Shown here: in pieces, positions 1 through 64,000 of the stretch
How positions within the stretch are numbered: position 1 is the stretch's first letter
Layout: the number at the start of each line of letters is the position of its first letter
Source: Escherichia coli
Lineage (GTDB): Bacteria > Pseudomonadota > Gammaproteobacteria > Enterobacterales > Enterobacteriaceae
NCBI RefSeq assembly: GCF_044324785.1
Contig: NZ_CP172127.1
Length of the DNA: 64,000 nt
Reading direction: 5' to 3' (one strand)
Notes under the pieces: model-generated
What the model was told of the DNA's origin: nothing
Database searches by the model: none
What the model saw: the letters and a program-made list of their open reading frames with translations, nothing else
Made by a program: the position numbers and the translations under genes

Positions 1-127
1 GTTATGATCGAGTGTGTTTCAAGAGTGTTTGCAACTCTGTTTTAAGGGCGAATGAAAAGGATTCGGACAGGATGACCGTGATTAATTTAACCCGGAAGCA
101 AAAGTTGATTTTCATTCTGATATGCCT

Positions 128-1252
128 TCAGTTTGTTAACGGACAAATCATGACCCGTTCATCAATGTTTGCGGGTAGCTCGCCTGGCGTGGGAACGCGT
201 TCACCCCGCTGAGCAGCCTGTGCCAGTGTGCGCAGCAAAAATACGCTGGCATGAGATATAGCCAGTTCCCGGGTTTCTGCACGGGTTTCAAGGTCGAAAT
301 CGTGCAGTGTCACGACAAACAGCCCGTTTCTGCACCCGACAGTTGCAGGGTAGGGAACAAAATAAGGTGAAATTTTGCTGGTCTGTTTACGCCTTGCATC
401 GAGTTTGCTGACCAGCTGATATGCCCGGAGATGCGTGTACCGTTTTAACATGTTCAGGGAGCGGTGGCCTGAAATAGCGGCAACTTCAATGACATTCAAT
501 GTACCAAGTTCGAAAAATCGGCTGATGGCTTCATGACGGAGATCGTGAAAATGCAGATTTTCTATTTTCAGGTCCAGAAGTGCGGTACGCCAGGCGCTTT
601 TGAAACCGGATGAGGTGTAACTGAACACATTGCCGTTTATCTGTTGTGGCAGAATTTGCAGGTAGTTGCGAGCTTTCCGGGAGAGTGGGACATCGCGTGG
701 TAAACCATTTTTCGTTTCAGGAAGATGCGCCACTCCGTGCTGCAAATCGAGGTGTTCCCAGCGTAATGTGAGAATTTCCCCCTGTCGCATTGCTGTTTCC
801 AGGGCCAGATGGAAGATAACGTAGAGCTGCTGATTTTTATCTCTGAAATAGCGGGAGAGTCGGCGTTCTTCGCCAGAAGTCAGGCGACGCTCTCGCCCAT
901 TACTGATTTTGGGTTTTCGGACCAGTTCAACAGGATTCATACGGCATGTCCCCCATTCCACACGGGCGATATTGAATAATGATGATAAAAGAGCAAGTTC
1001 AAGACGGACGGTGTTTCCGGTGATTTGACGCCCAGTTCGTGGGTTAATTTGAGCCAAACGCTGATCCCGGTAACTGGCGATATCAACGGTCGTGATTTCA
1101 TCCATATAGCGATCGGCCACAGGGTGACGTTTAATCACATTGACGCGATAAACCTCCTGCAGATGCCCTTTTTTATGGACGGAAACGGTTTTCAGGTATT
1201 TGTCCAGCGCCCGGTTGAGAGTCATTTTGCGAATTTTGATTTTTCGAAACAT
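128..1252 (-). CDS. rci: shufflon-specific tyrosine recombinase Rci (374 aa)
   Basis: Tyrosine-recombinase motifs in translation ([23 protein letters not shown]); lies immediately downstream of the pilV shufflon as in R64 and SPI-7. Start set to internal ATG at 1252 (MFRKIKIRK...); the 481-aa track ORF is an upstream extension that would run through shufflon repeat 1. Confidence 0.8.
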
Positions 1253-1314
1253 ATCGGCCTTCCACGATAAAAACGGGGAAGGTAGGAATAGTGAAACGGA
1301 AATGCAATATCGCC

Positions 1315-1333
1315 GTGCCAATCCGGTGTGTGG
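1315..1333 (+). repeat. shufflon 19-bp repeat 1 (gtgccaatccggtgtgtgg)
   Basis: Exact match to the repeat inside pilV (reverse complement of 2578..2596). Confidence 0.85.
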
Positions 1334-1705
1334 ATTGGCTTTGAATCCTACCCTGTGGGAAGCCCTATCCCATGGCCATCTGCCACTCCTCCACAAGGCT
1401 ATCTGTTGATGAACGGCCAGTCGTTTTCCTGTTCCCGGTATCCTCAGCTTGCCCGTGCTTATCCTGGCTGTAAATTGCCCGATCTGCGCGGTGTTTTTAT
1501 CCGTGGCTGGGATAACGGGAAGGGACTTGATGGTGATCGGAACAGACAACTCCTGAGTTATCAGGCCGATCAATCAGGCGTCTATCACGAACGTGGCGGA
1601 TGGCTGAAAGGGCATCATAGTGGTATGCCATACTGGGCACAGGGGAGTACCACAGAAATGCGTCCCAAAAATATTGCATTCAACTACATTGTTAAAGCCA
1701 GCTAG
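1315..1705 (+). CDS. silent alternative PilV C-terminal cassette A, phage tail-collar-like
   Basis: Open frame from repeat 1: [13 protein letters not shown]...[45 protein letters not shown], which resembles the conserved tail-fibre collar motif. No promoter or start of its own; expressed only after inversion. Confidence 0.6.
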
Positions 1706-1709
1706 GGAC

Positions 1710-2061
1710 TCACATCTGATAGGCATACACAGAGAAAACACCGTTACCACAGGCGTAATTTTGTGTTGGTCTGGAGATGATTTGATATGACGCTCCCACT
1801 GGCACGGCAAATGAAATAAATGCTGTCTTTCCGTAGGAGGGGTTATTGCTGGCATTCATACCAATGAAAGCGCCGTTCACATAGCCCTGAAGATTTGATG
1901 TGTTGGCGCAATCACCGCCACCGGCACCATTTCCACCGGAAGCGTACACAAACAAAGTTCCTCTGCCGTTATTTCTCCCGTTAAATGTTCCCCGGTGAGA
2001 ACCCAGATTGCTGTAACTTCCGTCAGGTGCACCAATCGTTCGCCACACACCGGATTGGCAC
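1710..2061 (-). CDS. silent alternative PilV C-terminal cassette A' (Gly/Asn-rich)
   Basis: Open frame on minus strand running from repeat 2 (CQSGVWRTIGAPDGSYSNLG...) to stop at 1710; convergent with cassette A. Confidence 0.55.
2043..2061 (-). repeat. shufflon 19-bp repeat 2 (inverted orientation)
   Basis: Plus strand reads ccacacaccggattggcac, the exact reverse complement of repeat 1. Confidence 0.85.
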
Positions 2062-2069
2062 GGAGGCCA

Positions 2070-2088
2070 GTGCCAATCCGGTTTGTGG
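2070..2088 (+). repeat. shufflon 19-bp repeat 3 (one mismatch: gtgccaatccggtttgtgg)
   Basis: Direct orientation; separated from repeat 2 by an 8-bp spacer. Confidence 0.8.
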
Positions 2089-2295
2089 CTTGGAGGCAAT
2101 AAAGTGAACTATTCTGCCTGTAAATGGTATGAAGCGACCTCCGCACATTTTATCGGTGGCAGAAGCGGAGGCTCTATTTATTACAAGCCGATTCAGTGCC
2201 CTGCCGGGTACGTCATGACAGGTACAAGAATGTACGGCATCGGAGATGGTGTTGATGAAGAGCACGTCGATGCTTACTGTTGCCCTTTTGGTTAG
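2070..2295 (+). CDS. silent alternative PilV C-terminal cassette B' (Cys-containing)
   Basis: Open frame from repeat 3: CQSGLWLGGNKVNYSACKWYEATSAHFIGG...CCPFG; convergent with the currently expressed pilV C-terminus. Confidence 0.55.
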
Positions 2296-2331
2296 ATTCC
2301 GAGGGCCGGTATTTAATTTTCTCCCGTTGGC

Positions 2332-3534
2332 TTATTTCTCACAGATTGCTATAGCCTGGAAACAACTCAGGGAGCCAGAGCCAGTAGCAATCCACCGATT
2401 GTTTTTGTAATCAGGGTAACTACCATCTGGTGAGTTGTATCCGTTATGGACCCACTGGGATAACCTGTAGCCGCCGGAGACCAACTTACTCCCCGATGGG
2501 CATACCGCGTAAGACGATGTCTGAAAGCACCCATTCCCGCCGGATACTGTGAAACGCTCTTTTTTGTCACTGTTTTGCCACACACCGGATTGGCACGAAA
2601 GTATTGCCCCTTTACTGTCGCGGCCTACAAGTCCGTCCGGTGAGCAGGAAGTACCTGCGGTGGCTGTTTTTTCCAGCTGTAAATACTCACCCGTGGAAAG
2701 ACGCCCCTCAGACCGGACAGTTCCACCACTGACTTTTCCTCCTTTGAGCTCTCCTTCGGTTGTGATCCCTTTGTTGTTAACAGCACGTATCCATTGGCTG
2801 TCCGTCATGGTGAAGCCGCCACCATTTGGATGTAACCAACGATTTGATGTGACATCGCCTGAAAATCTGGCGTTTTTACCACTGGCTTCATTGATATTGG
2901 TGATGCTGTTATTATTCATATCAATGCCAGTATGCATTCTGTTTAAATCGGGTCTTCCCTGAACGCTGTAGCGGTAAAGCCGATCGCTTTCCTCCAGATC
3001 TTTTCCAGCCATTCGCATGGCGATATGCCCCTTGTTGCAGGTAATCTGATAATTACTTCCCAGATCGGTCCAGCCGCCAAAGGCACCTGTAACGGAATTA
3101 TTCTGGAGCATAAAACCACCGAGTCCATTAATCTGGCCCGCTATGCGACGTAACCCATCTTCTTTAATATCCTGTCCTCCGGTTGTGCAGGTAAGTGCTT
3201 CCAGACGACCGGATAAATTATTTTTTCTGATACCGGTAATATAGCTGTGTCCAAAGGGGGAGCGGGAAAAACCGTTGTTCAGATATCCCTGCTGAATTAA
3301 TTCATTTACCGTGATGGTTTTACTGGAAAGTGAGCTGGTTTTATCAGCCACATAATTCTTTATTGCATTATTATATTCATCAGCATGTAAAGCCGCACTT
3401 TGATAAAGTTGTTCATTCAGCCAGTCTTCAATTTCTGAATAAATCATTGGCGTGGCGATACCAATTACTATCAGGCCTGCCAGAATTTCAAGCAGAATAA
3501 AACCTTTATCGTCATCGTGTCTGAATTTTTTCAC
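2332..3534 (-). CDS. pilV: type IVB minor pilin/adhesin PilV, current shufflon isoform (400 aa)
   Basis: Prepilin-like N-terminus (MKKFRHDDDKG/FILLEILAGLIVIGIA); C-terminal third lies inside shufflon segment B; GTG start overlapping the pilU stop. Confidence 0.8.
   Translation of the reverse strand: MKKFRHDDDKGFILLEILAGLIVIGIATPMIYSEIEDWLNEQLYQSAALHADEYNNAIKNYVADKTSSLSSKTITVNELIQQGYLNNGFSRSPFGHSYITGIRKNNLSGRLEALTCTTGGQDIKEDGLRRIAGQINGLGGFMLQNNSVTGAFGGWTDLGSNYQITCNKGHIAMRMAGKDLEESDRLYRYSVQGRPDLNRMHTGIDMNNNSITNINEASGKNARFSGDVTSNRWLHPNGGGFTMTDSQWIRAVNNKGITTEGELKGGKVSGGTVRSEGRLSTGEYLQLEKTATAGTSCSPDGLVGRDSKGAILSCQSGVWQNSDKKERFTVSGGNGCFQTSSYAVCPSGSKLVSGGYRLSQWVHNGYNSPDGSYPDYKNNRWIATGSGSLSCFQAIAICEK
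2578..2596 (-). repeat. shufflon 19-bp repeat 4, inside pilV at the constant/variable junction
   Basis: Plus strand reads ccacacaccggattggcac; in pilV it encodes CQSGVW. Confidence 0.85.
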
Positions 3535-4181
3535 GTGAATATCTCCGATGTGTGGATAACGGAATCAGGGAAGAGGGTCAGCACATACAGGGACCCGCAG
3601 AGAAACGGGGCAAACGGCAGCGCCAGCTGGCGTCTGCGACGGCAGAAAATGAGGATAAACAGAAATGCTCCGGAGGCTGCGGCGGTGATTATGAGTGGAG
3701 TGTGTTGCGGTTGCGTCCACATTGCGATCCCCGCAATCAGGAACACATCACCAAGGCCGAGCGCTTCCGTCCCTTTCGCTGCCAGAAAAATGCGTCGTAA
3801 CAGGTATATCATGCCGAACCACAGTGACGCGTTGAGCAGGGCATGAGCCAGTGAGTCCTGGCTGTATCTGAACGCTGCGCCCAGAATAATAAGAGAAAGC
3901 GTGAATATCCGGGGAAGCCGACAGACAGCAATATCCGTCAGCGTCATTACAGTTAATAATCCCGTCAGAATGGAAAGGAATAACAGTCCTGTCGCGTCAA
4001 CACCATATGCACCGTTGAGGCAAATGCTCAGGACAGCCAGAAGACAACAGATGCACACCGCAGCGTTGTGTGGGCGGGTATTGTGTACTTCTGATAAATA
4101 TACTGTGGCGGCGCTGTATGAAAGATACAGAATTGCCGCAAGGACAATCAGGATAATGCATATCGGGAGTAATTCAGACAC
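3531..4181 (-). CDS. pilU: prepilin peptidase (216 aa)
   Basis: Polytopic membrane protein in the expected pil-operon position; GTG start. Assigned by synteny with the R64 thin-pilus operon and hydrophobicity profile. Confidence 0.65.
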   Translation of the reverse strand: MSELLPICIILIVLAAILYLSYSAATVYLSEVHNTRPHNAAVCICCLLAVLSICLNGAYGVDATGLLFLSILTGLLTVMTLTDIAVCRLPRIFTLSLIILGAAFRYSQDSLAHALLNASLWFGMIYLLRRIFLAAKGTEALGLGDVFLIAGIAMWTQPQHTPLIITAAASGAFLFILIFCRRRRQLALPFAPFLCGSLYVLTLFPDSVIHTSEIFT

Positions 4182-4193
4182 AGTTACCTCAGC

Positions 4194-4670
4194 TTAATCT
4201 TTTCTGAAATACCGGTTGTGGATTATTCGGGCATATATCATGCGCCGGGCTGTGTTATTTTTGCTGAATCCTGCGTTGTAACTGCCAAGGCATTCCCAGT
4301 TAACGCCGCAGCGTTGAAAATGGCGGGCCAGTATCCAGGCACCGGTATGAATATTCAGGCAGGGCTTTTTAAGCAGTTCATCCTTGTTTTTAATGACGCC
4401 CAGTTTTTTCAGTTCAGGAATATGCACTGAATTAATCTGCATTATTCCGTAATCCGTACTGATGATTTTTCCGGATTTGTTTTTATTGTGATTTATCGCA
4501 GTGGCGACCAGGCCGCTTTCCTGCTGTGCAATGGTTTTCAGAAGCTCAGGGGCAATCAGGTAACGTTTTCCGGCCTGAATAAAACAGGAATCGAGATGAT
4601 TATTATTCATCACAGATGCGATTGATGTGTGACTGAATAAAAGCAGGACAGAGAGATATAACCATTTCAT
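4194..4670 (-). CDS. pilT: lytic transglycosylase, SLT domain (158 aa)
   Basis: Signal peptide followed by SLT-like motifs (TIAQQESG, YGIMQIN); in R64-type operons pilT is a transglycosylase, not the retraction ATPase. Confidence 0.75.
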   Translation of the reverse strand: MKWLYLSVLLLFSHTSIASVMNNNHLDSCFIQAGKRYLIAPELLKTIAQQESGLVATAINHNKNKSGKIISTDYGIMQINSVHIPELKKLGVIKNKDELLKKPCLNIHTGAWILARHFQRCGVNWECLGSYNAGFSKNNTARRMIYARIIHNRYFRKD

Positions 4671-4728
4671 TATGATAATCCCGGCAGTGACAGCATCCTC
4701 TGGTATTTAAGGATGCTGTCCGGAAACA

Positions 4729-5265
4729 TTAGCTGTTTGTTTCAAGGGTGATGTTATTTTTGTCGTTACTACATACTGTTACGGGATCCACAGTAGCCGG
4801 GGCGGTATTCATGATTTTGGTAAACATGGATGAACTGCGCAGGCTGTTAATGAGTTCCACGCAATTTTCTTTCGGTACATTATTGCTGGTAATCGTATAA
4901 CCATACTTATCTGCTGTTGCCTTAATGGTGACATCACCGCCCCAGGCATTTTTGGCCTTGTTACCACCGGCGATCATATCGGCCGGCAGGGAACCACTCT
5001 GCGTCAGCGTTTTGATATAATCACTGCTGGTATATTGTCCCTGGAACTTGTACTGCTTCATTTTTGTTGCAATAGTCTGCAGGTTTTTCAGTTCACGCTG
5101 GTTATCACTGGATGACATTGTGCTGGACATCTGACTTATTGCGAGAGATACCACAATACCGATGATAATCAGTGCACCGGCAACTTCCAGTAAGGTTAAA
5201 CCTTTATCCTCCTCTTTCTCTTTTTTTAAAGCAAAATAAGAATAAAGACATGATCTGAAGTTCAT
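4729..5265 (-). CDS. pilS: type IVB major prepilin (178 aa)
   Basis: Long leader then G/LTLLEV cleavage motif and hydrophobic alpha-helical N-terminus; AGGAG RBS upstream. Confidence 0.8.
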   Translation of the reverse strand: MNFRSCLYSYFALKKEKEEDKGLTLLEVAGALIIIGIVVSLAISQMSSTMSSSDNQRELKNLQTIATKMKQYKFQGQYTSSDYIKTLTQSGSLPADMIAGGNKAKNAWGGDVTIKATADKYGYTITSNNVPKENCVELINSLRSSSMFTKIMNTAPATVDPVTVCSNDKNNITLETNS

Positions 5266-5314
5266 ATATCACTCCTGGTTTATGGGATGTTTCAGAAATA
5301 TTCTGTATGCGGGA

Positions 5315-6415
5315 TTATTGTTTCAGCATGTCGCTGATACTGTAGATGGCAGATATCATGTTAAGAATAAAAAAGAAGACAAAACCTCCTGATATACCGG
5401 TAATAATTAATCCCATTCGTTTTACCCGTTTTTTTGCCTCTTCCAGCCACTGATCGGCATAGAGTGCCATGGTTGCCACTCTGTCCTCCCTTTCGGAGTT
5501 CAGGAGCAGTTTATTGATGCATATTCTGGACGGAAAATCGTAACCGGAATTTCGCATTGCTGTGGCCAGATTCTGACCGGATAATACATGTTTTCGTATT
5601 GCCTGAATTCTCTCCTTTAACCATTTATTCTTTTCTGCACCTTTTTCCATTCGGAGCAGCGCCTGCGAAAGAGGAATATTAATCTGCAGCATGGATGAAA
5701 TACTGAACAGATAATTCACCCCGTGTAAGGTCTGATACAGTGACCAGGGGGGAGCCTTGTCCAGCATCCTCCGGCCGGGGCCGGTATACCGGCTGAATGA
5801 AAAACGGATCAGAAGCGTCAGGGCGAAAATGGTCCCACAGAGCCAGAATCCGTACCCGATGAAAAATTCCGACATGCCGGCAAGCAATTTCATCTGGAAT
5901 GACCATTTATCTTCTGAAGCAAACGCACTGACGATGGGGATGATACGGGTATGGGCGTTGTACATATTCACCACACAGAGCGAAAGCAGCAGAAGGGGGT
6001 AGAGGCAGACGGCAATGAGGCTGGATGTCATTTCCCGCCGGGCTTTAACGGTTCTGGCCACCTGGAAAAGGGCGTCGGCAATATTTCCGCGCTCTTCCCC
6101 GTTTCTGATTAACGTGGCTTCCTCCGGTGGCACCCAGGTTAACAGGGCACCGGATAACATGCCGCTGGCTTTGATGGAATCGATGCATTCTTTTGCCAGA
6201 AAATACATGCCGGATGTGCCTTTCTTTTCACCAAAATCGGTTTCGATCTCGCAGAGAAATTCGAGTGCACGCAGGGACGGCGTTCCGTCACGTATCATGC
6301 CGCCCAGGGCTTCGTAGAACTCCACCCGGTTCAGGGCAAAGGTTTTTCTGGCTATCCAGACAGTCAGTGCTGTCAGCTCAATGTCGGTGTTGTTGAGTTT
6401 TTCCAGAAATCTCAT
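5315..6415 (-). CDS. pilR: type IV pilus inner-membrane platform protein, GspF/PilC-like (366 aa)
   Basis: Start set to ATG at 6415 (MRFLEKLNNTD...), immediately after the pilQ stop; size agrees with R64 PilR. Confidence 0.7.
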   Translation of the reverse strand: MRFLEKLNNTDIELTALTVWIARKTFALNRVEFYEALGGMIRDGTPSLRALEFLCEIETDFGEKKGTSGMYFLAKECIDSIKASGMLSGALLTWVPPEEATLIRNGEERGNIADALFQVARTVKARREMTSSLIAVCLYPLLLLSLCVVNMYNAHTRIIPIVSAFASEDKWSFQMKLLAGMSEFFIGYGFWLCGTIFALTLLIRFSFSRYTGPGRRMLDKAPPWSLYQTLHGVNYLFSISSMLQINIPLSQALLRMEKGAEKNKWLKERIQAIRKHVLSGQNLATAMRNSGYDFPSRICINKLLLNSEREDRVATMALYADQWLEEAKKRVKRMGLIITGISGGFVFFFILNMISAIYSISDMLKQ

Positions 6416-6416
6416 G

Positions 6417-7937
6417 TCAGTGCAGCAGCGTATAGCTGTCCTCGTCGATGGGAGAGATGTAATGGGCCGCCAGCGGATCAACCTGCCCGCTGTTGATTTT
6501 TCCCAGCAGATGCTGATTTCGTGTCATGCCGCCCAGCTCCCGGTGCCAGTATGTTCTGGCCTCAATACGCCCCTTTTCCCGGTACAACTGGAAAAAACGC
6601 GCATCCGGGGAGATGACTTCTGCGATCACCGTTCGTCCTGTCACGCCACGCCAGCAGTGCGGGCAGCCTTCATGATTTCGCAGATATACCTGGTCCGGGT
6701 TGCAGACGCTTTCCACCAGGCGCCGTTCATCATCCGTGCGCTCGGTAGCCACCTCATGCCAGGGGCGACGGCAGTGCGGACATATCAGCTGAACCAGACG
6801 CTGGCTCAGCAGGCCAATGAACAGTTGCGGGTCGGCAATCATCCTGGCCTGTACCCCCTCCATCTCAAGACGTTCGAGGATGTTAATCGGGTCGTTCGCA
6901 TGGATGGTGGTCAGCATCAGATGCCCGGTCATGGCGGCTTTTATTGCCGTAATGGCGGAATCGTGGTCACGGATTTCGCCGTTCAGGATCCCGTCAGGGT
7001 CAAGACGCAGTGCTGATTTAATGGAGTCCACCCAGCCCTGTGCGGAATCCATGACGGCGGTCTGAATGGCACCGGGTATACGGCCCTCTGGCGGGGATTC
7101 AATGGTGAACAGCCTGCGACGGGGCAGAAGAATACCGCCGGTATTGTTGAAGCCGTACTGTTCAAGGTACGCCGCAGAGGCGGTTCTCAGCGTGGTGGAT
7201 TTTCCTGAACCTGTTGGTCCTGAGAGCGTGATAATACCTTCAGGGCGCTGCAGAATACGGCGCAGGGTGCGCTCCTGCTCAGGGTGGTAGCCCAGCATGC
7301 TGAAGGTCGGGATTTGCTGACTGTCATCCTTGATCAGACGGAGCACAGCATAGAGGCCGCCCACGCAGGGATAGTGGGAGTAGCGTGCACCAAACAGACC
7401 GGCCAGTTTCAGGTACTGCTCTGAAAGACGCGCATCCTGAGGCACCCCGGGATCAAACTGTGTGCCCTTGATGACGTCGGTCATGCCGGAATAGGTGGCC
7501 CCCAGTAATTCGAGGCCTTCTTCTTTCCGGAGGATATCGAGCACTTCCAGTTCGCCGTGAACCCGGGCTTCCACATAGGTGAAGTCCGTGTTGTCTCGTC
7601 CCGGGGTCATATGAAGGTCTGAGGCATCCAGTTGAGCGGCTTTTCTGATGTAATCAAGAACTTTTCTTTGTACTGTGTTGATCCCTCCGTCGGATAAAAC
7701 GCCCGGTGCACGTTCCGTATTATTGCTGTTCAGGGTTGCGATAACGTCAAGAGTGGTAAAATCGAATTTGCTGATTTTTCCCGGATAGCGGGAGCGTAAG
7801 AGCGTCAGGTAACGTTGTACAGAGGTGATGTGCTTCTTCGCCTCGACGACTTTCACCCTGATTTTTCCGTCAGCGTCATGCTGAATTGCGACGAAATCAC
7901 GAATATCTTCAGGAGGCAGTTCGATAGTCTCTGGCAT
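6417..7937 (-). CDS. pilQ: type IV pilus assembly ATPase, GspE family (506 aa)
   Basis: Walker A (LSGPTGSGKSTTL) and tetracysteine motif (CPHC...CPHC). Confidence 0.85.
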   Translation of the reverse strand: MPETIELPPEDIRDFVAIQHDADGKIRVKVVEAKKHITSVQRYLTLLRSRYPGKISKFDFTTLDVIATLNSNNTERAPGVLSDGGINTVQRKVLDYIRKAAQLDASDLHMTPGRDNTDFTYVEARVHGELEVLDILRKEEGLELLGATYSGMTDVIKGTQFDPGVPQDARLSEQYLKLAGLFGARYSHYPCVGGLYAVLRLIKDDSQQIPTFSMLGYHPEQERTLRRILQRPEGIITLSGPTGSGKSTTLRTASAAYLEQYGFNNTGGILLPRRRLFTIESPPEGRIPGAIQTAVMDSAQGWVDSIKSALRLDPDGILNGEIRDHDSAITAIKAAMTGHLMLTTIHANDPINILERLEMEGVQARMIADPQLFIGLLSQRLVQLICPHCRRPWHEVATERTDDERRLVESVCNPDQVYLRNHEGCPHCWRGVTGRTVIAEVISPDARFFQLYREKGRIEARTYWHRELGGMTRNQHLLGKINSGQVDPLAAHYISPIDEDSYTLLH

Positions 7938-7946
7938 GATGGCACC

Positions 7947-8408
7947 TCACGGGAGTAGCGTCTGCCTGTTGCCGTTGTATTCCAGAATCACACTGTCCGG
8001 TGTGATTTGTTCCACCATGAACAGTGTACCGGGTAATGCCTGTCCGGCCCTGACATCAGTTTCAGTTCCTCCGGGGAGTATGACGCGTGCTGAAAGCTGT
8101 GGCTGAATACCAAAGATTTCTTTCAGACGGGGGGATGAAAATGCCTGTGAACCGGAGGAGGTGCCAGCCGCATTTTCCGGCTGATGTCCCGTGACAGAAC
8201 CGGAAACCGGGGAGATACCCTGTTCCAGTGTCCGCAATTCATGACGAATTTTTTCTCTTGCCAGCATCGCTTCATACAGGGCGGTTTCTTCCTGAATCTG
8301 CTCAATCTGCAGTTGTTTGTTCTGTGACGCGTCATTTTCGTTGCCGGCCACTGCCATTGCCGGTAACAGCAGGGCTGCAATCAGCAGCGCTTTTGTTTTA
8401 TCGTGCAT
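7947..8408 (-). CDS. pilP: pilus assembly protein PilP-like (153 aa)
   Basis: Internal ATG at 8408 gives a signal-peptide N-terminus (MHDKTKALLIAALLLPAMAVA); size matches R64 PilP. Confidence 0.65.
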   Translation of the reverse strand: MHDKTKALLIAALLLPAMAVAGNENDASQNKQLQIEQIQEETALYEAMLAREKIRHELRTLEQGISPVSGSVTGHQPENAAGTSSGSQAFSSPRLKEIFGIQPQLSARVILPGGTETDVRAGQALPGTLFMVEQITPDSVILEYNGNRQTLLP

Positions 8409-9693
8409 AATATTTACCTGTGAACTGATAACGGAAACGACCATTTTCCAGTTGTCTTGTGACAGAGAGAAAACGGACAGATGGCTCGCTGAAGCGCTCT
8501 GCCAGCTGGTTAGCCGGGAGTAGCGTCTGTATCTGCAGGTCATACTCTTTCCACGGTGGCTGGATGATGTTTCCGTTTTCATCAGTGAAGCTGTTATTGA
8601 CTTCCTGCCAGTCAATCTGCAGTTGAACTGACTGTGCGAGCGTGGTCAGTCGTTCCTGCAGGTCTCGGGTTTCCGGAAGGGAATCAACCGGGACAGGATT
8701 ATCCGGGAGCCGGAATGTGACCGGCAGTGCAACGCCGCCAGAGTTCCCTTCAGGCATAACAATAAACGGCCGGGTGTCTGTGAGTTCAGTGATGCGCCGG
8801 ATGAAGGCTGTCACTGTCGTGCCTGCTGTATTGGTGTATGAAGACCGCAGATTACCGCTGTTACCGTCAGAAGAACATTCAGCCAGGGTATAACGCCATC
8901 CGGCAGCAGACAGTGGCGTCTGGTTCCATGTTGTGCTGCATTGCCGGATAAATTCTCCGCTCTCAGGCTGCCTCGTCCATGGTGGCGTTATACGTGCTTC
9001 AGCTGCTTTCCGGGCGCTTTCTTCCCGTTCCGCTTTTTCCGCCTGCCAGATTTCATAACGTTGCCAGCCGTACCACGATGCGCCAAGCAGCGTGATGATG
9101 AGTAAGGCTGTCATTAACTGTGGGCCTCTGGACACGGGGAGCAGACGCGCTTCTGCCGGATGCTTTCTGGTGCTGATCAGGTTTGACAGCGGTAGCGGGA
9201 TACACCGACTGTCTGGTGAAAAACCGTCAGGTTCGTAGCGTACCCAGCCGTTTTCCGGTTCCGCATTGAGCATCAGGAACGTGTTGCGGGCTTCCGTGAT
9301 TTCAGTCGGGGTACCGGTAACGTCGTTAACCAGAATGCCATTAATCACCGATACAAACGCACAGGTGAGTTCAGCGTCGTCGTTCTCGTCGTTCCCGATG
9401 ATGAAAATGGCATACCCACCTGATTTGAGTAGCGGGCGTATTAACATTGCCAGTGACAGGCACTGGCGAATGTTACGGGGGATATCTGCATCCTGACGAC
9501 TGAGCAGGGCAATCATCATTTCATCACCGTTTTCACCGTCGTGGTTGTGGCAGGAAAGATACAGTTCTGCGCCCTGTGACCGGGCAAACCGCCGGGCATT
9601 CCGGTAACCGGGAGGTATGCTCTTCCAGTCAAGGCCCGCAAGGAATGCCTGTTTACCCGATATCAGTGAAACCGGACGAATTTTTTTCTGCAT
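8398..9693 (-). CDS. pilO: pilus assembly protein PilO-like (431 aa)
   Basis: Start at ATG 9693 (MQKKIRPV...); length equals R64 PilO as I recall it; one internal TM segment. Assigned by synteny. Confidence 0.65.
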   Translation of the reverse strand: MQKKIRPVSLISGKQAFLAGLDWKSIPPGYRNARRFARSQGAELYLSCHNHDGENGDEMMIALLSRQDADIPRNIRQCLSLAMLIRPLLKSGGYAIFIIGNDENDDAELTCAFVSVINGILVNDVTGTPTEITEARNTFLMLNAEPENGWVRYEPDGFSPDSRCIPLPLSNLISTRKHPAEARLLPVSRGPQLMTALLIITLLGASWYGWQRYEIWQAEKAEREESARKAAEARITPPWTRQPESGEFIRQCSTTWNQTPLSAAGWRYTLAECSSDGNSGNLRSSYTNTAGTTVTAFIRRITELTDTRPFIVMPEGNSGGVALPVTFRLPDNPVPVDSLPETRDLQERLTTLAQSVQLQIDWQEVNNSFTDENGNIIQPPWKEYDLQIQTLLPANQLAERFSEPSVRFLSVTRQLENGRFRYQFTGKYYAR

Positions 9694-9716
9694 TGACCCG
9701 TTCAAGGGAACCTCCG

Positions 9717-11342
9717 TCAGATTACGTGCGGTGTGATCAGCACAACCAGAATGGTGTCATCGTCACCGCTGTCAGTGCCGCCACCCAGCCCGAAGAATGC
9801 CGGGCTGCCGACGCCCTGGCGCACGGATTTGCTGCCGGACTGCCGGAATCCGCTGAGAATGACGGTCTGACCTGATTTCAGGTCGATGGTCTGGTTGATG
9901 GTTTTCAGGTCCACCGTGGGTACCTGTGCCCGGCTGCCGCCGCTCTCGAACACCTCAAAGGTGGGTTTGTCGGAGAGGTTCATGCTGAAGAGCAGCTGCA
10001 GGCTGCGCGCATCCGGCTGAATGAACGGCAGCAGGGTCATGTTGAAGCCGGTGGTGATGGTGGCGGCGTTCAGGGAGGTGCTGGTCCCGACGTTGGCCGT
10101 GGTGTCGGTGGTGACACCTTCGATATAGCCCTGCTGGCTGGCCACCTGCATGGGCACCGGCGTCATGTTTTTGGTGACGGCGGAGTTCTGTGTGACCACG
10201 CTGACGGTGCCCTGACTGGAGAGCGCCTTCAGGAAGGCCTTCGAGCCGGTGAGCTTACCGTCCACAATGGAGACGCCACTGGTGATGATGTCATCGGCGG
10301 CACTGCTGAATGCCCCTCCCAGCGTGAGGCCGAGACGTCCGTCGCTGAAGACGGCATTCCAGTCAATGCCGGCCTGGTCACGGCGGGTTTTTCTGACGCT
10401 GAGGACTTCCACGTTCAGCACCACCTGACGTCGCATCTCGCGGTTACGTGCCTCCACAAAACGGCTGACGGTGTCGAGGACCCGAGGGGTGTCGGTGACG
10501 GTGAGAAAGCCGGTGGCAAGCACCATCCGGCCGGTCCCGGGGGTCAGCATGGCACCGACGGCATTTTTCAGGTCCTCATAGAGGGTGGACTTCATGTCGA
10601 CCGTGGTGGTCTGGGTGTTGCTGGCCTCCCCGCTGAGGGTGCCGGCGTTACTGCCGGTACTGCTGCCGGATGAGGAGGAGGCGGTGCCACTGACCACCCG
10701 GGCGTTGTAGGTCACCTGAGAGTCCATGTAGGTGACCGGGAAGGTGCGTGTCTCCAGCCAGTAAAAGGTGATGGCGCGCCGGTCACTGTCGTAACGGTAC
10801 GAGATACCGAGCCGGGAGGCGACGGTATCCAGCAGCTGCCGCAGCCCGGTGGCGCTGAGTTCCGGCAGGACGGCACCGCCGCCCGGGGGGATGACCTGTG
10901 CGCCACTGCCGACGGCGGCCAGCGGCACCATGCCGTTCGGGTCCGGTGCGGGGATTGCGCCTGTCAGCTGCTGTGTGGGGCCGGTGGTGGCCAGCGCCTG
11001 CCAGACGTCGGCGGTGATGGTCACGGGGATACCGCAGCTTCCGGTGATGCGCTGGGCTATCTGCCGCAGGCTGATATCCCGGCGGGTGTTGATGATGATG
11101 GGGCAGCCCGGCAGGCTCTGGTGTGCGGGGCTGACGCTGACAGGGGAGGGGTTGATCCACTGTCGCGTGGTCTCCGTGACCACCGGCCGGGATTTACGGA
11201 GTTCGCCTGCGTGCCGGCGCGCTTTCTCCAGTGTGGCGGTGGCGTCTTTTTCCGTGTTGCTGATACGTTCGGCCGTACCGCAGCCTGACAGCAGCAGGGC
11301 GACGGCAGTCAGTGGCAGGAGCATGTGTTGTCTTTTTTTCAT
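9717..11342 (-). CDS. pilN: outer-membrane secretin lipoprotein (541 aa)
   Basis: Lipoprotein signal (MKKRQHMLLPLTAVALLLSGCG); secretin-like C-terminal region (...ILVVLITPHVI). Confidence 0.8.
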   Translation of the reverse strand: MKKRQHMLLPLTAVALLLSGCGTAERISNTEKDATATLEKARRHAGELRKSRPVVTETTRQWINPSPVSVSPAHQSLPGCPIIINTRRDISLRQIAQRITGSCGIPVTITADVWQALATTGPTQQLTGAIPAPDPNGMVPLAAVGSGAQVIPPGGGAVLPELSATGLRQLLDTVASRLGISYRYDSDRRAITFYWLETRTFPVTYMDSQVTYNARVVSGTASSSSGSSTGSNAGTLSGEASNTQTTTVDMKSTLYEDLKNAVGAMLTPGTGRMVLATGFLTVTDTPRVLDTVSRFVEARNREMRRQVVLNVEVLSVRKTRRDQAGIDWNAVFSDGRLGLTLGGAFSSAADDIITSGVSIVDGKLTGSKAFLKALSSQGTVSVVTQNSAVTKNMTPVPMQVASQQGYIEGVTTDTTANVGTSTSLNAATITTGFNMTLLPFIQPDARSLQLLFSMNLSDKPTFEVFESGGSRAQVPTVDLKTINQTIDLKSGQTVILSGFRQSGSKSVRQGVGSPAFFGLGGGTDSGDDDTILVVLITPHVI

Positions 11343-11531
11343 GCAGAAATCCTTGTGTGAAACGTGAAAACAGTGAGCAGAGCAGGGAGGGCAGAAGCGC
11401 TTCGGGACTGAAGTCTGCGCGTGATGGCGATATATCCGCGGGACATGACCGCGGCCGGATATGCAGACTTCAGTCCACAGGCTCCTCACACTGTGCGGGA
11501 CAGCGAAGGTTAACGGTGCAGTGATGTCCCG

Positions 11532-11969
11532 CTAGTTGAAATAAACAAATGCGCTGTCAGGAATGACGGACGGCACGCTGATACCGGTGTCCTGACCTGT
11601 GGTGTTCAGCAGTCGCCGCCCCTTCACCCGGCCTGCCAGCGCGGTTTTGTGGGTGATGTCTGCCAGCGCACCTGCAAGCCCCGGGCGGTCATCCTGCCAG
11701 ACAAAGACCCGCTGTCCGGCGATGATATGGCGGGTACCGTATACCGGGCGGAAACCCGTGGCGGTGACGGGGAGCGTGCCACCCCCCGTGCGCTCAGCCG
11801 GATGGGTGTACAGCCGGTCGTTAATGCCGTTCATGAGGCGGACCATCTCCCACGCACGTTCACGCATCTCCGCCTGCTCGCTGTACACGGTGACCCGGTG
11901 GGTACTGCTGTTGTGAAACCAGGTCAGCGCCACGGTCAGGGCCATGACCAGGGAGAGCGACCAGCCCAT
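11532..11969 (-). CDS. pilM: pilus assembly protein PilM-like (145 aa)
   Basis: Start at ATG 11969 (MGWSLSLVMALTVALTW...), directly after the pilL stop. Assigned by synteny and size. Confidence 0.6.
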   Translation of the reverse strand: MGWSLSLVMALTVALTWFHNSSTHRVTVYSEQAEMRERAWEMVRLMNGINDRLYTHPAERTGGGTLPVTATGFRPVYGTRHIIAGQRVFVWQDDRPGLAGALADITHKTALAGRVKGRRLLNTTGQDTGISVPSVIPDSAFVYFN

Positions 11970-11971
11970 GG

Positions 11972-12697
11972 TCAGTCTCCCGGTCTGTCGCTGACGTGCA
12001 CCACACACTGCGTGCTGTTGATGGCTGCATACAGCGGCGTCTGTGCGTCCTGATAGAGACGGAAGAGTTCACTGAGCGCGTGGCGGAACTCGCCGGTGAA
12101 ATGCAGCGGCGCATCGATGCTGTAATTGAGTCCGGGGTTCTGCCAGGCCAGCTGCCAGGTGCCACCGGCCTGACAGGGAACGGCGGCCACCCACTGCTCA
12201 AGACCGGCACGCAGCAGGGTTCCGCGGGCAAGAGTCCAGGTGGTCCGTGCATGCGCCGGTTGCGGCATGTTTGCTGATTTTTCCGCGGTTTTTTCCTGCA
12301 GACTGGTGGTGCCCGGGGTGGCCTGAGACGGACTGAACAGGGTGTTCCGCTCAATACGTACATGCTTCTTCTCCGTGTCGGTGATGGCGCGGAGCTGATA
12401 TTTTTTCAGCATGCGTTCCGTAACGTAATTCCACTGGTCATTTCCCTTCCATGACACCGTGCGGGGCGGCCTGACATCCGGTGCAATGTCAAATGTCCAT
12501 CCCGGCGGTATCAGTTGCTGCATGGCTTTTTTCAGTGATAACCCTTTACCGTCCCGGGGAATAAATTTCAGTGCTCCCGGAGCGCTGCTGACCGTGGACG
12601 ATGAGGGTGCACTGACCTGAGAAGGTGACGGTGCAGCAAAAAGTGGAACAGAAAATGCCAGCAGCGGCACAATAAGAAGTGGTTTCAGTGGTGTCAT
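11972..12697 (-). CDS. pilL: pilus assembly protein PilL-like, secreted (241 aa)
   Basis: Signal peptide (MTPLKPLLIVPLLAFSVPLFAAPSPS); first large gene of the operon. Assigned by synteny. Confidence 0.6.
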   Translation of the reverse strand: MTPLKPLLIVPLLAFSVPLFAAPSPSQVSAPSSSTVSSAPGALKFIPRDGKGLSLKKAMQQLIPPGWTFDIAPDVRPPRTVSWKGNDQWNYVTERMLKKYQLRAITDTEKKHVRIERNTLFSPSQATPGTTSLQEKTAEKSANMPQPAHARTTWTLARGTLLRAGLEQWVAAVPCQAGGTWQLAWQNPGLNYSIDAPLHFTGEFRHALSELFRLYQDAQTPLYAAINSTQCVVHVSDRPGD

Positions 12698-12749
12698 ATT
12701 ATGGTCCTGTATCGCACATTTTTTGTGTTTCCTGAGCCTGTATCCGGTT

Positions 12750-12968
12750 TTATTCCGGCTGAACTCTGCTGCATGAGAATGCGGTGACGTTCACTTTCAC
12801 ACTGAACGATTTACCGGCCTCTTTTTCTTTTGAAAACAGCCTGACGCATTCAGGCTCAGTCATCGGTGTGTTCTGAAAACGCACCCAGGATACCGGTGCA
12901 CCACCAGGCTTCAGGATGGTGGCTTCAATCCGGTATTTATGCGGTGTGGTGTCTGTTGTTGCTGTCAT
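12750..12968 (-). CDS. small hypothetical protein (72 aa) leading the pil operon
   Basis: ATG preceded by AGGAG at about 6-nt spacing; co-directional with pilL, about 50 bp upstream. Confidence 0.45.
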   Translation of the reverse strand: MTATTDTTPHKYRIEATILKPGGAPVSWVRFQNTPMTEPECVRLFSKEKEAGKSFSVKVNVTAFSCSRVQPE

Positions 12969-13005
12969 TCATGGCTCCTGTTGCCGGTTTCCGGTCCCGG
13001 AAAAA

Positions 13006-13047
13006 CAGGCGACATCAGCAACAAGGGGAAAAACGCGATGTCGCCTG
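13006..13047. promoter_or_regulatory. perfect 11-bp inverted repeat (caggcgacatc ... gatgtcgcctg) in the divergent control region between the pil operon and the helicase operon
   Basis: Seen directly in sequence; candidate operator or stem-loop. Confidence 0.35.
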
Positions 13048-13494
13048 AAAGGTACTGGTGCAGCGGTGCGTTGTACGGACGCAGGTCCGCACAACCGGAA
13101 ATACACGGGATGATTCGGTCAGTGTATTTTCGTGTTGTGCGCCTGTACTGATACGGCAGGGTGTGATGAGTGTTACCTGTGGCTGCAGGCGCGGCACGTC
13201 ACTCATAACGTAGCATTCTGTTTCCTCCTCAGCCCGGCTTCAGGGCGTTGCCGCAATACCCGATTGTTAAAGAGCCTTACCGGCATGGTGTCCGGTGTCA
13301 CCGCGCGGATAACGATACGGCGGTGTCTGAAGGGATGATGCTGCGGCGCTCTGCACATGGCGACGATTAATTCTTTTTGTGTTTCTGAAAATTTATTGCC
13401 GGGAAATTTCTGGTGTGACAGGGTGAATTAATTCTGGTCAGCGACGCTCCTGAGAAGGCAGAGTGCGCTGACATTTCGTGAACGGAGGAATGCC

Positions 13495-15003
13495 ATGTCC
13501 CTGAATCCCACCGATGAACAGTCAGCCATCATTCACTGGCAGGGGGAAAAACTGGTGGTGAATGCCTTTGCCGGTACAGGCAAAACCAGCACACTGGTGC
13601 AGTTCGCCGCAGCCTGCCCTGAGAGCCGGATGCTGTATCTGGCCTATAACCGCGCGATTCGTGATGAGGCGGAGCGCCGGTTTCCCTTTAATGTGGAGTG
13701 CAAAACCTCCCATCAGCTGGCGTATTCGCGGTTCGGAAAGCATTTCCGGCATCGTCTGGTGCCGGGGCTGTCAGTGACGGATGTAGCGAGAAAACTGAAC
13801 ACCCGCTACTGGACGCTTGCCCGTGTTGCCATGACCGCGCTGAATCAGTTCATCTGTTCGGCGGACGTGGCGCCCGGAATGCAGCATATGCCGCCTCCCG
13901 ACGAGATGAAGGGCATGTCGCCACAGGATGCGCTGCGTGCCGTGCAGATCCTCTGGCATGAAATGAGCAATCCGGATGGCAATTTTCCGGTCACTCACGA
14001 CACCTATCTGAAGCTCTATCAGCTTTCCTCACCGGATCTGTCACGCAGGTGGGATACGATCCTTTTTGATGAGGCCCAGGATGCGAATCCGGTGACGTCC
14101 GCACTGGTGCTGGGGCAGCGGTGCAGGGTGGTACTGGTTGGCGACCGTTACCAGCAGATTTATCGTTTTCGTGGTGCCAGCAATGCACTGTCGCATCCGG
14201 CACTGAACGGGGCGGACCGTCTCTGGCTGACGCAAAGTTTTCGTTTTGGTCCTGCCGTGGCCGGGGTGGCCAGCCAGTTACTGAAGCGTGCCGGCGAGAG
14301 CCGTGAGGTGACCGGCAGGGGCGGGGATGATGAAGTGCTGACGGCAGGTGAAATGCGTGCGCGCGTGAAGGCAGGGAAGATGACCGGTCACAGGGCGATA
14401 CTGAGCCGGACGGTGGCCGGTGTGATTGGCACCGCACTGATGGCGGCAATGCGTGGCAGGAAGGTTTACTGGGTGGGGGGCATTGAAGGCTACAGAACGG
14501 AGGCACTGGAAGATCTTTACTGGTTTCAGATGGATATGCCGGAGCGGATGCACAGTGACAGACTGCGGAAGGACTACCGGGGTTTTGACGAGTACCGTCA
14601 TATTGCGAAGGTGACGAAGGATGTGGAAATGAATCAGTCCATTCGTCTGCTGGAGCTGTGCTTTCCGCTGCCGAAGAAACTCGAACTTCTCAGAAAGCAC
14701 ACCGTCACGAATGAACAGGAGGCGGATATCACGGTCTCAACGGCACACCGCAGTAAGGGACTGGAGTGGTCACTGGTGGTACTCGATGATGATTTTCAGG
14801 ATATCACCGACCCGCTGATAAGCGAGCAGGAGCGGCGGGATGAAACCAATCTGCTCTATGTGGCGGTCACCCGGGCGCGCAGAACGCTGGTTCTCAATGA
14901 ACTCATGCAGCAGCTGACGGAAGCTGCCGGCGATGGTGGTGCACCCGGAAACGCGCCGGTGCAGGGGAAGGAAGACGATGGTGTGGAGGGAGAGGATGTT
15001 TAA
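13495..15003 (+). CDS. UvrD/Rep-like superfamily-1 DNA helicase, short form (502 aa)
   Basis: SF1 motifs in order: Walker A (AFAGTGKTS), DEAQD (motif II), VGDRYQQIYRFRGA (III), SFRFG, TAHRSKGLEW (V), LYVAVTRAR (VI); GGAGG RBS. Confidence 0.8.
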   Translation: MSLNPTDEQSAIIHWQGEKLVVNAFAGTGKTSTLVQFAAACPESRMLYLAYNRAIRDEAERRFPFNVECKTSHQLAYSRFGKHFRHRLVPGLSVTDVARKLNTRYWTLARVAMTALNQFICSADVAPGMQHMPPPDEMKGMSPQDALRAVQILWHEMSNPDGNFPVTHDTYLKLYQLSSPDLSRRWDTILFDEAQDANPVTSALVLGQRCRVVLVGDRYQQIYRFRGASNALSHPALNGADRLWLTQSFRFGPAVAGVASQLLKRAGESREVTGRGGDDEVLTAGEMRARVKAGKMTGHRAILSRTVAGVIGTALMAAMRGRKVYWVGGIEGYRTEALEDLYWFQMDMPERMHSDRLRKDYRGFDEYRHIAKVTKDVEMNQSIRLLELCFPLPKKLELLRKHTVTNEQEADITVSTAHRSKGLEWSLVVLDDDFQDITDPLISEQERRDETNLLYVAVTRARRTLVLNELMQQLTEAAGDGGAPGNAPVQGKEDDGVEGEDV

Positions 15004-16525
15004 GCGGTTCAGACGTATGCTGCCCGGCACAAAGGGCACGGAGCCTGGCGTGGTCGCGCCGGTGATACCGGCAGGGTTTTATGCGCCGCTCACGGCAGAG
15101 GCACTGTTATCACCAGAGCACAGGGAGCTGAGGCTCAGGCAGGTCTGGGATAACAATCCGATGCCCCGTGATGTATACGACAGGATGTGCCTTGAACCAC
15201 TCAGCCGGCTGCTGCTGAACACCCAGAACGTCCCGGCAACACGGGAAGGACGGTGGTCCCGTGCCGGTGGATTTGGTGATCTGACGGTACTGTACACCAC
15301 GTATGCCGTTCGTCTGGCAAGAGGGTACATGTTTCCACCGGATGCGACCCCGGAAGACCAGGCGGCTCAGGCCGCAGTCTGGCATGCGGTGATTTTCTGG
15401 TCAGCGCTGTTTTACCACCTGCCCCTGCTGGCGCACCTTGAGGGGGAACTGCTGAGTGGGCGGGGCTGGCAGCCAGGAATTTCTGTGCCTGACGAACCTT
15501 TCCGTTTCCGGTTCAGGAAGACGGCGCCGCAGGGTACGGAAGCGCAACAACTTGCGGCCCTGACTGCCGGCACGCTGTTACCGGACGGCGCAACGGCCTG
15601 GCTTGTGACGGCGCCGGGCGCACTGCAGAATCTGGCCGGGGCGCTCTGGCATCAGCATCCCGGGATGGCGCTGATTCGTGATGTGCTGCAGGAAGCGGCA
15701 AGGCAGACAGAGAGTCCGCTGAATACCTGCGCTGTCACTGCGCCGGTTACTGCGGAGGCTTCAGCAGACATTCGTCCTGCTGACCCGGTGGTGACCGGCA
15801 GCACGGACAGTGTGGTGGCAGTCACTGAGGTGCAGCCGGCAGAGGAGGTGAAGACTGAGAGCGTGCAGACAGAGACTGAAGGTGGTGGTGAGTCCGCCGG
15901 GGCGTCAGAGGTGCCGTCCGCACAGCAGGAACTGACGGTTCAGACAGCGCCAGTGGTGACGGCAGATGATGAAGCGGTCAGTGCTGCTCCTGCGGATCAG
16001 GACACAGCAATGCTGCTGAGTCTTTTTTCAGCAGATGAGTCCGAAACTGCTGAACCTGAAAACAGTATTAAATCGTCAGCCGATCGGGACGGCCAAAGTG
16101 ACGTACCGGCAGTACAGGGAGAACAAACCAGCGTTATTTATCCGGAGGGCGAAGCAGATACGGAAGAGGTGGATTTTATTACTTGGCTGAAATCGGGGTT
16201 GTCATCGGGGATGATTGAAATAAATACACCTTCCGCGAGAGTGCATTGTATTGCGGGGTATGTTTTTTTGTGTGTCCCGGATATTTTTTATCTGTATCAG
16301 AAAATGACGGGAAGCCGTCGTGACCGCAGGAGTGTTCAGGCGTTGTTTGAACGTTCCCGTATTCACAAAATCCGGGAAGGTGAGCGTTTTTTCAGCCTGC
16401 ATCTGTATAGTGTACCTGACAGAACAGGGAGTTATAAAGCTGTAAGCGGATATCTGGTTAAAAGCCGTTATCTGTGTGGTTATAACGCAGTGCCCGGGGA
16501 CAGTGAATACATTGCTTTTCCATAA
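14996..16525 (+). CDS. hypothetical 509-aa protein: N-terminal domain, long acidic low-complexity linker, conserved-looking C-terminal domain
   Basis: ATG overlaps the helicase stop (ATGTTTAA) with GGAGGG RBS; no Walker A and no HD motif found by eye; alternative starts at 14933 or 14978. Confidence 0.6.
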   Translation: MFKRFRRMLPGTKGTEPGVVAPVIPAGFYAPLTAEALLSPEHRELRLRQVWDNNPMPRDVYDRMCLEPLSRLLLNTQNVPATREGRWSRAGGFGDLTVLYTTYAVRLARGYMFPPDATPEDQAAQAAVWHAVIFWSALFYHLPLLAHLEGELLSGRGWQPGISVPDEPFRFRFRKTAPQGTEAQQLAALTAGTLLPDGATAWLVTAPGALQNLAGALWHQHPGMALIRDVLQEAARQTESPLNTCAVTAPVTAEASADIRPADPVVTGSTDSVVAVTEVQPAEEVKTESVQTETEGGGESAGASEVPSAQQELTVQTAPVVTADDEAVSAAPADQDTAMLLSLFSADESETAEPENSIKSSADRDGQSDVPAVQGEQTSVIYPEGEADTEEVDFITWLKSGLSSGMIEINTPSARVHCIAGYVFLCVPDIFYLYQKMTGSRRDRRSVQALFERSRIHKIREGERFFSLHLYSVPDRTGSYKAVSGYLVKSRYLCGYNAVPGDSEYIAFP

Positions 16526-16555
16526 CAGCACCGGGTCATTCATCCGTTCAGGGAG

Positions 16556-17668
16556 ATGTATTCCCCTATGAAGAAAGATGTCGAAAAAATAACGTGGGAG
16601 GAATTACTCTTTGAGTACTTCCTTGAGAAAAATCTTAAACCTGATACTGAACACAGCTACCGCAAAGTTGTCCGTCTGTTTGATAAGTTCCTGGGCGGTG
16701 ATTCCTGGCCCGGCGATGTCACACCGAGAGACATTCAGCGATGGCGACGTCATATGCTTAAAGATCAGGGGCGTTCAGTAAACACCTGGAATAACAGAGT
16801 GTCACATCTCCGACCGCTCCTGGCGCTTGGGATCAAGAAAAAGTGGTTACCACAGACGGAAAATCCGCTTGATGGCACTTCAGTGCCCGGGGCATCAAAA
16901 CAGAAAAAAACGCTCACTGATAAAGAGATGGTCAGGATTTACCGTACAGTTCAGGCTTTTGCTGAAGCTGAGGCCAATAAGATGGTGATCTGTGACAGGC
17001 GGCGCAATGCGATGTACCCTGCATGGTACTGGCTGATCGTGCTGGATACGCTGCGCTTCACGGGGATGCGTTTTAACCAGCTGAAACATATCAGGCTGAA
17101 GGATATTCATGAGGATGAGGCGGTGATTACCCTTCAGCTGGAAGGGAGTAAAACCCGACGTGAATGGCGTGTGCCGATTGTGGAATCGTTACGACTTTCA
17201 CTGAAACATCTTATTGAGTGCGCCCGTGTCAATGGTGCGTCGGATAATGACTATCTCTTTGATGTCTGCCTGTACAGCGAGCATTACAGTCCCGGGAAAT
17301 ACCAGTACTGTGCCAAAAGAGCGCATCAGTCGGTCAAATCTTTTTTCCGCAGACTGAGCCGTGAATGTGGTTTTTTTGTCTCGTCACACAGATTCAGACA
17401 CACACTGGCAACAAAGCTGATGGCGGCACCGGAGCGTAATCTGCACATGGTCAAATCCATTCTGGGGCACAGGAGTGTTGCCACCACCATGGAGTATATT
17501 GATTTTTCGGTGGAAGTTGCTGCTGAGGCACTGGAGGCTGAACTCGGTTTATCCACGGATGAGGCGACAAAAAGACGGATTAAAGAGGCGAAAAAACGCC
17601 GTGAGGCCAGTACCGGGAAAAAGGAAAAACAGGAAAGTTCTGGAGGGGAACTTTCTGACAAGGAATAA
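16556..17668 (+). CDS. int: tyrosine-type site-specific integrase (370 aa)
   Basis: Catalytic-domain motifs (RFRHTLATKLM; LGHRSVATTMEYIDF); about 200 bp from the tRNA-Phe 3' end. Confidence 0.85.
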   Translation: MYSPMKKDVEKITWEELLFEYFLEKNLKPDTEHSYRKVVRLFDKFLGGDSWPGDVTPRDIQRWRRHMLKDQGRSVNTWNNRVSHLRPLLALGIKKKWLPQTENPLDGTSVPGASKQKKTLTDKEMVRIYRTVQAFAEAEANKMVICDRRRNAMYPAWYWLIVLDTLRFTGMRFNQLKHIRLKDIHEDEAVITLQLEGSKTRREWRVPIVESLRLSLKHLIECARVNGASDNDYLFDVCLYSEHYSPGKYQYCAKRAHQSVKSFFRRLSRECGFFVSSHRFRHTLATKLMAAPERNLHMVKSILGHRSVATTMEYIDFSVEVAAEALEAELGLSTDEATKRRIKEAKKRREASTGKKEKQESSGGELSDKE

Positions 17669-17872
17669 ACATGCTTGACATCGGACCAGAATGGTGTAAG
17701 CATTTTTGCGTATGCGAGAGCGTGACACCTGTTACCAGCAGGTGCCACGCTTGAGGATACGATACTGAAACCACAGTGTAACCAGACTTACACGGAGATT
17801 TCGTTATGACCGGATCCTGTATTAGACGCCCGTTAAGGATCTCATCCCTTAACCAGCGTACTTTGATGCGTT

Positions 17873-17948
17873 TGGTGCCCGGAGGCGGAATCGAACCACC
17901 GACACGGGGATTTTCAATCCCCTGCTCTACCGACTGAGCTATCCGGGC
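17873..17948 (-). tRNA. pheV: tRNA-Phe (anticodon GAA), island integration site
   Basis: Reverse complement reads GCCCGGATAGCTCAGTCGGTAGAGCAGGGGATTGAAAATCCCCGTGTCGGTGGTTCGATTCCGCCTCCGGGCACCA; position downstream of yqgA matches pheV. Confidence 0.9.
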
Positions 17949-18053
17949 AACGGGGCGCATTAAACCTGATTCGCCTCGTCTCGTCAATCAAATTTCTTCA
18001 ATTTAGTGCAGACTGCACAATCTATCATCACTTTGCCGCTATTGCACACATTG

Positions 18054-18761
18054 TCAGGCAAACCAGGCGGTCCAGGCGGCGGAAAGCGGCATTGCCAGAA
18101 GGAGTGCTGGAAGCATGTTGACCACCGGGAACATTTTAATACCACAGATGCGTAATCCGGTTGCCAGCAGCAATAAACCGCCTACGGCGCTGAAGTCTGC
18201 CATCATCGACGGTGTGGTCAGCGGTAATATCAGCGCGGCAGCCCACGCCAGTGTTAACTGGATGATCAGTAATGGAATGCTAATCACCGACACCGCAATA
18301 CCCAGCGAGCAGGCGAAGATCATCGCCGTAAAGAAATCAAGAAATGACTTGGCGATTAAAATACTCGGATCGCCGGTCATCCCTTCGTTCATCGCCCCGA
18401 AGATTCCGGTGCCGCTGGCGCAAAACAGAACAATAATCGCGACAAAATTCTGAATAAAAGATTCATGCGCTGGCTTCTTACGCGAGTGGTGAAACAGATT
18501 ATGCGCTTTGACGACCACTGTATTGACGCCTTTTTCCAGCAGACAAATTTCGCCGATTAATGCTCCGAGTAAGGTTGCTAAAACCATCGCCGGAAGGTTG
18601 GCGCATTTCACCACCAGTAAAATACCAATCCCCAGCGATGCCAGACCAAAAATTGATGTCATGGAGACGCGGATACGTTCCGGTAAGCGTTGGCTAAGGA
18701 GTGCGCCGAAAACGCCACCCAGTAAGACTGCACTTGCGTTGATAAAAGGGCCGATGACCAC
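18054..18761 (-). CDS. yqgA: DUF554 inner-membrane protein YqgA (235 aa)
   Basis: Polytopic membrane protein; between speC and pheV as in K-12. Confidence 0.85.
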
Positions 18762-19159
18762 AAGAGTTCCTGTTAGCTGTATTGTTTGATTTTCTTATTA
18801 TGAACTTTTGGCGCCGTCGATGGCTTGTTTGTTCGCAAAGTCCTGGCTTGCACGCTTTAGCGAAAGGTGCCATGATTGCGCGAATTTTCTCCTCTCTGTA
18901 CGGAGTTTGCCCGATGCACGCCACCTCCTTACATTCTCTCGCTTATCGCCGTTTTGCGCGAAACTCTTCTCTTTTTATGCTACTGCTCATGCGGTGAAGT
19001 TAACGCACGCTCACTGCAGGACAACAGTAAAATCAGAGCGTTTCTGCTTTTACTGATGTCTGGTGGTCGGAGCTGGTGACCAGTTTGACCCATATCTCAT
19101 GGGGCAGGGTTTTCCACCTTGTCCGGTATTCTTACTTCCCCTAAACGGGTTTTGCGCTT

Positions 19160-21295
19160 ATGAAATCAATGAATATTGCCGCCAGTAGTGAACTGGTATC
19201 CCGACTTTCTACTCATCGCCGCGTGGTGGCGTTGGGAGATACTGATTTTACGGACGTCGCGGCAGTCGTCATTACCGCTGCGGATAGTCGCAGTGGCATT
19301 CTTGCGTTGCTTAAGCGCACCGGTTTTCATCTACCGGTGTTTTTGTATTCCGAACATGCTGTTGAATTACCTGCGGGCGTTACGGCGGTAATCAACGGCA
19401 ACGAGCAGCAGTGGCTGGAGCTGGAATCCGCAGCCTGTCAGTATGAAGAGAATTTGCTGCCACCGTTTTATGACACGCTGACGCAGTACGTTGAGATGGG
19501 TAATAGCACCTTTGCTTGCCCTGGACATCAACATGGTGCGTTCTTTAAAAAGCATCCTGCCGGACGCCATTTTTACGATTTCTTTGGCGAGAACATCTTT
19601 CGCGCCGATATGTGTAACGCTGACGTAAAATTGGGCGATCTGCTTATTCATGAAGGATCGGCGAAAGATGCGCAGAAATTTGCAGCCAAAGTCTTTCATG
19701 CCGATAAAACCTATTTTGTGCTGAACGGCACATCGGCAGCGAATAAAGTGGTGACGAATGCGCTGTTAACGCGTGGCGATCTGGTGCTCTTCGACCGTAA
19801 CAACCGTAAGTCGAATCATCATGGCGCGTTGATTCAGGCGGGGGCGACGCCGGTCTATCTGCAAGCTTCACGTAACCCGTTTGGTTTCATTGGCGGTATT
19901 GATGCGCACTGTTTTAATGAAGAGTATCTGCGCCAGCAAATTCGCGACGTTGCGCCAGAAAAAGCCGACCTGCCGCGCCCGTTTCGCCTGGCGATTATTC
20001 AGCTGGGAACCTATGACGGCACTGTCTATAACGCCCGTCAGGTGATCGATACCGTTGGGCATCTGTGTGATTACATTCTGTTTGATTCCGCGTGGGTCGG
20101 TTACGAACAGTTTATCCCGATGATGGCGGATAGCTCGCCGCTGCTGTTAGAACTTAACGAAAACGATCCGGGGATCTTTGTGACTCAGTCGGTGCACAAA
20201 CAGCAGGCGGGATTCTCACAGACGTCGCAGATCCATAAAAAAGATAACCATATCCGTGGACAGGCGCGTTTTTGCCCACATAAGCGGTTGAATAATGCCT
20301 TTATGCTCCATGCTTCTACCAGCCCGTTCTATCCGCTGTTCGCCGCCCTGGACGTTAACGCCAAAATTCATGAAGGGGAGAGTGGGCGTCGGCTGTGGGC
20401 TGAGTGCGTTGAGTTGGGTATTGAGTCGCGCAAGGCTATTCTTACGCGCTGTAAGCTGTTCCGCCCGTTTATCCCGCCCGTTGTTGATGGCAAATTGTGG
20501 CAGGATTATCCGACGTCAGTGTTAGCCAGCGACCGCCGTTTTTTCAGTTTTGAGCCGGGGGCGAATTGGCACGGCTTTGAAGGATATGCCGCGGATCAGT
20601 ATTTTGTTGATCCGTGCAAGCTGTTACTCACCACGCCGGGTATCGATGCCGAAACCGGCGAATATAGCGACTTTGGCGTTCCGGCGACGATTCTGGCGCA
20701 CTACCTGCGTGAGAACGGCATTGTGCCGGAGAAGTGCGATCTCAACTCCATTCTGTTCTTATTAACTCCGGCGGAAAGCCACGAGAAGCTGGCACAACTG
20801 GTGGCGATGCTGGCGCAGTTTGAACAGCATATTGAGGATGATTCGCCGCTGGCTGAGGTGTTGCCGAGCGTTTATAACAAATATCCGGTGCGCTATCGCG
20901 ACTACACCCTGCGCCAGTTGTGTCAGGAGATGCACGATTTGTATGTCAGTTTCGACGTCAAAGACCTACAAAAAGCGATGTTCCGCCAGCAGAGTTTCCC
21001 GTCAGTGGTGATGAATCCCCAGGATGCGCATAGCGCTTATATTCGCGGTGAAGTGGAGTTGGTGCGGATTCGTGATGCCGAAGGGCGAATTGCGGCAGAA
21101 GGGGCGTTGCCTTATCCACCTGGCGTGCTTTGCGTGGTACCCGGGGAAGTCTGGGGTGGGGCGGTTCAACGTTATTTCCTTGCGCTGGAAGAAGGCGTGA
21201 ATTTGTTGCCGGGATTTTCGCCGGAGTTGCAAGGTGTCTATAGCGAAACCGATGCGGATGGCATGAAACGGTTGTACGGTTATGTGTTGAAGTAA
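19160..21295 (+). CDS. speC: ornithine decarboxylase, constitutive (711 aa)
   Basis: 711-aa fold-I PLP decarboxylase; synteny speC-yqgA-pheV. Confidence 0.9.
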   Translation: MKSMNIAASSELVSRLSTHRRVVALGDTDFTDVAAVVITAADSRSGILALLKRTGFHLPVFLYSEHAVELPAGVTAVINGNEQQWLELESAACQYEENLLPPFYDTLTQYVEMGNSTFACPGHQHGAFFKKHPAGRHFYDFFGENIFRADMCNADVKLGDLLIHEGSAKDAQKFAAKVFHADKTYFVLNGTSAANKVVTNALLTRGDLVLFDRNNRKSNHHGALIQAGATPVYLQASRNPFGFIGGIDAHCFNEEYLRQQIRDVAPEKADLPRPFRLAIIQLGTYDGTVYNARQVIDTVGHLCDYILFDSAWVGYEQFIPMMADSSPLLLELNENDPGIFVTQSVHKQQAGFSQTSQIHKKDNHIRGQARFCPHKRLNNAFMLHASTSPFYPLFAALDVNAKIHEGESGRRLWAECVELGIESRKAILTRCKLFRPFIPPVVDGKLWQDYPTSVLASDRRFFSFEPGANWHGFEGYAADQYFVDPCKLLLTTPGIDAETGEYSDFGVPATILAHYLRENGIVPEKCDLNSILFLLTPAESHEKLAQLVAMLAQFEQHIEDDSPLAEVLPSVYNKYPVRYRDYTLRQLCQEMHDLYVSFDVKDLQKAMFRQQSFPSVVMNPQDAHSAYIRGEVELVRIRDAEGRIAAEGALPYPPGVLCVVPGEVWGGAVQRYFLALEEGVNLLPGFSPELQGVYSETDADGMKRLYGYVLK

Positions 21296-21300
21296 GAATA

Positions 21301-21337
21301 AAAAAACGGGTCACCTTCTGGCGACCCGTTTTTCTTT
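21301..21337. terminator. bidirectional rho-independent terminator between convergent speC and nupG
   Basis: Hairpin acgggtcacc/ggcgacccgt flanked by an A-run and a T-run. Confidence 0.7.
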
Positions 21338-21343
21338 GCGTAA

Positions 21344-22600
21344 TTAGTGGCTAACCGTCTGTGTACCTGTCGGGACACGAACGTGTTTATATTTGAACAT
21401 CGCCATGAACGCGAAGGCCAGAACCACGGAGTAACCTGCGAAAATCAGCCATACGGTCTGCCAGTCGGTAATGCCGTTTTGGGTGTACATCTCAACCACT
21501 TTACCGCTCACGATGCCGCCGAGGATACAGCCGAAGCCGTTGGTCATCATCAGGAACATCCCCTGCGCGCTGGCGCGAATTGCCGGGCTAACTTCTTTTT
21601 CGACAAACACCGAACCAGAGATGTTGAAGAAGTCGAATGCGCAACCGTAAACGATCATCGACAGTACCAGCAGTACAGTACCGAACGGAGTCGGGTCGCC
21701 GTAAGCAAACAGAGCAAAACGCAGGATCCACGCCACAATACTGATCATCATTACGTTCTTAATACCGTAGCGGCTTAAGAAGAACGGGATGGTCAGAATG
21801 AACAGGGTTTCAGAGATCTGCGAAATCGACATGATGATTGACGCATGCTGCACGATGAAGCTGCTGGCAAACATCGGATCTTTGTCGAAGCTGTGCAGGA
21901 AGGTATTACCGAACATGTTGGTAATCTGCAGTTCCGCGCCCAGCAGCATTGAGAAGATGAAGAAGATTGCCATGCGCTTGTTTTTAAACAGAGCGAATGC
22001 ATCGAGGCCCAGCAGGGTTGTCCAGCTCTGATTCGCTTGCTGTTTAGCAACCGGAATATGCGGCAGAGTCAGGGTAAACAGAACCAGAATGGCGGAAAGC
22101 GCTGCGCCAATATACAGCTGCATGTGGCTTAATTCGAAGCCGGACAGGCTCACCACCCACATTGCCATGATAAAGCCGATGGTGCCCCAGATACGGATTG
22201 GCGGGAAGTCAGTAACGATATCCATCCCGGCATTTTGCAGGCGATAGTAAGAGATGGTGTTGATTAACCCAAGCGTTGGCATATAAGCAAACGAGTTAAT
22301 CAATATCACAAGGAACATCGCCTCCGGCGTAGTGACCTCTGCCGCCATGAACAGCGTGATAGCGCCAATGGTGTGGCAAATGGCATAGACCCATTTCGCA
22401 CTTAACCATTTGTCGGCCACAATCCCCAGCAGCGCAGGCATAAAGACCGCGGCGATACCCAGTGAGCTATAAACTGCGCCGATAGAAGCACCGTCAAACT
22501 TCAGGGTAACAAACATATAGGAGCCGAGGGTCGTCAGCCAACTTCCCCACAGACAGAACTGCAGAAAAGAGAGGATTTTCAGCTGCAGCTTAAGATTCAT
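21344..22600 (-). CDS. nupG: nucleoside:H+ symporter NupG (418 aa)
   Basis: Start at internal ATG (MNLKLQLKILSFLQF...); MFS permease. Confidence 0.9.
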   Translation of the reverse strand: MNLKLQLKILSFLQFCLWGSWLTTLGSYMFVTLKFDGASIGAVYSSLGIAAVFMPALLGIVADKWLSAKWVYAICHTIGAITLFMAAEVTTPEAMFLVILINSFAYMPTLGLINTISYYRLQNAGMDIVTDFPPIRIWGTIGFIMAMWVVSLSGFELSHMQLYIGAALSAILVLFTLTLPHIPVAKQQANQSWTTLLGLDAFALFKNKRMAIFFIFSMLLGAELQITNMFGNTFLHSFDKDPMFASSFIVQHASIIMSISQISETLFILTIPFFLSRYGIKNVMMISIVAWILRFALFAYGDPTPFGTVLLVLSMIVYGCAFDFFNISGSVFVEKEVSPAIRASAQGMFLMMTNGFGCILGGIVSGKVVEMYTQNGITDWQTVWLIFAGYSVVLAFAFMAMFKYKHVRVPTGTQTVSH

Positions 22601-22801
22601 GTTAATTTCCTCACATCGTGATGCGGATGAGTGTTTGAAAAAGCACATTTGACCGTGCGAGATGATGCGATTCTATCAACTTCGCGGACTGGTTTTTTGT
22701 TACCTGTGGCAAATAATTGCAAACATTCCCAATTTGCAAAACGAAATTGTGATGTGGATAACATTTTTACCCCTGGGCATCGTCAGGGGCGGTTAGTGGA
22801 A

Positions 22802-23908
<1,107 letters not shown>

Positions 23909-23945
23909 TTATGCAAGTTGCCGGAGGCGTGCTCCGGCACTGTTT

Positions 23946-24224
<279 letters not shown>

Positions 24225-24248
24225 TCATCCTCTTTATCGACTCACGCG

Positions 24249-25301
24249 CTAAACCGGCGCGCCAGTGCGTAACTGCTGTAACAAACGCTCCACGGGAGCC
24301 GCCAGGCCAACTGACGGCGGTTGCGCTAAGTTATACCAGAGCGCATTGTCTTCATCCATGCAGCCGATGAATGACGACACGGGAAGCCACATAGGCACAA
24401 TATCTAAGTGGAAATGGCTGAAGGTATGCCGAAACGCTGTCAGCTGTGTCAGGTTATCGGCAGCAATCTGCCGTTGCGCCAGCCACTGCCGCAAACTTTC
24501 TTCATCGGCAAACTGCGGGAAACAGTATAAACCGCCCCACAATCCGCTCGGCGGACGCTGCGCCAGCAATACTTCATCTTCGTGCTGTAACAGCAAAAAG
24601 TAGCCGGTGCGCTCTGGCAGCGTCTGTTTCGGTTTTTTGCCCGGATAAAGCGACCAGCTATTGTTGGCGGCGGCAATACATCCGTTTTGTAGCGGACAGA
24701 GCGAGCATTTCGGCTTAGAGCGCGTACAAATCATCGCGCCCAAATCCATCATCGCCTGATTAAACCGCTCCACGCCGACCGCGGGCGTCACCTGCTCGCT
24801 CAAACTCCACAGTTTATTCTCGACCTCTTTTTTCCCAGGCCAGCCGCTTACAGCATAGCAGCGCGCCAGCACCCGTTTGACGTTACCGTCGAGAATCGGA
24901 AAGTGCTTACCTAGAGAAAGCGAGAGAATCGCGCCTGCGGTGGAACGCCCGACGCCCGGTAACGCCGCGACTTCTTCAAAGGTTTCCGGGAATTTACCGC
25001 CGTGTAAGGTCGCCACTTGTTGTGCCGCTTTATGCAGATTGCGCGCGCGGGCGTAATAGCCAAGCCCGGTCCACAAGTGGAGAACTTCGTCGAGCGGCGC
25101 ATTGGCGAGATCGGTCACCGTTGGGAAGCGCGCCATAAAGCGTTCAAAATAGGGGATAACGGTCGCAACCTGAGTTTGTTGCAACATCACTTCTGAGAGC
25201 CATACTTTGTAGGGCGTCTTGTCAATTTGCCAGGGCAGCGTTTTCCGCCCGTATTTATCGTACCAGTCCAGAACCTGGGCTGAAAATTGCGACGCTTGCA
25301 T
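24249..25301 (-). CDS. mutY: adenine DNA glycosylase MutY (350 aa)
   Basis: Start at internal ATG ([25 protein letters not shown]...). Confidence 0.9.
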
Positions 25302-25461
25302 GGTCACCGAATTCACTGTTGTTGGGGGCAAGATTGCAGCACAGCGACGGCAGGGTGTAAACCGGAACTTTCCGCAGCCACGGCCTTATCATGCTTGCAT
25401 CCGGCAACTAACTTTGGATAATGCCCGTTTTCAGAACACTTTCACAAGCGACTAAATCTTT

Positions 25462-26181
25462 ATGAAAAACGACGTCATCTCACCGGAATTTGATGAAAAC
25501 GGCCGCCCGCTGCGCCGTATCCGTAGTTTTGTGCGCCGCCAGGGGCGACTGACCAAAGGCCAGGAACATGCGCTGGAAAACTACTGGCCGGTGATGGGCG
25601 TTGAGTTCAGCGAAGATATGCTGGATTTCCCTGCGCTTTTTGGCCGTGAAGCGCCGGTGACGCTTGAGATTGGTTTTGGCATGGGCGCGTCGCTGGTGGC
25701 AATGGCTAAAGATCGCCCCGAGCAGGACTTCCTCGGCATTGAAGTGCATTCACCGGGCGTTGGTGCGTGCCTGTCTTCTGCGCATGAAGAGGGCTTAAGC
25801 AACCTGCGCGTGATGTGTCACGATGCGGTTGAAGTGCTGCATAAAATGATTCCTGACAATTCATTGCGCATGGTGCAGCTCTTTTTCCCTGACCCGTGGC
25901 ACAAAGCGCGCCATAATAAACGCCGTATCGTTCAGGTGCCGTTTGCCGAGCTGGTAAAAAGCAAACTGCAGCTGGGGGGCATATTCCATATGGCGACCGA
26001 CTGGGAACCTTATGCGGAACATATGCTTGAAGTGATGTCTTCTATTGACGGTTATAAAAACCTGTCAGAGAGCAATGATTACGTACCGCGTCCGGCATCA
26101 CGTCCGGTGACGAAATTTGAACAACGTGGTCATCGTCTTGGTCACGGAGTATGGGACTTAATGTTCGAGAGGGTGAAATAA
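25462..26181 (+). CDS. trmB: tRNA (guanine46-N7)-methyltransferase (239 aa)
   Basis: Recognisable translation; SAM-MTase. Confidence 0.9.
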
Positions 26182-26507
26182 TGGCAAAGAACCGTAGCCG
26201 TCGTCTGCGTAAAAAAATGCACATCGACGAATTCCAGGAATTAGGATTTTCGGTGGCATGGCGATTCCCGGAAGGTACATCGGAAGAACAGATTGATAAA
26301 ACCGTTGATGACTTTATTAACGAGGTTATCGAACCGAACAAACTGGCCTTTGACGGCAGCGGTTATCTGGCCTGGGAAGGTCTGATCTGCATGCAGGAAA
26401 TCGGCAAATGCACCGAAGAACATCAGGCGATTGTGCGTAAGTGGCTGGAAGAACGCAAACTGGAAGAGGTACGCACCAGCGAACTTTTCGACGTTTGGTG
26501 GGACTAA
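26181..26507 (+). CDS. yggL: DUF469 protein YggL (108 aa)
   Basis: Start ([18 protein letters not shown]...) overlaps the trmB stop (TAATG). Confidence 0.85.
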   Translation: MAKNRSRRLRKKMHIDEFQELGFSVAWRFPEGTSEEQIDKTVDDFINEVIEPNKLAFDGSGYLAWEGLICMQEIGKCTEEHQAIVRKWLEERKLEEVRTSELFDVWWD

Positions 26508-26537
26508 GAAAGCATACGGGCGATGACAAATGCAAAA

Positions 26538-26620
26538 CTGCCTGATGTGCTACGCTTATCAGGCCTATAAAGATGCACGATCGAGTAGGCTGGATAAGGC
26601 GTTTACGCCGCATCCGGCAT
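26538..26620. repeat. REP (repetitive extragenic palindromic) elements
   Basis: gcctgatg...cttatcaggc and ggataaggcgtttacgccgcatccggca motifs. Confidence 0.7.
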
Positions 26621-26690
26621 GGAAAACGCGCACTTTGTTATCAATCTGGGGCCAGCAAATGCTGGCCTGATTTGTTCTTGAGGGAAGACT

Positions 26691-27410
26691 ATGATGCGCA
26701 AAATGCTGCTGGCGGCAGCACTTTCAGTGACGGCAATGACCGCTCACGCCGACTACCAGTGCAGCGTCACGCCGCGTGACGATGTGATTGTCAGCCCGCA
26801 AACCGTGCAGGTGAAGGGCGAAAACGGCAATCTGGTGATCACGCCAGACGGCAACGTGATGTATAACGGTAAGCAATATTCCCTGAATGCCGCCCAGCGC
26901 GAGCAGGCGAAGGATTATCAGGCTGAACTACGTAGCACCCTGCCGTGGATTGATGAAGGCGCGAAAAGCCGCGTCGAGAAAGCCCGTATTGCGCTGGATA
27001 AAATTATCGTTCAGGAGATGGGCGAAAGCAGCAAAATGCGCAGCCGTCTGACCAAACTTGATGCGCAGCTGAAAGAGCAGATGAACCGCATTATCGAAAC
27101 GCGCAGCGATGGCCTGACGTTTCACTATAAAGCCATTGATCAGGTTCGTGCCGAAGGCCAGCAATTAGTGAATCAGGCAATGGGCGGAATTTTACAGGAC
27201 AGCATTAATGAAATGGGCGCGAAAGCGGTGCTGAAAAGCGGCGGTAACCCATTACAGAACGTGCTGGGAAGCCTGGGCGGTCTGCAATCCTCAATCCAAA
27301 CAGAGTGGAAAAAGCAGGAAAAAGATTTCCAGCAGTTTGGCAAAGATGTTTGTAGCCGCGTTGTGACTCTGGAAGATAGCCGCAAAGCCCTGGTCGGGAA
27401 TTTAAAATAA
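26691..27410 (+). CDS. yggN: DUF2884 periplasmic protein YggN (239 aa)
   Basis: Signal peptide; synteny. Confidence 0.85.
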   Translation: MMRKMLLAAALSVTAMTAHADYQCSVTPRDDVIVSPQTVQVKGENGNLVITPDGNVMYNGKQYSLNAAQREQAKDYQAELRSTLPWIDEGAKSRVEKARIALDKIIVQEMGESSKMRSRLTKLDAQLKEQMNRIIETRSDGLTFHYKAIDQVRAEGQQLVNQAMGGILQDSINEMGAKAVLKSGGNPLQNVLGSLGGLQSSIQTEWKKQEKDFQQFGKDVCSRVVTLEDSRKALVGNLK

Positions 27411-27585
27411 TCCTCTATTTTAAGACGGCATAATACTTTTTTATGCCGTTTAATTCTTCGTTTTGTTACCTGCCTCTAACTTTGTAGATCTCCAAAATAT
27501 ATTCACGTTGTAAATTGTTTAACGTCAAATTTCCCATACAAAGCTAAGGGATAATGCGTAGCGTTCACGTAACTGGAGGAATGAA

Positions 27586-28632
27586 ATGGAGTTTTTCAAA
27601 AAGACGGCACTTGCCGCACTGGTTATGGGTTTTAGTGGTGCAGCATTGGCATTACCCAATATCACCATTTTAGCAACCGGCGGGACCATTGCCGGTGGTG
27701 GTGACTCCGCAACCAAATCTAACTACACAGCGGGTAAAGTTGGCGTAGAAAATCTGGTTAATGCGGTGCCGCAACTGAAGGACATTGCGAACGTTAAAGG
27801 CGAGCAGGTAGTGAATATTGGCTCCCAGGACATGAACGATGATGTCTGGCTGACACTGGCGAAAAAAATTAACACCGACTGCGATAAAACTGACGGCTTC
27901 GTCATTACCCACGGTACCGACACGATGGAAGAAACCGCTTACTTCCTCGACCTGACGGTGAAATGCGACAAACCGGTGGTGATGGTCGGTGCAATGCGCC
28001 CGTCCACGTCTATGAGCGCAGACGGTCCATTCAACCTGTATAACGCGGTAGTGACCGCAGCTGATAAAGCCTCCGCTAATCGTGGCGTACTGGTAGTGAT
28101 GAACGACACCGTGCTTGATGGCCGTGATGTCACCAAAACCAACACCACCGACGTAGCGACCTTCAAGTCTGTTAACTACGGTCCTCTGGGTTACATTCAC
28201 AACGGTAAGATTGACTACCAACGTACCCCGGTACGTAAGCACACCAGCGACACGCCGTTCGATGTCTCTAAGCTGAATGAACTGCCGAAAGTCGGCATTG
28301 TTTATAACTACGCTAACGCATCCGATCTTCCGGCTAAAGCACTGGTAGATGCGGGCTATGATGGCATCGTTAGCGCTGGCGTGGGTAACGGCAACCTGTA
28401 TAAAACCGTATTTGACACCCTTGCAACCGCTGCGAAAAACGGCACTGCAGTAGTGCGTTCTTCCCGCGTACCGACGGGCGCTACCACTCAGGATGCCGAA
28501 GTGGATGATGCGAAATACGGCTTCGTCGCCTCTGGCACGTTGAACCCGCAAAAAGCGCGCGTTCTGCTGCAACTGGCTCTGACGCAAACTAAAGATCCGC
28601 AGCAGATCCAGCAGATCTTCAATCAGTACTAA
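27586..28632 (+). CDS. ansB: periplasmic L-asparaginase II (348 aa)
   Basis: Signal peptide plus asparaginase motifs (ILATGGTIAG; HGTDTMEETAYFL). Confidence 0.95.
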   Translation: MEFFKKTALAALVMGFSGAALALPNITILATGGTIAGGGDSATKSNYTAGKVGVENLVNAVPQLKDIANVKGEQVVNIGSQDMNDDVWLTLAKKINTDCDKTDGFVITHGTDTMEETAYFLDLTVKCDKPVVMVGAMRPSTSMSADGPFNLYNAVVTAADKASANRGVLVVMNDTVLDGRDVTKTNTTDVATFKSVNYGPLGYIHNGKIDYQRTPVRKHTSDTPFDVSKLNELPKVGIVYNYANASDLPAKALVDAGYDGIVSAGVGNGNLYKTVFDTLATAAKNGTAVVRSSRVPTGATTQDAEVDDAKYGFVASGTLNPQKARVLLQLALTQTKDPQQIQQIFNQY

Positions 28633-28639
28633 TCACTTC

Positions 28640-28662
28640 GCCCCGGTATCGTGCCGGGGCTT
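28640..28662 (+). terminator. putative ansB terminator hairpin (gccccggtatcgtgccggggc)
   Basis: GC-rich hairpin directly after the stop; weak T-tract. Confidence 0.4.
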
Positions 28663-28748
28663 ATTCACTTCAGACTCACGTCCATTGCCAATTTTTATTA
28701 CCCTAATGATAATCACCGGAATAAATTATTCCGCGCGAGGGTTTTCGG

Positions 28749-29756
28749 GTGAAAAAGCAATGGATTGTTGGTACGGCGCTGTTTATGTTGATGACTGGTA
28801 ATGTCCGGGCAGATGGTGAACCGCCAACTGAAAATATCTTAAAAGATCAATTCAAAAAGCAGTATCACGGCATTCTCAAGCTTGATGTCATCACCTTAAA
28901 AAATCTTGATGCTAAGGGTAATCAGGCCACCTGGTCAGCGGAAGGCGATGTCTCTTCCAGTGACGATCTCTATACCTGGGTCGGTCAGTTGGCAGATTAC
29001 GAGCTGCTCGAACAGACCTGGACGAAAGATAAACCGGTGAAATTCTCGGCGATGTTAACCAGTAAAGGAACGCCCGCGTCTGGCTGGTCGGTGAACTTTT
29101 ACTCTTTTCAGGCGGCAGCCAGCGATCGTGGGCGGGTGGTTGACGATATCAAAACCAATAATAAATATCTGATCGTGAATAGCGAAGATTTCAATTATCG
29201 CTTTAGTCAGCTTGAGTCTGCGTTGAATAACCAGAATAACTCGATTCCTGCACTGAAAAAGGATGTAAAAGCGCTTGATAAGCAAATGGTGGCGGCGCAG
29301 AAAGCAGCGGATGCATATTGGGGAAAAGATGCAAACGGTAAGCAAATGACCCGCGAAGACGCCTTTAAAAAAATTCACCAACAGCGTGATGATTTTAATA
29401 AACAGAACGATAGTGAGGCGTTCGCGGTTAAATATGACAAAGAGGTTTATCAACCGGCGATTGCGGCATGTCATAAACAGAGTGAAGAGTGTTATGAAGT
29501 GCCAATTCAGCAGAAACGAGATTTTGATATCAATGAACAACGGCGACAGACTTTTCTGCAATCACAAAAACTTAGCCGTAAATTGCAGGATGACTGGATA
29601 ACGCTCGAAAAAGGGCAATATCCGTTAACGATGAAAGTTTCAGAAATAAACAGTAAAAAAGTCACGATTTTGATGAAAATTGACGATATCAACCAGGCTA
29701 ATGAACGCTGGAAAAAAGATACCGAACAATTGCGGCGCAATGGGGTGATTAAGTAA
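28749..29756 (+). CDS. yggM: DUF1202 secreted protein YggM (335 aa)
   Basis: Signal peptide; synteny between ansB and hemW. Confidence 0.8.
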   Translation: MKKQWIVGTALFMLMTGNVRADGEPPTENILKDQFKKQYHGILKLDVITLKNLDAKGNQATWSAEGDVSSSDDLYTWVGQLADYELLEQTWTKDKPVKFSAMLTSKGTPASGWSVNFYSFQAAASDRGRVVDDIKTNNKYLIVNSEDFNYRFSQLESALNNQNNSIPALKKDVKALDKQMVAAQKAADAYWGKDANGKQMTREDAFKKIHQQRDDFNKQNDSEAFAVKYDKEVYQPAIAACHKQSEECYEVPIQQKRDFDINEQRRQTFLQSQKLSRKLQDDWITLEKGQYPLTMKVSEINSKKVTILMKIDDINQANERWKKDTEQLRRNGVIK

Positions 29757-29778
29757 TTTTTGCGATGACGCAAGAGTT

Positions 29779-29813
29779 GTAGCCGGATGTTGCGTACACG
29801 CCGCATCCGGCAA
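29779..29813. repeat. REP element
   Basis: gtagccggatg...cgccgcatccggca palindrome. Confidence 0.65.
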
Positions 29814-29820
29814 TACAAAT

Positions 29821-30957
29821 TTACTCAGCCAGAAAAAGCTCCAGCAGCGAATTTAAAAACAACTTCCCATGTTCCGTTATCTGCCAGTAATCCGCACATT
29901 CTGTGAGATAACCCTGAGCGATAGCCTCGTCTAACTGTGGGCGAATAACCTCTTCTGAAAGGCCAGTATACTGGCTAAACTCCACGCGCGGCGCGGCTTC
30001 CAGCAAACGGAAGCGATTCATAAAGAACTCAAATGGTTTATCTGCGGCTTCGACATCACGCTGGCTTTCCAGATACCGCCCCTGCATAAAACCACGTGGA
30101 TGACGCGTTTTGGTGGTACGCAGAATGCGCCCATCCGGGAAGGTCACTTTGCCATGCGCGCCGCAGCCAATACCGATGTAGTCACCAAAGCGCCAGTAGT
30201 TGAGATTGTGCTGGCACTGATAACCGGGTTTGGCGTAAGCGGAAGTTTCATATTGCTGATAACCCGCTGCGGTTAATAACTGATGCCCCTGTTCGAAAAT
30301 GTCCCACAGCGCGTCATCGTCCGGCAGTACAGGAGGGCGCGAGCCAAACAGCGTATTGGGTTCGATGGTCAGTTGATACCAGGAAAGATGCGGCGGATTC
30401 AGTTCAATGGCCTGGCGTAGATCGCCTAGCGCCTCTTCCAGTGATTGATCCGGTAGCCCATGCATCAAATCGAGGTTAAAGCTACGTAACCCTAAACCGC
30501 TCGCCAGATTTGCCGCTCGTTTCGCTTCTTGCGGGCCATGAATGCGCCCAAGTCGTTTCAGCTTTTCTTCGCTAAAACTCTGTACGCCAATGGAGATGCG
30601 GTTCACACCAGCACGCTGATAATCAACAAAGCGATCGGCTTCAACCGTACCAGGGTTCGCTTCCATCGTAATTTCTGCATCCGCTGCCAGCGGCAAACGC
30701 GCACGTACGCCGTTCAGCAGCGTTTGCATCGCCGGGCCGGAAAGCAGGCTCGGCGTACCACCGCCAATAAAGATTGTCTTTACTTCACGGCCCTGAGCGT
30801 AAGCCACATCGTTGTCCAGATCGTTAAGCAGATGCTGAACATAATCGTCGTGCGGCACTTCTCCTTTCAACGCGTGAGAGTTGAAATCGCAGTACGGGCA
30901 TTTCTGCACGCACCACGGGATGTGAATGTAGAGACTCAGCGGCGGTAATTTAACCAT
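29821..30957 (-). CDS. hemW: radical-SAM heme chaperone HemW (378 aa)
   Basis: CxxxCxxC radical-SAM motif ([10 protein letters not shown]). Confidence 0.9.
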
Positions 30958-31543
30958 TACGTAAAGCGTCCAGCAGCAGTTTCAACGCCTGACCACGGTG
31001 GGAAATGGCGCTCTTTTCTTCGCGGGTCAGTTCGGCAGCGGTTTTCCCTTCGGAAGGTACGAAGAAGATTGGATCATAACCAAAGCCACCAGTGCCCGCT
31101 GGTTCACGAGTAATCACGCCTGGCCAGCTACCGTGGCATACCAGCGGAGTGGGATCTTCCGCGTGACGCAGATATACCAGCACGCAGTGGAAACGCGCCT
31201 GACGTTGGTCGTCCGGTACGTCTTTCATTGTTTCCAGCAGTTTTTGCAGATTCTTTTGATCGGTCGCGTCTTCACCGGAATAACGCGCGGAGTAAATACC
31301 CGGCGCGCCACCCAGCGCATCTACCGCCAGACCGGAGTCGTCGGCAATTGCCGGTAAACCGGTCACTTTTGCCGCATGGCGCGCTTTCAGAATCGCGTTT
31401 TCGATAAAGGTCAGGCCGGTTTCTTCAGCGGAATCTACGCCGAGGTCTGTTTGGGCAACGATATCAAGACCGAAGTCGCTAAGCAGCGACGCCAGCTCAC
31501 GCACTTTACCGGCATTGCCGGTTGCGAGGACAACTTTTTGCAT
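30950..31543 (-). CDS. rdgB: dITP/XTP pyrophosphatase (197 aa)
   Basis: Ham1-family translation ([16 protein letters not shown]...); 8-bp overlap with hemW. Confidence 0.9.
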
Positions 31544-31550
31544 AGGATAC

Positions 31551-31841
31551 CTAATTAATTAACGCCGCGATTTCTGGCGGGATTTGTTGCGGATTAATGA
31601 TTTTAATTTGTTTGTGGCGGCCAAGTTCGCCTTTTTCAATCACCACCTGGCTTTTGGCAACCCGGAATAGCTTACCGAGAAACTTCACCAGATGGCTGTT
31701 GGCCTGGCCGTCAACCGGCGGCGCGGTAATGGCGACTTTTACCTCGTCGCCATGTAAACCGACAATAGAATCACGGCTGGCTTTCGGCTGAATATAGAGC
31801 CGTAAAACCAGACCGTCATCATTAACTGTTACGGCACTCAT
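31551..31841 (-). CDS. yggU: DUF167 protein YggU (96 aa)
   Basis: Start at internal ATG ([20 protein letters not shown]...). Confidence 0.8.
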
Positions 31842-32404
31842 AACGCCATCCACAGCCCCGGCAGCAGCATATTTCCGGTCGCCTGCAAGACTTCTGCGAC
31901 ACCCATATTGATGACATACAGCAGCAGAACGAGGATCATCGGCGAGAAATCAATCCCACCCATTGCCGGTAGCAAGCGGCGAATCGGGCGCAGCAGCGGA
32001 TCGGCCAGCTGAATCAGCACGTATTCAATCGGGCTACGACCCTGGCTTACCCAGCTCATAATCGCCATCACCAGCAGGACCCAGAAAATCAGCAGGCCGA
32101 TGGTTTTCAGCAGAATTAATAAACCGGCAATCCAAATGATTGGCAGGAAGGTCACCACTTTAAACAGCACGATGGCTTTAATGAAACTGAGAATATAGGC
32201 AACCAGCAGCGAGGCGCTATCAATGGGTCCCATTGCCGGAATAACGCGGCGCAGTGGCCCGATAATCGGCTGCGTTACCTTCACTACAAACTGTGAGAAG
32301 GGGTTGTAAAAATCACAATGAGCCCACTGCATCCAGATGCGTAATAACAGCACCATGGTATACAGCTCAATGACCGTTGAAAGCAGGAAAGTCAACGTAT
32401 TCAT
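31838..32404 (-). CDS. yggT: YggT-family inner-membrane protein (188 aa)
   Basis: Polytopic membrane protein; synteny. Confidence 0.85.
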
Positions 32405-32421
32405 GGCGTTCCTTTAATTCC

Positions 32422-33126
32422 TTATTTTTTAGAGTAATCACGCGCACCAAAAATTGCAGTGCCGATACGAACCATCGTGCTACCTGCCGCAATGGCGGCT
32501 TCCATATCGTCCGACATTCCCAGAGAGAGCGTGTCGATATGCGGGTAGCGCGTTTTCAGTCCGGCAAATGCTACAGCCATTTGGCGTGCAACTTCAAACT
32601 GCCTTACATATTCTGACTCAGGCGCAGGGATTGCCATCAGCCCGCGCAGACGTAAACGCGGTAGTTCAGCGACCGCAGCTGCCAGCTCGTCCAGTTCAGC
32701 CAGTTGAATCCCGGACTTACTGTTTTCATCACTAATATTAATTTGAATCAGTACGTTAAGAGGGGGAAGTTCTGCCGGGCGCTGGTCGTTCAGACGGGTA
32801 GCGATGCGCAAACGGTCGATGGTATGACACCAGTCGAAATGCTCTGCCACCAGGCGGCTTTTATTAGACTGCAACGGGCCAATAAAATGCCATTCTAATC
32901 CTGTTACGCCCAGTTCCTGAAAGTGGCGAATTTTATCTACCCCTTCCTGAACGTAGTTTTCACCAAATTGACGCTGCCCGGCATCAATGGCTTCTGCGAT
33001 GGCGCTCGCAGGTTTTGTTTTACTGACTGCAAGCAGCGTAATTTCTTCTGGAGAACGGCCGCAACGCGTTGCAGCCGCTGAGATTTTGTCCCGGACCTGT
33101 GCCAGGTTATGCGCAATATCGTTCAT
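32422..33126 (-). CDS. yggS: PLP homeostasis protein YggS (234 aa)
   Basis: Alanine-racemase-N-like fold-III PLP protein (...LAVSKTKP...). Confidence 0.9.
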   Translation of the reverse strand: MNDIAHNLAQVRDKISAAATRCGRSPEEITLLAVSKTKPASAIAEAIDAGQRQFGENYVQEGVDKIRHFQELGVTGLEWHFIGPLQSNKSRLVAEHFDWCHTIDRLRIATRLNDQRPAELPPLNVLIQINISDENSKSGIQLAELDELAAAVAELPRLRLRGLMAIPAPESEYVRQFEVARQMAVAFAGLKTRYPHIDTLSLGMSDDMEAAIAAGSTMVRIGTAIFGARDYSKK

Positions 33127-33143
33127 TTTCCGAGGATCTTAGT

Positions 33144-34124
33144 ATGAATATGGAAGAAATTGTGGCCCTTAGTGTAAAGCATAACGTCTCGGATCTACAC
33201 CTGTGCAGCGCCTGGCCCGCACGATGGCGTATTCGCGGGAGAATGGAAGCTGCGCCGTTTGACGCGCCGGACGTCGAAGAGCTACTGCGGGAGTGGCTGG
33301 ATGACGATCAGCGGGCAATATTGCTGGAGAATGGTCAGCTGGATTTTGCTGTGTCGCTGGCGGAAAACCAGCGATTGCGCGGCAGTGCGTTCGCACAACG
33401 GCAAGGTATTTCTCTGGCGTTACGGCTGTTACCTTCGCACTGCCCGCAGCTCGAACAGCTTGGCGCACCACCGGTATTGCCGGAATTACTCAAGAGCGAG
33501 AATGGCCTGATTCTGGTGACGGGGGCGACGGGGAGCGGCAAATCTACCACGCTGGCGGCGATGGTTGGCTATCTCAATCAACATGCCGATGCGCATATTC
33601 TGACGCTGGAAGATCCTGTGGAATATCTCTATACCAGTCAGCGATGTTTGATTCAGCAGCGGGAGATTGGTTTGCACTGTATGACTTTCGCATCGGGATT
33701 GCGGGCTGCATTGCGGGAAGATCCTGATGTGATTTTGCTCGGAGAGCTGCGTGATAGCGAGACAATCCGTCTGGCGCTGACGGCGGCAGAAACCGGGCAT
33801 CTGGTGCTGGCGACATTACACACGCGCGGCGCAGCGCAGGCAGTTGAGCGACTGGTGGATTCATTTCCTGCGCAGGAAAAAGATCCCGTGCGTAATCAAC
33901 TGGCAGGTAGTTTACGGGCAGTGTTGTCACAAAAACTGGAAGTGGATAAACAGGAAGGACGCGTGGCGCTGTTTGAATTACTGATTAACACACCCGCGGT
34001 GGGGAATTTGATTCGTGAAGGGAAAACCCACCAGTTACCGCATGTTATTCAAACCGGGCAGCAGGTGGGGATGATAACGTTTCAGCAGAGTTATCAGCAG
34101 CGGGTGAAAGAAGGGCGCTTGTGA
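33144..34124 (+). CDS. yggR: PilT-like type IV pilus retraction-ATPase homologue YggR (326 aa)
   Basis: Start at internal ATG (MNMEEIVALSVKH...); Walker A (GATGSGKSTT). This is a core gene, not part of the island. Confidence 0.85.
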   Translation: MNMEEIVALSVKHNVSDLHLCSAWPARWRIRGRMEAAPFDAPDVEELLREWLDDDQRAILLENGQLDFAVSLAENQRLRGSAFAQRQGISLALRLLPSHCPQLEQLGAPPVLPELLKSENGLILVTGATGSGKSTTLAAMVGYLNQHADAHILTLEDPVEYLYTSQRCLIQQREIGLHCMTFASGLRAALREDPDVILLGELRDSETIRLALTAAETGHLVLATLHTRGAAQAVERLVDSFPAQEKDPVRNQLAGSLRAVLSQKLEVDKQEGRVALFELLINTPAVGNLIREGKTHQLPHVIQTGQQVGMITFQQSYQQRVKEGRL

Positions 34125-34155
34125 CGTTGCTGTGTCTGATACGAATTGTAAATAT

Positions 34156-34250
34156 GCCCGATGCGCAAGCTTATCGGGCCTACAAGGGAAGCGTAACTTT
34201 GAATTCGCACTCACTGTAGGTTGGATAAGGCGTTTACGCCGCATCCAACA
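34156..34250. repeat. REP elements (two units)
   Basis: gcccgatgcgcaagcttatcgggcc and ggataaggcgtttacgccgcatcc motifs. Confidence 0.7.
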
Positions 34251-34297
34251 TGAAACAATGAGCACATTGTCAGAAATCTGTGCGCTAGTAAATCGCC

Positions 34298-34714
34298 TTA
34301 ATATCCCTGCTCGAAATAGCTTTCGAGAATAATAACCGCAGAGGCAGAGTCGACTTTGCCTTTGTTGAGCGCCCGATAGCCGCCCTGTTCAAACAGACCG
34401 GAACGTGCCTCCACGGTGCTAAGTCGCTCGTCATGGAGCTTTACTTCAACACCGAAACGACCATGAATACGGTTGGCAAATTTACGCGCTCTGGCGGTTA
34501 ACGGCTGTTCGGTGCCGTCCATATTCAGCGGCAAACCGACGATGATTTCGTCCGGCTGCCACTCTTTCAGTAAACGCTCGATAATGTTCCAGTCCGGCGT
34601 ACCGTCCTGCGCTTTAATTGCAGGCAAAGGGCGAGCGGTGCCGGTAATGCGTTGGCCGACCGCTACGCCAATGCTTTTGGTGCCGAAGTCGAAGGCGAGT
34701 AAGGTTCCACTCAT
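34298..34714 (-). CDS. ruvX: Holliday-junction-resolvase-like pre-16S rRNA nuclease RuvX/YqgF (138 aa)
   Basis: Start ([20 protein letters not shown]...) overlaps the yqgE stop. Confidence 0.9.
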
Positions 34715-35277
34715 CAGGCGTGTCCTGCCACACCAGGCATGGTGAGAATATCCACACCAATCAGTTTTGCCGCCTCGCGCCAGCGGTCGGCAATCGGCGT
34801 TTTGAACAGAATATTCAGATCTGCCGGGGCCGTTAGCCACGCGTTATCGAGAATTTCTTGTTCCAGTTGACCTTTCTCCCAGGAGGCATAACCCAGAGCC
34901 ACCAATACGTCAGACGGTTGTTTATCGGTGCCGAGCGTTTCCAGCACATCGCGGGAAGTGGTCATCACTGTGTTGTCTGAAATGCGAATGCTGGAAGCAA
35001 AATTGGAGGGCGGAGTATGCAAAATAAACCCGCGATCTTCAGCCAGCGGACCGCCGAGCATAACCGGTTTATCCAGACGGATTGATTCATCACGCGGCTC
35101 CGGCGTGATCTTCAGCTTTTCCAGAATCCCTTCAATTTTGAGATTTTCCAGCGGCTTGTTGACGATGATCCCCATTGCACCATTGGTATTATGTTCGCAA
35201 ATGTAGACCACGGAACGACGGAAAATCGGATCCTGGAGAGCAGGCATGGCAATAAGAAAGTGATGCTGTAAATTCAT
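34714..35277 (-). CDS. yqgE: UPF0301 protein YqgE (187 aa)
   Basis: Start at internal ATG ([17 protein letters not shown]...). Confidence 0.85.
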
Positions 35278-35385
35278 TGTCAGAGGTTCTGTTTCCTGGT
35301 TCAAAAAAGCAACAGCGCCCAGTATGCGTGGAAAGAAGGGCGCTGTCACTCAGAGTCTCAACGAGATCCTTCTCGCTAAGGTGGG

Positions 35386-36336
35386 TTACTGCTGCTGTAA
35401 ACGTGCTTCGATGGCATCCATTAACATTCCGGTGATCGACACCGGAAACTCTGCTTCAATCTCACGAATACAGGTTGGGCTGGTGACGTTAATTTCAGTC
35501 AGACGGTCGCCGATGATATCCAGACCAACAAAAATCAGCCCTTTTTCTTTCAGCGTCGGCCCAATCTGACGGGCGATTTTCCAGTCACTTTCCGTCAGCG
35601 GACGAGGTTCACCGCGACCACCGGCAGCCAGATTGCCACGGGTTTCGCCCCCCTGCGGAATACGCGCCAGGCAATACGGCACCGGCTCGCCATCCACTAC
35701 CAGCACGCGTTTGTCGCCATCTTTAATGGCTGGCAGGTAATTTTGCGCCATGCAGTAGCGAGTGCCATGCTCAGTCAGGGTTTCGGCAATCACGCCGAGG
35801 TTTGGATCACCTTCTTTCACGCGGAAAATCGACGCGCCGCCCATACCGTCCAGCGGCTTAAGAATGATGTCGCTGTGTTTTTCCCAGAAAGCTTTTAGCT
35901 GCGCTTTATTGCGTGTGACCAGCGTTTCTGGTGTTAAGTCAGAGAACCAGGCAGTGAACAGTTTTTCGTTACAATCGCGCAGGCTCTGCGGCTTGTTAAC
36001 GATCAGCGTCCCTTTATCTTCGGCACGTTCCAGAATATAGGTCGCGTAGATAAACTCGGTATCAAACGGCGGGTCTTTACGCATCAGGATCACATCGAGA
36101 TCGGCCAGCGGCAGATCCTGCTCACCCGTGAACTCGTACCATTTATCGTAGTTCTGTTCGACGCTCAAAGTACGGGTACGAGCGCGAGCCTCACCATTGA
36201 TCAAATAGAGATCGGCCATCTCCATATAGTGAAGTTCGTAACCACGACGCTGTGCTTCCAGCAACATAGCGAAACTGGAATCTTTCTTGATGTTGATGTT
36301 TGCGATGGGGTCCATCACGATGCCGAGCTTGATCAT
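35386..36336 (-). CDS. gshB: glutathione synthetase (316 aa)
   Basis: ATP-grasp translation (MIKLGIVMDPIANINIKKDSSFAMLLEAQRRG...). Confidence 0.95.
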   Translation of the reverse strand: MIKLGIVMDPIANINIKKDSSFAMLLEAQRRGYELHYMEMADLYLINGEARARTRTLSVEQNYDKWYEFTGEQDLPLADLDVILMRKDPPFDTEFIYATYILERAEDKGTLIVNKPQSLRDCNEKLFTAWFSDLTPETLVTRNKAQLKAFWEKHSDIILKPLDGMGGASIFRVKEGDPNLGVIAETLTEHGTRYCMAQNYLPAIKDGDKRVLVVDGEPVPYCLARIPQGGETRGNLAAGGRGEPRPLTESDWKIARQIGPTLKEKGLIFVGLDIIGDRLTEINVTSPTCIREIEAEFPVSITGMLMDAIEARLQQQ

Positions 36337-36348
36337 TATTCTTCTCCG

Positions 36349-37080
36349 TTAGCCCAAATCGCCAAAACGCACTTGTAGCGCGGTAATGGCGGTGAGCGCA
36401 GTTGTCTCAGTACGCAAAACGCGAGGTCCCAACAGGATATCAGTAAATTGATAGCGGGCAGTCATGGCAATTTCATCTGCCGATAAACCGCCTTCCGGGC
36501 CAATCAGCAGGCGGACGCGTTCGACCGGTAACGGCAACGTATTGATGCTGTTGCTGGCGCGCGGGTGAAGATTCAGTTTCAGTCCTTCATCCTGCTCTGC
36601 ACACCAGGCTTCCAGATCCATCGCTGGACGGATTTCCGGCACCCGGTTACGGCCACACTGCTCACAGGCAGCAATTGCAATCTTCTGCCACTGCTGGAGC
36701 TTCTTGTTCAGACGTTCACTATCCAGTTTAACGCCGCAGCGCTCAGAAAAAAGTGGCGTAATGAGGCTTACACCGAGTTCGATCGATTTCTGGATAGTAA
36801 ATTCCATTTTTTCACCACGCGACATCACCTGACCGAGGTGAATATGCAGCGGAGATTCGCGATCGTCGATCTGGCCTTCCAGCACCTTCACTTCCACGCT
36901 TTTTTTGCTGGCGCTGGTAATTTCGGCGTCAAAGACCTGGTTGCTGCCGTCAAACAATTGCAGCGCCTGTCCCGGCCCCATACGCAGTACGCGCCCGATA
37001 TGGTTGGCGGCATCTTCGCAAAGCGCGATGTGAGAATGGCTGGTCAGTGGTTCAGGATGATAAATGCGGGGGATACGCAT
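36349..37080 (-). CDS. rsmE: 16S rRNA m3U1498 methyltransferase RsmE (243 aa)
   Basis: Start at internal ATG ([12 protein letters not shown]...). Confidence 0.85.
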
Positions 37081-37159
37081 AGTTAAAAATCCGCGTCGTC
37101 TCCCCACGCGGTTGTACGCGTGGGGTAGGGGTTAACAAAAAGAATCCCGCTAGTGTAGG

Positions 37160-37867
37160 TTAGCTCTTTCGCGCCTGGCAAGCGCGTTGCACATACGGGT
37201 TATGATTGCCCTGCACCTTCGCGATGCGTTCATCACGCTCGCACTCCCAGTCGGTAACTGGATACATCTTGTCCCATGCGTTGAACAGCTGCGTTTGCTG
37301 ACGAGAGAGTGTCAGGTTGTATTGGTCACGCATATAGAAGTAGGTGCGCGCAATGGCACCGCGTGCACGCGCTGGTGGCTCGGCAACTTTTTCTTTGAAA
37401 TCGACCTTCATGGCGCATTGACCGTACTGGCCTTCACCGCCATTCCACTGGCTGTACATAAAGTTGCCGCGATCGCCATTCACCTCACCGACTGACGGCT
37501 GCAGGTTATGCATATCGCTTTCCATCTTGCGATAGACCGGATCTTTGGCGCAATTTTTACGTCCACCGTCCTGCCAGCACTGGCGCTGGTGACCGAATTG
37601 CCAGGCAGGAACGACGTGTTCCCACTCTACGCGGCTGGCACGGTTTTCATTTTTTCGCACCTGATAGCCGCACGATTGCAGATCAACAACGCCTTTTTTG
37701 CCCTGCCAGTTAATTTTACATCCGCAATAAAACGTACCGGGCGCGTCAGCGTGGACTTTTACCGCCGCGGCTTTCGCTTGAGAAAAACTATTGATACCTT
37801 CGGCCAATGCCGGGCCGGAAAATGCTGCGCTCAGTACCACCGCAGCAATAGACAAATAACGGTACAT
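37160..37867 (-). CDS. endA: periplasmic endonuclease I (235 aa)
   Basis: Signal peptide plus Cys-rich nuclease translation. Confidence 0.9.
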
Positions 37868-37961
37868 CACTTACTCCGTGTTAAAACGAGCCAGCAACGT
37901 AGCGAAAGTTGTTTTGGTATGCAATCAGCCAGATCAGGAAAGTTCCTGATAGTTCAGGTGG

Positions 37962-38459
37962 TTATTTCGCAACCAGCTGTTCGCCGCAGTGAACACAGCG
38001 ATAGACGGCTTCGCCACGAACTACGCGATTATGACGGCGTACGGTAAGCTGATGCTCCTGGCACTTGCAGCGGTAGGGGAAGGTGTTGCGGCGCACGGAT
38101 TGCAGTTCGAACTGATGCGTACGGCGGGCGGGAACGCCCAGCACGCTTTCCATCATCCACTTCCACTCTTTGCCATGTGGCGCTACGCGGCCGAAATGTT
38201 TCCATACCAGCAAATGTGCCAGTTCGTGCGGCACCACTTCTTCAATAAAGGCTTCACTGTTTTCCAACAGCAAAACGGGATTGAGACGAATTTCATAGCT
38301 TTCCAGCCAGGCTGTTCCGGCAGAGGTTCCGCGCTGGGTGTAAGAGAGTTTTGGCTCCGGGTAGTTACGCCCTAGCTTCAGGTTGGCCTGGGCGAGTTTT
38401 TCCCGCAGGCGACGCATAACGGCCTGTTGGATGGCGATAGGGAGACGGGATGTTTTCAT
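37962..38459 (-). CDS. sprT: SprT-like zinc metalloprotease (165 aa)
   Basis: HExxH ([11 protein letters not shown]) and C-terminal zinc ribbon (CxxC...CxxC). Confidence 0.85.
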
Positions 38460-38535
38460 AGCGGCAGAGGATAGAGCGAAGAAAAGATGACTGCAAGAGG
38501 TGGCTTCCTCCATGATGGGAGGAAGCCTGAGGAGA

Positions 38536-39930
38536 TTAATCGTGAGCGCCGATTTCGCGCAGTTTACGACCTTTCATCAGATTACGTTCAATATGTTCCA
38601 GCGAAACGTGTTTGGTTTCCGGTACCAGCCACAATGTCAGCAGGATAAACAGTACGTTCAGAGCAGCATACACCCAGAAGGTGTTGGCGTTACCCAGCGT
38701 GTTGAGCATGGTCAGGAACGTTGCGCCAACGATCATGTTGGCAATCCAGTTGGTGGCAGTGGAGCAGGTGATGCCAAAATCGCGGCCTTTCAGCGGCTGA
38801 ATTTCGGAGCACAGTACCCAAATCAGCGGACCGGCACTCATGGCAAAACCGACAATAAACATCAGCAGCATGGCGATGGCGAAATACTGCGCCGACGGAG
38901 AGTGGATACCGATATGCATCATTGTACCGAGTACGCCCATACCAGCAGCCATCACCAGGAAGCCCAGCGTTAGCGTTGGTTTACGTCCCCAGCGGTCAAC
39001 AAGGCCGATTGCGATAAAGGTGGCAAGTACGTTGGTCAGGCCGACAATCACTGTCCCCCACATTTGCTCGGTGGTGTTGGTATAACCCGCCAGTTCGAAG
39101 ATTTTCGGCGCGTAATACATGATGACGTTCATCCCGGTGAATTGCTGCATTACCTGCAATAGTACGCCAAGGAACACCGCGCGGCGGAAGTTGCTATTCT
39201 CTTTAAACAGCGCCCAGCCACTCTGTTTAACCTGCAAACTTTCACGGATTTCATCCAGTTCGCGTTTCGCTTCCGCGCTGGTGTCACGCAGGCGTAGCAG
39301 CACGCGTTCGGCATCAACAAAACGGCGTTTGGCGGCAAACCAACGTGGGCTGTCTGGCAGGAAGAAGACACCAATCAGCAGCAAAATTGCCGGGATGATA
39401 ATCACACCCAGCATCCAGCGCCATGCACCGGTGTAGCTGAAGGCGGTATCAGAAAGATAAGCGCCGAGGATCCCGATAGTGATCATCAACTGATACATCG
39501 AGATCATACTGCCGCGAATTTTTTCCGGCGCAATTTCAGAGAGGTACAGCGGTGCGGTATAAGAGGCCACACCCACTGCCAGCCCCAGCAAAACGCGGGA
39601 AAGAATCAGTACTTCAACGTTTGGCGCAGCAGCAGAGAACAGTGAACCGGCAACAAACAAGATTGCGCCGATCATCAGGCTCTTTTTGCGCCCGAGTTTA
39701 AAGGAGAGCCAGCCGCTGCCCACCGCACCGACTGCCGCACCGAACATCATGGAGCTTACGACCCATTCTTGCGTGTGCGAAGTAATCTGGAATTCATCTG
39801 CAATAAACGGCAGTGCGCCAGCAATTACACCGATATCCAGGCCAAAGAGTAATCCCGCCAGAGCGGCAAGGAAGCAGACGAAAAACGTCATTGCCTTGTT
39901 TGACCGCCCCTGTTTTTTAGCGTCAGGCAT
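38536..39930 (-). CDS. galP: galactose:H+ symporter GalP (464 aa)
   Basis: MFS sugar-porter translation ([43 protein letters not shown]...). Confidence 0.95.
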
Positions 39931-40012
39931 GATGCCCTCCAATATGGTTATTTTTTATTGTGAATTAAGATAGGTGAGTACGACGTAAAAAGATGTGAAG
40001 CAAATCACATCA

Positions 40013-40028
40013 GTGTAATCGCTTACAC
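40013..40028. promoter_or_regulatory. candidate GalR/GalS operator upstream of galP (gtgtaatcgcttacac)
   Basis: Palindrome resembling the gal operator consensus, roughly 85-100 bp upstream of the galP start. Confidence 0.45.
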
Positions 40029-40317
40029 TAACATTTATCTTAGTTATGATTTAAGTGCATGAAAATAATTGAGTTATATCATCATAGATTAAACGCTGTT
40101 ATCTGCAATTAAGACTTTACTGAAAAGAAATGTAACAACTGTGAAAACCGAATAATAATATGAAAATATTACAAATCTTTGTCTGGTGTGGTTGGTGTAA
40201 TCGGTTTCAGTAGCGATGATAATTTGCGGTAAAACGTGTTCAGGAAGAATGATGTTATTGTGCGGGCAGCTTTTTGCCGGATGCCGCGTGAACGCCTATC
40301 CACCGCGGTGAGGTAAA

Positions 40318-40352
40318 AGAAAAAGGCCAGCGCGAGGCTGGCCTTTGAAAGC
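40318..40352 (-). terminator. metK rho-independent terminator
   Basis: Hairpin ggccagcctcgcgctggcc followed by a T-run on the minus strand just after the metK stop. Confidence 0.6.
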
Positions 40353-40365
40353 AGGTGAAGAAAGA

Positions 40366-41520
40366 TTACTTCAGACCGGCAGCATCGCGCAGCAGCTGCG
40401 CTTTGTCGGTTTTTTCCCACGGGAAATGTTCGCGACCAAAGTGACCGTATGCTGCGGTTTCTTTGTAGATCGGGTGCAGCAGATCCAGCATCTGAATCAG
40501 ACCGTATGGACGCAGGTCAAAGAACTCACGTACCAGCAGAGTCAGTTGTTCAGAAGGCACTTTCTCGGTACCGAAAGTTTCCACCATGATAGAGGTCGGT
40601 TCAGCCACGCCGATTGCGTAGGAAACCTGAATTTCACAACGATCGGCCAGGCCAGCAGCAACGATGTTTTTCGCGACATAACGTGCTGCGTACGCTGCGG
40701 AACGGTCCACTTTTGATGGATCTTTACCAGAGAATGCACCACCACCGTGACGTGCCATGCCGCCGTAGGTATCAACGATAATTTTACGACCAGTCAGACC
40801 GCAGTCACCCATCGGGCCACCGATAACAAAACGACCGGTCGGGTTGATGAAGAATTTGGTGGCAGAAGTCAGCCATTCAGCCGGCAGAATCGGCTTGATG
40901 ATCTCTTCCATTACCGCTTCTTGCAGCGATTTCTGGTCGATTTCTTCAGAGTGCTGAGTGGAAAGCACGACAGCATCGATACCAACGATTTTGCCGTCGT
41001 CATACTGGAAAGTCACCTGGCTTTTCGCGTCCGGGCGCAGCCACGGCAGAGTGCCGTTTTTACGCACTTCAGCCTGACGCTGTACCAGACGGTGTGCATA
41101 GGTGATAGGCGCTGGCATCAGCACGTCGGTTTCATTGGTTGCGTAGCCAAACATCAGACCCTGGTCACCCGCGCCCTGTTCCAGCGGATCGGCACGGTCA
41201 ACGCCCTGGTTGATGTCAGGAGACTGTTTGCCGATAGCGCTCAGAACCGCACAGGAGTTAGCGTCAAAGCCCATGTCGGAATGTACATAGCCAATTTCGC
41301 GAACGGTGTTACGGGTGATCTCTTCGATGTCTACCCAGGCGCTGGTGGTGATTTCGCCGCCAACTAAAACCATGCCGGTTTTTACGTAGGTTTCGCAAGC
41401 AACGCGTGCTTTCGGATCCTGTTCGAGGATCGCGTCTAAAACGGCATCAGAGATTTGGTCAGCAATTTTGTCAGGATGCCCTTCAGAGACGGACTCGGAC
41501 GTAAAAAGGTGTTTTGCCAT
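40366..41520 (-). CDS. metK: S-adenosylmethionine synthetase (384 aa)
   Basis: Start at internal ATG ([32 protein letters not shown]...). Confidence 0.95.
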
Positions 41521-41560
41521 ATTTAATATCACCTAAAGAGAATTTGGTTAGCTCAAACTG

Positions 41561-41827
41561 TTGTGTGGATTTTCTGTGGTAGCGGATCCTACCACGACTC
41601 TGCAGGTTAAAAACACTGGCAGTCTGAGTGTTAATCGGTATGGATGGATTAACATCTGGATGGCTATTTTAGGTCAGTTCTTCACCCAATTTCCACTTTT
41701 TTTTGAATCGTGTCTCATTCTGTTAAAAACGTGGCTGGAAATTTTTCCTGACAATGCTGGCATTCTGCGTATTTATCTTTTGCAATTTTCTGCCATTGTG
41801 GGGTATAAAACGCGGCGCGCGGCTTAA
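41561..41827 (+). CDS. small hypothetical ORF in the metK-speA intergenic region
   Basis: Open frame only; sits where K-12 annotates small yqgC/yqgD-type ORFs. I do not recognise the sequence. Confidence 0.2.
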
Positions 41828-42174
41828 ATAAAAAGCACACGACGTTTCTTTCGTGTTGCCACTTCCAGCCGGGTTGAAATCAGAGTTTTGGCTTGTGGGT
41901 TCGTCTTAACAGGCGGCCGTGGAGGTGATACGAAATAATGAACCGTTGTCTGCTGCTTAACCTGTCTCACCGTTCTGGTGAAGATTCGTTCCCCGCACTC
42001 TGCATCTCTGCTTTGCATACCTGCCGATGTTATACCCATCTCGGCGCTTCTCAGGATTCAAGAGCTGGTTACAGTTACTGAGGACTGAACAAGGGCGCTC
42101 TTGTAAAAACAAGAGTTTTCTCGTGGTTTCGCCGAACTGTCACACTTACGTTCGGTTATGTGCTTAATAATGTT

Positions 42175-42306
42175 ATGAAAAAGAAACCGGTTGCGCAGTT
42201 GGAGCGTCAGCATTCACTGCTGGAAAATCCATGTGCTTATGGGTTGTTATCGCAGTTCCAGGCTGCGATAGTCGTTAACTGTTTTACACTTAATAAAATA
42301 ATTTGA
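42175..42306 (+). CDS. yqgB: small protein YqgB (43 aa)
   Basis: [43 protein letters not shown] directly upstream of speA; below the track's length cut-off, found by reading the sequence. Confidence 0.7.
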
Positions 42307-42314
42307 GGTTCGCT

Positions 42315-44291
42315 ATGTCTGACGACATGTCTATGGGTTTGCCTTCGTCAGCGGGCGAACACGGTGTACTACGCTCCATGCAGGAGGTTGCAATGAGCTC
42401 CCAGGAAGCCAGCAAGATGCTGCGTACTTACAATATTGCCTGGTGGGGCAATAACTACTATGACGTTAACGAGCTGGGCCACATTAGCGTGTGCCCGGAC
42501 CCGGACGTCCCGGAAGCTCGCGTCGATCTCGCGCAGTTAGTGAAAACTCGTGAAGCACAGGGCCAGCGTCTGCCTGCACTGTTCTGTTTCCCACAGATCC
42601 TGCAGCACCGTTTGCGTTCCATTAACGCCGCGTTCAAACGAGCGCGGGAATCCTACGGCTATAACGGCGATTACTTCCTCGTTTATCCGATCAAAGTTAA
42701 CCAGCACCGCCGCGTGATTGAGTCCCTGATTCATTCGGGCGAACCGCTGGGCCTGGAGGCCGGTTCCAAAGCGGAGTTGATGGCGGTGCTGGCACATGCT
42801 GGCATGACCCGTAGCGTCATCGTCTGCAACGGTTATAAGGACCGCGAATATATCCGCCTGGCATTAATTGGCGAGAAGATGGGCCACAAGGTCTATCTGG
42901 TCATTGAGAAGATGTCAGAAATTGCCATTGTGCTGGATGAAGCAGAACGTCTGAATGTCGTTCCTCGTCTGGGCGTGCGTGCACGTCTGGCTTCGCAGGG
43001 CTCGGGTAAATGGCAGTCCTCTGGCGGGGAAAAATCGAAGTTCGGCCTGGCGGCGACTCAGGTACTGCAACTGGTTGAAACGCTGCGTGAAGCCGGGCGT
43101 CTCGACAGCCTGCAACTGCTGCACTTCCACCTCGGTTCGCAGATGGCGAATATTCGCGATATCGCGACAGGCGTTCGTGAATCCGCGCGTTTCTATGTTG
43201 AGCTGCACAAGCTGGGCGTCAATATTCAGTGCTTCGACGTCGGCGGCGGTCTGGGCGTGGACTATGAAGGCACCCGTTCGCAGTCCGACTGTTCGGTGAA
43301 CTACGGCCTCAATGAATACGCCAACAACATCATCTGGGCGATTGGTGATGCGTGTGAAGAAAATGGTCTGCCGCATCCGACGGTAATCACCGAATCGGGT
43401 CGTGCGGTGACTGCGCATCACACCGTGCTGGTGTCGAATATCATCGGCGTGGAACGTAACGAATACACGGTGCCGACCGCGCCTGCAGAAGACGCACCGC
43501 GCGCCCTGCAAAGCATGTGGGAAACCTGGCAGGAGATGCACGAACCGGGAACTCGCCGTTCTCTGCGTGAATGGTTACACGACAGCCAGATGGATCTGCA
43601 CGATATTCATATCGGCTACTCTTCCGGCACCTTTAGCCTGCAAGAACGCGCATGGGCTGAGCAGCTTTATTTGAGCATGTGCCATGAAGTGCAAAAGCAG
43701 CTGGATCCGCAAAACCGTGCTCATCGTCCGATTATCGACGAGCTGCAGGAACGTATGGCGGACAAAATGTACGTCAACTTCTCGCTGTTCCAGTCGATGC
43801 CGGATGCGTGGGGGATCGACCAGTTGTTCCCGGTTCTGCCGCTGGAAGGGCTGGATCAAGTGCCGGAACGCCGCGCTGTGCTGCTGGATATTACCTGTGA
43901 CTCTGACGGTGCTATTGATCACTATATTGATGGTGATGGTATTGCCACGACAATGCCAATGCCGGAGTACGATCCAGAGAATCCGCCGATGCTCGGTTTC
44001 TTCATGGTCGGCGCATATCAGGAGATCCTCGGCAACATGCACAACCTGTTCGGTGATACCGAAGCGGTTGACGTGTTCGTCTTCCCTGACGGCAGCGTAG
44101 AAGTAGAACTGTCTGACGAAGGCGATACCGTGGCGGATATGCTGCAATATGTACAGCTCGATCCGAAAACGTTGTTAACCCAGTTCCGTGATCAAGTGAA
44201 GAAAACCGATCTTGATGCTGAACTGCAACAACAGTTCCTTGAAGAGTTCGAGGCAGGTTTGTACGGTTATACCTATCTTGAAGATGAATAA
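42315..44291 (+). CDS. speA: biosynthetic arginine decarboxylase (658 aa)
   Basis: Start at internal ATG ([49 protein letters not shown]...). Confidence 0.95.
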
Positions 44292-44308
44292 TTAAGATTA
44301 TTCCGCTG

Positions 44309-44350
44309 GCGGGTCGATTTATTTACGTAAATCGGCCCGCTTTCTTTTTA
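44309..44350 (+). terminator. rho-independent terminator after speA
   Basis: Hairpin gcgggtcgattt...aaatcggcccgc followed by tttcttttt. Confidence 0.55.
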
Positions 44351-44436
44351 TATATTCTTAAAAATAATTTAGCTGCTTTTCTTATTAAATAATCCCCCTA
44401 CAATCGCTGCATTAATTAAATACAGAGGGAACGGTT

Positions 44437-45168
44437 ATGAAAAAATGGAAAGTACGTAGCGCGTTGATAGCATTAGTCGTGCTGCTGACCGGTTGTTCCA
44501 GTAATGCGCAGTATAATAGCAGTACATCGGGCAATGTCGGCACCGCCTGGGGTGGGGATGTGCACTCATCGGTTCAGGGCGTATCTGCTGAGCGAGCCTG
44601 GCGCGATCCGGCAGAGATGATCGTTATTAGTTATTCGACTACTGTTCCTTCGGGCTACGACCGCGTTTATAGCATTCGTATTAACGAACTGGAATATGCT
44701 ATTCGCGATGGTAATTTTAATTCTCTACCTATTACGCGGGTTTATGATTCATCCAATAATGAACCACGCTATATTGTCCATGCCAGAATCGGAATGAATT
44801 ATCAATTATATATCCGTAATTACAGTCGTAACACCAACTACGAGATCGTTGCTACGGTTGATGGCCTGGATGTGCTGAACGGCAAGCAAGGTTCGCTGAA
44901 TAACAATGGCTATATTGTGAATGCCGGAGATTCGTTAGCGATTAAAGGATTCCGCAAAGATAAACATACCGAAGCGGCTTTTCAGTTCGCCAACGTTGCT
45001 GATTCCTACGCAGCCAATTCGGCGCAAGGCGATGTGCGTAATACCGGGGTAATCGGCTTTGCCGCCTTTGAATTACAAGGCCCGGCGCAAAACGCGATGC
45101 CACCGTGCTCTGGACAAGCCTTTCCGGCAGATAACAATGGCTATGCACCGCCACCGTGCCGGAAATAG
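44437..45168 (+). CDS. predicted lipoprotein of unknown function (243 aa) inserted between speA and speB
   Basis: Lipobox (LLTGCSS); AT-rich leader; own terminator downstream; function unknown. Confidence 0.65.
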   Translation: MKKWKVRSALIALVVLLTGCSSNAQYNSSTSGNVGTAWGGDVHSSVQGVSAERAWRDPAEMIVISYSTTVPSGYDRVYSIRINELEYAIRDGNFNSLPITRVYDSSNNEPRYIVHARIGMNYQLYIRNYSRNTNYEIVATVDGLDVLNGKQGSLNNNGYIVNAGDSLAIKGFRKDKHTEAAFQFANVADSYAANSAQGDVRNTGVIGFAAFELQGPAQNAMPPCSGQAFPADNNGYAPPPCRK

Positions 45169-45235
45169 CAACCTCGCTTGATGCCTCGTCCATTTAAGGC
45201 GATAATTAGCGCAAACTTGTGTTTCGCAAATCCAA

Positions 45236-45276
45236 CCCTTCCTCGTCGGGCCTAACGACGCGGAAGGGTTTTTTTA
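45236..45276 (+). terminator. rho-independent terminator after the lipoprotein gene
   Basis: Hairpin cccttcc...ggaaggg followed by a T7 run. Confidence 0.6.
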
Positions 45277-45303
45277 TATCGACTTTGTAATAGGAGTCCA
45301 TCC

Positions 45304-46224
45304 ATGAGCACCTTAGGTCATCAATACGATAACTCACTGGTTTCCAACGCCTTTGGTTTTTTACGCCTGCCGATGAACTTCCAGCCATATGACAGCGATG
45401 CTGACTGGGTGATTACTGGCGTGCCGTTCGATATGGCCACTTCTGGTCGTGCGGGGGGACGCCACGGTCCGGCAGCGATCCGTCAGGTTTCGACGAATCT
45501 GGCCTGGGAACACAATCGCTTCCCGTGGAATTTCGACATGCGTGAGCGCCTGAATGTCGTGGACTGCGGCGATCTGGTATATGCCTTCGGCGATGCCCGT
45601 GAGATGAGCGAGAAGCTGCAGGCGCACGCCGAGAAGCTGCTGGCTGCTGGTAAGCGTATGCTCTCCTTCGGTGGTGACCACTTTGTTACGCTGCCGCTGC
45701 TGCGTGCTCATGCGAAGCATTTCGGCAAAATGGCGCTGGTACACTTTGACGCCCACACCGACACCTATGCGAACGGTTGTGAATTTGACCACGGGACCAT
45801 GTTCTATACCGCGCCGAAAGAAGGTCTGATCGACCCGAATCATTCCGTGCAGATTGGTATTCGTACTGAGTTCGATAAAGACAACGGCTTTACCGTGCTG
45901 GACGCCTGCCAGGTGAACGATCGCAGCGTGGATGACGTTATCGCTCAGGTGAAACAGATTGTAGGTGATATGCCGGTTTACCTGACTTTTGATATCGACT
46001 GTCTGGATCCTGCTTTCGCGCCGGGAACTGGTACGCCGGTGATTGGCGGCCTGACCTCTGATCGCGCCATTAAACTGGTACGCGGCCTGAAAGATCTCAA
46101 CATTGTTGGGATGGACGTAGTGGAAGTGGCTCCGGCATACGATCAGTCGGAAATCACCGCTCTGGCTGCGGCGACGCTGGCGCTGGAGATGCTGTATATT
46201 CAGGCAGCGAAAAAGGGCGAGTAA
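45304..46224 (+). CDS. speB: agmatinase (306 aa)
   Basis: Ureohydrolase translation ([29 protein letters not shown]...). Confidence 0.95.
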
Positions 46225-46260
46225 GCGCCGGATAAGATGCGTTATGCGTCAAATCCGGCG
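46225..46260. repeat. REP-like palindromic element
   Basis: gcgccggataag...tccggcg. Confidence 0.5.
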
Positions 46261-46271
46261 TAATAAAATGC

Positions 46272-47030
46272 TTACTTAACTCCATCCGCGCTCATACGAT
46301 CGCGAATATGCTGGGCGCGTTCGGCGGATGCTGGATGGTCGTCAAACATTGAGCTTTGACGGCCTTCTTCCAGCTTCGCCAGTTTTTCAAAGCTGGTGGC
46401 AAGACCTGCCGGGCTGATGCCGCGTTGGCGCAGAAGATCGTAAGAATAATCATCGGCTTCTGCTTCCTGGCGCTGGGAGAATTGCGAATTGACTAATTTC
46501 TCGCCCAGATCACCGAGTTGTGATTGCGATAAACTGCCGACAATCCCGCCCGCAGAGGCCGCAGCTACTCGTACGGCATTTGTACCAAGTGCCACCTGCA
46601 TCCCTTTCTTCACATGGCCTAACGCTACGTGCCCCATCTCGTGACCGATCACCGCTTCGACTTCGTTATCTGTCATCATATCCATCAGCCCGCTATAGAC
46701 GCGGATACAGCCGTTAGCCATTGCAAAGGCGTTCACATCCTTCGCCATATACACTTTGTAATTCACCGGCTGACCGTTGATATTGTTGCCTAGCGCATTG
46801 GCAATAGTTGTCAGACGTTTAGCGTATTCGCTATTGGCTGGCGCAATCGTCGCCTTGCTGTCCATCTCCTGACATGCCTGATCGCTCAGGGTTTTCACCT
46901 GCGCATCACTCAAACTGTAAGCCTGAAAAGCTTCCGCTCCTGATGAGAGCAGTCCGTTGGAGTCCATATTCTGGCAACCGGTCAGTACCGTTGCCACGCT
47001 CATTGCTACCAATAAGGCGCGAATTTTCAT
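46272..47030 (-). CDS. loiP: M48 metalloprotease LoiP (252 aa)
   Basis: Start at internal ATG (MKIRALLVAMSVATVLTGCQN, lipobox); HEXXH motif (IGHEMGHVAL). Confidence 0.9.
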   Translation of the reverse strand: MKIRALLVAMSVATVLTGCQNMDSNGLLSSGAEAFQAYSLSDAQVKTLSDQACQEMDSKATIAPANSEYAKRLTTIANALGNNINGQPVNYKVYMAKDVNAFAMANGCIRVYSGLMDMMTDNEVEAVIGHEMGHVALGHVKKGMQVALGTNAVRVAAASAGGIVGSLSQSQLGDLGEKLVNSQFSQRQEAEADDYSYDLLRQRGISPAGLATSFEKLAKLEEGRQSSMFDDHPASAERAQHIRDRMSADGVK

Positions 47031-47307
47031 GTTTTCTCTTCCGCACAAGGTCAGGATTATTCTAAAAATGCGCCGTTTGCAGGTGAATCGACGCTTAGTC
47101 TCAGTATAAGGAAAAGCGCAGCGGACGGGCGAGTAGATTGCGCAACATGCGAGCATGATCCAGAGATTTCTGAAGCAGCAAAAGGATGTTCCATGTACAT
47201 GACGCGCGGCTTGCGGTAAATTGTTGGCAAATTTTCCGGCGTAGCCCAAAACGCGCTGTCGTCAAGTCGTTAAGGGCGTGCCCTTCATCATCCGATCTGG
47301 AGTCAAA

Positions 47308-49299
47308 ATGTCCTCACGTAAAGAGCTTGCCAATGCTATTCGTGCGCTGAGCATGGACGCAGTACAGAAAGCCAAATCCGGTCACCCGGGTGCCCCTATG
47401 GGTATGGCTGACATTGCCGAAGTCCTGTGGCGTGATTTCCTGAAACACAACCCGCAGAATCCGTCCTGGGCTGACCGTGACCGCTTCGTGCTGTCCAACG
47501 GCCACGGCTCCATGCTGATCTACAGCCTGCTGCACCTCACCGGTTACGATCTGCCGATGGAAGAACTGAAAAACTTCCGTCAGCTGCACTCTAAAACTCC
47601 GGGTCACCCGGAAGTGGGTTACACCGCTGGTGTGGAAACCACTACTGGTCCGCTGGGTCAGGGTATTGCCAACGCAGTCGGTATGGCGATTGCAGAAAAA
47701 ACGCTGGCGGCGCAGTTTAACCGTCCGGGCCACGACATTGTCGACCACTACACCTACGCCTTCATGGGCGACGGCTGCATGATGGAAGGCATCTCCCACG
47801 AGGTTTGCTCTCTGGCGGGTACGCTGAAGCTGGGTAAACTGATTGCGTTCTACGATGACAACGGTATCTCTATCGATGGTCACGTTGAAGGCTGGTTTAC
47901 TGACGACACCGCAATGCGTTTCGAAGCTTACGGCTGGCACGTTATTCGCGGCATCGACGGTCATGACGCGGCATCCATCAAACGCGCAGTAGAAGAAGCG
48001 CGCGCAGTGACTGACAAACCGTCCCTGCTGATGTGCAAAACCATCATCGGTTTCGGTTCACCGAACAAAGCCGGTACGCACGACTCCCACGGTGCGCCGC
48101 TGGGCGACGCTGAAATCGCCCTGACCCGCGAACAGCTGGGCTGGAAATATGCACCGTTCGAAATCCCGTCTGAAATCTATGCTCAGTGGGATGCGAAAGA
48201 AGCAGGCCAGGCGAAAGAATCCGCATGGAACGAGAAATTCGCAGCTTACGCGAAAGCTTATCCGCAGGAAGCCGCTGAATTTACCCGCCGTATGAAAGGC
48301 GAAATGCCGTCTGACTTCGACGCTAAAGCGAAAGAGTTCATCGCTAAACTGCAGGCTAACCCGGCGAAAATCGCCAGCCGTAAAGCGTCTCAGAATGCGA
48401 TTGAAGCGTTCGGTCCGCTGTTGCCGGAATTCCTCGGCGGCTCTGCTGACCTGGCACCGTCTAACCTGACCCTGTGGTCTGGTTCTAAAGCAATCAACGA
48501 AGATGCTGCGGGTAACTACATCCACTACGGTGTTCGCGAGTTCGGTATGACCGCGATTGCTAACGGTATCTCCCTGCACGGTGGCTTCCTGCCGTACACC
48601 TCCACCTTCCTGATGTTCGTGGAATACGCACGTAACGCCGTACGTATGGCTGCGCTGATGAAACAGCGTCAGGTGATGGTTTACACCCACGACTCCATCG
48701 GTCTGGGCGAAGATGGCCCGACTCACCAGCCGGTAGAGCAGGTTGCTTCTCTGCGCGTGACCCCGAACATGTCTACATGGCGTCCATGTGACCAGGTTGA
48801 ATCTGCAGTGGCATGGAAATACGGTGTTGAGCGTCAGGACGGCCCGACTGCGCTTATCCTCTCCCGTCAGAACCTGGCGCAGCAGGAGCGTACTGAAGAG
48901 CAGCTGGCAAACATCGCGCGCGGTGGTTATGTGCTGAAAGACTGTGCCGGTCAGCCGGAACTGATCTTCATCGCGACCGGTTCGGAAGTTGAACTGGCGG
49001 TTGCCGCCTACGAAAAACTGACTGCCGAAGGCGTGAAGGCGCGCGTGGTTTCCATGCCGTCTACCGACGCATTCGACAAGCAGGATGCGGCTTACCGTGA
49101 ATCCGTACTGCCGAAAGCGGTTACTGCACGCGTTGCGGTGGAAGCTGGCATTGCTGACTACTGGTACAAGTATGTTGGCCTGAACGGTGCTATCGTCGGC
49201 ATGACCACCTTCGGTGAGTCTGCCCCGGCAGAACTGCTGTTTGAAGAGTTCGGCTTCACCGTTGACAACGTTGTTGCGAAAGCAAAAGAACTGCTGTAA
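47308..49299 (+). CDS. tktA: transketolase 1 (663 aa)
   Basis: Start at internal ATG ([41 protein letters not shown]...). Confidence 0.95.
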
Positions 49300-49320
49300 T
49301 CGGTAAGATGCTTTGTGAGA

Positions 49321-49347
49321 AGGGCCGCGAAAGCGGCCCTTTTTTTA
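49321..49347. terminator. bidirectional rho-independent terminator between convergent tktA and the SPFH gene
   Basis: agggccgcgaaagcggccct followed by ttttttt; overlaps the SPFH stop codon. Confidence 0.75.
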
Positions 49348-50253
49348 CTTAGTAGAGATAAACGGAACTGTACTGCCGGGGATCATGGTATCGGGTAGCT
49401 TACCGTCCCAACGCTCAGCAGTGGTGAGGGCAACAAGTCCGGGATTATCCCGCAGAGCTTCACCGCGCAGGCGGATCGCTTCTGCTTCAGCCGCACTTTT
49501 TAAACGAATAGTTTCAGCCTCTGCCGCGCCTCTTACGCGAATAGTCTCAGCTTCTGCTTTGGCTGCCGCCAGTTTACTGTCTGCTTCTGCCTGGGCCTGA
49601 GTTACCGCTATTTGCGCCTGGATTTTCTCTGTTTCCAGATTTTGCTTACGCGTGGCAATGGCGACTTCTGCTTTCATTCGGTCTTCAATCGACTTTTCAT
49701 AAGCGTCAGAAAAATCAATATTTTCAATCTGGACCCCGTCAATTACCACTGGCCCAACAACGGCTTTGCGCATGGCATTTTGCAGATCCTGAACCAGTTT
49801 TGTACGATCCTGTACCGCGCTGATGGCGGTATATTGGCCGAAAACGTTCTCCAGTTGAGTTGGCAACTGACGGACAATCAGACGATCTTTTAATGCTTCA
49901 ATGGTGTTGTAGGTGGTATAAACCGCGCCTGCTTCTGAAGGTTTAATGTGGAAGCTGACTGATACTGTCATTTGTGCCGGTTGCTGGTCGCGGCTGTAGG
50001 CCTGTAATCCCTGATAGACCACAGCCTGATTACGCGTGGAAATTTTCTCCACGCTTTCCATAAACGGGATCTTAAAACCCAGACCCGGCTCGGCAACTTT
50101 TACGATTTTTCCGTAGCGCAGCAAAATGCCGCGTTCACCTTCATTAACGGTGTAATACGAGAGAAATGGCAGCACAACCACGGCAAGCACGCCAATGGCG
50201 ATAGCAAGAGATTTTTGTGGGCGAAATGAGGTTAATGAAACAGGTGCTTTCAT
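49345..50253 (-). CDS. SPFH/band-7 (prohibitin-like) membrane protein with Ala/Glu-rich repeated C-terminus (302 aa)
   Basis: Start at ATG 50253 with AAGGAAG RBS; N-terminal TM segment (LAIAIGVLAVVVLPFLSYY), SPFH core, then three 11-aa repeats (AEAETIRVRGA, AEAETIRLKSA, AEAEAIRLRGE). Confidence 0.75.
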   Translation of the reverse strand: MKAPVSLTSFRPQKSLAIAIGVLAVVVLPFLSYYTVNEGERGILLRYGKIVKVAEPGLGFKIPFMESVEKISTRNQAVVYQGLQAYSRDQQPAQMTVSVSFHIKPSEAGAVYTTYNTIEALKDRLIVRQLPTQLENVFGQYTAISAVQDRTKLVQDLQNAMRKAVVGPVVIDGVQIENIDFSDAYEKSIEDRMKAEVAIATRKQNLETEKIQAQIAVTQAQAEADSKLAAAKAEAETIRVRGAAEAETIRLKSAAEAEAIRLRGEALRDNPGLVALTTAERWDGKLPDTMIPGSTVPFISTK

Positions 50254-50629
50254 ATGAATCTTCCTTGAGTAAAGTGGGGAATATGTCACATGAGGTAAGG
50301 AGAAAATAGCCGACAGGTGAGAATTCAGAATCTATAAAGGGGTATAGCGAAAAAACGTTGCATTAAAAAAGTATGTTTTCGGATATTCAATAAATAAATG
50401 GCGATATGCATCACAAATACAATAACTAACAAAATGTTGATTTTGTGATAAACATAACAAATACAAAGTTGACTTTAAAAATATCAATTTCATATTGTTG
50501 TTATTTAAGGTTTTATTATTTTGGTTTATGGGGTTTTTCTTCTCGCGTACCCAATTGCTTTCATTAAACCGCACGAGTATTTTATTTTTACCGCCGGACG
50601 GTACCCTAAAAATAAAATAAGGATAATTT

Positions 50630-51073
50630 ATGCGGCTTAGTGATTATTTTCCAGAATCATCAATCTCAGTTATACATTCAGCAAAAGATTGGCAGGAAGC
50701 TATCGATTTCTCGATGGCATCATTGCTGGATAAAAACTATATCAGCGAGAATTACATTCAGGCAATTAAAGATTCCACCATTAACAATGGCCCTTATTAT
50801 ATTCTCGCGCCAGGTGTGGCAATGCCTCATGCGCGACCGGAATGTGGGGCGCTTAAAACCGGGATGTCTTTGACGTTACTTAAACAAGGCGTTTATTTTC
50901 CGGGGAATGACGAACCGATTAAATTACTCATCGGGCTTTCTGCTGCCGATGCCGATTCGCACATTGGCGCTATTCAGGCGTTAAGTGAATTACTGTGCGA
51001 AGAAGAAATACTCGAACAACTCTTAACAGCATCATCAGAAAAACAATTAGCGGACATTATCAGCTGCGGATAA
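50630..51073 (+). CDS. cmtB: PTS EIIA component, mannitol/fructose class, cryptic (147 aa)
   Basis: EIIA-2 fold with active-site His (GVAMPHAR); synteny tktA-cmtB-cmtA. Confidence 0.8.
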   Translation: MRLSDYFPESSISVIHSAKDWQEAIDFSMASLLDKNYISENYIQAIKDSTINNGPYYILAPGVAMPHARPECGALKTGMSLTLLKQGVYFPGNDEPIKLLIGLSAADADSHIGAIQALSELLCEEEILEQLLTASSEKQLADIISCG

Positions 51074-51100
51074 TGACTCTCTCCTCTACAGGATAATATT

Positions 51101-52489
51101 ATGGAAAACAAGTCTGCTCGTGCAAAGGTCCAGGCTTTTGGGGGCTTTTTGACGGCAATGGTCATCCCCAATATCGGTGCTTTTATTGCCTGGGGTTTTA
51201 TTACTGCATTATTTATTCCTACTGGTTGGCTGCCGAATGAACATTTCGCCAAAATTGTCGGCCCGATGATTACCTATTTATTGCCCGTGATGATTGGTTC
51301 TACCGGTGGTCATCTGGTCGGCGGTAAACGCGGCGCGGTCATGGGCGGAATTGGTACGATTGGTGTGATCGTCGGCGCAGAGATCCCGATGTTCCTTGGC
51401 TCAATGATTATGGGGCCGCTCGGTGGGCTGGTCATAAAATATGTCGATAAGGCACTGGAAAAACGCATACCTGCTGGTTTTGAGATGGTTATCAATAACT
51501 TCTCATTAGGTATCGCGGGGATGCTCCTTTGTCTGCTGGGTTTTGAAGTGATCGGCCCGGCGGTGTTAATTGCCAATACTTTCGTCAAAGAGTGTATTGA
51601 GGCGCTGGTACATGCGGGTTATCTGCCTCTGCTGTCAGTCATCAATGAACCGGCGAAAGTGCTTTTCCTTAATAATGCGATCGATCAGGGCGTCTATTAT
51701 CCGCTGGGAATGCAACAGGCTTCGGTTAACGGTAAATCCATCTTCTTTATGGTGGCCTCTAACCCAGGTCCGGGCCTGGGGCTGCTGCTGGCGTTTACCT
51801 TGTTTGGTAAAGGGATGAGTAAACGTTCTGCGCCCGGGGCGATGATTATTCACTTCCTCGGTGGGATCCACGAACTGTATTTCCCATATGTGCTGATGAA
51901 GCCGCTGACTATTATTGCCATGATTGCGGGCGGTATGTCTGGCACCTGGATGTTTAACTTACTGGACGGTGGTCTGGTGGCTGGCCCAAGTCCGGGGTCT
52001 ATCTTTGCTTACCTGGCGCTGACGCCGAAAGGTTCGTTCCTGGCGACAATTGCCGGTGTTACGGTAGGTACCCTGGTGTCCTTTGCTATCACTTCGCTGA
52101 TACTGAAGATGGAAAAAACGGTGGAAACGGAGAGCGAAGATGAGTTTGCTCAGTCAGCCAATGCGGTTAAGGCGATGAAACAAGAGGGTGCATTCTCGTT
52201 AAGCCGGGTTAAGCGTATCGCCTTTGTTTGCGATGCGGGGATGGGCTCCAGCGCGATGGGCGCAACCACCTTCCGTAAACGTCTGGAAAAAGCGGGGCTG
52301 GCAATTGAAGTAAAACATTACGCGATAGAAAACGTGCCTGCGGATGCGGATATCGTTGTTACTCATGCCAGTCTGGAAGGGCGCGTGAAACGTGTGACGG
52401 ATAAACCGCTGATACTGATTAATAACTATATTGGCGATCCAAAACTCGACACTTTATTTAATCAATTAACCGCCGAACATAAAAACTGA
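51101..52489 (+). CDS. cmtA: PTS EIICB component, mannitol-like, cryptic (462 aa)
   Basis: Polytopic EIIC followed by EIIB domain (FVCDAGMGSSAMGA). Confidence 0.8.
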   Translation: MENKSARAKVQAFGGFLTAMVIPNIGAFIAWGFITALFIPTGWLPNEHFAKIVGPMITYLLPVMIGSTGGHLVGGKRGAVMGGIGTIGVIVGAEIPMFLGSMIMGPLGGLVIKYVDKALEKRIPAGFEMVINNFSLGIAGMLLCLLGFEVIGPAVLIANTFVKECIEALVHAGYLPLLSVINEPAKVLFLNNAIDQGVYYPLGMQQASVNGKSIFFMVASNPGPGLGLLLAFTLFGKGMSKRSAPGAMIIHFLGGIHELYFPYVLMKPLTIIAMIAGGMSGTWMFNLLDGGLVAGPSPGSIFAYLALTPKGSFLATIAGVTVGTLVSFAITSLILKMEKTVETESEDEFAQSANAVKAMKQEGAFSLSRVKRIAFVCDAGMGSSAMGATTFRKRLEKAGLAIEVKHYAIENVPADADIVVTHASLEGRVKRVTDKPLILINNYIGDPKLDTLFNQLTAEHKN

Positions 52490-52503
52490 TTGCCGAGGTA
52501 AAA

Positions 52504-53781
52504 ATGAAAACCAAAGTTGCTGCTATTTATGGCAAGCGGGATGTCCGTCTGCGCGAATTTGAACTGCCAGAAATTACCGATAATGAACTGTTAGTGAGTG
52601 TGATTTCTGACAGCGTCTGTTTATCGACCTGGAAAGCGGCGTTACTCGGTAGTGAACATAAACGCGTACCCGACGATTTAGAAAATCATCCGGTCATTAC
52701 CGGGCATGAATGTGCCGGGGTTATTGTTGAAGTGGGTAAAAATCTCGCTGGCAAATATAAAAAAGGCCAGCGTTTTGTATTGCAACCGGCGATGGGGTTA
52801 CCAAGCGGATATTCAGCGGGCTACAGCTACGAATATTTTGGCGGTAACGCCACCTATATGATTATTCCCGAAATCGCCATTAATTTGGGCTGCGTATTAC
52901 CGTATCACGGCTCTTATTTTGCTGCGGCGTCGCTGGCAGAGCCTATGTGCTGCATTATTGGCGCTTATCATGCCAATTATCACACCACGCAATATGTTTA
53001 TGAGCATCGCATGGGCGTTAAACCTGGCGGCAATATTGCGCTGCTGGCATGTGCTGGTCCGATGGGCATTGGCGCTATCGATTACGCCATTAACGGCGGC
53101 ATACAACCGTCGCGAGTGGTGGTGGTCGATATCGACGACAAACGCCTGGCGCAGGTAGAGAAGCTGCTGCCGGTGGAACTGGCGGCCAGTAAAGGCATTG
53201 AGCTGGTGTATGTGAATACCAAAGGGATGAGCGATCCGGTCCAGACGCTGCGGGCGCTGACGGATGATGCCGGATTTGATGACGTATTTGTCTATGCAGC
53301 GGTGCCTTCAGTCGTCGAGATGGCTGATGAATTACTGGCGGAAGATGGCTGCCTGAACTTCTTTGCCGGGCCGACGGATAAAAACTTCAAAGTGCCGTTT
53401 AATTTCTACAACGTCCATTACAACAGCACGCATGTCGTCGGTACGTCCGGCGGTTCAACGGACGACATGAAAGAGGCGATTGCGCTTAGCGCCACAGGGC
53501 AGTTGCAGCCGTCGTTTATGGTGACCCATATCGGTGGGCTGGATGCGGTGCCTGATACCGTGCTCAATCTGCCGGATATCCCCGGCGGTAAAAAACTCAT
53601 TTATAACGGCGTCACCATGCCGCTCACTGCCATTGCCGATTTTGCCGAAAAAGGCAAAACCGATCCGCTGTTTAAAGAGCTGGCGCGGCTGGTTGAGGAA
53701 ACGCACGGCATCTGGAATGAGCAGGCCGAGAAATATCTGCTGGCGCAATTTGGCGTTGATATCGGGGAGGCCGCACAATGA
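52504..53781 (+). CDS. yggP: Zn-dependent polyol/alcohol dehydrogenase-like protein YggP (425 aa)
   Basis: MDR-family motifs (GHECAGV); synteny. Confidence 0.8.
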   Translation: MKTKVAAIYGKRDVRLREFELPEITDNELLVSVISDSVCLSTWKAALLGSEHKRVPDDLENHPVITGHECAGVIVEVGKNLAGKYKKGQRFVLQPAMGLPSGYSAGYSYEYFGGNATYMIIPEIAINLGCVLPYHGSYFAAASLAEPMCCIIGAYHANYHTTQYVYEHRMGVKPGGNIALLACAGPMGIGAIDYAINGGIQPSRVVVVDIDDKRLAQVEKLLPVELAASKGIELVYVNTKGMSDPVQTLRALTDDAGFDDVFVYAAVPSVVEMADELLAEDGCLNFFAGPTDKNFKVPFNFYNVHYNSTHVVGTSGGSTDDMKEAIALSATGQLQPSFMVTHIGGLDAVPDTVLNLPDIPGGKKLIYNGVTMPLTAIADFAEKGKTDPLFKELARLVEETHGIWNEQAEKYLLAQFGVDIGEAAQ

Positions 53782-54743
53782 TGTCCCTGGCGTGGCCATT
53801 ATTTCGCGTTACGGAACAGGCAGCGTTGGCTGCCTGGCCGCAAACCGGATGTGGCGACAAAAATAAAATTGATGGCCTGGCGGTCACCGCGATGCGCCAG
53901 GCATTAAACGACGTCGCTTTTCGTGGGCGAGTGGTTATCGGCGAGGGAGAGATTGACCATGCGCCGATGCTGTGGATTGGCGAAGAGGTGGGCAAAGGCG
54001 ATGGGCCAGAAGTCGATATCGCGGTTGACCCGATTGAAGGTACGCGGATGGTGGCGATGGGGCAGAGCAATGCGCTGGCGGTCATGGCTTTCGCCCCTCG
54101 AGATAGCCTGTTACACGCGCCCGATATGTATATGAAAAAACTGGTTGTTAATCGGCTGGCGGCGGGCGCGATTGATCTGTCCATGCCTCTGGCGGACAAC
54201 TTGCGCAACGTGGCGAAAGCGTTAGGCAAACCGCTGGACAAGCTGCGTATGGTTACGCTGGATAAACCGCGCCTGAGTGCCGCAATTGAGGAAGCAACAC
54301 AGCTGGGCGTGAAGGTTTTTGCCCTGCCGGATGGCGATGTCGCCGCCAGCGTGCTGACCTGCTGGCAGGATAATCCTTACGATGTGATGTACACCATCGG
54401 CGGTGCGCCAGAAGGCGTGATTTCTGCCTGTGCCGTTAAAGCATTAGGCGGGGATATGCAGGCCGAGCTGATTGACTTTTGTCAGGCTAAAGGGGATTAC
54501 ACGGAAAATCGGCAGATTGCAGAGCAGGAGCGCAAGCGTTGCAAGGAAATGGGCGTTGACGTTAACCGTGTGTACTCGCTCGATGAACTGGTGAGGGGGA
54601 ACGATATCCTCTTTAGCGCTACGGGCGTGACGGGCGGCGAGCTAGTGAACGGTATCCAACAGACGGCGAATGGGGTGCGGACGCAGACATTACTGATCGG
54701 CGGCGCGGACCAAACGTGTAATATAATAGACTCCCTGCATTGA
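53778..54743 (+). CDS. yggF: class II fructose-1,6-bisphosphatase paralogue (321 aa)
   Basis: GlpX-like translation; 4-bp overlap with yggP. Confidence 0.8.
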   Translation: MMSLAWPLFRVTEQAALAAWPQTGCGDKNKIDGLAVTAMRQALNDVAFRGRVVIGEGEIDHAPMLWIGEEVGKGDGPEVDIAVDPIEGTRMVAMGQSNALAVMAFAPRDSLLHAPDMYMKKLVVNRLAAGAIDLSMPLADNLRNVAKALGKPLDKLRMVTLDKPRLSAAIEEATQLGVKVFALPDGDVAASVLTCWQDNPYDVMYTIGGAPEGVISACAVKALGGDMQAELIDFCQAKGDYTENRQIAEQERKRCKEMGVDVNRVYSLDELVRGNDILFSATGVTGGELVNGIQQTANGVRTQTLLIGGADQTCNIIDSLH

Positions 54744-54764
54744 TGGTGATCTATCGGAAGACCA

Positions 54765-55274
54765 ATGGCGACGCTGACAGAAGATGATGTGCTTGAGCAA
54801 CTGGATGCACAGGACAATTTATTTTCATTTATGAAAACTGCGCATTCTATTTTGCTCCAGGGGATACGCCAGTTTCTGCCGTCGCTGTTTGTCGATAATG
54901 ATGAAGAGATCGTCGAATATGCAGTGAAGCCGTTACTCGCCCAAAGCGGCCCGCTTGACGATATTGATGTTGCACTGCGTTTGATTTACGCGCTGGGGAA
55001 AATGGATAAATGGTTGTACGCCGATATCACGCATTTTTCCCAGTTTTGGCATTACCTGAACGAACAGGATGAAACGCCCGGATTTGCCGATGATATAACC
55101 TGGGATTTTATCAGCAACGTCAATAGCATAATCCGCAATGCGAGTCTCTATGACGCGTTGAAAGCGATGAAATTCGCCGATTTCGCCGTCTGGTCAGAGG
55201 CGCGTTTTAGCGGGATGGTCAAAACGGCGCTGACGCTGGCAGTAACGACCACCTTAAAGGAATTAACGCCGTGA
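54765..55274 (+). CDS. yggD: MtlR-like regulator YggD (169 aa)
   Basis: Size and synteny. Confidence 0.7.
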   Translation: MATLTEDDVLEQLDAQDNLFSFMKTAHSILLQGIRQFLPSLFVDNDEEIVEYAVKPLLAQSGPLDDIDVALRLIYALGKMDKWLYADITHFSQFWHYLNEQDETPGFADDITWDFISNVNSIIRNASLYDALKAMKFADFAVWSEARFSGMVKTALTLAVTTTLKELTP

Positions 55275-55984
55275 AAATCGAACTGACGGTGAATGGACTA
55301 AAGGTACAGGCGCAGTACTCTGATGATGAAATTGAAAATGTACATAAACCGCTACTGCGTATGCTGGCGGCCTTACAGACGGTAAATCCGCAGCGGCGTA
55401 CGGTGGTTTTTCTTTGCGCTCCGCCGGGGACGGGTAAATCTACCCTAACCACCTTCTGGGAATATCTCGCGCAACAAGACCCGGAACTACCCGCTATTCA
55501 GACACTCCCGATGGATGGTTTTCACCATTACAATAGCTGGCTGGATGCGCATCAATTGCGCCCCTTCAAAGGCGCACCAGAGACATTTGACGTTGCGAAA
55601 CTGGCGGAAAATCTGCGCCAGGTCGTGGAAGGGGATTGTACGTGGCCGCAGTACGATCGACAAAAGCATGATCCTGTTGAAGATGCGTTGCACGTTACCG
55701 CACCACTCGTCATCGTCGAAGGAAACTGGCTATTACTGGATGATGAAAAGTGGCAGGAGTTGGCATCTTTCTGCGATTTTTCTATTTTTATTCATGCACC
55801 TGCTCAAATTCTGCGGGAGCGCTTGATTAGTCGTAAAATTGCGGGAGGATTATCGCGGCAAGAAGCCGAAGCTTTTTATGCCCGAACCGATGGTCCCAAT
55901 GTCGAGCGTGTGCTGGTGAATAGTCGTCAGGCCAATCTGATATTAGAGATGACCGAAGAAGGCAGATATCACTTCAAAAGCTGA
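55271..55984 (+). CDS. yggC: P-loop kinase-like protein YggC (237 aa)
   Basis: Walker A (CAPPGTGKST); 4-bp overlap with yggD. Confidence 0.8.
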   Translation: MKIELTVNGLKVQAQYSDDEIENVHKPLLRMLAALQTVNPQRRTVVFLCAPPGTGKSTLTTFWEYLAQQDPELPAIQTLPMDGFHHYNSWLDAHQLRPFKGAPETFDVAKLAENLRQVVEGDCTWPQYDRQKHDPVEDALHVTAPLVIVEGNWLLLDDEKWQELASFCDFSIFIHAPAQILRERLISRKIAGGLSRQEAEAFYARTDGPNVERVLVNSRQANLILEMTEEGRYHFKS

Positions 55985-56268
55985 CAATTTATTCCAGTTA
56001 TTGCAGGGGTATTATCACGCCAGCCTGGAATAAAGCCCCCTACAAAAGGGGATAAAAGTGTGACGTAAGTCAGATAAATGTCTTCTTCGGCTGGACAATC
56101 ATTCCTTTTATTCCACGTTTCGCTTATCCTAGCTGAAGCGTTTCAGTCGATTAAATGTTCGACAATTAACCAATCAGTCGCAGTTTGCGACAGGTAAGGT
56201 TTCCCCGGACGATTTGCTGGATTACTCTGTCTGGCAAATTTGCTCAGGGAAAACCTTGCAGGAGATCT

Positions 56269-57288
56269 ATGACCGTACGCGTAGCGATAAATGGCTTCGG
56301 TCGCATCGGGCGTAATGTGGTTCGTGCTTTGTATGAATCCGGACGCCGGGCGGAAATTACCGTGGTGGCAATCAACGAACTGGCGGATGCTGCGGGCATG
56401 GCGCATTTGTTGAAATATGACACCAGCCATGGCCGTTTTGCATGGGAAGTACGACAGGAACGCGATCAACTTTTTGTTGGTGATGACGCCATCCGCGTAT
56501 TGCATGAACGTTCACTGCAATCGCTCCCCTGGCGTGAACTTGGCGTTGATGTAGTCCTCGACTGCACCGGCGTATATGGCTCCCGCGAGCATGGCGAAGC
56601 GCATATTGCCGCCGGGGCTAAAAAAGTGCTCTTTTCACATCCTGGCAGTAACGATCTCGACGCGACCGTTGTTTATGGCGTCAATCAGGATCAACTTCGT
56701 GCGGAACACCGCATCGTTTCTAACGCTTCCTGTACCACGAATTGCATAATTCCCGTCATCAAATTGTTAGATGATGCGTACGGTATTGAGTCTGGCACTG
56801 TGACCACAATTCACTCCGCCATGCATGATCAACAGGTTATTGATGCATACCATCCTGACCTGCGTCGCACTCGGGCAGCCAGTCAGTCGATCATTCCGGT
56901 CGATACTAAACTGGCCGCCGGTATCACACGATTTTTTCCGCAATTTAACGATCGCTTTGAAGCGATTGCGGTACGTGTGCCAACCATAAATGTGACGGCA
57001 ATCGATTTAAGCGTGACGGTGAAGAAACCTGTAAAAGCCAATGAAGTCAACCTGTTGCTGCAAAAAGCAGCACAAGGTGCATTTCATGGTATAGTTGACT
57101 ATACGGAATTGCCGTTGGTCTCTGTAGATTTTAACCACGATCCGCACAGTGCCATTGTCGATGGCACCCAAACCCGGGTCAGTGGCGCACACCTGATCAA
57201 AACGTTGGTCTGGTGCGATAACGAATGGGGCTTTGCTAACCGAATGCTCGACACGACGTTAGCTATGGCTACTGTTGCTTTCAGGTAA
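56269..57288 (+). CDS. epd: erythrose-4-phosphate dehydrogenase (339 aa)
   Basis: Start at internal ATG ([21 protein letters not shown]...); GAPDH family. Confidence 0.95.
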
Positions 57289-57337
57289 GACGCAAGCAGC
57301 GTCTGCAAAACTTTTAGAATCAACGAGAGGATTCACC

Positions 57338-58501
57338 ATGTCTGTAATTAAGATGACCGATCTGGATCTTGCTGGGAAACGTGTATTTATCCGTGCGGAT
57401 CTGAACGTACCAGTAAAAGACGGGAAAGTAACCAGCGACGCGCGTATCCGTGCTTCTCTGCCGACCATCGAACTGGCCCTGAAACAAGGCGCAAAAGTGA
57501 TGGTAACTTCCCACCTGGGTCGTCCTACCGAAGGCGAGTACAACGAAGAATTCTCTCTGCTGCCGGTTGTTAACTACCTGAAAGACAAACTGTCTAACCC
57601 GGTTCGTTTGGTTAAAGATTACCTCGACGGCGTTGACGTTGCTGAAGGTGAACTGGTTGTTCTGGAAAACGTTCGCTTCAACAAAGGCGAGAAGAAAGAC
57701 GACGAAACTCTGTCCAAAAAATACGCTGCACTGTGTGACGTGTTCGTAATGGACGCATTCGGTACTGCTCACCGCGCGCAGGCTTCTACTCACGGTATCG
57801 GTAAATTTGCTGATGTTGCGTGCGCAGGCCCGCTGCTGGCAGCTGAACTGGACGCGCTGGGTAAAGCACTGAAAGAACCTGCTCGCCCGATGGTGGCTAT
57901 CGTTGGTGGTTCTAAAGTATCTACCAAACTGACCGTTCTGGACTCCCTGTCTAAAATCGCTGACCAGCTGATTGTTGGTGGTGGTATTGCTAACACCTTT
58001 ATCGCGGCACAAGGCCACGATGTGGGTAAATCCCTGTACGAAGCTGATCTGGTTGACGAAGCAAAACGTCTGCTGACCACCTGCAACATCCCGGTTCCGT
58101 CTGATGTTCGTGTAGCAACTGAGTTCTCTGAAACTGCACCGGCTACCCTGAAATCTGTTAACGATGTGAAAGCTGACGAGCAGATCCTGGATATCGGTGA
58201 TGCTTCCGCTCAGGAACTGGCTGAAATCCTGAAGAATGCGAAAACCATTCTGTGGAACGGTCCGGTTGGCGTGTTCGAATTCCCGAACTTCCGCAAAGGT
58301 ACTGAAATCGTGGCTAACGCTATCGCAGACAGCGAAGCGTTCTCCATCGCTGGCGGCGGCGACACTCTGGCAGCAATCGACCTGTTCGGCATTGCTGACA
58401 AAATCTCCTACATCTCCACTGGCGGCGGCGCATTCCTCGAATTCGTGGAAGGTAAAGTACTGCCTGCAGTAGCGATGCTCGAAGAGCGCGCTAAGAAGTA
58501 A
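57338..58501 (+). CDS. pgk: phosphoglycerate kinase (387 aa)
   Basis: Start at internal ATG ([25 protein letters not shown]...). Confidence 0.95.
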
Positions 58502-58507
58502 AAAATC

Positions 58508-58535
58508 ACAGGGCAGGGAAACCTGCCCTTGTTTC
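58508..58535 (+). terminator. terminator/attenuator hairpin after pgk
   Basis: agggcagg gaaa cctgccct followed by T-rich tail. Confidence 0.55.
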
Positions 58536-58715
58536 AGCGCGCTTTTAGAGCACGCAATTTTTCATACTCTAAATAATTCGAGTTGCAGGAAGGCGACAAG
58601 AGAGTGAATCCCCAGGAGCTTACATAAGTAAGTGACTGGGGTGAGCGAACGCAGACGCAGCACATGCAACTTGAAGTATGACGAGTATAAGGCCCGACGA
58701 TACAGGACAAGAGAC

Positions 58716-59795
58716 ATGTCTAAGATTTTTGATTTCGTAAAACCTGGCGTAATCACTGGTGATGACGTACAGAAAGTTTTCCAGGTAGCAAAAGAAAACA
58801 ACTTCGCACTGCCAGCAGTAAACTGCGTCGGTACTGACTCCATCAACGCCGTGCTGGAAACCGCTGCTAAAGTTAAAGCGCCGGTTATCGTTCAGTTCTC
58901 CAACGGTGGTGCTTCCTTTATCGCTGGTAAAGGCGTGAAATCTGACGTTCCGCAGGGTGCTGCTATCCTGGGCGCGATCTCTGGTGCGCATCACGTTCAC
59001 CAGATGGCTGAACATTATGGTGTTCCGGTTATCCTGCACACCGACCACTGCGCGAAGAAACTGCTGCCGTGGATCGACGGTCTGCTGGACGCGGGTGAAA
59101 AACACTTCGCAGCTACCGGCAAGCCGCTGTTCTCTTCTCACATGATCGACCTGTCAGAAGAATCTCTGCAAGAGAACATCGAAATCTGCTCTAAATACCT
59201 GGAGCGCATGTCCAAAATCGGCATGACTCTGGAAATCGAACTGGGTTGCACCGGTGGTGAAGAAGACGGCGTAGACAACAGCCACATGGACGCTTCTGCA
59301 CTGTACACCCAGCCGGAAGACGTTGATTACGCATACACCGAGCTGAGCAAAATCAGCCCGCGTTTCACCATCGCTGCGTCCTTCGGTAACGTACACGGTG
59401 TTTACAAGCCGGGTAACGTGGTTCTGACTCCGACCATCCTGCGTGATTCTCAGGAATATGTTTCTAAGAAACACAACCTGCCGCACAACAGCCTGAACTT
59501 CGTATTCCACGGTGGTTCCGGTTCTACTGCTCAGGAAATCAAAGACTCCGTAAGCTACGGCGTAGTGAAAATGAACATCGATACCGATACCCAATGGGCA
59601 ACCTGGGAAGGCGTTCTGAACTACTACAAAGAAAACGAAGCTTACTTGCAAGGCCAGCTGGGCAACCCGAAAGGCGAAGATCAGCCGAACAAGAAATACT
59701 ACGATCCGCGCGTATGGCTGCGTGCCGGTCAGACTTCGATGATCGCTCGTCTGGAAAAAGCATTCCAGGAACTGAACGCGATCGACGTTCTGTAA
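58716..59795 (+). CDS. fbaA: class II fructose-bisphosphate aldolase (359 aa)
   Basis: Start at internal ATG (MSKIFDFVKPGVITGDDVQKVFQVAKENNFALPAVNCVG...). Confidence 0.95.
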   Translation: MSKIFDFVKPGVITGDDVQKVFQVAKENNFALPAVNCVGTDSINAVLETAAKVKAPVIVQFSNGGASFIAGKGVKSDVPQGAAILGAISGAHHVHQMAEHYGVPVILHTDHCAKKLLPWIDGLLDAGEKHFAATGKPLFSSHMIDLSEESLQENIEICSKYLERMSKIGMTLEIELGCTGGEEDGVDNSHMDASALYTQPEDVDYAYTELSKISPRFTIAASFGNVHGVYKPGNVVLTPTILRDSQEYVSKKHNLPHNSLNFVFHGGSGSTAQEIKDSVSYGVVKMNIDTDTQWATWEGVLNYYKENEAYLQGQLGNPKGEDQPNKKYYDPRVWLRAGQTSMIARLEKAFQELNAIDVL

Positions 59796-59818
59796 GTCAT
59801 TCCTTTCTGCTTATCTCA

Positions 59819-59844
59819 AGGCCCGCTCTGCGGGTCTTTTTTTC
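59819..59844 (+). terminator. rho-independent terminator after fbaA
   Basis: gcccgctctgcgggtc followed by ttttttt. Confidence 0.75.
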
Positions 59845-59985
59845 GCCAAAAGCAAGGTGATACAGATGAGAAATCTGTGATCTATTTGGCAAAATTATGC
59901 TTTATTGTTTACCCTTGTCAGACTGCCCGTCATAAGGCGGCGGAGTGTATTTCTCCATTTTGAGTCAGTTGAAAAGGAATATTGA

Positions 59986-60846
<861 letters not shown>

Positions 60847-60984
60847 TCAACGCTGAGGCCAGATAATACTCTCTGGCCTCTCTCTTATTAGTTATTCTGA
60901 TTGCCAATTAATATTATCAATTTCCGCTAATAACAATCCCGCGATATAGTCTCTGCATCAGATACTTAATTCGGAATATCCAAC

Positions 60985-61620
60985 GTGTTTTCTTATTACT
61001 TTCAAGGTCTTGCTCTTGGCGCAGCTATGATCCTACCGCTCGGTCCACAAAATGCTTTTGTGATGAATCAGGGCATTCGTCGTCAGTACCACATTATGAT
61101 TGCCTTACTTTGCGCTATCAGCGATTTGGTCCTGATTTGCGCCGGGATTTTTGGTGGCAGCGCGTTATTGATGCAGTCGCCGTGGTTGCTGGCGCTGGTC
61201 ACCTGGGGCGGCGTAACCTTCTTGCTGTGGTATGGTTTTGGCGCTTTTAAAACAGCGATGAGCAGTAATATTGAGTTAGCCAGTGCCGAAGTCATGAAGC
61301 AAGGCAGATGGAAAATTATCGCCACCATGTTGGCAGTGACCTGGCTGAATCCGCATGTTTACCTGGATACTTTTGTTGTACTGGGCAGCCTTGGCGGGCA
61401 ACTTGATGTGGAACCAAAACGTTGGTTTGCACTCGGGACAATTAGCGCCTCTTTCCTGTGGTTCTTTGGTCTGGCTCTTCTCGCAGCCTGGCTGGCACCG
61501 CGTCTGCGCACGGCAAAAGCACAGCGCATTATCAATCTGGTTGTGGGATGTGTTATGTGGTTTATTGCCTTGCAGCTGGCGAGAGACGGTATTGCTCATG
61601 CACAGGCCTTGTTCAGTTAG
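60985..61620 (+). CDS. argO: arginine exporter ArgO, LysE family (211 aa)
   Basis: GTG start; translation [30 protein letters not shown].... Confidence 0.9.
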
Positions 61621-61712
61621 GCGCTATCTGATGGAAAAATAAAACAGAGGCGCTAAGCTTGCCTCCAGAGGTCCTGAATTTTAGGCAAGTCAATTAACAC
61701 GGAGAGACTAAC

Positions 61713-62453
61713 GTGAAGTTCAAAGTTATCGCCCTGGCGGCATTAATGGGTATTAGCGGGATGGCAGCGCAGGCTAACGAATTGCCGGATGGACCGCATA
61801 TTGTCACCTCCGGTACGGCAAGCGTGGATGCGGTGCCAGACATTGCCACTCTTGCGATTGAAGTCAACGTGGCCGCGAAGGATGCCGCTACTGCTAAGAA
61901 ACAGGCTGATGAGCGCGTCGCACAATACATTTCCTTCCTTGAACTCAATCAGATCGCGAAAAAAGATATCAGCTCAGCGAACTTACGCACCCAGCCAGAT
62001 TATGATTATCAGGATGGTAAAAGTATCCTGAAAGGCTACCGCGCTGTGAGAACGGTGGAAGTCACGCTCCGTCAGTTAGACAAACTGAATTCCTTGCTGG
62101 ATGGCGCGCTGAAGGCGGGTCTTAACGAAATTCGTTCTGTGTCGCTGGGCGTGGCGCAGCCGGATGCCTATAAAGACAAAGCGCGTAAGGCTGCGATTGA
62201 TAACGCGATTCATCAGGCGCAGGAACTGGCGAACGGCTTTCATCGTAAACTGGGGCCGGTATATAGCGTGCGCTACCATGTTTCCAACTATCAGCCCAGC
62301 CCAATGGTGCGGATGATGAAAGCCGATGCCGCGCCGGTGTCCGCCCAGGAAACTTACGAGCAGGCCGCTATTCAGTTTGATGATCAGGTCGATGTGGTCT
62401 TCCAGTTAGAACCTGTGGATCAACAACCCGCTAAAACACCTGCAGCACAATAA
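61713..62453 (+). CDS. yggE: DUF541/SIMPL periplasmic protein YggE (246 aa)
   Basis: GTG start, signal peptide; synteny. Confidence 0.85.
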   Translation: MKFKVIALAALMGISGMAAQANELPDGPHIVTSGTASVDAVPDIATLAIEVNVAAKDAATAKKQADERVAQYISFLELNQIAKKDISSANLRTQPDYDYQDGKSILKGYRAVRTVEVTLRQLDKLNSLLDGALKAGLNEIRSVSLGVAQPDAYKDKARKAAIDNAIHQAQELANGFHRKLGPVYSVRYHVSNYQPSPMVRMMKADAAPVSAQETYEQAAIQFDDQVDVVFQLEPVDQQPAKTPAAQ

Positions 62454-62460
62454 TACTTGT

Positions 62461-62482
62461 AGCCCGACGTATTCGTCGGGCT
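62461..62482 (+). terminator. putative yggE terminator hairpin (agcccgacg tatt cgtcgggct)
   Basis: Hairpin directly after the stop; weak T-tract. Confidence 0.4.
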
Positions 62483-62620
62483 AATGCCTTTACCCGATAT
62501 TGCCTCCTTTTTCTGTAATTTTCTGTAAAACCATGACGTAATCACCTATCTTTGCTCGCGGTTTCATCAAGGATAGGCTGACTGAAACGGTTAAGCGGAC
62601 AAGGATGCGGGGGAGGGGGG

Positions 62621-63517
62621 ATGGACATTTTTATTTCGAAAAAGATGCGCAATTTCATTTTATTAGCGCAAACCAATAATATTGCCCGGGCGGCAGAAAA
62701 AATCCATATGACGGCTTCGCCATTTGGTAAAAGCATTGCCGCGCTGGAAGAACAAATTGGCTATACGCTATTTACCCGCAAAGATAATAATATCAGCCTC
62801 AATAAAGCCGGACAGGAACTGTATCAAAAACTGTTCCCGGTTTATCAACGACTTTCTGCGATTGATAATGAAATCCATAACTCAGGGCGTCGTTCACGAG
62901 AAATTGTGATTGGCATAGATAATACTTATCCGACCATTATTTTTGATCAGTTGATTAGTCTCGGAGATAAGTATGAAGGCGTGACCGCCCAGCCAGTTGA
63001 GTTCAGCGAAAACGGCGTTATCGATAATCTTTTTGACCGCCAGTTAGATTTTATTATCTCCCCACAGCATGTATCTGCACGAGTTCAGGAACTGGAAAAC
63101 CTGACTATCAGTGAACTACCGCCGCTGCGATTGGGCTTTCTCGTTTCTCGCCGTTATGAAGAGCGACAAGAGCAAGAGCTGCTTCAGGAGCTGCCCTGGC
63201 TACAAATGCGCTTTCAGAACCGGGCCAACTTCGAAGCAATGATTGATGCGAATATGCGACCTTGTGGGATCAATCCAACCATTATTTATCGTCCCTACAG
63301 TTTTATGGCCAAAATAAGCGCCGTGGAGCGCGGACATTTTCTGACGGTGATCCCGCATTTTGCCTGGCGACTGGTGAATCCGGCAACGCTGAAATATTTT
63401 GATGCACCGCACAGGCCGATGTATATGCAGGAATATCTTTATTCAATCAGAAATCATCGTTATACCGCCACGATGCTTCAGCATATTGCTGAAGATCGTG
63501 ACGGGACGAGTCATTAA
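62621..63517 (+). CDS. ygfI: LysR-type transcriptional regulator (298 aa)
   Basis: N-terminal LysR HTH region; gene symbol assigned from position between yggE and scpC. Confidence 0.7.
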   Translation: MDIFISKKMRNFILLAQTNNIARAAEKIHMTASPFGKSIAALEEQIGYTLFTRKDNNISLNKAGQELYQKLFPVYQRLSAIDNEIHNSGRRSREIVIGIDNTYPTIIFDQLISLGDKYEGVTAQPVEFSENGVIDNLFDRQLDFIISPQHVSARVQELENLTISELPPLRLGFLVSRRYEERQEQELLQELPWLQMRFQNRANFEAMIDANMRPCGINPTIIYRPYSFMAKISAVERGHFLTVIPHFAWRLVNPATLKYFDAPHRPMYMQEYLYSIRNHRYTATMLQHIAEDRDGTSH

Positions 63518-64000
63518 CCCAGCATCGAGCCGGTTGCAATTAAATTACGGTGTAAGTCGAAGACGTGGCTAAGATCGTGGTGAATATGTCCGCCGGGCGC
63601 ATTTTCCAGATAGCGATGCAGATAATCCCGATACATAGGATGTGCACAATTATCAATGATAGTGCGGGCGCGTTGAAGCGGGGAAAGACCACGCAGATCG
63701 GCAATGCCTTGTTCGGTGATGATCACTTTGACGCTGTGTTCGCTGTGATCAACATGGCTGCACATTGGCACGACGGTTGAGATCTTGCCTTCTTTAGCAA
63801 TCGACGGGGCCATAAAGATCGACAGATACGCGTTGCGTTCAAAATCACCGCTGCCACCGATGCCGTTCATCAGATCGACCCCGGCTACGTGCGTTGAGTT
63901 GGCATGCCCGTAAATATCAAACTCCAGGCCGACGTTCAGAGCGATGACGCCCAGACGACGGATGATTTCCGGGTTATTGGAAATCTCCTGCGGACGCAAC
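63514..64000 (-). CDS. scpC: acetyl-CoA hydrolase/CoA-transferase family protein, C-terminal part only (5' end lies beyond the window)
   Basis: Open frame runs to the window edge; family and synteny suggest propionyl-CoA:succinate CoA-transferase. Confidence 0.6.
   Translation of the reverse strand, partial: LRPQEISNNPEIIRRLGVIALNVGLEFDIYGHANSTHVAGVDLMNGIGGSGDFERNAYLSIFMAPSIAKEGKISTVVPMCSHVDHSEHSVKVIITEQGIADLRGLSPLQRARTIIDNCAHPMYRDYLHRYLENAPGGHIHHDLSHVFDLHRNLIATGSMLG

Follow-up and report, generated by a model that had tools for sequence, protein, structure and literature searches.

A helicase–traI gene pair beside the integrase of an SPI-7/SGI-4-type ICE in Escherichia coli encodes a MOBH-family protein without its catalytic motifs

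Two overlapping genes next to the integrase gene of an Escherichia coli ICE almost certainly encode a DNA-processing pair, a helicase and a TraI-like protein, within the hel–traI–int block that closes an SPI-7/SGI-4-type (MPF_G) ICE at tRNA-Phe (pheV). They were studied in a window of 64 000 nt (GCF_044324785.1 NZ_CP172127.1), the whole stretch of DNA that was analysed (Table 1). A sequence-only reading of this DNA had treated them as an unassigned module with an unrecognised second protein, and as the least explained content of the window. This was overstated, since both proteins have clear Pfam and NCBIfam assignments and RefSeq names ('UvrD-helicase domain-containing protein' and 'TraI domain-containing protein'), and papers on SGI-4, ICESb1 and PAPI-1 describe the genes. 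Confident HMM and structural matches to a known ICE family were the outcome which that reading had itself set against novelty, and the module is ordinary ICE content, already annotated and described. Its sole unusual point, the disappearance of the TraI catalytic residues, is in the literature as MOBH3.

Table 1. Features of the hel–traI–int end of the ICE and of its surroundings (window positions)
Feature	Position	Strand	Basis
rci shufflon recombinase, shufflon, type IVB (thin) pilus operon pilV..pilL, DUF1187 gene	128..12968	-	ORFs; RefSeq annotation of identical APEC E19035 DNA
Divergent control region between DUF1187/pil operon (-) and helicase (+)	12969..13494	.	IR search, folding
Hairpin IR-A	13006..13047	.	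IR search
Hairpin IR-B	13088..13141	.	IR search
37-nt block	13168..13204	.	Identical in E. coli G1/2
SF1A (UvrD-like, FBH1-like) DNA helicase	13495..15003	+	502 aa; ORF, Pfam, SF1 motifs
TraI-like protein, MOBH family, motif-less 'MOBH3' type	14996..16525	+	509 aa; Pfam, NCBIfam
TraI_2 N-domain (residues 20-245), HD-hydrolase-like fold	15053..15730	+	AlphaFold pLDDT >90; Foldseek
Acidic disordered linker (residues 246-388)	15731..16159	+	AlphaFold pLDDT <50; composition
Conserved short helix DTAMLLSLF in linker (residues 336-344)	16001..16027	+	AlphaFold; alignment
TraI_2_C domain (residues 389-509), winged-helix-like DNA-binding fold	16160..16522	+	AlphaFold; Pfam; 2IPQ match
XerC/D-like tyrosine integrase of ICE	16556..17668	+	ORF; PGAP start 16568
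tRNA-Phe (pheV), attachment site and right end of ICE	17873..17948	-	ARAGORN

ORF calling bore out the positions and sizes first given for the two genes, their location, flanked by the pil operon and the integrase/tRNA-Phe, and their start/stop overlap. The overlap is 8 nt long (ATGTTTAA) and lies in GGATGTTTAAG at 14994–15004, where the traI ATG occupies 14996–14998 and the helicase TAA 15001–15003. The integrase begins 30 nt (ORF start) to 42 nt (PGAP start) past the traI stop, a scan of the traI–int gap found no terminator-like site, and the helicase gene is probably the first of a hel–traI–int operon. The integrase has NCBIfam Xer-type matches, every one under its equivalog cut-off, and the RefSeq name 'tyrosine-type recombinase/integrase'; around the tRNA-Phe gene lie yqgA, speC and nupG, just as they do in L097.

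The description of the first protein as a UvrD-like helicase with canonical SF1 motifs was correct. Pfam matches are to UvrD_C_2, UvrD_C, UvrD-helicase and AAA_19, and the features of SF1A UvrD/Rep/PcrA-like proteins can all be located by eye: Walker A (AGTGKTS, residues 26–32), DExQ (DEAQD, 192–196), GDxxQ..FRGA (GDRYQQIYRFRGA, 216–228) and motifs IV–VI (SFRFG, 248–252; HRSKGLEW, 418–425; VAVTRARR, 456–463). The protein belongs on these motifs to the SF1A family, and ATPase and unwinding activities are predicted. Among solved structures it is nearest to F-box DNA helicase 1 (FBH1; PDB 9XZJ), an anti-recombinase, with whose helicase domain residues 5–480 align end to end, all motifs kept (E-value, 1.9e-57), although the ICE protein has neither the F-box nor any extra domain. 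In contrast, its sequence similarity to UvrD, PcrA and Rep, which are about 720 aa long, is marginal (E-value about 5e-6; PcrA, 5e-6).

The profile models proposed earlier for the second protein were precisely those that matched it: TraI_2 (PF07514; residues 30–229, 2.2e-16) and TraI_2_C (PF07515/DUF1528; residues 393–505, 2.1e-15). It also passes the cut-off of NCBIfam TIGR03760, 'ICE relaxase, PFGI-1 class' (193 bits; cut-off, 161.4), and scores 74.7 bits with the MobH family relaxase equivalog NF041494, under the 200-bit cut-off. N-terminal TraI_2 homology, a disordered middle and then a TraI_2_C domain are the marks of MOBH proteins (Garcillan-Barcia, 2009; Heilers et al., 2019), and the three-part layout that had been noticed from the sequence is upheld by AlphaFold, with a linker of about 143 aa rather than the 170 or so first estimated. 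The structure prediction that had been called for gave pLDDT >90 for both the N-domain (about 20–245) and the C-domain (about 390–509), and <50 for residues 251–388 apart from the short helix, whose motif is found in HD and non-HD TraI clades alike. The linker abounds in A, V, E, S, T and D and has 30 acidic residues (D+E) against four basic ones (K+R). A Foldseek search with the N-domain found PDB 3KQ5 first, followed by weak YhaM/PDE (HD fold) matches; the C-domain matches PDB 2IPQ (STY4665 of SPI-7), and its winged helix resembles oriT-binding TcpK. As had been noted, there is no Walker A motif in the protein. Residues R43, Q77, D95, E120, Q125, W129, R170 and R172 are conserved across both the HD and the motif-less clades.

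The earlier observation that the partner has no HD motif was confirmed in an alignment of 88 sequences (87 representatives and the query), in which the N-domain is also without the alternative 3H motif, the catalytic Tyr/His and the distal Asp, a clade-wide loss common to 61 of the 88. The prototype for comparison is the MOBH2 TraI of the gonococcal genetic island (GGI; Heilers et al., 2019), which cuts oriT ssDNA with Mn2+ or Co2+ and in which mutation of S103, E104, H106–108, H161, D162, K165, Y212, H215 or D267 abolishes or nearly abolishes cleavage; the H117A protein was too unstable for purification, and the metal-site role of H117 is a modelled one (PMC6736028). PASExHHH, the alternative 3H motif of the MOBH1 and MOBH2 clades, is here PATREGRW (residues 80–87), so that S103, E104 and H106–108 correspond to T82, R83 and G85/R86/W87. 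Of the HD motif, DH has become DL (H117, L96), HDxGK has become YHLP- (H161-D162, Y140-H141; K165, a gap) and AD has become AA (D267, A235); the catalytic Y..H has become G..A (Y212/H215, G180/A183), and two earlier candidate tyrosines, Y93 and Y201, align with L72 and F169. By this alignment every residue needed for cleavage in gonococcal TraI is replaced. We note that DNA secretion persisted in vivo in the GGI 3H- and HD-motif mutants (PMC6736028), and therefore motif loss is no absolute proof of inactivity. With TraI_2 and TraI_2_C homology, neither motif, and direct matches to 2IPQ and 3KQ5, the protein falls within MOBH3, for whose members without both motifs the published comment is 'suggesting an alternative function' (PMC6736028). 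The earlier suggestion of an ICE relaxase or processing protein holds for family and context (TraI_2 and TraI_2_C in an SPI-7-type ICE).

Gonococcal TraI nevertheless has the same layout, with a disordered middle (by SAXS there, by pLDDT here), and shares the framework residues Q77, P80, G91/G92, D95, E120, W129 and R170; unlike here, its description includes no helicase gene adjoining traI. Among MOBH3 proteins, the C-domain of STY4665 of Salmonella Typhi SPI-7 is about 36–37 % identical to that of our TraI, and the Coxiella burnetii protein (3KQ5) is without the long linker. The full-length matches at about 49 % identity belong to different proteins of E. coli and Salmonella, not to STY4665.

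The ICE leaves the window at its left edge, at rci, and the MPF_G, TraD and replication/partition genes were seen in APEC E19035, in whose RefSeq genome a 100 % identical module stands at the end of a complete SPI-7-type ICE. That element encodes ParA, DnaB-PI, ParB, STY4528, TopB, STY4534, Ssb and TraD, together with a VirB4-like ATPase, TIGR037xx proteins and TraG-N. The window itself shows three features of the SPI-7/SGI-4 type: a tRNA-gene site, an XerC/D-like integrase adjoining traI at the element end and a type IVB pilus operon with an rci shufflon. The same ICE is located at pheU in APEC E19035 and in E. coli G1/2.

The hel–traI arrangement was found at dozens of Enterobacterales loci, with hel directly 5′ of traI in Pantoea, Erwinia, Klebsiella, Edwardsiella, Mixta, Pectobacterium, Brenneria, Serratia, Morganella, Citrobacter, Yersinia and Salmonella, and of the 32 junctions that could be measured, 22 have the start/stop overlap (4–17 nt), which persists to about 40 % TraI identity; because of this recurrence the pairing is not due to chance. 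The same TraI type occurs without the helicase in Photorhabdus, Xenorhabdus and a cus/pco ICE, and the helicase is therefore accessory rather than obligatory. An integrase follows TraI at almost all related chromosomal loci, canonical-HD relatives included, but hel–traI is not tied to integration: plasmid forms such as pEB102, and elements of Pantoea and Chimaeribacter, have the pair and lack int. On pEB102, which MOB-suite types as MOBH and conjugative, the pair stands after genes of the kinds typical of a leading region (anti-restriction and methylase); 17 of 24 TraI-bearing plasmids were called 'non-mobilizable' by the same program. In E. coli YZLc1-3 a recombination breakpoint falls within the TraI linker, and the C-domain and int have been swapped as one. 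Xenorhabdus genomes carry several copies of an N-domain-only, truncated TraI with int at tRNA-Phe.

Likenesses to SGI-4, ICESb1 and PAPI-1 were judged from published descriptions of the proteins. In SGI-4, ORF85 (helicase) lies directly 5′ of ORF86 (traI), accompanied by xerC/xerD, and was read as an unwinding partner (PMC6543542). In ICESb1 (Sb0117/Sb0118), PAPI-1 (PA14_60130/60140) and ICEHin1056 (p1056.62/63), all MPF_G ('GI-type T4SS') ICEs, traI is immediately 5′ of the integrase at the tRNA-proximal end, as here, although TraI of the ICEHin1056 type is canonical, with HD. A published account names traI–int of these three elements an 'integration module', flagged as affecting conjugation, with Sb0117 and PA14_60130 flagged as required for it (PMC3864950); that flag, for proteins compared by description only, fits TraI as a real relaxase equally well.

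An alternative nicking enzyme may be encoded elsewhere in the ICE, outside the window. This is a 301-aa tyrosine-recombinase-like protein (Pfam Phage_int_SAM_2 and Integrase_1) that keeps the R..K..HxxR..H..Y residues and accompanies motif-less TraI on 21 of 23 plasmid records. Its gene lies about 450–500 bp from a conserved hairpin block. The E. coli ICE and pEB102 share 77 % identity in this block, although their proteins are just 31–50 % identical, and this part of the ICE offers a better oriT candidate than the hairpins 5′ of the helicase gene. MOB_M relaxases go with MPF_G ICEs, and that of SGI-4 had been overlooked (preprint 10.64898/2026.01.13.699239). MOB_M proteins are recognised by a CONJscan MOB_M profile score of at least 84 bits together with tyrosine-recombinase catalytic residues; assessed by residues and Pfam, the Integrase_1 protein is possibly a nicking enzyme of MOB_M type, and it could instead be a resolvase. 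In the MOB_M systems TcpM with TcpK of pCW3 and MpsA with MpsB of SGI1, the resemblance of our TraI to TcpK is at the generic winged-helix level.

In F and R1, with a fused TraI, and in ICEBs1, with NicK, host PcrA and HelP, a transfer-origin protein and a UvrD/PcrA- or RecD-type helicase unwind the transferred strand. The pair described here has the same functional logic, but in two translationally coupled polypeptides, with an ICE-encoded, FBH1-like helicase and a 'relaxase' partner without catalytic residues. Given the observed gene structure, domain families, motif loss, conserved coupling and ICE context, we infer DNA binding, helicase loading and the identity of the nicking enzyme as follows, in a reading that we hold with about as much doubt as confidence: TraI may be a non-catalytic DNA-binding adaptor that loads the coupled helicase, with nicking done by another enzyme. 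Retaining the MOBH architecture of HD-fold N-domain, disordered acidic linker and winged-helix C-domain, TraI most likely no longer nicks DNA; it would recognise ICE DNA through the C-domain, together with what basic/polar surface survives on the N-domain. The conserved start/stop overlap would allow the helicase to be made stoichiometrically with TraI, which would recruit or load it so that the ICE strand is unwound or cleared of proteins, and TraI probably also bridges the DNA to TraD, the coupling protein. Another enzyme would make the nick, the best candidate being the Integrase_1 protein beside its strongly conserved hairpin, as would fit the MOB_M relaxases recently reported for SGI-4 and other MPF_G ICEs. 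Counted against an adaptor are the conjugation flag on Sb0117 and PA14_60130, DNA secretion by the GGI mutants, the MOBH typing of pEB102 and the lineages without the helicase.

Several of these points would suit a genuine nicking relaxase, one whose active site lies unrecognised within this fold, served by the helicase as unwinding partner in a split relaxase–helicase like F TraI or NicK with PcrA. We regard this as possible, if doubtful. MOBH homology and the TIGR03760 score speak for it, nothing else encoded by the ICE is annotated as relaxase-like, and the conserved D95, E120, E151, R170 and R172 could in principle make a different metal/phosphate site; yet the residues essential in the only characterised MOBH enzyme are all replaced, three candidate tyrosines included, the N-domain of the clade has no invariant Tyr or His, relaxase function of MOBH3 has been doubted in print (PMC6736028), and the related SGI-4 is reported to have a MOB_M relaxase. 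That the motif-less protein is merely the decaying remnant of a once-active MobH relaxase gene is very unlikely: the lost motifs and the truncated Xenorhabdus copies would fit, but the ORF is intact and full length, coupling is kept, both domains are modelled with high confidence, about 60 clusters at 50 % identity retain the motif-less form, in which many positions of each domain are invariant, and a motif-less STY4665-type C-domain and the Coxiella homologue yielded folded crystal structures (PMC6736028).

A role in excision, integration or establishment is rather unlikely; here TraI would be an integrase accessory or directionality factor, and the helicase would either help the excised circle to replicate or, in the recipient, remove RecA from the entering ssDNA. 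The near-constant integrase neighbour, the Xenorhabdus copies with int, the joint swap in YZLc1-3, the 'integration module' name, the FBH1-like helicase, the leading-region setting on pEB102 and the title of Vanga et al. (2015), which ties ECA0613 to HAI2 mobilization, all point this way. Against it, plasmid forms keep hel–traI without an integrase, adjacency and joint swapping are explicable by simple linkage, and, since int starts so close downstream, any change in excision caused by inserting into traI could be a polar effect on int. The alternative offered earlier, under which the pair would be ICE cargo for helicase-dependent phage defence or exclusion, is hardly credible. The helicase does match PADLOC GajB models and a DRT helicase model (1e-19), and the island has a type III R-M system and ArdA, but the GajB matches are generic SF1 similarity of partial coverage, around the helicase lie TraI, int and pil genes and no GajA/OLD nuclease, the partner is a TraI_2/TraI_2_C protein matching none of the PADLOC families, and the pair is backbone rather than cargo, its position by int being conserved across genera and plasmid forms existing besides.

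The divergent control region 5′ of the helicase gene, one of the two places in which a search for an oriT-like site had been proposed, is a weak oriT candidate. Hairpins are indeed present (DNA folding z, -6.4 and -5.3), and E. coli G1/2, whose version is 71 % identical, retains both IR-A and IR-B, IR-B with two compensatory pairs; similarity to the region was found solely among E. coli variants, and it gave no Rfam, sigma-70 or terminator matches. It is probably regulatory. The cargo of this element includes pil/shufflon and type III R-M genes rather than Vi or metal resistance, and the defence cargo, a type III R-M system and ArdA, lies elsewhere on the island.

The two-gene arrangement reported between the pil operon and the integrase is real, since both ORFs, encoding a 502-aa SF1 helicase (hel) and a 509-aa downstream partner (here TraI), and their start/stop overlap are borne out by the ORF table and the raw sequence; the partner ATG and the helicase TAA both lie inside ATGTTTAA, an overlap of 8 nt. 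A sequence scan of the interval between traI and the integrase gene (int) found no terminator and no promoter. Because yqgA, speC and nupG flank the tRNA-Phe gene, the insertion site is pheV.

Features of the helicase-TraI-integrase end of the element and of the comparison loci (positions in the window unless a locus is named)
Feature	Position	Strand	Remarks
Shufflon	128..3534		Short ORF fragments at 1328..2330
DUF1187 gene, type IVB pilus operon, rci shufflon	Upstream of helicase	Opposite strand	
Hairpin	13006..13047		z -6.4
Hairpin	13088..13141		z -5.3
Block identical in E. coli G1/2	13168..13204		37 nt
Mini-ORF MLRYE*	13199..13216	-	5 codons
GAGGAGG Shine-Dalgarno	13221..13230		Ahead of mini-ORF
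Helicase ORF, 502 aa	13495..15003	+	ORF table and raw sequence
TraI ORF, 509 aa	14996 (ATG)..16525	+	ORF table and raw sequence
Linker helix DTAMLLSLF	16001..16027		TraI residues 336-344
Recombination breakpoint (YZLc1-3)	~16055		Within traI linker
XerC/D-like integrase	16556..17668		Downstream of traI
tRNA-Phe	17873..17948	-	Downstream of integrase; then yqgA, speC, nupG
301-aa Integrase_1 gene with hairpin block	L002 9369..10274 and 10640..10900	- (9369..10274)	
301-aa Integrase_1 gene with hairpin block	L098 2260..3712		

Eight complete E. coli genomes contain the whole 4.9 kb segment 12969..17872 at 99.8-100 % identity, and 79 genomes match it in part, in every case on the chromosome; PGAP names its products 'UvrD-helicase domain-containing protein', 'TraI domain-containing protein' and 'tyrosine-type recombinase/integrase'. 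In APEC E19035 an identical module lies at pheU, not pheV, and ends a ~78-kb element whose ICE functions are complete: replication and partition (ParA, 'SPI-7-type island replicative DNA helicase', ParB, STY4528- and STY4534-family proteins, TopB and Ssb), transfer (TraD, a conjugative ATPase, the full TIGR037xx 'integrating conjugative element' set, TraG-N and TraF) and cargo and pilus (ArdA, a type III R-M system, rci and the pil operon). Since the identical module closes a complete ICE there, the window takes in the right-hand 18 kb of an SPI-7-type (MPF_G) ICE. ICEKp258.2, tried as a relative on the basis of its pil and type III R-M genes, was rejected as an EARL-family island with a MOBQ relaxase. 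The ICE end is 100 % identical at pheV in the window and at pheU beside dicD/dsbD in APEC E19035 (compare loci L001, L014 and L015), and diverged variants are likewise found at pheU, which would fit recent movement of the element between these two tRNA-Phe sites.

Comparable modules have been described previously. The order traI then int constitutes the 'integration module' of ICEHin1056 (p1056.62/63), ICESb1 (Sb0117/0118) and PAPI-1 (PA14_60130/60140), and both genes are starred as affecting conjugation in a secondary table that leaves uncertain whether they are essential or their loss reduces it (PMC3864950). In SGI-4, ORF86 is traI and the adjacent ORF85 is a helicase aiding TraI, with xerC/xerD beside them (PMC6543542). 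The module is therefore already described at annotation level, as the helicase/TraI(/Int) end of a known ICE family, and the ICE-processing role suggested by the sequence-only reading was right. The finding as it stands is real but ordinary, a routine identification of integrase-proximal DNA-processing genes, in a family (relatives of SPI-7, SGI-4 and HAI2) by which cargo for virulence, metal resistance and defence is passed around the Enterobacterales.

The partner, which the sequence-only reading did not recognize and left unassigned, is not an orphan. It matches both of the Pfam relaxase profiles proposed there for comparison, TraI_2 (residues 30-229) and TraI_2_C (residues 393-505), scores 193 bits against NCBIfam TIGR03760 ('integrating conjugative element relaxase, PFGI-1 class'; cut-off 161.4) and 74.7 bits against the NCBIfam MobH equivalog, below its cut-off of 200, and its C-domain matches PDB 2IPQ, the C-terminal domain of STY4665 from Salmonella Typhi SPI-7. 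The domain-linker-domain layout seen in the sequence reappears in the AlphaFold model as a confident N-domain (~20-245), a disordered segment (251-388) and a confident C-domain (390-509); a Foldseek search with this model returned 2IPQ and 3KQ5 first, followed by weak matches to HD-fold proteins (YhaM and PDEs). The linker contains 30 D+E and four K+R residues and a single short helix, DTAMLLSLF, the rest of this acidic segment being unconserved; a D-T-x-x-[LM]-L-[SNAD]-L-F motif is found in motif-less and canonical HD clades alike. The motif resembles QL[SD]LF, the pentapeptide bound by the beta clamp, and could thus be a docking site for another protein. In some 25 E. coli genomes the match to the query stops after its first 63 %; in YZLc1-3 (L097), also at pheV, the TraI_2_C domain and integrase are swapped for other versions, which marks a recombination breakpoint inside the disordered linker.

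The only MOBH relaxase studied biochemically is that of the gonococcal genetic island (GGI TraI; Heilers et al., PMC6736028), and a December 2025 review lists no further characterized member. In GGI TraI, cleavage is lost or strongly reduced by mutation of S103, E104, H106-108, H161, D162, K165, Y212, H215 or D267, whereas H117A was too unstable for purification and the metal-site role of H117 comes from modelling (PMC6736028). The equivalents of these catalytic residues in the query are T82, R83, G85/R86/W87, L96, Y140/H141, an absent lysine, G180, A183 and A235, and the earlier candidate tyrosines Y93 and Y201 correspond to L72 and F169. An N-domain search of 1.84 billion representative proteins gave 261 matches at E≤0.001 (63 at E≤1e-30), and the 87 longest, aligned with the query, split cleanly in two: 27 sequences with HD at the motif positions and 61, the query included, without. 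All but one of the 27 carry PASExHHH...GGMLDH...LLHDIGK...DYxLH...ADQ/R, the exception (P0180) having the HD pair only, and both groups share the framework residues R43, Q77, P80, G91/G92, D95, E120, Q125, W129, W158, R170 and W202. Since the HD positions are replaced in the query and 60 others, the earlier remark that the partner has no HD motif was correct. The motif loss is the known MOBH3 condition (TraI_2/TraI_2_C proteins without the 3H and HD motifs, for which STY4665/2IPQ and Coxiella 3KQ5 are given as examples in PMC6736028), neither a private peculiarity nor the mark of a pseudogene; the pseudogene idea was rejected because of conservation and fold confidence.

The helicase is complete in SF1 motifs, as had been claimed, with AGTGKTS (residues 26-32), DEAQD, GDRYQQIYRFRGA, SFRFG, HRSKGLEW and VAVTRARR all read from the sequence, and its Pfam matches (UvrD_C_2, UvrD_C, UvrD-helicase and AAA_19) agree. 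Residues 5-480 align end to end with the helicase domain of eukaryotic F-box DNA helicase 1 (FBH1; PDB 9XZJ, E 1.9e-57), a match ~50 orders of magnitude above that to PcrA or UvrD. FBH1 is an anti-recombinase, and its closest bacterial relative may, judging from this alignment, be the helicase family of these ICEs and plasmids.

Among the neighbourhoods of diverse homologues, hel-TraI-Int with overlapping genes occurs in five places (a metagenome contig, Yersinia pestis, a second contig, a Salmonella pheV ICE and, at pheU, an E. coli variant with 58-69 % identity); three motif-less TraIs that are more distant are accompanied by Int and no helicase, and a Haemophilus-type canonical HD TraI has an integrase next downstream. 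A one-genome-per-species scan gave 80 loci, all Enterobacterales and sampling only the motif-less Enterobacterales clade. Within it, tblastn places the helicase directly upstream of traI in Pantoea, Erwinia, Klebsiella, Edwardsiella, Mixta, Pectobacterium, Brenneria, Serratia, Morganella, Citrobacter and Rosenbergiella, and finds no upstream helicase at the Photorhabdus and Xenorhabdus loci; the helicase is thus not obligatory for the motif-less TraI type. Of 32 measurable hel-traI junctions, 22 have start and stop overlapping by 4-17 nt, mostly as ATGnTGA or ATGTTAA, so that the coupling is a conserved feature of a large subclade, the helicase being better conserved (60-67 %) than TraI (40-57 %). 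In Xenorhabdus, TraI keeps its N-domain, breaks off after the linker's LLSLF motif and lacks TraI_2_C (L049-L087, e.g. L050 4863..7025); up to three such truncated copies occur per genome, with an integrase next. A tRNA-Phe gene follows in L050 and L064, and DUF1281 and methylase genes precede the truncated gene in L050.

A role in integration would suit the consistent adjacency of traI and int, and also YZLc1-3, where the C-domain and integrase that follow an identical helicase, N-domain and linker are of another kind. However, hel-traI is kept without an integrase on plasmid forms of the element: Erwinia billingiae pEB102 (typed by MOB-suite as conjugative, MOBH and MPF_G), with dnaB-PI and parB after traI, many Pantoea plasmids and one Chimaeribacter locus. 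Retention without int points to DNA processing, replication or transfer as the role, and away from site-specific recombination itself. The defence or exclusion module offered earlier as an alternative was rejected, since a PADLOC scan gave no match for the partner and only partial, generic GajB-type matches for the helicase, with no GajA neighbour.

If TraI does not nick, another enzyme would have to, and there is a lead. Tyrosine-recombinase-like relaxases (MOB_M) are systematically missed, are the commonest chromosomal relaxases and in 44 % of cases are associated with MPF_G ICEs, according to a 2026 preprint (10.64898/2026.01.13.699239). The ICE with the hel-traI module encodes, outside the window, a 301-aa Phage_int_SAM_2 + Integrase_1 protein with an intact R..K..HxxR..H..Y set and no att site adjoining its gene; NCBIfam gave no pointer to MOB_M membership. 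This gene is found on 21 of 23 plasmid records with the motif-less TraI type, and lies 7-8 kb upstream of hel-traI on the Pantoea and Erwinia plasmids. A noncoding block with a long hairpin (GGCGTCACTTT...AAAGTGACGC) stands some 450-500 bp upstream of this gene, at about 4646650-4646900 of NZ_CP126926.1. The E. coli ICE and pEB102 share 77 % identity in this block, against 31-50 % in their proteins, and the inner stem changes are compensatory. Protein and block are candidates for a MOB_M-type relaxase and the oriT of this ICE family; the hairpin core GCGTCACTTT has only chance-level matches in the window.

Our preferred reading, at about even odds, is that TraI is a non-catalytic adaptor, in which case a winged-helix/HD-fold protein without catalysis would load or partner the co-translated FBH1-like helicase and tie the ICE DNA to the transfer machinery, the nick being made by another enzyme. 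The main rival, that TraI is a true relaxase with an unrecognized active site, seems to us unlikely. Bearing on this choice between enzyme and adaptor for MOBH3 proteins are the clade-wide motif loss, the conserved coupling to an FBH1-like helicase, the pairs on plasmids without int and the co-occurring tyrosine-recombinase-like gene by a conserved hairpin; together they sharpen a known question, how transfer starts when the sole 'relaxase' homologue is without any catalytic residue. A fuller form of the adaptor reading is possible, on balance doubtful: the SPI-7/SGI-4-type enterobacterial TraI would be a dead pseudo-relaxase that in the donor loads the helicase on the ICE strand, or else in the recipient clears RecA from that strand and aids establishment and integration, while a mis-annotated MOB_M-type protein nicks at the conserved hairpin tens of kilobases away. 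In that case MOBH typing would be mistaken for this entire family of ICEs and plasmids. MOB-suite (via PLSDB) types 17 of 24 TraI-bearing plasmids as 'non-mobilizable', so the motif-less TraI is often not recognized as a relaxase, and the transfer potential of such islands may be misjudged; pEB102, with the same backbone, is typed as conjugative, and relaxase typing is thus inconsistent within the family.

The region beside the helicase, 12969..13494, where an oriT had also been sought, contains two significant hairpins, both kept in the 71 %-identical version in E. coli G1/2 (the second with two compensatory pairs), and a shared identical block; the region has no detectable similarity beyond E. 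coli variants and none in other genera, and pEB102 has just 116 bp before its helicase. It was downgraded accordingly, and the hairpin block by the Integrase_1 gene appears the better oriT candidate. No Rfam match at E≤1 and no sigma-70 or terminator-like site was found in 12700..13700. Since 12969..13494 separates divergent operons, local regulation is likelier than oriT, and it is probably a regulatory region. The conserved block has at its edge a mini-ORF, MLRYE* (MLRRE* in E. coli G1/2), preceded by a strong Shine-Dalgarno sequence; both hairpins and the DUF1187/pil operon lie downstream of it, and the arrangement may be a leader peptide or attenuator. At the other end of the pil operon, the Rci-type recombinase gene adjoins pilV and several short ORF fragments in opposite orientations. 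This is the usual form of a shufflon, which would diversify the tip of the PilV adhesin.

Follow-up and report, generated by a model that had tools for sequence, protein, structure and literature searches.

A hybrid tRNA-Phe gene with an element-borne T arm at the pheV locus of Escherichia coli

The 64,000-nucleotide stretch of Escherichia coli DNA analysed here (NZ_CP172127.1, referred to in full as the window) contains a tRNA-Phe gene whose T-stem differs from that of K-12 at four bases, in a way that leaves the pairing intact. An initial annotation of this DNA suggested that an island integrated at the gene had replaced its 3' end with a copy of its own. The locus thus raises the question of whether the altered T arm is a product of mutation within E. 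coli, of recombination between tRNA genes, or of the integration of the neighbouring element, and, in the last case, where within the gene the host and element parts meet.

The tRNA-Phe gene and the neighbouring element

The sole tRNA found in the window by ARAGORN is a tRNA-Phe(GAA) on the minus strand (Table 1), which scores 69.1 bits against Rfam RF00005 (gathering score 29) with all stems paired. The anticodon GAA occupies positions 34-36, and the cloverleaf, together with a score above the Rfam threshold, identifies the gene as an elongator tRNA-Phe. Read on the minus strand, its 3' part is ...GTGTC GGTGG TTCGATT CCGCC TCCGGGCACCA, compared with ...GTGTC CTTGG TTCGATT CCGAG TCCGGGCACCA in the RefSeq record of K-12 MG1655 pheU. 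Alignment of the two genes gives mismatches at positions 49, 50, 64 and 65 only (window coordinates 17899-17900 and 17884-17885). From K-12 to the window, C49-G65 becomes G49-C65 and U50-A64 becomes G50-C64, both Watson-Crick pairs, while the adjoining U51-G63 wobble pair is the same in both tRNAs. The initial annotation had given the GGTGG/CCGCC reading without naming a strand, and had given the K-12 form as CTTGG/CCGAG; both readings are correct, as is its statement that the differences are restricted to the two strands of the T-stem and preserve pairing (pairs 49-65 and 50-64). The cloverleaf is both the minimum-energy and the centroid fold of the window tRNA, with a predicted energy of -37.1 kcal/mol for the variant versus -34.1 kcal/mol for the canonical form. 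Artificial chimeras in which one T-stem strand is exchanged lose the T arm in the predicted fold.

The locus is pheV, with yqgA and speC upstream as on annotated E. coli chromosomes, and the 40 nt preceding the tRNA gene are the native pheV leader common to other pheV loci. A conjugative element begins right after the CCA end and extends toward lower coordinates, the first base of the window already lying within it. The integrase ORF is separated from the tRNA gene by 204 nt, and the window further covers the relaxase and helicase genes, a type IVB pilus operon and a shufflon (Table 1). The copy of the element in strain GF60, the closest proxy (99.8% identical), is ~87 kb long. Its pilus annotation comprises PilN, PilO2, PilP, a GspE-type ATPase, a pilin, a prepilin peptidase and PilV; beyond the extent of the window, it is annotated with a genomic-island-type type IV secretion system (TIGR037xx), TraD, TraG, TopB, an SPI-7-type DnaB, ParB and ParA, the last being its far-end gene. 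Proteins of the STY4528/STY4534 families are annotated in the GF60 copy alongside the SPI-7-type DnaB.

Table 1. Coordinates of the tRNA-Phe gene, its segments and the adjoining features in the window
Feature	Coordinates	Strand	Basis
Complete tRNA-Phe(GAA), pheV locus; hybrid gene, attL of the integrated element	17873..17948	-	ARAGORN; Rfam, 69.1 bits; fold; 100% identity in 72 E. coli genomes
tRNA positions 1-27, host-derived (B arm), outside the direct repeat	17922..17948	-	P arm upstream of the far-end repeat does not match
tRNA positions 28-48, anticodon stem-loop and variable loop, containing the crossover	17901..17921	-	Alignment of att copies
tRNA positions 49-76, whole T arm, 3' acceptor strand and CCA, element-derived (P' side)	17873..17900	-	attL variant and attR canonical; variant junction in 2015C-3121
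yqgA, chromosomal neighbour upstream of pheV, identifies the locus	18054..18761	-	ORF list; annotated matching E. coli loci
Inverted repeat GTTAAGG...CCTTAAC, ~20 nt beyond the CCA end, P' arm	17832..17853	-	Read from the sequence
Xer-like tyrosine recombinase (element integrase), convergent with the tRNA	16556..17668	+	ORF list; partial NCBIfam XerA/XerC/XerD matches, all below cut-offs; "site-specific integrase" in GF60
TraI/MobH-type relaxase, PFGI-1 class ICE	14933..16525	+	TIGR03760, 193 bits, above the cut-off of 161.4
UvrD-like helicase, DNA-processing module	13495..15003	+	ORF list; weak helicase-family matches; RefSeq annotation of 100% identical copies
Type IVB pilus operon, pilL-like genes through pilV	2332..12697	-	ORF list; GF60 annotation (99.8% identical)
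Rci-type shufflon recombinase gene (128-1252) and shufflon with repeats	128..2597	-	Repeats; GF60 annotation

The shufflon beside pilV is of the R64 type, with repeats of 20-21 nt (GTGCCAATCCGGTNTGTGG) in both orientations at 1313-1333, 2043-2063, 2070-2089 and 2577-2597. Compared with the copy in strain ECCNB12-2, which is otherwise 99% identical, the segment 1314-2063 is inverted, so the shufflon appears to be active.

The element is an integrating conjugative element of the ICEEc2, SPI-7, HAI2 and pKLC102-PAGI-2 kind. ICEEc2 was reportedly described by Roche et al. in 2010 from E. coli BEN374, a strain said to be of avian origin, and is said to belong to the pKLC102/PAGI-2 family. The window element resembles it as an E. 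coli conjugative element located downstream of tRNA-Phe (pheU/pheV), with an integrase-relaxase-helicase module and a type IV pilus, a likeness by description. ICEEc2-like elements are cited as integrated in pheV and pheU (PMC11537424, PMC13127887), and elements of the ICEEc2/SPI-7 kind are known at both genes in E. coli (PMC11537424, PMC13127887, PMC6761156). SPI-7, Pectobacterium HAI2 and PbN1_GI15 occupy either of two tRNA-Phe genes, one of which lies beside speC, and are flanked by 49-bp direct repeats (PMC4814525), and in the SPI-7/HAI2 family soj/parA and int are found at opposite ends of the element (PMC4814525). The element described here is like SPI-7 (of Salmonella Typhi) and HAI2 in its tRNA-Phe target beside speC, its repeats of ~49 bp, and the placement of parA and int at opposite ends.

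The element ends and the position of the crossover

The far end of the window's own copy lies beyond the window, and the far-end repeat was read on proxies that are 99.8-99.9% identical. In these proxies the repeat lies beside parA, is 49-50 bp long and spans tRNA positions 27/28 to 76. Four genomes (APEC E19035, S19-651, ECCNB12-2 and CH4804) have GGGGATTGAAAATCCCCGTGTCCTTGGTTCGATTCCGAGTCCGGGCACCA as the far-end repeat, which is the exact canonical 3' half of the E. coli gene, the sequence beside parA being GGGGATTGAAAATCCCCGTGTC-CTTGG-TTCGATTCC-GAG-TCCGGGCACCA; at the opposite end of the element in the same four genomes, the complete tRNA is the GGTGG/CCGCC variant. In three of the four, the displaced half is followed by the normal pheV downstream sequence, a terminator hairpin and a GI-pheV island. 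The direct repeat that the initial annotation had proposed to look for at the far end of the island is therefore found in close relatives, and it carries the canonical half, as replacement by integration predicts.

Strain 2015C-3121 harbors two elements of the family in tandem (NZ_CP027340.1, 1729412-1732594). At their junction, the parA end of one element is followed by a 49-nt variant tRNA segment (GGTGG/CCGCC) and then by the integrase of the next, with element DNA on both sides, which is the form expected of an excised attachment site. With the canonical half at the far end and the variant at an element-element junction, it follows that the variant T arm is element-borne. The variant attL, the canonical attR and the variant junction in 2015C-3121 together support the earlier suggestion that the island's own attP copy took the place of the tRNA 3' end.

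In GF60 the T-stem of the far-end repeat (extracted locus 11371-11419) is canonical as well, but the repeat differs from the canonical half by the additional changes G46T and C68A. These may be later mutations in a non-functional remnant, or may have come from a neighbouring second island. The repeat in this genome adjoins an island other than the usual GI-pheV (1-11182 of the same extracted locus), with genes for an arm-type integrase and a leoA dynamin-like GTPase.

In ECCNB12-2 and CH4804, the far-end repeat is overlaid by a RefSeq "tRNA-Ser" feature of 78 nt (extracted locus 1757-1834). ARAGORN finds nothing there, and for a related locus Rfam gives no more than a partial tRNA match below its threshold. 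The feature is probably an annotation artefact, made up of the displaced 3' half and a degenerate tRNA-like 5' part (GCCCGTA...) belonging to the element arm.

The crossover was bounded by aligning four attL and four attR copies with K-12 attB and one element-to-element junction. Positions 28-48 (GGGATTGAAAATCCCCGTGTC) are common to the host site, attL and the element junction, and to every attR copy of the five except that of GF60, which has T at position 46. To the left of this shared stretch the far-end copy consists of element sequence, and to its right the two T arms differ, so that, on the alignment, the crossover must lie between positions 28 and 48, within the anticodon stem-loop or the variable loop. 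The initial annotation had taken the T-stem pattern to mark the crossover point itself; the four differences set only its 3' limit. Other tyrosine integrases exploit the symmetry of the anticodon stem, the 7-nt loop forming the overlap, and a repeat extending from the anticodon stem to the 3' end corresponds to the "anticodon-loop" sublocation class; integration sublocations within tRNA genes are reportedly the subject of a 2002 paper by Williams in Nucleic Acids Res. By analogy, the crossover is likely to lie in the anticodon loop, between the symmetric strands of its stem. No tighter bound comes from the partial tRNA-Phe copies of Marinobacter, Xenorhabdus and others; of the partial-copy loci examined, only two are tied to the same element family, via ParA or integrase homologues.

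The GI-pheV islands share the target gene of this family, and are often arranged in tandem with the element, immediately past its far end. They differ in possessing an integrase of another family (P4-type, intP4) and in being oriented with the tRNA, whereas the window integrase is convergent with it. Their repeats extend from the T loop to the 3' end and are only 19-23 bp long (PMC11537424), and thus cannot replace position 49/50. An integration in which the exchange took place in the T loop or the 3' acceptor end would have a precedent in these P4-type islands, which use the last 19-23 nt of the gene (PMC11537424), and the gene in strain DSM 103246, described below, resembles the product of an exchange 3' of position 65. 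A crossover in the T loop, however, predicts half-swapped stems, CTTGG...CCGCC at attL; no gene with a single variant strand was seen among the aligned attB, attL, attR and junction copies, and this crossover is excluded because half-swapped stems are absent and are predicted to fold without a T arm. Had the exchange taken place at the 3' end, attL would have retained the host T-stem. In the elements with both ends preserved, the T-stem is instead entirely of the variant type at attL and entirely of the canonical type at attR, and the start of the repeat at position 27/28 argues against either location. We regard an exchange at either of these places as highly improbable for the window gene.

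In our assessment, the window gene is very likely E. coli pheV as it stands after site-specific integration of an element of the ICEEc2/SPI-7/HAI2/pKLC102-PAGI-2 kind. The attachment site of the element would hold a tRNA-Phe copy that runs from near position 28 through the terminal CCA, and the Xer-like tyrosine integrase, which we infer to catalyze the reaction, would exchange strands within the stretch common with the host gene, at positions 28-48. The gene expressed after integration would then be composed of the host promoter and host positions 1-27, the common stretch, and positions 49-76 of the element, while the host 3' half and its terminator would be displaced to the far end of the element, ~78-87 kb away. 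Since both T-stem strands lie 3' of the crossover, they would be replaced together, and for this reason the change looks compensated. The compensation would not have evolved in place, but would have arrived with the T arm of the element.

The mechanism itself, in which elements replace the part of a tRNA gene 3' of the crossover, is already known, and the four-base signature is a corollary of it. Elements that integrate into tRNA genes, among them P4, HP1, P22 and numerous islands, bring a substitute for the 3' part, which is duplicated in attP, and the gene stays intact. The case described here is the same in principle, with a replacement copy that is non-identical but compensated, which makes the exchange visible. 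For HAI2 in Pectobacterium, the 49-bp sites were reported to be identical (PMC4814525), whereas in E. coli the host and element T-stems are not the same, which gives four mismatches between attL and attR. No mention of the four-base T-stem signature in E. coli was found in the literature searched, which did not extend to the primary ICEEc2 and SPI-7-family descriptions.

Distribution of the variant and cases that fit poorly

The best tRNA-Phe match to the window gene was recorded in a survey of 5426 complete E. coli genomes. In 5357 records this match is the canonical form (72/76 identity), while the 76-nt variant is present at 100% identity in exactly 72 genomes; identities are either >=99% or 90-95%, and no intermediates with one to three changes were found among the 5426 genomes. 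The variant occurs in 80 places across the 72 genomes. Both tRNA-Phe loci are variant in eight of them, where it is apparently the only tRNA-Phe; in strain C5, for example, both of the two tRNA-Phe matches are variant. It is present at both pheV and pheU and in unrelated strains, and many of the carriers come from poultry. The association with the element was tabulated for 60 listed carriers (72 in all). Window-type UvrD/TraI genes are present in 41 of these, and in a further 18 the tRNA, at pheU or pheV, directly adjoins an int-TraI-UvrD module of a diverged type. An int-TraI-UvrD module therefore lies beside the variant tRNA in 59 of the 60, the remaining carrier (DSM 103246) lacking one.

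These counts bear on the simplest alternative, that the variant is a chromosomal pheV allele produced in E. coli by four point mutations and unrelated to the neighbouring element. Such an allele would keep its pairing through compensatory evolution, and DSM 103246 does have the variant without the element. The same four changes would nevertheless have to occur at pheV and pheU in unrelated strains, linked to the module in all but one of the listed carriers, and the canonical half at the far end, the variant in the element-element junction, and the gap in the identity distribution where one-to-three-change intermediates would fall all stand against it. An origin by point mutation can be considered almost certainly wrong.

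The integrase modules of the family are diverse, and at least three diverged types are represented. The window and ECCNB12-2 have no megablast-level similarity over ~1.8 kb after the tRNA, while the rest of the element is 99.3% identical. Across the diverged modules the tRNA part is identical in all, and the first 100 nt past the CCA end are related but diverged, a pattern that fits selection on the tRNA segment of the element. The P' arm contains an inverted repeat (Table 1), which in ECCNB12-2 reads GTCAGG...CCTGAC at the same spot and is thus maintained through paired changes across diverged integrase modules. No T run follows this repeat, the sole terminator-like site lying further in, at 17655-17633; it is for this reason not a typical terminator, and may be a site for the integrase or an accessory protein, or the 3' hairpin of an RNA.

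No free circular form of the element was found when plasmid records were queried with the tRNA 3' part and P' arm; apart from one short match, the hits were unrelated tRNA-Phe genes, mostly in Clostridioides "plasmids". The short match lies in a 7984-bp "plasmid" record of Klebsiella aerogenes (NZ_CP142849.1, 7166-7205), where 40 nt agree exactly with tRNA positions 24-63, the variant GGTGG strand among them. Elements of this kind at pheV and pheU have been reported to transfer (PMC13127887).

Besides the far-end repeat of GF60, one strain and one group of genomes fit the integration model less neatly. In DSM 103246 (NZ_CP019944.1, 886031-886106; extracted locus 6001-6200), the variant tRNA is fused at its CCA end to the normal GI-pheV flank and a P4-type integrase, and no conjugative element was found in the genome, the only such variant carrier noted among the 5426. 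It looks like the scar of a lost element, left by an exchange 3' of position 65. The group of genomes has the reverse arrangement, with decayed islands in NC101 (at pheU; extracted locus 2425-2700) and RM11911 (at pheV) whose int-TraI-UvrD modules are 96-97% identical to that of C5 (at pheU) and share its P' arm, located beside a canonical tRNA. The tRNA genes of C5 (variant) and NC101/RM11911 (canonical) differ only in a 17-nt patch from position 49 to 65, and the sequences are identical after the CCA end. Carriage of the module therefore does not always accompany the variant. The RM11911 element is decayed and devoid of transfer genes, and no far-end 49-bp repeat was found within 50 kb of it. 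In E24377A (extracted locus 2480-2520), a GI-pheV 23-bp repeat of the canonical form (CCGAG) is fused to the same P' arm as in C5, NC101 and RM11911. The NC101, RM11911 and E24377A group could reflect short-patch gene conversion between two tRNA-Phe genes, or an attachment-site allele with the host T arm.

The 17-nt patch between otherwise near-identical loci suggests that exchanges independent of integration do occur in this family, and the T arm of the window gene could likewise have been acquired from another tRNA-Phe copy, foreign or paralogous, through homologous recombination or short-patch gene conversion. Wherever both ends of the element are preserved, however, the variant and canonical halves are placed exactly as reciprocal site-specific integration predicts, and the window copy has beside it an integrase and P' arm that appear intact and are 99.8-100% identical to those of such elements. 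Gene conversion thus seems very improbable as the source of the window allele, and the reading of the window gene as a product of integration is unaffected by the NC101-type cases, as the gene lies beside an apparently intact integrase module of a type for which both element ends were examined.

The scar-like gene of DSM 103246 and the modules beside canonical tRNAs also suggest a broader scheme, in which integration by this family rewrites the host tRNA-Phe to a foreign, potentially sole allele that outlives the element as a scar, the reciprocal product being an attachment site with the host T arm. We consider this scheme unlikely, although it has some chance of being correct. If it were true, an attachment site with the host T arm could explain modules of the NC101/RM11911 type beside a canonical tRNA, and a second exchange point 3' of position 65 would be involved, perhaps through the P4-type integrase of the tandem GI-pheV island. 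The four attL/attR mismatches, together with a T arm that is slightly tighter and also more stable, might in that case influence the stability of the element or translation in the host.

Origin and function of the hybrid gene

Among the matches listed, the 33-nt variant 3' half is part of full tRNA-Phe genes in Vibrio, Aliivibrio, Photorhabdus, Xenorhabdus, Marinobacter, Alcanivorax, Idiomarina and other Gammaproteobacteria, often at more than one locus per genome. The whole 76 nt are identical to the window gene at at least 36 loci in other genera, including native tRNA-Phe genes of Xenorhabdus, Alcanivorax, Marinobacterium and Salinivibrio. Partial copies starting in the anticodon stem were found in the same scan. 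The GGTGG/CCGCC T arm is thus native in many Gammaproteobacteria, which makes the CTTGG/CCGAG form of E. coli the odd one out and the element form the commoner of the two. The initial annotation had suggested that the donor possessed a tRNA-Phe different from that of E. coli. The T arm of the element is indeed of a non-E. coli form, but with the crossover lying 5' of the T arm, the element keeps its own T arm through every cycle of integration and excision, so the immediate donor need not differ from E. coli, and the element may well have come most recently from another E. coli.

The two swapped pairs are predicted to change binding to EF-Tu by a small amount, ~0.4 kcal/mol tighter (about -0.4); per-pair values for EF-Tu binding are given in Table 2 of PMC3239215. 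The fold energy, this small shift, the identity to full tRNA-Phe genes of other genera and the genomes in which both loci are variant suggest that the hybrid tRNA-Phe is very probably fully functional in translation, as far as its sequence allows one to judge.

The four-base signature allows the host part of the tRNA gene to be told by eye from the part contributed by the mobile element and sets a bound on the crossover, providing a clean worked example of integration into a tRNA gene. The presence of GGTGG/CCGCC in an E. coli tRNA-Phe is in addition a cheap marker of present, and rarely of past, occupancy by this element family, which matters because elements in pheV and pheU can drive Hfr-like chromosome transfer (PMC13127887).

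Follow-up and report, generated by a model that had tools for sequence, protein, structure and literature searches.

Four ordinary stop/start overlaps in conserved Escherichia coli housekeeping operons and their probable part in translational coupling

The stretch of Escherichia coli DNA considered here (the window, 64,000 nucleotides) includes the core-chromosome operons trmB-yggL, yggS-yggT-yggU-rdgB-hemW and gshB-yqgE-ruvX, in which the end of one gene overlaps the beginning of the next at four places (Table 1). All four pairs fit the -1/-4/-8 overlap class, with both members on the same strand and a junction of the form TRATG, NTGA or NTGNNTRR, and the same is so in K-12. The only Rfam family in the window is tRNA-Phe.

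Table 1. Genes, junctions and Shine-Dalgarno-like motifs of the four overlapping pairs
Feature	Coordinates	Strand	Remarks
trmB, tRNA m7G46 methyltransferase	25462..26181	+	upstream member of pair 1
yggL, YggL 50S-binding protein, 108 aa	26181..26507	+	downstream member of pair 1
TAATG junction (-1), GAAATAATGGCA	26179..26183	+	base 26181 common to trmB TAA and yggL ATG
GAGAGGG, Shine-Dalgarno-like	26167..26173	+	in trmB 3' end, 8 nt 5' of yggL ATG
rdgB, dITP/XTP pyrophosphatase	30950..31543	-	upstream member of pair 2
hemW, radical-SAM heme chaperone, 378 aa	29821..30957	-	downstream member of pair 2
ATGGTTAA junction (-8)	30950..30957	-	hemW ATG 5 nt 5' of rdgB TAA
yggT, membrane protein	31838..32404	-	upstream member of pair 3
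yggU, DUF167, 96 aa	31551..31841	-	downstream member of pair 3
ATGA junction (-4)	31838..31841	-	common to yggT stop and yggU start
yqgE, AlgH/DUF179, 187 aa	34714..35277	-	upstream member of pair 4
ruvX/yqgF, RNase H-like nuclease, 138 aa	34298..34714	-	downstream member of pair 4
TGATGA, overlap 1 nt	34711..34716	-	yqgE TGA 34716-34714, ruvX ATG 34714-34712, second in-frame TGA 34713-34711
AGGA, Shine-Dalgarno-like	34723..34726	-	in yqgE, 8 nt 5' of ruvX ATG; position inferred from sequence

The TAATG of trmB/yggL, where one nucleotide is shared, and the 8-bp overlap of rdgB/hemW are as the initial annotation described them; trmB itself matches its RefSeq CDS in NZ_CP158426.1 with 100% identity, and K-12 b2960 has the same length and junction. 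That annotation also gave ATGA overlaps for a pair it named yggU/yggT, where the four shared nucleotides are present but the order is the reverse, yggT being upstream, and for yqgE/ruvX, where there is indeed an overlap, though of 1 nt and not 4. The yqgE frame ends GCC TGA TGA and the ruvX ATG takes its A from the first TGA, giving TGATG (-1); the letters ATGA appear there for the sole reason that a second in-frame TGA follows, and the TGATGA is identical in K-12. A further likeness had been drawn to pairs in the island, and it extends to pilU/pilV (-4, GTGA) and to the UvrD-helicase and its partner TraI (-8, ATGTTTAA) but not to pilQ/pilR, which reads CAC TGA C ATG and so has a 1-nt spacer with no overlap. 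A stop/start overlap leaves no space for a terminator and a promoter.

Is there anything unusual in such a set? Spacings of -4, -1 and -8 are the three commonest in E. coli and likewise over a set of 1,695 species (PMC10666635; review PMC12548453), and these four pairs are tabulated, at -1/-8/-4/-1, in the supplement of a 2023 paper; the overlaps are ordinary, being already known and representing a common, well-documented bacterial arrangement. While 707 of 2,987 E. coli pairs (24%) are at -8..+6 nt (PMC10666635), the corresponding counts for co-directional pairs are 9 of 50 in the window and 4 of 11 in the interval 25462-35277, and neither the window (p = 0.41) nor the interval (p = 0.30) is enriched for overlaps when compared with E. 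coli overall. Under a model of uniform starts from -20 to +200 nt, the 8 of 50 window pairs at exactly -1/-4/-8 have P = 4e-7. With this spacing yggL, hemW, yggU and ruvX join the approximately one quarter of E. coli co-directional pairs whose geometry is permissive for coupling.

What might the junctions do? These are four ordinary overlaps in conserved housekeeping operons, and we consider it likely that each pair is served by one mRNA and that translation of the downstream member is at least partly coupled to that of the upstream one. A ribosome terminating at the upstream stop would sit on the downstream start codon and might reinitiate there (termination-reinitiation); by a second route, the upstream ribosome would unwind the local mRNA and a new 30S could bind a Shine-Dalgarno (SD) sequence embedded in the upstream coding sequence. 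Classical examples of translational coupling are trpE/trpD and trpB/trpA of the trp operon, consecutive cistrons with short stop/start overlaps, a feature common to them and to the four pairs here. The TeRe pairs hyfHI, astDB, ydbH/ynbE as well as menDH (Huber et al. 2019, PMC6728339) are likewise co-directional operon genes that overlap, the upstream coding sequence containing an SD-like motif, and the ATGA geometry of the pairs tested in that work recurs in yggT/yggU, whereas the other three pairs here are at -1 or -8 and not -4; the -8 spacing is reported to reinitiate less efficiently (PMC10666635). Where coupling is by RNA unfolding, as in atpHA and phage MS2 coat/lysis (PMC12548453), structured starts are involved, and those of ruvX, yggU and yggL are likewise predicted to be structured; here, however, no specific conserved hairpin was identified at the downstream start regions, and their opening costs are within the coding-sequence-internal background. 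Experiments on the four pairs were not found in the literature searched (yggT/yggU/rdgB, yqgE/yqgF and yggL/trmB). No terminator-like site lies between the members of any of the four pairs, and a consensus promoter scan, with 8 sites against 9.9 in shuffled sequence, gives no evidence of internal promoters, the site scored inside trmB included.

Among Enterobacterales loci, the cross-genus set of which was collected by a single plain DNA pattern scan, the geometry is well kept: TAATG in 94 of the 101 species genomes where trmB adjoins yggL, -8 at 34 of 39 rdgB/hemW loci across genera, NTGA at 24 of 25 yggT/yggU loci (N being A in 14, T in 6, G in 4 and never C), and -1, as TGATG or TAATG, at all 11 yqgE/ruvX loci. 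At these loci the spacers without overlap vary freely, that of yggU/rdgB having 12 different lengths and that of yggS/yggT 7. Across prokaryotes the corresponding COG pairs have median spacings of -4 for RdgB-HemN (n=430), -1 for AlgH-YqgF (IQR -4..+3, n=369 species) and +2 for YggT-YggU (n=253). Conservation of an overlap is nevertheless expected without selection for coupling, because an indel or substitution there damages a start, a stop or the frame. The overlaps could be neutral, the outcome of genome compaction and of start/stop turnover, with the downstream genes using their own SD and the junctions having no regulatory role, which we regard as unlikely; purifying selection acting on the two genes would hold an overlap in place once it had formed, so that conservation cannot tell the neutral view from coupling. 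Of the five native E. coli ATGA pairs tested, four are strictly coupled (PMC6728339), which argues against neutrality, even if bioBF, with an ATGA overlap yet independent initiation, means that ATGA does not guarantee coupling (PMC6728339). Nor would an own SD readily serve hemW, for which the anti-SD duplex, at -3.0 kcal/mol, is near the random background of -2.2, while values of -6.3 and -5.5 kcal/mol apply to the GAGAGGG of yggL and the AGGA of ruvX, and GAGAGG is kept upstream of yggL in the commonest Enterobacterales contexts among those listed.

Coupling of the four pairs is plausible, and it fits both the published general experiments and the per-gene translation efficiencies. The latter are 1.02 and 1.20 for trmB and yggL, and 0.50 and 0.38 for yggT and yggU (PMC5318159 supplement), a within-pair comparison of two pairs only because the data set lacks hemW and yqgF (PMC5318159), whereas they change approximately 3-fold across the adjacent non-overlapping junctions, from 1.49 for yggS to 0.50 for yggT and from 0.38 for yggU to 1.18 for rdgB (PMC5318159 supplement); such matching within overlapping pairs, and not across neighbouring junctions, is again at odds with neutrality. 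Abundance of mRNA differs 1.6-1.75-fold within the measured pairs. With a ribosome density of 611 against 297 for trmB, i.e., twice as high, and mRNA 1.75-fold higher, yggL cannot rely solely on ribosomes from trmB.

Also counter to the neutral view, the downstream start regions are without the openness typical of independent starts. The leading genes trmB, yggS and gshB have open starts (3.2-5.8 kcal/mol), while the predicted opening cost is 16.2 kcal/mol for ruvX (97th percentile of window genes), 12.8 for yggU and 11.3 for yggL, and the median for overlapped downstream genes is 10.5 versus 7.7 kcal/mol (p=0.03, n=10), a difference confounded by the higher GC of coding sequence; these regions resemble coding-sequence-internal sequence and their cost is not above that background. 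The pairs probably depend on coupling to different degrees: hemW, which has almost no SD, and ruvX and yggU, whose start regions are structured, are likely to depend on it most, and yggL, with its good conserved SD and its ribosome density twice that of trmB, least. If coupling does operate, it would explain matched expression in these housekeeping operons, with no new principle involved.

Could the tight conserved junctions instead mark unrecognised physical or pathway partnerships whose members need matched co-translational synthesis? We think this improbable. The trp pairs encode heteromeric enzyme subunits that need matched stoichiometry, but we know of no physical interaction between the products of any of the four pairs. 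In the 2023 supplement three pairs, trmB/yggL, rdgB/hemW and yqgE/yqgF, are marked 'not' for complex formation and yggT/yggU is unlabelled; in E. coli, complex subunits are encoded by 30% of the pairs at -8..+10 nt as against 7% of those >20 nt apart (PMC10666635). The best candidate for such a partnership could be YqgE(AlgH)-RuvX(YqgF), at -1 in 11/11 genomes and with a median of -1 in 369 species; weaker ones could be YggT-YggU and TrmB-YggL, both products of the latter acting on RNA or the ribosome.

The main use that had been seen for the overlaps was as support for the chosen start codons, and here Pfam boundaries, alternative-start analysis, the YggU peptide, the structures of the 138-aa YqgF and conservation across genera agree with it; comparison with the reference starts does not refute it, because K-12 MG1655 and RefSeq give identical starts and identical overlaps. 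The reference starts of yggL, hemW, yggU and ruvX are thereby confirmed, which is of little value beyond annotation quality. It is hardly credible that any of the overlaps is an artefact of annotation, with the true downstream start elsewhere, though the K-12 protein records of yggL (.4), yqgE (.4) and yggU (.2) have versions above 1, presumably from past sequence or start revisions, longer ORFs are available for yggL (+10 aa), yggU (+4 aa) and ruvX (+42 aa), and in 10 of 25 species yggU would have TTG or GTG as its start at the junction. The upstream alternatives are without SD (-0.7 to -2.2 kcal/mol) and without family homology, and the junction has a valid start codon in 94/101, 34/39, 24/25 and 11/11 genomes. 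For yggL, the in-frame ATG at 26151 lacks an SD (-2.2 vs -6.3 kcal/mol) and in the annotated protein Pfam YggL_50S_bp starts at residue 7; a search by sequence turned up no solved structure for YggL. The annotated ATG of hemW is the first start past an in-frame stop and no other start is open, the next candidate, a GTG at +48 nt, being one that would cut the Radical_SAM domain, whose first residue is 10. The four downstream genes are absent from the start-site data of the INRI-seq supplements; among the matches listed in the TRAINSPOTTER supplement (PMC13245402), YggU is the only one of their products, and its N-terminal peptide is detected at the K-12 ATG corresponding to the annotated one. 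The Pfam RuvX model begins at residue 4 of annotated RuvX, the 42-aa upstream extension is without homology, and the 138-aa protein, a complete and solved domain, is identical to PDB chains 1NMN/1OVQ over 1-138.

The interval 25462-35277, which opens with the trmB start codon and closes at that of yqgE, holds four gene pairs whose stop and start signals share bases, as read directly after RefSeq CDSs were mapped onto the window (table). They are textbook members of the class of short stop/start overlaps, nothing unusual was found at any of the four, and they are already known, being annotated in K-12 and tabulated as these very pairs at -1, -4, -8 and -1 nt (PMC10666635 supplement; negative values are shared bases). 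The overlaps claimed in the initial annotation are real bar two small errors. For yqgE/ruvX (ruvX is also yqgF) a 4-nt ATGA had been misread: the yqgE frame ends GCC TGA TGA, and the first TGA supplies the A of the ruvX ATG; ATGA can be read there only because a second TGA comes next in frame. Among the island pairs cited as parallels, pilU/pilV (4 nt, GTGA) and helicase/TraI (8 nt, ATGTTTAA) do overlap, but pilQ/pilR has a one-base spacer (TGA C ATG).

Features in the window and their coordinates
Feature	Position	Strand	Detail
trmB/yggL overlap	26181	+	1 nt, TAATG
rdgB/hemW overlap	30950-30957	-	8 nt, ATGGTTAA
yggT/yggU overlap	31838-31841	-	4 nt, ATGA
yqgE/ruvX overlap	34714	-	1 nt, TGATG
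yggP/glpX overlap	53778-53781		4 nt, ATGA
fumE/yggC overlap	55271-55274		4 nt, GTGA
pilO/pilP overlap	8398-8408		11 nt, annotated
pilL/pilM overlap	11972-12008		37 nt, annotated
46-aa ORF, yggL to yggN	26530-26670		PGAP hypothetical protein
Terminator-like hairpin	26649-26668		GGGCCAGCAAATGCTGGCC then T-rich tail
Apparent REP-type repeats, hemW/yggM	29757-29820		GCCGGATGCGGCGTGAACGCCTTATCC-like units
Apparent REP-type repeats, ruvX/yggR	34125-34297		GCCGGATGCGGCGTGAACGCCTTATCC-like units
243-aa ORF, speA to speB	44437-45168		lipoprotein signal (LLTGC)
SPFH/Band 7 gene, tkt to cmtB	49345-50253	-	prohibitin family
Island	1-17950		inserted at pheV
tRNA-Phe	17876-17948		adjoins island integrase
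Exchanged blocks downstream of pilV	1313-2062, 2066-2596		differ in GF60

Is such a cluster of overlaps surprising? Spacings of exactly -1, -4 or -8 occur in 8 of the 50 co-directional pairs of the window, P = 4e-7 against naive uniform start placement. However, the top three spacings in E. coli are -4, -1 and -8, and values of -8 to +6 nt account for 707 of its 2,987 unidirectional pairs (24%) (PMC10666635), and over that distribution there is no excess, either in the window (9/50, p = 0.41) or in the interval (4/11, p = 0.30). The overlaps exceed chance by the first yardstick and not by the second. Two further 4-nt core overlaps, yggP/glpX, with a very strong Shine-Dalgarno (SD) pairing of -11 kcal/mol, and fumE/yggC, had not been listed initially.

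The value of the overlaps as support for the chosen start codons was judged correctly. Reference starts do not differ from those chosen, because K-12 MG1655 has equal gene lengths and equal -1, -8, -4 and -1 junctions, with junction sequences identical or different at flanking polymorphisms only. The Pfam family models of the four downstream genes start 3-12 residues past the annotated starts, and they reveal no homology in the possible upstream extensions of yggL (10 aa), yggU (4 aa) and ruvX (42 aa). Nor is there an SD at the alternative upstream starts (-0.7 to -2.2 versus -5.5 to -6.3 kcal/mol at the annotated ones), and for hemW the alternative-start analysis found no other open start codon. 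N-terminomics detected an N-terminal YggU peptide at the annotated K-12 ATG (PMC13245402 supplement), and the solved structures of YqgF/RuvX (1NMN, 1OVQ, 1NU0) show the 138 aa to be a complete domain.

How far are the junctions kept? A degenerate DNA pattern encoding YggL residues 3-12, with the junction outside it, identified 120 loci in species-representative genomes, mostly Enterobacterales and phylogenetically non-independent. Where both genes were adjacent, trmB/yggL was TAATG in 94 of 101 loci, where TrmB identity falls as low as 73%; rdgB/hemW was -8 in 34/39, the remainder mostly -1; yggT/yggU was NTGA in 24/25 (A 14, T 6, G 4, C never); and yqgE/ruvX was -1, as TGATG or TAATG, in all 11. 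TAATG at trmB/yggL is kept in Escherichia, Salmonella, Citrobacter, Klebsiella, Enterobacter, Serratia, Yersinia, Dickeya, Edwardsiella, Hafnia, Photorhabdus and Xenorhabdus; the pattern is broken in Kluyvera, where the gap is 0 nt, and in Shewanella and Ferrimonas, whose short spacers bear a strong SD of their own. In the same loci, as internal control, the non-overlapping yggU/rdgB spacer occurs in 12 lengths and the yggS/yggT spacer in 7. The tandem TGATGA at yqgE, present in several genera, is not itself conserved, since TAATGN replaces it in others. More widely, the COG-pair data of PMC10666635 give medians of -4 for RdgB-HemN (quartiles -8 to +11, 430 species), -1 for AlgH(YqgE)-YqgF (-4 to +3, 369 species) and +2 for YggT-YggU (-4 to +11, 253 species). 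A functional or physical partnership behind the very tight and widely kept AlgH-YqgF junction would be mildly novel, and is a long shot. Because any change strikes start, stop or frame, an overlap is self-locking, and its conservation therefore backs start positions better than selection for coupling. Ten of the 25 Enterobacterales genomes (scan loci L011, L029, L106, L012, L037 and others) would start yggU with TTG or GTG, not ATG, at the conserved yggT/yggU junction, and in several the fourth codon is an in-frame GTG; either the junction tolerates weak start codons or, in those species, yggU begins a few codons further on.

Translational coupling, the initial reading, is reasonable though unproven. 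Current models have the terminating ribosome reinitiate or the upstream ribosome unfold inhibitory structure (review PMC12548453), and strict coupling was seen in 4 of 5 native E. coli ATGA pairs, bioBF being the exception (PMC6728339). At the four pairs the signs of coupling are indirect. SD strengths are -6.3 (yggL), -5.5 (yggU), -5.5 (ruvX) and -3.0 kcal/mol (hemW), versus a window median of -5.8 and -2.2 for random sequence; of the four, hemW is the likeliest to need an upstream ribosome. Opening the region -18 to +12 costs a median 10.5 kcal/mol at overlapped downstream starts against 7.7 at independent ones (Mann-Whitney p = 0.03), with ruvX at 16.2, yggU 12.8, yggL 11.3 and hemW 9.4. 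No difference from the CDS-internal background (12.4) is discernible; the operon-leading trmB, yggS and gshB starts are open (3.2-5.8). Translation efficiencies are close within the two overlapping pairs covered by the data of Burkhardt et al. 2017 (PMC5318159 supplement), from which hemW and yqgF are absent: trmB 1.02/yggL 1.20 and yggT 0.50/yggU 0.38, with approximately 3-fold jumps at the adjacent non-overlapping junctions (yggS 1.49 to yggT 0.50; yggU 0.38 to rdgB 1.18). There, yggL has twice the ribosome density of trmB and 1.75-fold more mRNA, and so trmB ribosomes alone cannot supply it. Partial coupling is probable, we infer, with dependence differing pair by pair.

The window is from an E. 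coli chromosome; 25000-36000 is 100% identical to several complete genomes, e.g., NZ_CP158426.1, and at least 95% in approximately 5,400 others. The island forms its left 17.9 kb, the rest being core genome from yqgA to srsR. Within the core, the 46-aa ORF, with no Pfam match and absent from the K-12 annotation, may be spurious because its 3′ end coincides with the hairpin, a possible terminator of the trmB-yggL transcript. The apparent REP-type repeats in the convergent spacers differ in copy number from K-12, whose hemW/yggM spacer is longer by ~90 bases; between ruvX and yggR there is rearrangement. The 243-aa ORF matched neither a Pfam nor a PADLOC family, and 3,550 of 5,426 E. coli genomes have at least 80% of its segment; K-12 presumably does not carry it. 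The SPFH/Band 7 gene had no PADLOC match.

The island carries a type IVb (R64-like) pil operon, pilL-pilV, an Rci-like shufflon recombinase, a UvrD-like helicase/TraI-domain pair and an integrase. The pilM start may be mis-annotated, as it is a GTG without SD (+1.2 kcal/mol) in a highly structured region (16 kcal/mol). At least 80% of this 24-kb stretch is present in only ~30 of 5,426 E. coli genomes, and NRZ14408, whose core part is identical, carries a wholly different island at the same tRNA. In GF60 two blocks downstream of pilV are exchanged, as shufflon rearrangement of PilV C-terminal exons would give.

Follow-up and report, generated by a model that had tools for sequence, protein, structure and literature searches.

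In E. coli, the divergent genes metK (minus strand) and speA (plus strand) are separated by an intergenic region in which four small genes are annotated. The question is which of these small reading frames are genes and how the region that holds them acts on speA. We analysed this region at positions 41521-42314 of the window, that is, of the whole 64,000-nucleotide stretch of contig NZ_CP172127.1. Its left border is the metK ATG at 41520. Of 5,426 complete E. coli genomes, 5,425 carry this region at 99-100% identity. From speA to metK, the annotated K-12 genes are yqgB (b2939), yqgG (b4784), yqgC (b2940) and yqgD (b2941). K-12 coordinates (NC_000913.3) were mapped as window = 42315 + 3085911 - K-12 coordinate. 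After mapping, the genes and coordinates are identical to those of the K-12 locus and of the speA 5'UTR described by Adams et al. (2021), with no sequence difference. For comparison we used 74 orthologous loci, including 56 Enterobacteriaceae species and 18 Erwiniaceae. The locus, its ORFs and the regulatory role of the speA leader are already known. What the present analysis contributes is that the frames of yqgC and yqgD do not pass conservation tests, and that yqgB has the behaviour of a translated, peptide-neutral uORF. We consider it fairly probable that the region is a divergent metK/speA control region in which the speAB leader works as a uORF-coupled, Rho-dependent attenuator.

A preliminary description had called the region rich in small ORFs. 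The 43-aa yqgB that it recognised directly upstream of speA is present, as are the two other frames that it listed at the position of the K-12 y-genes: the ORF on the plus strand (41561..41827) contains yqgD, and the one on the minus strand is yqgC. The description overlooked yqgG. The ORFs thus exist, and a richness over chance is not demonstrable: eight ORFs of at least 40 aa were found against 5.0 ± 1.6 expected (P = 0.06, 1000 dinucleotide shuffles). An ORF of at least 88 aa appeared in 31% of the shuffles, and one of at least 71 aa in 64%. On this test we rejected ORF richness as evidence by itself. Similarity of all four ORFs across genera in tblastn searches is also uninformative alone, because conserved nucleotides yield translated similarity in any frame. 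It was replaced by tests of ORF integrity, codon phase and dN/dS. The further proposal of the description, a candidate regulatory region for speA, agrees with the Rho-dependent termination reported by Adams et al. (2021), the conserved structured leader and the two conserved uORFs. All features are collected in Table 1.

Table 1. Features of the metK-speA region in window coordinates
Feature	Position	Strand	Basis and properties
metK CDS (methionine adenosyltransferase)	40366..41520	-	ORF list; RefSeq annotation of a 100%-identical strain and K-12
yqgD (b2941, 83 aa)	41576..41827	+	K-12 and RefSeq annotation; 88-aa version from TTG begins at 41561
Conserved block	41621..41680	.	Top conservation within the metK-proximal half; in 51 non-Escherichia species, 83-95% identical to E. 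coli
Putative speA promoter	41780..41817	+	-35 TTGCAA (41780-41785), 18-nt spacer, -10 TATAAA (41804-41809); hexamers read from the sequence
yqgC (b2940, 71 aa)	41824..42039	-	K-12 annotation only; absent from PGAP genomes
H1, 5'-proximal hairpin	41835..41859	+	4/6 pairs compensatory (e.g. AU:23/GC:18); -8.7 kcal/mol, z -2.1
H2, hairpin adjoining the yqgG Shine-Dalgarno	41898..41918	+	6/8 pairs compensatory, up to 6 pair types per position
yqgG Shine-Dalgarno, GGAGGTGA	41921..41928	+	Nearly invariant in the alignment
yqgG (b4784, 47 aa), upstream uORF of the speA leader	41938..42081	+	K-12 annotation, Pfam, Weaver 2019
C-rich/G-poor tract	41950..42056	+	Composition scan, C/G up to 2.3; sole such tract of the leader, inside yqgG
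H3, hairpin in yqgG codons 10-15	41966..41982	+	7/7 pairs compensatory, 80% of cells paired; -7.9 kcal/mol, z -1.95
H4, GCCG...CGGC stem in the invariant yqgG motif codons	42023..42045	+	98.7% of cells paired; invariant or one-sided changes only
H5, extended stem-loop 3' of the yqgG stop	42089..42124	+	6/6 core pairs compensatory, 98.8% paired; -13 kcal/mol, z -3.2
H6b, GGUUUC (42125-42130) with GAAACC (42183-42188, yqgB codons 3-5)	42125..42188	+	99.7% of cells paired
yqgB (b2939, 43 aa), proximal uORF	42175..42306	+	K-12 and RefSeq annotation, Pfam
H7, UUAUCGC.../...GCGAUAG hairpin in yqgB codons 23-36	42242..42280	+	99.5% paired, one-sided changes only; -14.4 kcal/mol, z -2.7
H8, speA SD end, AUG (42315) and codons 2-3, GUUCGCUAUGUCUGAC with GUCAGCGGGCGAAC	42308..42360	+	14 pairs, 98.7% of cells paired
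speA (biosynthetic arginine decarboxylase)	42315..44291	+	ORF list, RefSeq and K-12 annotation
Internal alternative speA start, ATG	42393	+	SD CAGGAGG

The leader RNA of speA and its termination by Rho

The 5' end of the speA leader is at 41817, as given by the speA 5'UTR cloning primer GCGCGGCTTAAATAAAAAGC (Adams et al. 2021), and the promoter block 41801-41820 is 90% conserved. The leader is 498 nt long and contains at least eight conserved helices, five of which show compensatory changes. We showed that the 67 proposed pairs are 95.5% paired, as compared with 33-48% in slid controls. Compensatory changes were found in 25 pairs; the number of compensatory cells was 185, against 36-50 in the slid controls and 65 ± 8 after shuffling (0/500). 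RNAalifold independently finds the helices other than H3, which we added by eye. The fold of the E. coli leader recovers H3-H8 with a z of -2.7. The helices and both uORFs are conserved across the Enterobacteriaceae and largely across the Erwiniaceae.

The individual helices differ in what they show. Read on the minus strand, H1 is a terminator-like hairpin followed by a T-run at the end of 'yqgC'. H2 is weak in the E. coli fold alone (z -0.75). A Term-seq 3' end lies at 41931, which is K-12 3086295(-) (Adams et al. 2021, supplementary file 1). In the region of H4, the third codon positions are also invariant. The core of H5 is formed by 42098-42103 and 42110-42115, and the U-run pairs with AAGGG. 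A sequence scan had flagged H5 (42097-42116) as terminator-like, but as an intrinsic terminator or attenuator it was rejected: it has three GC pairs only, its U-run is paired, and no Term-seq 3' end is listed there. Since H6b is invariant, it gives no covariation evidence. It encloses the hairpin H6 (42132-42135/42152-42155; compensatory changes in 2 of 4 pairs) and the A/U-rich start region of yqgB, and both H6 and H6b are in the MFE fold of E. coli. In H7 the loop and the inner codons vary, and the stem is kept; Salmonella, Citrobacter and Klebsiella have a UUCG tetraloop there as the loop. H4, H6b, H7 and H8 are invariant or change on one side, with no compensatory doubles; their conservation could also stem from coding or other constraints.

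H8 lies at the start of speA. Five of its pairs have pair-preserving one-sided changes and none is compensatory; its E. coli fold reaches -23.3 kcal/mol at a z of only -1.4 and overlaps speA codons 1-16. Two marks of translational coupling are seen here. The SD end and the AUG of the downstream gene are enclosed in a conserved stable stem, and the upstream ORF, yqgB, ends only a few nucleotides away from where the downstream gene starts. Adams et al. (2021) described a transcript of yqgG-yqgB-speAB, together with its premature Rho-dependent termination in the speA leader. The Rho-dependent Term-seq 3' end is at 42372 (K-12 3085854(-), Rho score 3.09, flagged 'uORF'; Adams et al. 2021), 57 nt into speA. 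In the rhoR66S mutant, the signals of a speA leader lacZ fusion and of Northern blots are increased, and yqgB-speA is listed as a candidate uORF only (Adams et al. 2021).

The two upstream reading frames

The best-supported small gene of the region is yqgG. Its translation was validated by Ribo-RET/Onc112 and with an SPA tag (Weaver 2019). Using hmmscan, we found that YqgG is a member of the Pfam family PF23505 (129.9 bits at a cut-off of 27, full length 1-47). A protein database search with YqgG gave 17 relatives, all in PF23505 and all from Enterobacteriaceae except one partial entry labelled Pseudomonas aeruginosa; this search adds little beyond the locus comparison, because small ORFs are seldom annotated. 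In 67 of the 74 loci, Erwiniaceae included, there is a yqgG ORF of 42-53 aa, and its distance to the speA ATG is constant (about 365-380 nt). Near its end the peptide has a motif D-S/T-x-A/G-G, behind which stands a tail of 0-6 aa that varies; in Erwiniaceae the motif stands directly at the stop. Over the motif codons 27-44, dN/dS is 0.32 in frame as against 0.59 and 3.14 off frame, and the codon-phase entropy of yqgG is 0.43/0.17/0.50. The D-S-R-A-G codons vary chiefly at synonymous sites (third positions and first-position changes between the Arg codons CGN and AGR). These substitution patterns indicate that the C-terminal motif of YqgG is under peptide-level selection. By its composition alone, the C-rich tract inside yqgG is a candidate Rho-loading (rut) region, which would be masked by yqgG translation.

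YqgB is a member of the Pfam family PF11036 (hmmscan, 113.3 bits at a cut-off of 24, full length 1-43). In an arrest-peptide screen, YqgB was grouped with aggregation-type responses; YqgG is not named in the main text of that screen. The yqgB gene has no obvious SD. Its stop TGA overlaps the SD of speA (TTTGAGG) and lies 8 nt before the speA ATG. Its start codon was detected in vitro by INRI-seq and was missed by Ribo-RET in vivo. The yqgB ATG is present in all 56 Enterobacteriaceae species. The stop is the TGA at 42304-42306 in 31 species (33 if the insert-bearing loci L022 and L038 are counted) and a TGA inside ATGTCTGA in 23. In at least 54 of these species, and probably in all 56, the stop therefore lies either 8 nt ahead of the AUG of speA or at positions +6..+8 of that gene. 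A positional equivalent of yqgB with the same stop pattern was found in 17 of 18 Erwiniaceae. This proximity of the stop to the speA AUG is partly automatic, because the invariant TGAGG and ATGTCTGA stop two of the three frames there. The real signal of yqgB is that its frame stays open up to the speA RBS: it is open in 55 of 56 species, as compared with 0/56 and 7/56 for the other frames. Tested for peptide selection as an attenuator uORF, yqgB as a whole gave none (dN/dS 0.98 at a dS of 0.29; in the speA body, dN/dS is 0.02 and dS 0.99). In its first eight codons (MKKKPVAQ), dN/dS is 0.31. Apparently, yqgB evolves as a translated, peptide-neutral uORF.

Like uORF-dependent Rho attenuators of the tnaC, speFL and mdtU type, the leader has translated, conserved uORFs (yqgG in 67/74 loci and yqgB in 56/56, with translation taken from the literature). 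In the mechanism that we propose, the metK-proximal third of the region would be the metK promoter/operator, and the remainder would consist of the speA promoter, located within the 'yqgD' frame, and the 498-nt leader. Ribosomes completing yqgB would melt H8, and speA initiation would be permitted. Translated speA mRNA would be shielded from Rho, and untranslated mRNA would be terminated at about 42372. If so, yqgB would matter through being translated and not through its peptide (dN/dS of about 1). As the upstream input, yqgG would set how much transcription and translation reaches yqgB-speA. The flux through yqgB-speA coupling may be low, because yqgB has no SD and its start is unseen in Ribo-RET. 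The internal speA start with its strong SD could also bypass the coupling.

It is also conceivable, but in our view unlikely, that yqgB and yqgG are ordinary genes whose small protein products act in trans and that their place upstream of speA is a matter of operon organisation and not of cis-regulation. YqgB would then be an acid stress or virulence peptide that, for example, activates speA/speB or the arginine-dependent acid response. Its RefSeq name is 'acid stress response protein', and PF11036 is described as 'virulence promoting factor'; however, the overall dN/dS of 0.98 and a synonymous rate one-third of that of speA speak against a protein with such a role. In Salmonella, deletion of yqgB makes the cells more sensitive to colistin and acid and reduces the mRNA of speA/speB as well as arginine decarboxylase, which was read as protein function, but a cis or polar effect on the coupled, Rho-sensitive speA accounts for these phenotypes equally well. 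Drugs have been reported to bind YqgB, and its overexpression induces heat-shock proteins, perturbing the proteome. The dN/dS of the first eight codons of yqgB and the selection on the YqgG motif would suit acting peptides. However, no codon position varies in the conserved blocks of yqgB, all three being invariant, and these blocks fall on H6b and H7. The C-terminal residues of yqgB are read in different frames in different species, yet the stop remains at the speA RBS, and the positional uORF of Pantoea encodes an unrelated peptide.

We regard it as quite improbable that the leader is chiefly an RNA-level sensor, either riboswitch-like and binding a ligand or targeted by an sRNA, by Hfq or by another RNA-binding protein, in which the uORFs are incidental or relays. 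The whole leader is structured, with strong covariation, and its long stretches without variation at any codon position (H4, H6b, H7, flanks of H5) go beyond the needs of simple hairpins. Nevertheless, no Rfam family matched in a cmscan of 40000-44500 at E <=1, where the sole match was a spurious Brucella sRNA outside the region. An A-rich (ARN-like) tract between H7 and the speA SD and the short 5' fragment ending at 41931 would have a place in such a device, but an RNA-only device leaves the selection on the C-terminal peptide of YqgG unexplained, and both uORFs are kept open as against frequent stops in the other frames. The reading that we prefer is uORF-coupled attenuation by Rho.

The metK-proximal block, yqgC and yqgD

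The conserved block at 41621..41680 contains the palindrome GTTAATC-N10-GATTAAC, and a promoter scan gave a sigma70-like match on the minus strand at 41695..41666. This suggests that the block is the metK promoter/operator. The operator is only inferred, because the strict search for a tandem MetJ box (AGACGTCT x2, up to 3 mismatches) found no match within the window. The block also explains why a part of the YqgD translation looks 'conserved'.

The frame of yqgD overlaps the metK upstream region, the speA promoter and the TSS. A conserved protein-coding gene keeps its frame, start and length and has a dN/dS well below 1; yqgD fails this test. Its start codon is at the aligned position in only 15 of 56 species, and 23 of 56 have no in-frame start. 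ORF lengths range from 27 to 163 aa, indels in the C-terminal half occur in 51 of 56 species, and dN/dS is 0.71 at a dS of 0.156. Among the orthologous loci, the frame is intact only in Escherichia. YqgD gave no Pfam match. Thus, yqgD is probably not a protein-coding gene.

The yqgC frame is antisense to the 5' region of yqgG, and its ATG arises from a conserved His codon of yqgG read on the complementary strand. No ribosome density was found on yqgC, and its tagged protein was undetected (Weaver 2019). Across genera the ORF is 8-140 aa long and mostly truncated, which a conserved protein-coding gene would not be. Using hmmscan, we assigned YqgC to the Pfam family PF17430 (YqgC-like; 133.9 bits at a gathering cut-off of 25). 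This match reflects only the nucleotide conservation of the leader, and membership is no proof of translation. yqgC, too, is probably not a protein-coding gene. Because yqgC and yqgD stand on SOS gene lists, we also searched for a LexA box (CTGT-N8-ACAG with at most one mismatch), and no site was found in the region.

It is very improbable that yqgC and yqgD are real protein-coding genes as annotated in K-12, even though thousands of genomes carry a 'protein YqgD' in their PGAP annotation, a yqgG-yqgC 'excludon' is among those listed by RNA-seq-based tools and the yqgD frame is the sole one open across the conserved block in 45 of 56 species, since, beside the failures above, ORFs of such lengths arise by chance in 31-64% of shuffles and both frames overlap promoters or the leader of real genes. 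The two frames are very likely by-products of conserved nucleotides and not genes, that is, annotation artefacts of a conserved regulatory region, and the record should be corrected in this sense. As players in the control of speA they drop out, not being conserved as reading frames outside Escherichia. The preliminary description had suggested a conservation analysis of the small ORFs, which yqgB passes and yqgC and yqgD fail. It had also named missing ribosome occupancy as an argument against its proposal; occupancy is missing on yqgC, and not on yqgG and yqgB.

Comparison with known leaders and implications

In the mdtU-mdtJI operon of E. coli, which is related to polyamines, a spermidine-responsive uORF controls Rho-dependent termination (Adams et al. 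2021). The speA leader resembles it in having a leader uORF with a conserved C-terminus, a Rho-dependent 3' end just downstream and a target in the polyamine pathway. It differs from mdtU-mdtJI in the number of its uORFs, which is two, and in its structured RNA, which is much longer (498 nt). The mdtJI genes encode an efflux system induced by polyamines, whereas speA is biosynthetic and is reportedly repressed by polyamines; because of this, the sign of control would be opposite. In speFL/orf34-speF, an ornithine-sensing arrest peptide acts together with Rho, and in tnaC-tnaAB a tryptophan-sensing one does so. With these leaders the speA leader shares a short ORF, conserved C-terminal residues beside the stop and termination by Rho ahead of the structural gene; its C-rich tract would be the counterpart of their rut region. 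It has no sequence similarity to them, its C-rich tract is inside yqgG and not after it, and yqgG is separated from speA by a second uORF, yqgB, and by an RBS-sequestering hairpin. The position of the yqgB stop at the speA AUG, with the SD end and AUG in a conserved 14-bp stem, is like classical polycistronic coupling and the opening of the RBS in erm leaders; unlike in classical coupling, speA has the internal start at 42393.

The C-terminus of YqgG (...SQDSRAG) bears a superficial resemblance to that of SecM, whose arrest motif is ...GIRAGP (...SQAQGIRAG-P). This is a lead only: the spacing differs, no Pro follows, and Erwiniaceae (PDTSAG) do not keep the Arg. In the polyamine pathway of eukaryotes, the AdoMetDC uORF peptide MAGDIS acts at termination, a parallel that is likewise no more than a lead. 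It is possible, although we hold it tentatively, that YqgG is a leader peptide of the arrest type that serves the arginine-to-putrescine branch as a sensor, in the way of SpeFL and MdtU. The motif D-S/T-x-A/G-G would then stall or slow the ribosome upon polyamine, agmatine, arginine or pH. Through the stall, the C-rich tract would become masked or exposed and H5/H6b would be remodelled, which would decide on yqgB translation and, through it, on the escape of speAB from Rho. In our literature search we found no published leader-peptide mechanism for speA.

These results bear on YqgB, which is named an acid-stress protein and has been proposed as a drug target. Because yqgB evolves like a translated, peptide-neutral uORF, the phenotypes of its deletion may be cis effects on speA. 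If YqgG is indeed such a sensor, the published phenotypes of the 'YqgB protein', namely sensitivity to acid and to colistin, would for the most part come about in cis, through speA. Together, the YqgG motif and the helix map give a testable model of the control of arginine decarboxylase in enterobacteria, a route to polyamines.

Small frames of the metK-speA spacer

The locus is ordinary, already annotated and partly characterised. The window is E. coli DNA. Among 5,426 complete genomes of this species, 5,425 match the 1,051 bases around the spacer over their whole length, nearly all at an identity of at least 99%. In K-12 (NC_000913.3), the spacer is 794 bp long and contains four annotated small genes; PGAP-annotated genomes carry yqgD, yqgG and yqgB and omit yqgC. 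The three small ORFs noticed in the preliminary description are real, were placed correctly and match yqgB, yqgD and yqgC. The region is not convincingly rich in small ORFs, as had been claimed: it holds 8 ORFs of at least 40 aa, where dinucleotide shuffling gives 5.0 ± 1.6 (P = 0.06), and their size is not unusual. An 88-aa ORF arises in 31% of dinucleotide shuffles of the spacer, and therefore an open frame alone is no evidence of a gene.

Genes, K-12-annotated small frames and proposed leader helices of the metK-speA region (window coordinates)
Feature	Position	Strand	K-12 locus tag, length	Location	Conservation pattern
metK	ATG at 41520	-		left border of spacer	
yqgD	41576..41827	+	b2941, 83 aa		
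yqgC	41824..42039	-	b2940, 71 aa		
yqgG	41938..42081	+	b4784, 47 aa	overlaps yqgC on opposite strand	
yqgB	42175..42306	+	b2939, 43 aa		
speA	ATG at 42315	+		right border of spacer	
H1	41835-59			leader 5' end	covariation
H2	41898-918			abuts yqgG SD	covariation
H3	41966-82			inside yqgG	covariation
H4	42023-45			inside yqgG motif codons	invariant or pair-preserving single changes only
H5	core 42098-115			3' of yqgG stop	covariation
H6	42132-55			between H5 and yqgB start	covariation
H6b	GGUUUC 42125-30 with GAAACC 42183-88			3' arm is yqgB codons 3-5	invariant or pair-preserving single changes
H7	42242-80			within yqgB; several genera have a UUCG tetraloop	invariant or pair-preserving single changes
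H8	42308-23 with 42347-60			encloses end of speA SD, AUG, codons 2-3	invariant or pair-preserving single changes

The SpeA N-terminus, searched against a single genome of each species, gave 80 loci in Enterobacteriaceae and Erwiniaceae, 73 of which showed the divergent layout with a spacer of 630-960 bp; in the others, no full-length match to the metK N-terminus is present, mostly through a truncated contig or locus. All four E. coli frames show translated similarity in other genera. This arises because the nucleotide sequence is conserved, and therefore ORF integrity and substitution patterns were tested instead in 56 aligned Enterobacteriaceae spacers. Conservation, proposed in the preliminary description as a check, separates the frames: yqgG and yqgB are kept, yqgC and yqgD are not.

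The yqgD start codon is at the aligned position in only 15 of the 56 species, and 23 have no in-frame start whatever. The frame is intact in Escherichia only, with a premature stop in one Escherichia species; lengths range from 27 to 163 aa, and 51/56 species have indels in the C-terminal half. Its conserved block (41621-41680) has a dN/dS of 0.71 at a very low dS (0.156), the speA -35/-10 and TSS fall within its 3' end, and it has no Pfam family. These patterns are best read as a frame staying open by chance across regulatory DNA. The same block, the most conserved one near metK, contains a promoter-like match facing metK and, at ~41631-41657, a perfect 7-bp inverted repeat, GTTAATC-N10-GATTAAC, which is probably a regulator-binding site for metK. 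TGGATGG occurs twice close to this repeat. No strict MetJ box was found.

The yqgC ATG is kept in 52/56 species, only because it is the complement of a conserved yqgG His codon; ORF lengths are 8-140 aa, most being truncated. Ribosome occupancy, the other check proposed earlier, is lacking for yqgC, for which neither ribosome density nor a tagged protein was seen (Weaver et al. 2019). Judged by ORF lengths and the absent ribosome density, yqgC is very probably not a gene despite its Pfam entry. Profiling of initiation complexes did discover yqgG, whose tagged protein was detected (Weaver et al. 2019), and the yqgB start codon was detected in vitro by INRI-seq. The suggestion of a speA regulatory region was right in spirit; it had been pinned to the wrong frames, yqgD and yqgC, and yqgG was missed.

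Downstream, speA and speB are separated by an ORF of 243 aa (44437..45168, plus strand) that encodes a lipoprotein-type signal (...LLTGCSS). Strain AR_0013, which is 100% identical, has it annotated only as a 'hypothetical protein', WP_000758897.1. In K-12 this position is without a gene, and the distance from speA to speB is 137 nt. The ORF is an accessory insertion within the speAB operon.

Selection on yqgG and yqgB

The yqgG SD GGAGGTGA and start are kept (Buttiauxella uses a TTG one codon upstream), and the length is 42-53 aa. By the criterion of SD plus ORF, a homologue is present in 67/74 loci, including Erwiniaceae, always ~365-380 nt from the speA ATG. The Erwiniaceae C-terminus is ...NPDTSAG; the core common to both families, D-[ST]-x-[AG]-G, precedes a tail of 0-6 variable residues and, in Erwiniaceae, directly abuts the stop. 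Variation in the D-S-R-A-G codons is mainly synonymous (third positions and Arg CGN/AGR first-position changes). For codons 27-44, codon-phase entropy is 0.43/0.17/0.50; their in-frame dN/dS is 0.32, and the two off-frame values are 0.59 and 3.14. These in-frame patterns indicate that the C-terminal peptide motif is under selection. The N-terminal half lacks codon periodicity and holds the covarying hairpin H3. We take ...SQDSRAG of YqgG to resemble, imperfectly, ...GIRAGP of SecM and treat this only as a lead; the spacing differs, and Erwiniaceae YqgG reads PDTSAG. It is rather unlikely that YqgG is a metabolite-responsive arrest peptide. Two loci, L034 (an Enterobacter MAG) and L037, miss the 5' part of the leader; L034, with a spacer of 633 bp, has no yqgG SD or start and retains the YqgG motif codons, H5-H8 and yqgB. 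They may be assembly artefacts or natural deletion variants.

All 56 species have the yqgB ATG, and 55 of them keep the frame open, compared with 0/56 and 7/56 for the two alternative frames. It stops at a TGA overlapping the speA SD (42304-06) in 31 species, probably also in the insert-bearing loci L022 and L038; in 23 species the variable tail changes frame, and the stop is a TGA inside ATGTCTGA of speA; its closeness to speA is partly forced by these invariant TGAs. A positional equivalent in 17/18 Erwiniaceae ends at the second TGA; a GLLS...AIVVNC block is retained in Erwinia, and the peptide is unrelated in Pantoea. The dN/dS of yqgB is 0.98 (dN 0.286, dS 0.292), with a dS of 0.986 and a dN/dS of 0.02 in the speA body, and in its conserved blocks all three codon positions are invariant. 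The first eight codons, which overlap helix H6b, have a dN/dS of 0.31. Therefore, both an open frame as far as the speA RBS and the RNA elements are selected and, these eight codons excepted, the amino-acid sequence is not. yqgB has no SD and is weakly detected in vivo.

The speA leader transcript and its structure

The speA 5' UTR was cloned from primer GCGCGGCTTAAATAAAAAGC (41817) to 42314, its Rho-dependent termination was demonstrated with lacZ fusions and Northern blots, and a yqgG-yqgB-speAB transcript was described (Adams et al. 2021). In the same study, yqgB-speA is listed with other validated small ORFs that have an RNA 3' end <200 nt downstream. The dominant 3' end, K-12 3085854(-), corresponds to 42372, 57 nt into speA (Rho score 3.09, flag 'uORF'); the second Term-seq end, K-12 3086295(-), corresponds to 41931, just upstream of the yqgG AUG (Adams et al. 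2021). The latter lies 12 nt past H2 within the yqgG SD-AUG spacer and would delimit a 5' leader fragment of ~115 nt (41817-41931), produced by either processing or termination. An internal speA start at 42393 was confirmed by INRI-seq; its ATG and SD CAGGAGG (42380-42395) are invariant in 56/56 aligned species. The Rho-dependent end at 42372 sits between the two starts, and therefore the leader could control the long and short SpeA isoforms differently.

Using RNAalifold on the leader (41817..42390) aligned with 55 orthologues (alignment A1), we obtained 85 predicted pairs, 22 with compensatory changes. For 67 curated pairs, belonging to 11 helices, the controls were partners slid 1-3 columns and 500 shuffles. 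Pairing was kept in 95.5% of cells versus 33-48% after sliding. Double changes occurred in 25 pairs and 185 cells, versus 36-50 cells slid and 65 ± 8 shuffled, and 0/500 shuffles reached the observed value. H4, H6b, H7 and H8 have no compensatory changes. In E. coli, H8 has a folding energy of -23.3 kcal/mol. For the leader as a whole, z is -2.7; H3-H8 reappear in its MFE fold, and no Rfam family matches it. H5 had been flagged as terminator-like; we rejected this, as no 3' end was reported there (Adams et al. 2021) and the extended stem (42089-42124; -13 kcal/mol, z -3.2) pairs the U-run with a conserved AAGGG.

On the minus strand, H1 (41837-41856) and the conserved A-run 41830-41834 read as a hairpin and T-run resembling a terminator, at the yqgC 3' end. 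Such a hairpin could stop antisense transcription short of the metK promoter; the excerpt of the Adams table around the locus has no minus-strand 3' end. Insertions of ~120 nt lie directly after the TSS in L009, L023, L029 and L033 (A1 columns ~27-150), from several Citrobacter and Enterobacter species, and inside the yqgB tail in L039 (columns ~860-980), where the frame still continues to the speA RBS. They resemble ERIC repeats (...CCCCAGTCACTTACTCATGTAAGCTCCCGGGGA...).

Proposed control of speA by its leader

The leader belongs to a yqgG-yqgB-speAB transcript, which Rho terminates at ~42372, and both yqgG and yqgB are translated. Their frames and the helices are conserved. A conserved stem encloses the speA AUG, and yqgB always terminates at this stem. 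We propose that ribosomes finishing yqgB would unwind H8 and so allow speA initiation at the first AUG by translational coupling. If speA were untranslated, Rho would terminate 15 nt beyond H8. It would probably load on the candidate rut-like tract at 41950-42056, inside yqgG, the only C-rich/G-poor stretch of the leader in a composition scan (C/G up to 2.3). With its strong SD, selected peptide motif and internal rut-like tract, yqgG would be an upstream control point. A Salmonella yqgB deletion mutant was reported to have less speA/speB mRNA, arginine decarboxylase and spermidine (Cai et al. 2026); the model accounts for the mRNA drop as a cis effect. It is highly likely that the region acts as a regulatory leader in which two uORFs are functional, and that two of the annotated genes are spurious. 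Control of speA by uORF coupling and Rho is probable overall, and for the yqgB-H8 coupling specifically the balance tips only slightly in favour.

No published account of how the speA leader works was found in the literature searched. Its nearest counterparts are uORF/Rho attenuators from the same part of metabolism, mdtU-mdtJI (spermidine; Adams et al. 2021) and speFL/orf34-speF (ornithine), and likewise tnaC. They share architecture with the speA leader but not sequence; unlike them, it has two serial uORFs, a long RNA with covariation and, where speA begins, a putative coupling hairpin. The modest remaining interest of the locus concerns the mechanism of speA leader control, yqgC and yqgD as likely mis-annotations, and the possibility that phenotypes ascribed to a 'YqgB protein' are cis effects on speA.

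Follow-up and report, generated by a model that had tools for sequence, protein, structure and literature searches.

A predicted outer-membrane lipoprotein gene between speA and speB that is present in most Escherichia coli and absent from K-12

In the K-12 derivative J53, speA and speB are adjacent, as a first-pass annotation of the present sequence had stated: the gap between them is 137 bp long and contains no gene. In the stretch of Escherichia coli DNA analyzed here (64,000 nucleotides of contig NZ_CP172127.1, RefSeq assembly GCF_044324785.1; hereafter the window), the same two genes are separated by an open reading frame (ORF) for a predicted lipoprotein, referred to below as X, which that annotation described as inserted between them. 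This locus thus raises two questions, namely whether X was gained by the lineage of this strain or lost from that of K-12, and what a lipoprotein gene might do in the company of two genes of polyamine metabolism. Here we address both by combining an analysis of the transcription signals of the locus, a survey of its alleles in complete E. coli genomes, comparisons with other bacteria, and family, structure and literature searches centered on the X protein.

Organization of the speA-speB interval

The interval 44292..45303 comprises the entire gap from the speA stop codon (44291) to the speB start codon (45304) and contains a single long ORF, X, with an ATG start and 243 codons (Table 1). A 658-aa speA product is annotated in RefSeq at the matching place of J53 and O157 SS52, and loiP (46272..47249, minus strand) directly follows speB in the window. 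A scan of 41500..46500 against Rfam identified no RNA families.

Table 1. Features of the speA-speB interval and its immediate neighbors in the window
Feature	Position	Strand	Basis
speA, biosynthetic arginine decarboxylase, upstream neighbor	42315..44291	+	ORF
speA intrinsic terminator	44308..44351	+	Hairpin 44308..44341 (15-bp stem, 4-nt loop) then T-rich tail; terminator scan
X leader, AT-rich	44352..44436	+	-10-like TACAAT and Shine-Dalgarno
X, predicted outer-membrane lipoprotein, 243 aa	44437..45168	+	ORF, family alignment, AlphaFold2, dN/dS
Promoter-like TTGATG-17-GATAAT	45178..45206	+	Scan; between X stop codon and second terminator
Second intrinsic terminator	45234..45275	+	Hairpin 45234..45270 then T7
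speB, agmatinase, downstream neighbor	45304..46224	+	ORF; RefSeq annotation of matching gene
Segment absent from K-12-type allele, about 877 bp	44292..45168	.	Pairwise and multiple alignments, population counts

Folding of the hairpin that follows speA gave a dG of -23.4 kcal/mol (z -6.0), and this hairpin is kept, with changes in both arms, in Salmonella, Klebsiella, Citrobacter, Kluyvera, Phytobacter and Kosakonia. The hairpin of the second terminator, located about 30 bp ahead of the speB start (dG -24.4, z -4.6), shows one compensatory pair change in Klebsiella spallanzanii. By these predictions, X is a separate unit bracketed by two strong intrinsic terminators. The first-pass annotation had credited X with a terminator of its own; two terminators do flank the gene, but the one assigned to X is the hairpin found after speA in K-12, from which the first terminator is missing.

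The AT-rich leader that had also been ascribed to X is borne out by the GC content of the speA-X spacer (44292..44436), 33.8% versus 51.7% for the whole window. Within this leader we located a -10-like TACAAT at 44399..44404 and a Shine-Dalgarno sequence, AGAGGGA, at 44424..44430, and alignment showed that the TACnnT block and a purine-rich ribosome-binding site are kept across genera. A consensus scan of the leader revealed no full sigma-70 match, and the X promoter is predicted to lie at the conserved -10-like block.

Downstream of X, a strong hairpin with seven T residues comes no more than about 30 nt after the promoter-like motif, and the speB ribosome-binding site comes next (45178..45303). 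Both hexamer positions are kept in Escherichia, Citrobacter, Kluyvera, Klebsiella, Phytobacter and Kosakonia as well as in the K-12 spacer, with the surrounding spacer varying; in Phytobacter and Kosakonia the second-terminator hairpin is replaced by a different one that has no T-run. Judged from its layout, this combination of promoter-like site and terminator ahead of speB could constitute an attenuator-type leader controlling agmatinase, or could give rise to a short terminated transcript.

Distribution and ancestry of X

To survey the alleles of this locus, the 1,012-bp interval was compared by megablast with 5,426 complete E. coli genomes, and a reciprocal search was performed with the K-12 junction. 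The full segment was detected in 3,550 genomes, the remaining ones matching only its last 77 bases, i.e. the second terminator and the speB leader. The K-12 junction query recovered the K-12 arrangement in 1,867 of the 5,426 genomes (about 34%), and 5,417 of the 5,425 matching genomes have one or the other of these two alleles. X is absent from J53 and from the BL21 derivative Nico21(DE3) and present in O157:H7, ST131 and IAI1. The first-pass annotation would have been refuted by a gene shared by K-12 and essentially all E. coli, and these counts show otherwise. It is an ordinary presence/absence difference involving a gene that is already annotated, in RefSeq and likewise in other sources, as "hypothetical protein", "lipoprotein" or "membrane protein".

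A second variable segment occurs nearby: in IAI1 a D-glucosaminate PTS/dagR cluster lies between speB and loiP (locus L093, 5329..12645), and in strain 23CRST038 dagR follows speB (L090, 4748 onward). This segment is absent from both the window and K-12.

Where X is present it is sometimes damaged. An IS1 element interrupts it in single E. coli genomes (L091, 1646..3154; L090, 2248..3434), and a common truncated variant of 174 aa (protein P0023), represented by 448 member sequences, ends in GKVRTSP followed by the stop, which may be read-through into an IS5 end. The natural loss of X in a third of E. coli together with the IS1-disrupted copies indicates that the gene is dispensable. Loss in 34% of complete genomes, sporadic IS1 disruption and the truncated variant would also be expected if X were decaying or had no function and simply lingered in some lineages. 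This explanation is contradicted by the full-length, intact orthologues found across genera, by the membership of X in a widespread family with invariant columns, and by dN/dS ratios of 0.06-0.13 in comparisons with Salmonella, Klebsiella, Citrobacter and Kluyvera, for which synonymous divergence is saturated, and of 0.08-0.10 relative to other Escherichia species; we consider it scarcely credible. The same ratios and the full-length orthologues in many genera argue that X is not a chance ORF, and they point clearly to purifying selection on X where it is retained.

The order speA-X-speB was found in Escherichia whittamii, E. albertii, the cryptic Escherichia clades, three species of Citrobacter, Klebsiella, Kluyvera, Intestinirhabdus, Phytobacter, Kosakonia and Entomohabitans. 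In total, the synteny speA-X-speB(-loiP-tkt) was observed at 14 enterobacterial species loci plus Klebsiella, with X orthologues of 52-94% identity in the same place and orientation. In Salmonella X lies directly after speA and is followed by an island, so that it is separated from speB and not from speA. Given this shared speA-adjacent place, X must predate the split of Escherichia, Salmonella, Citrobacter and Klebsiella, and "inserted" has the direction of the change wrong.

The island of Salmonella enterica begins right after the X stop codon (L004, 5733..5960) and consists of sugar-acid genes, encoding a GntR regulator, a mannitol dehydrogenase, a zinc alcohol dehydrogenase and an Ldh_2 protein. 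In the Salmonella locus compared here, which does not extend to speB, the conserved promoter-like motif and terminator were not found behind X; both presumably stayed with speB. A 63%-identical X homologue with no enterobacterial neighbors was also encountered on a contig labelled Chryseobacterium sp. 18061 (L019, 6001..6729), which could reflect contamination, mis-binning or gene transfer.

The direction of the change is also recorded in K-12 itself. The 935 bp at 44292..45226 of the window correspond to only 60 bp in K-12, and multiple alignment showed that this J53 spacer (L001, 2441..2500) is colinear with the 58-60 bp that follow X (45169..45226 in the window) in every genus, the motif TTGAnn-17-GATAAT being shared by the K-12 spacer and the post-X spacers across genera. 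Global alignment of the K-12 and post-X spacers scored 5, against -9.3 +/- 4.0 for shuffled sequences, a value reached by 5 of 2,000 shuffles; taken by itself, a local alignment of the 60-bp spacer to the complete 935-bp segment did not reach significance. Colinearity of the K-12 spacer with the sequence after the X stop codon identifies K-12 as the derived, deleted state. The event would have been a deletion of roughly 0.9 kb (~877 bp) in which speA's own terminator was removed along with the leader and coding sequence of X, so that speA in K-12 now ends at the former X terminator.

This loss was not a simple recent deletion, since the K-12 spacer is only ~60% identical to the X-bearing spacer, as distant as that of Citrobacter or Klebsiella, whereas the flanks are 97-100% identical (119 of 119 positions at 45227..45345). 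The post-X spacer of all X-bearing Escherichia, including E. albertii, is nearly identical to that of the window. The K-12-type allele may accordingly be old, fast-evolving or imported by recombination, to judge from these alignments.

The opposite scenario, in which a recent horizontal insertion split adjacent speA and speB genes in the lineage of this strain, would account for the absence of X from K-12, for the polymorphism of the allele in E. coli and for the composition of X (GC 48.4%, GC3 47%, versus a GC3 of about 63% for speA and speB). It does not account for the occurrence of X at the same position and in the same orientation in at least ten enterobacterial genera, for a divergence in step with that of the hosts (identities of 75% for Salmonella and 52-74% for other genera), or for the retention in K-12 of the last 60 bp of the spacer found in X-bearing genomes; moreover, no repeats, integrase or IS were found at the borders of X. 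A search of plasmids yielded 12 matches, all on non-mobilizable records that were mostly chromosome-sized or chromid, some being fragment records, and with no match on mobilizable plasmids an origin of X from a mobile element was rejected. A recent insertion is therefore very improbable.

The X protein and its possible role

The 243-aa lipoprotein-type ORF reads as the first-pass annotation had quoted it, with LLTGCSS at residues 16-22 and an Asn/Ser/Tyr-rich composition (23 N, 21 S and 14 Y among the 224 residues of the mature protein), and it ends in the Cys- and Pro-rich tail PPCSGQAFPADNNGYAPPPCRK. Its signal peptide spans residues 1-19, MKKWKVRSALIALVVLLTG, ahead of Cys20, and consists of MKKWKVR, a hydrophobic stretch and the lipobox LLTG/C20; the lipoprotein signature of an [LVI][ASTVI][GAS]C lipobox, a positive n-region and a hydrophobic h-region is thus complete. 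Under the Lol sorting rule, Asp at position +2 directs a lipoprotein to the inner membrane and other residues direct it to the outer membrane. The +2 residue of X is Ser (other enterobacterial orthologues have Ser or Ala), and by this rule X is predicted to be an outer-membrane lipoprotein.

A word-indexed search retrieved 276 matches to X, and an exhaustive search yielded 2,917 cluster representatives (50% identity) at E<=1e-3 and 882 at E<=1e-10, distributed over Gamma-, Beta- and Alphaproteobacteria and Myxococcota. Conservation was assessed in an alignment of 99 members, 96 of which have the lipobox Cys. The family shares an N-terminal motif, LGTxWGE, a C-terminal motif, FP...(Y/F)APPP, and a most conserved core at residues about 109-213 of X, in which Y122, G143, G149, G171, R173, F182 and G204 are invariant and N128, E136, D142, D145, Y159, Y191 and N202 near-invariant. 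The tail cysteines Cys224 and Cys241 occur in enterobacterial members only, where a disulfide between them probably closes the tail. In the AlphaFold2 model of X (mean pLDDT 89.4, pTM 0.78), residues 33-213 form an all-beta domain and the tail has a pLDDT of 62-73, suggesting that mature X comprises a short flexible tether, a compact all-beta domain of ~180 residues and a proline-rich tail of 30 residues.

The searches and structure prediction that had been proposed for the ORF thus delivered a large family and an all-beta model, and no named family. X, which the first-pass annotation did not recognize, has no family match in NCBIfam or Pfam: it matches no Pfam model even at E<=10, and Pfam searches with 25 longer relatives revealed no fused domains, the sole match being a lipid-attachment site at E 0.1. 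The NCBIfam scores were far below cut-off for ActS (NF040883, 14.9 vs 375 bits), LptM (NF047847, 13.7 vs 27.7) and the RpoE-regulated lipoprotein (NF007990, 11.9 vs 207), and these matches were confined to residues 1-49, i.e. the signal peptide and tether. PADLOC assigned X to 0 families. PHROGs returned weak matches only, the best of which (E 0.007) pointed to a family of unknown function and most of which were confined to the signal peptide, and a profile search of PDB sequences gave nothing but signal-peptide noise at E about 1. At the level of fold, AFDB50 contained only unannotated members of the X family, and Foldseek against PDB found nothing below E 8.5e-3, with TM scores below 0.3; the PDB matches represent a generic beta-sandwich resemblance and provide no evidence of family membership. 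No paper or supplement reporting on X was found in the literature: the gene is unlisted in EHEC Ribo-seq supplements and unmentioned in an APEC polyamine paper and a W3110 putrescine paper, and a mention of STM3085 proved to be an entry in an off-target list.

The genomic context of the family beyond Enterobacteriaceae bears on whether X has anything to do with polyamines. Across 80 loci, gene-neighborhood analysis identified no conserved partner of X, and outside Enterobacteriaceae the gene was found among unrelated housekeeping genes. In none of Providencia, Gilliamella, Acinetobacter, Neisseria and Variovorax does the homologue adjoin speA or speB: Providencia has the order metJ-X-rpmE, the Gilliamella homologue adjoins a conserved gene that its sequence suggests is recO, and in Variovorax (L008, 6001..7205; also L043, L064, L072 and other loci) the homologue lies within the his operon, where it and a small secreted Rap1a-like protein (Pfam PF18602, E 3e-5) are encoded between hisD and hisC. 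Acinetobacter carries two tandem X paralogues (L052, L058, L078, L084 and L088; about 6001..7450), followed in four of these five loci (not L052) by a gene for a small secreted two-cysteine protein without a Pfam match. A recurring immunity-type partner of X was considered and dropped, the Acinetobacter small protein having no detectable likeness to the Rap1a-like protein of Variovorax.

A tie of X to polyamine metabolism, for instance in envelope sensing, binding or export of agmatine or putrescine, would be in keeping with a speA-X link that is kept throughout Enterobacteriaceae, even in Salmonella with its island between X and speB. However, vertical descent by itself would give conserved synteny among close relatives, homologues outside Enterobacteriaceae occupy unrelated positions where neither speA nor speB is close by, X is insulated from its two neighbors by a strong terminator on either side, and a third of E. 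coli have lost X with speA and speB intact. We regard such a tie as quite improbable: X does not appear to be a component of the polyamine pathway, and a polyamine role is unlikely.

Relatives of the X core were also found at the N-terminus of hypothetical proteins of rhizobial phages that have no signal peptide, namely Rhizobium phage RHph_I1_18 (L094, 3989..4714), the 469-kb Sinorhizobium phage Phosso (L095, 4001..4852) and the 490-kb Agrobacterium phage Atu_ph07. In these proteins the core is followed by a G-x-G-W/Q-G segment and then by an NPFPG tail, which resemble the N- and C-terminal motifs of X. From this order, read in the translations, the phage versions appear to be circularly permuted relative to X. 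Neither Pfam nor PHROGs gave a match to these proteins, and a search with a phage relative as query retrieved only eight proteins, all unannotated.

Taking these lines of evidence together, we think it likely that X is a vertically inherited, stand-alone outer-membrane lipoprotein gene that was lost in K-12 and whose product is proposed to be a binding module. X would then be a dispensable, outer-membrane-anchored module of the envelope with an envelope component as ligand or partner, binding being mediated by R53, Y122, N128, E136, D142, D145, Y159, R173, Y191, N202 and possibly the tail motif. "Binding module" is here the default reading of a modelled beta-sandwich that has no catalytic signature, and is a reading of low specificity. 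Alternatively, X could be an enzyme acting on an envelope substrate, e.g. a hydrolase, with a catalytic or metal center built from E136, D142, D145, R173 and conserved tyrosines. Each of these polar columns is retained by 94-99 of the 99 diverse members, the strongest conservation falls in a ~105-residue segment (109-213) that also occurs in other architectures, and the near-invariant acidic residues E136, D142 and D145 could equally mark an enzyme or metal site. Weighed against the binding module, we judge an enzymatic role unlikely.

A broader and tentative proposal, which we consider rather doubtful, is that X and its relatives constitute an undescribed beta-sandwich superfamily, comprising 2,917 clusters at 50% identity and having a defined molecular function; this superfamily has no Pfam model and no solved structure. 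Its role could be the recognition of an envelope polymer or short peptide through a patch formed by Y122, N128, E136, D142, D145 and R173 together with the FP...YAPPP tail.

Significance and comparison with known systems

K-12 is the reference for the E. coli envelope and has no X, so the gene was missed by gene-by-gene characterization based on this strain. A practical consequence concerns the neighboring genes: the terminator treated as that of speA in K-12 was originally that of X, and most E. coli have another hairpin at the end of speA. Regulatory maps of the two genes drawn up in K-12 need to take account of this before they are applied to pathogens or commensals. X itself is one more conserved protein of unknown function, with nothing pointing to an unusual mechanism, and its family is a reasonable but unremarkable target for characterization.

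In overall design X resembles Lol-sorted outer-membrane lipoproteins, with which it shares a lipobox of the type L-(A/T)-G-C, a non-Asp residue at +2, a Ser/Asn-rich tether and a single globular domain. Unlike these in one respect, it has no sequence relationship to the named lipoprotein families, since ActS, LptM, the RpoE-regulated lipoprotein and Lpp/OprI match its signal peptide only and far below cut-offs. Among solved structures, MATH/TRAF-like domains (the TRAF-like domain of USP7/HAUSP, the MATH domain of SPOP, TRAF1 and TRAF6) align with the X model at TM<=0.27 and 2-14% identity, which is the range of generic beta-sandwiches. MATH domains, which are eight-stranded antiparallel beta-sandwiches with a peptide-binding groove, belong to eukaryotic cytosolic proteins; X has no Pfam MATH match, and its domain is about twice as large. 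Small beta-sandwiches of the Ig-like and ToxA/Avr2 types were matched over 70-90 of about 180 residues, which supports no functional or evolutionary link.

At the level of the genome, the closest comparison is with the O-islands, the strain-specific segments catalogued when O157:H7 was compared with K-12, most of which are gains of the pathogen. Like these, the X segment is present in O157:H7, as well as in ST131 and IAI1, and absent from K-12 at an otherwise colinear locus, in this case as a sub-kilobase segment. Unlike most of them, it represents an ancestral gene that was lost in the K-12 lineage.
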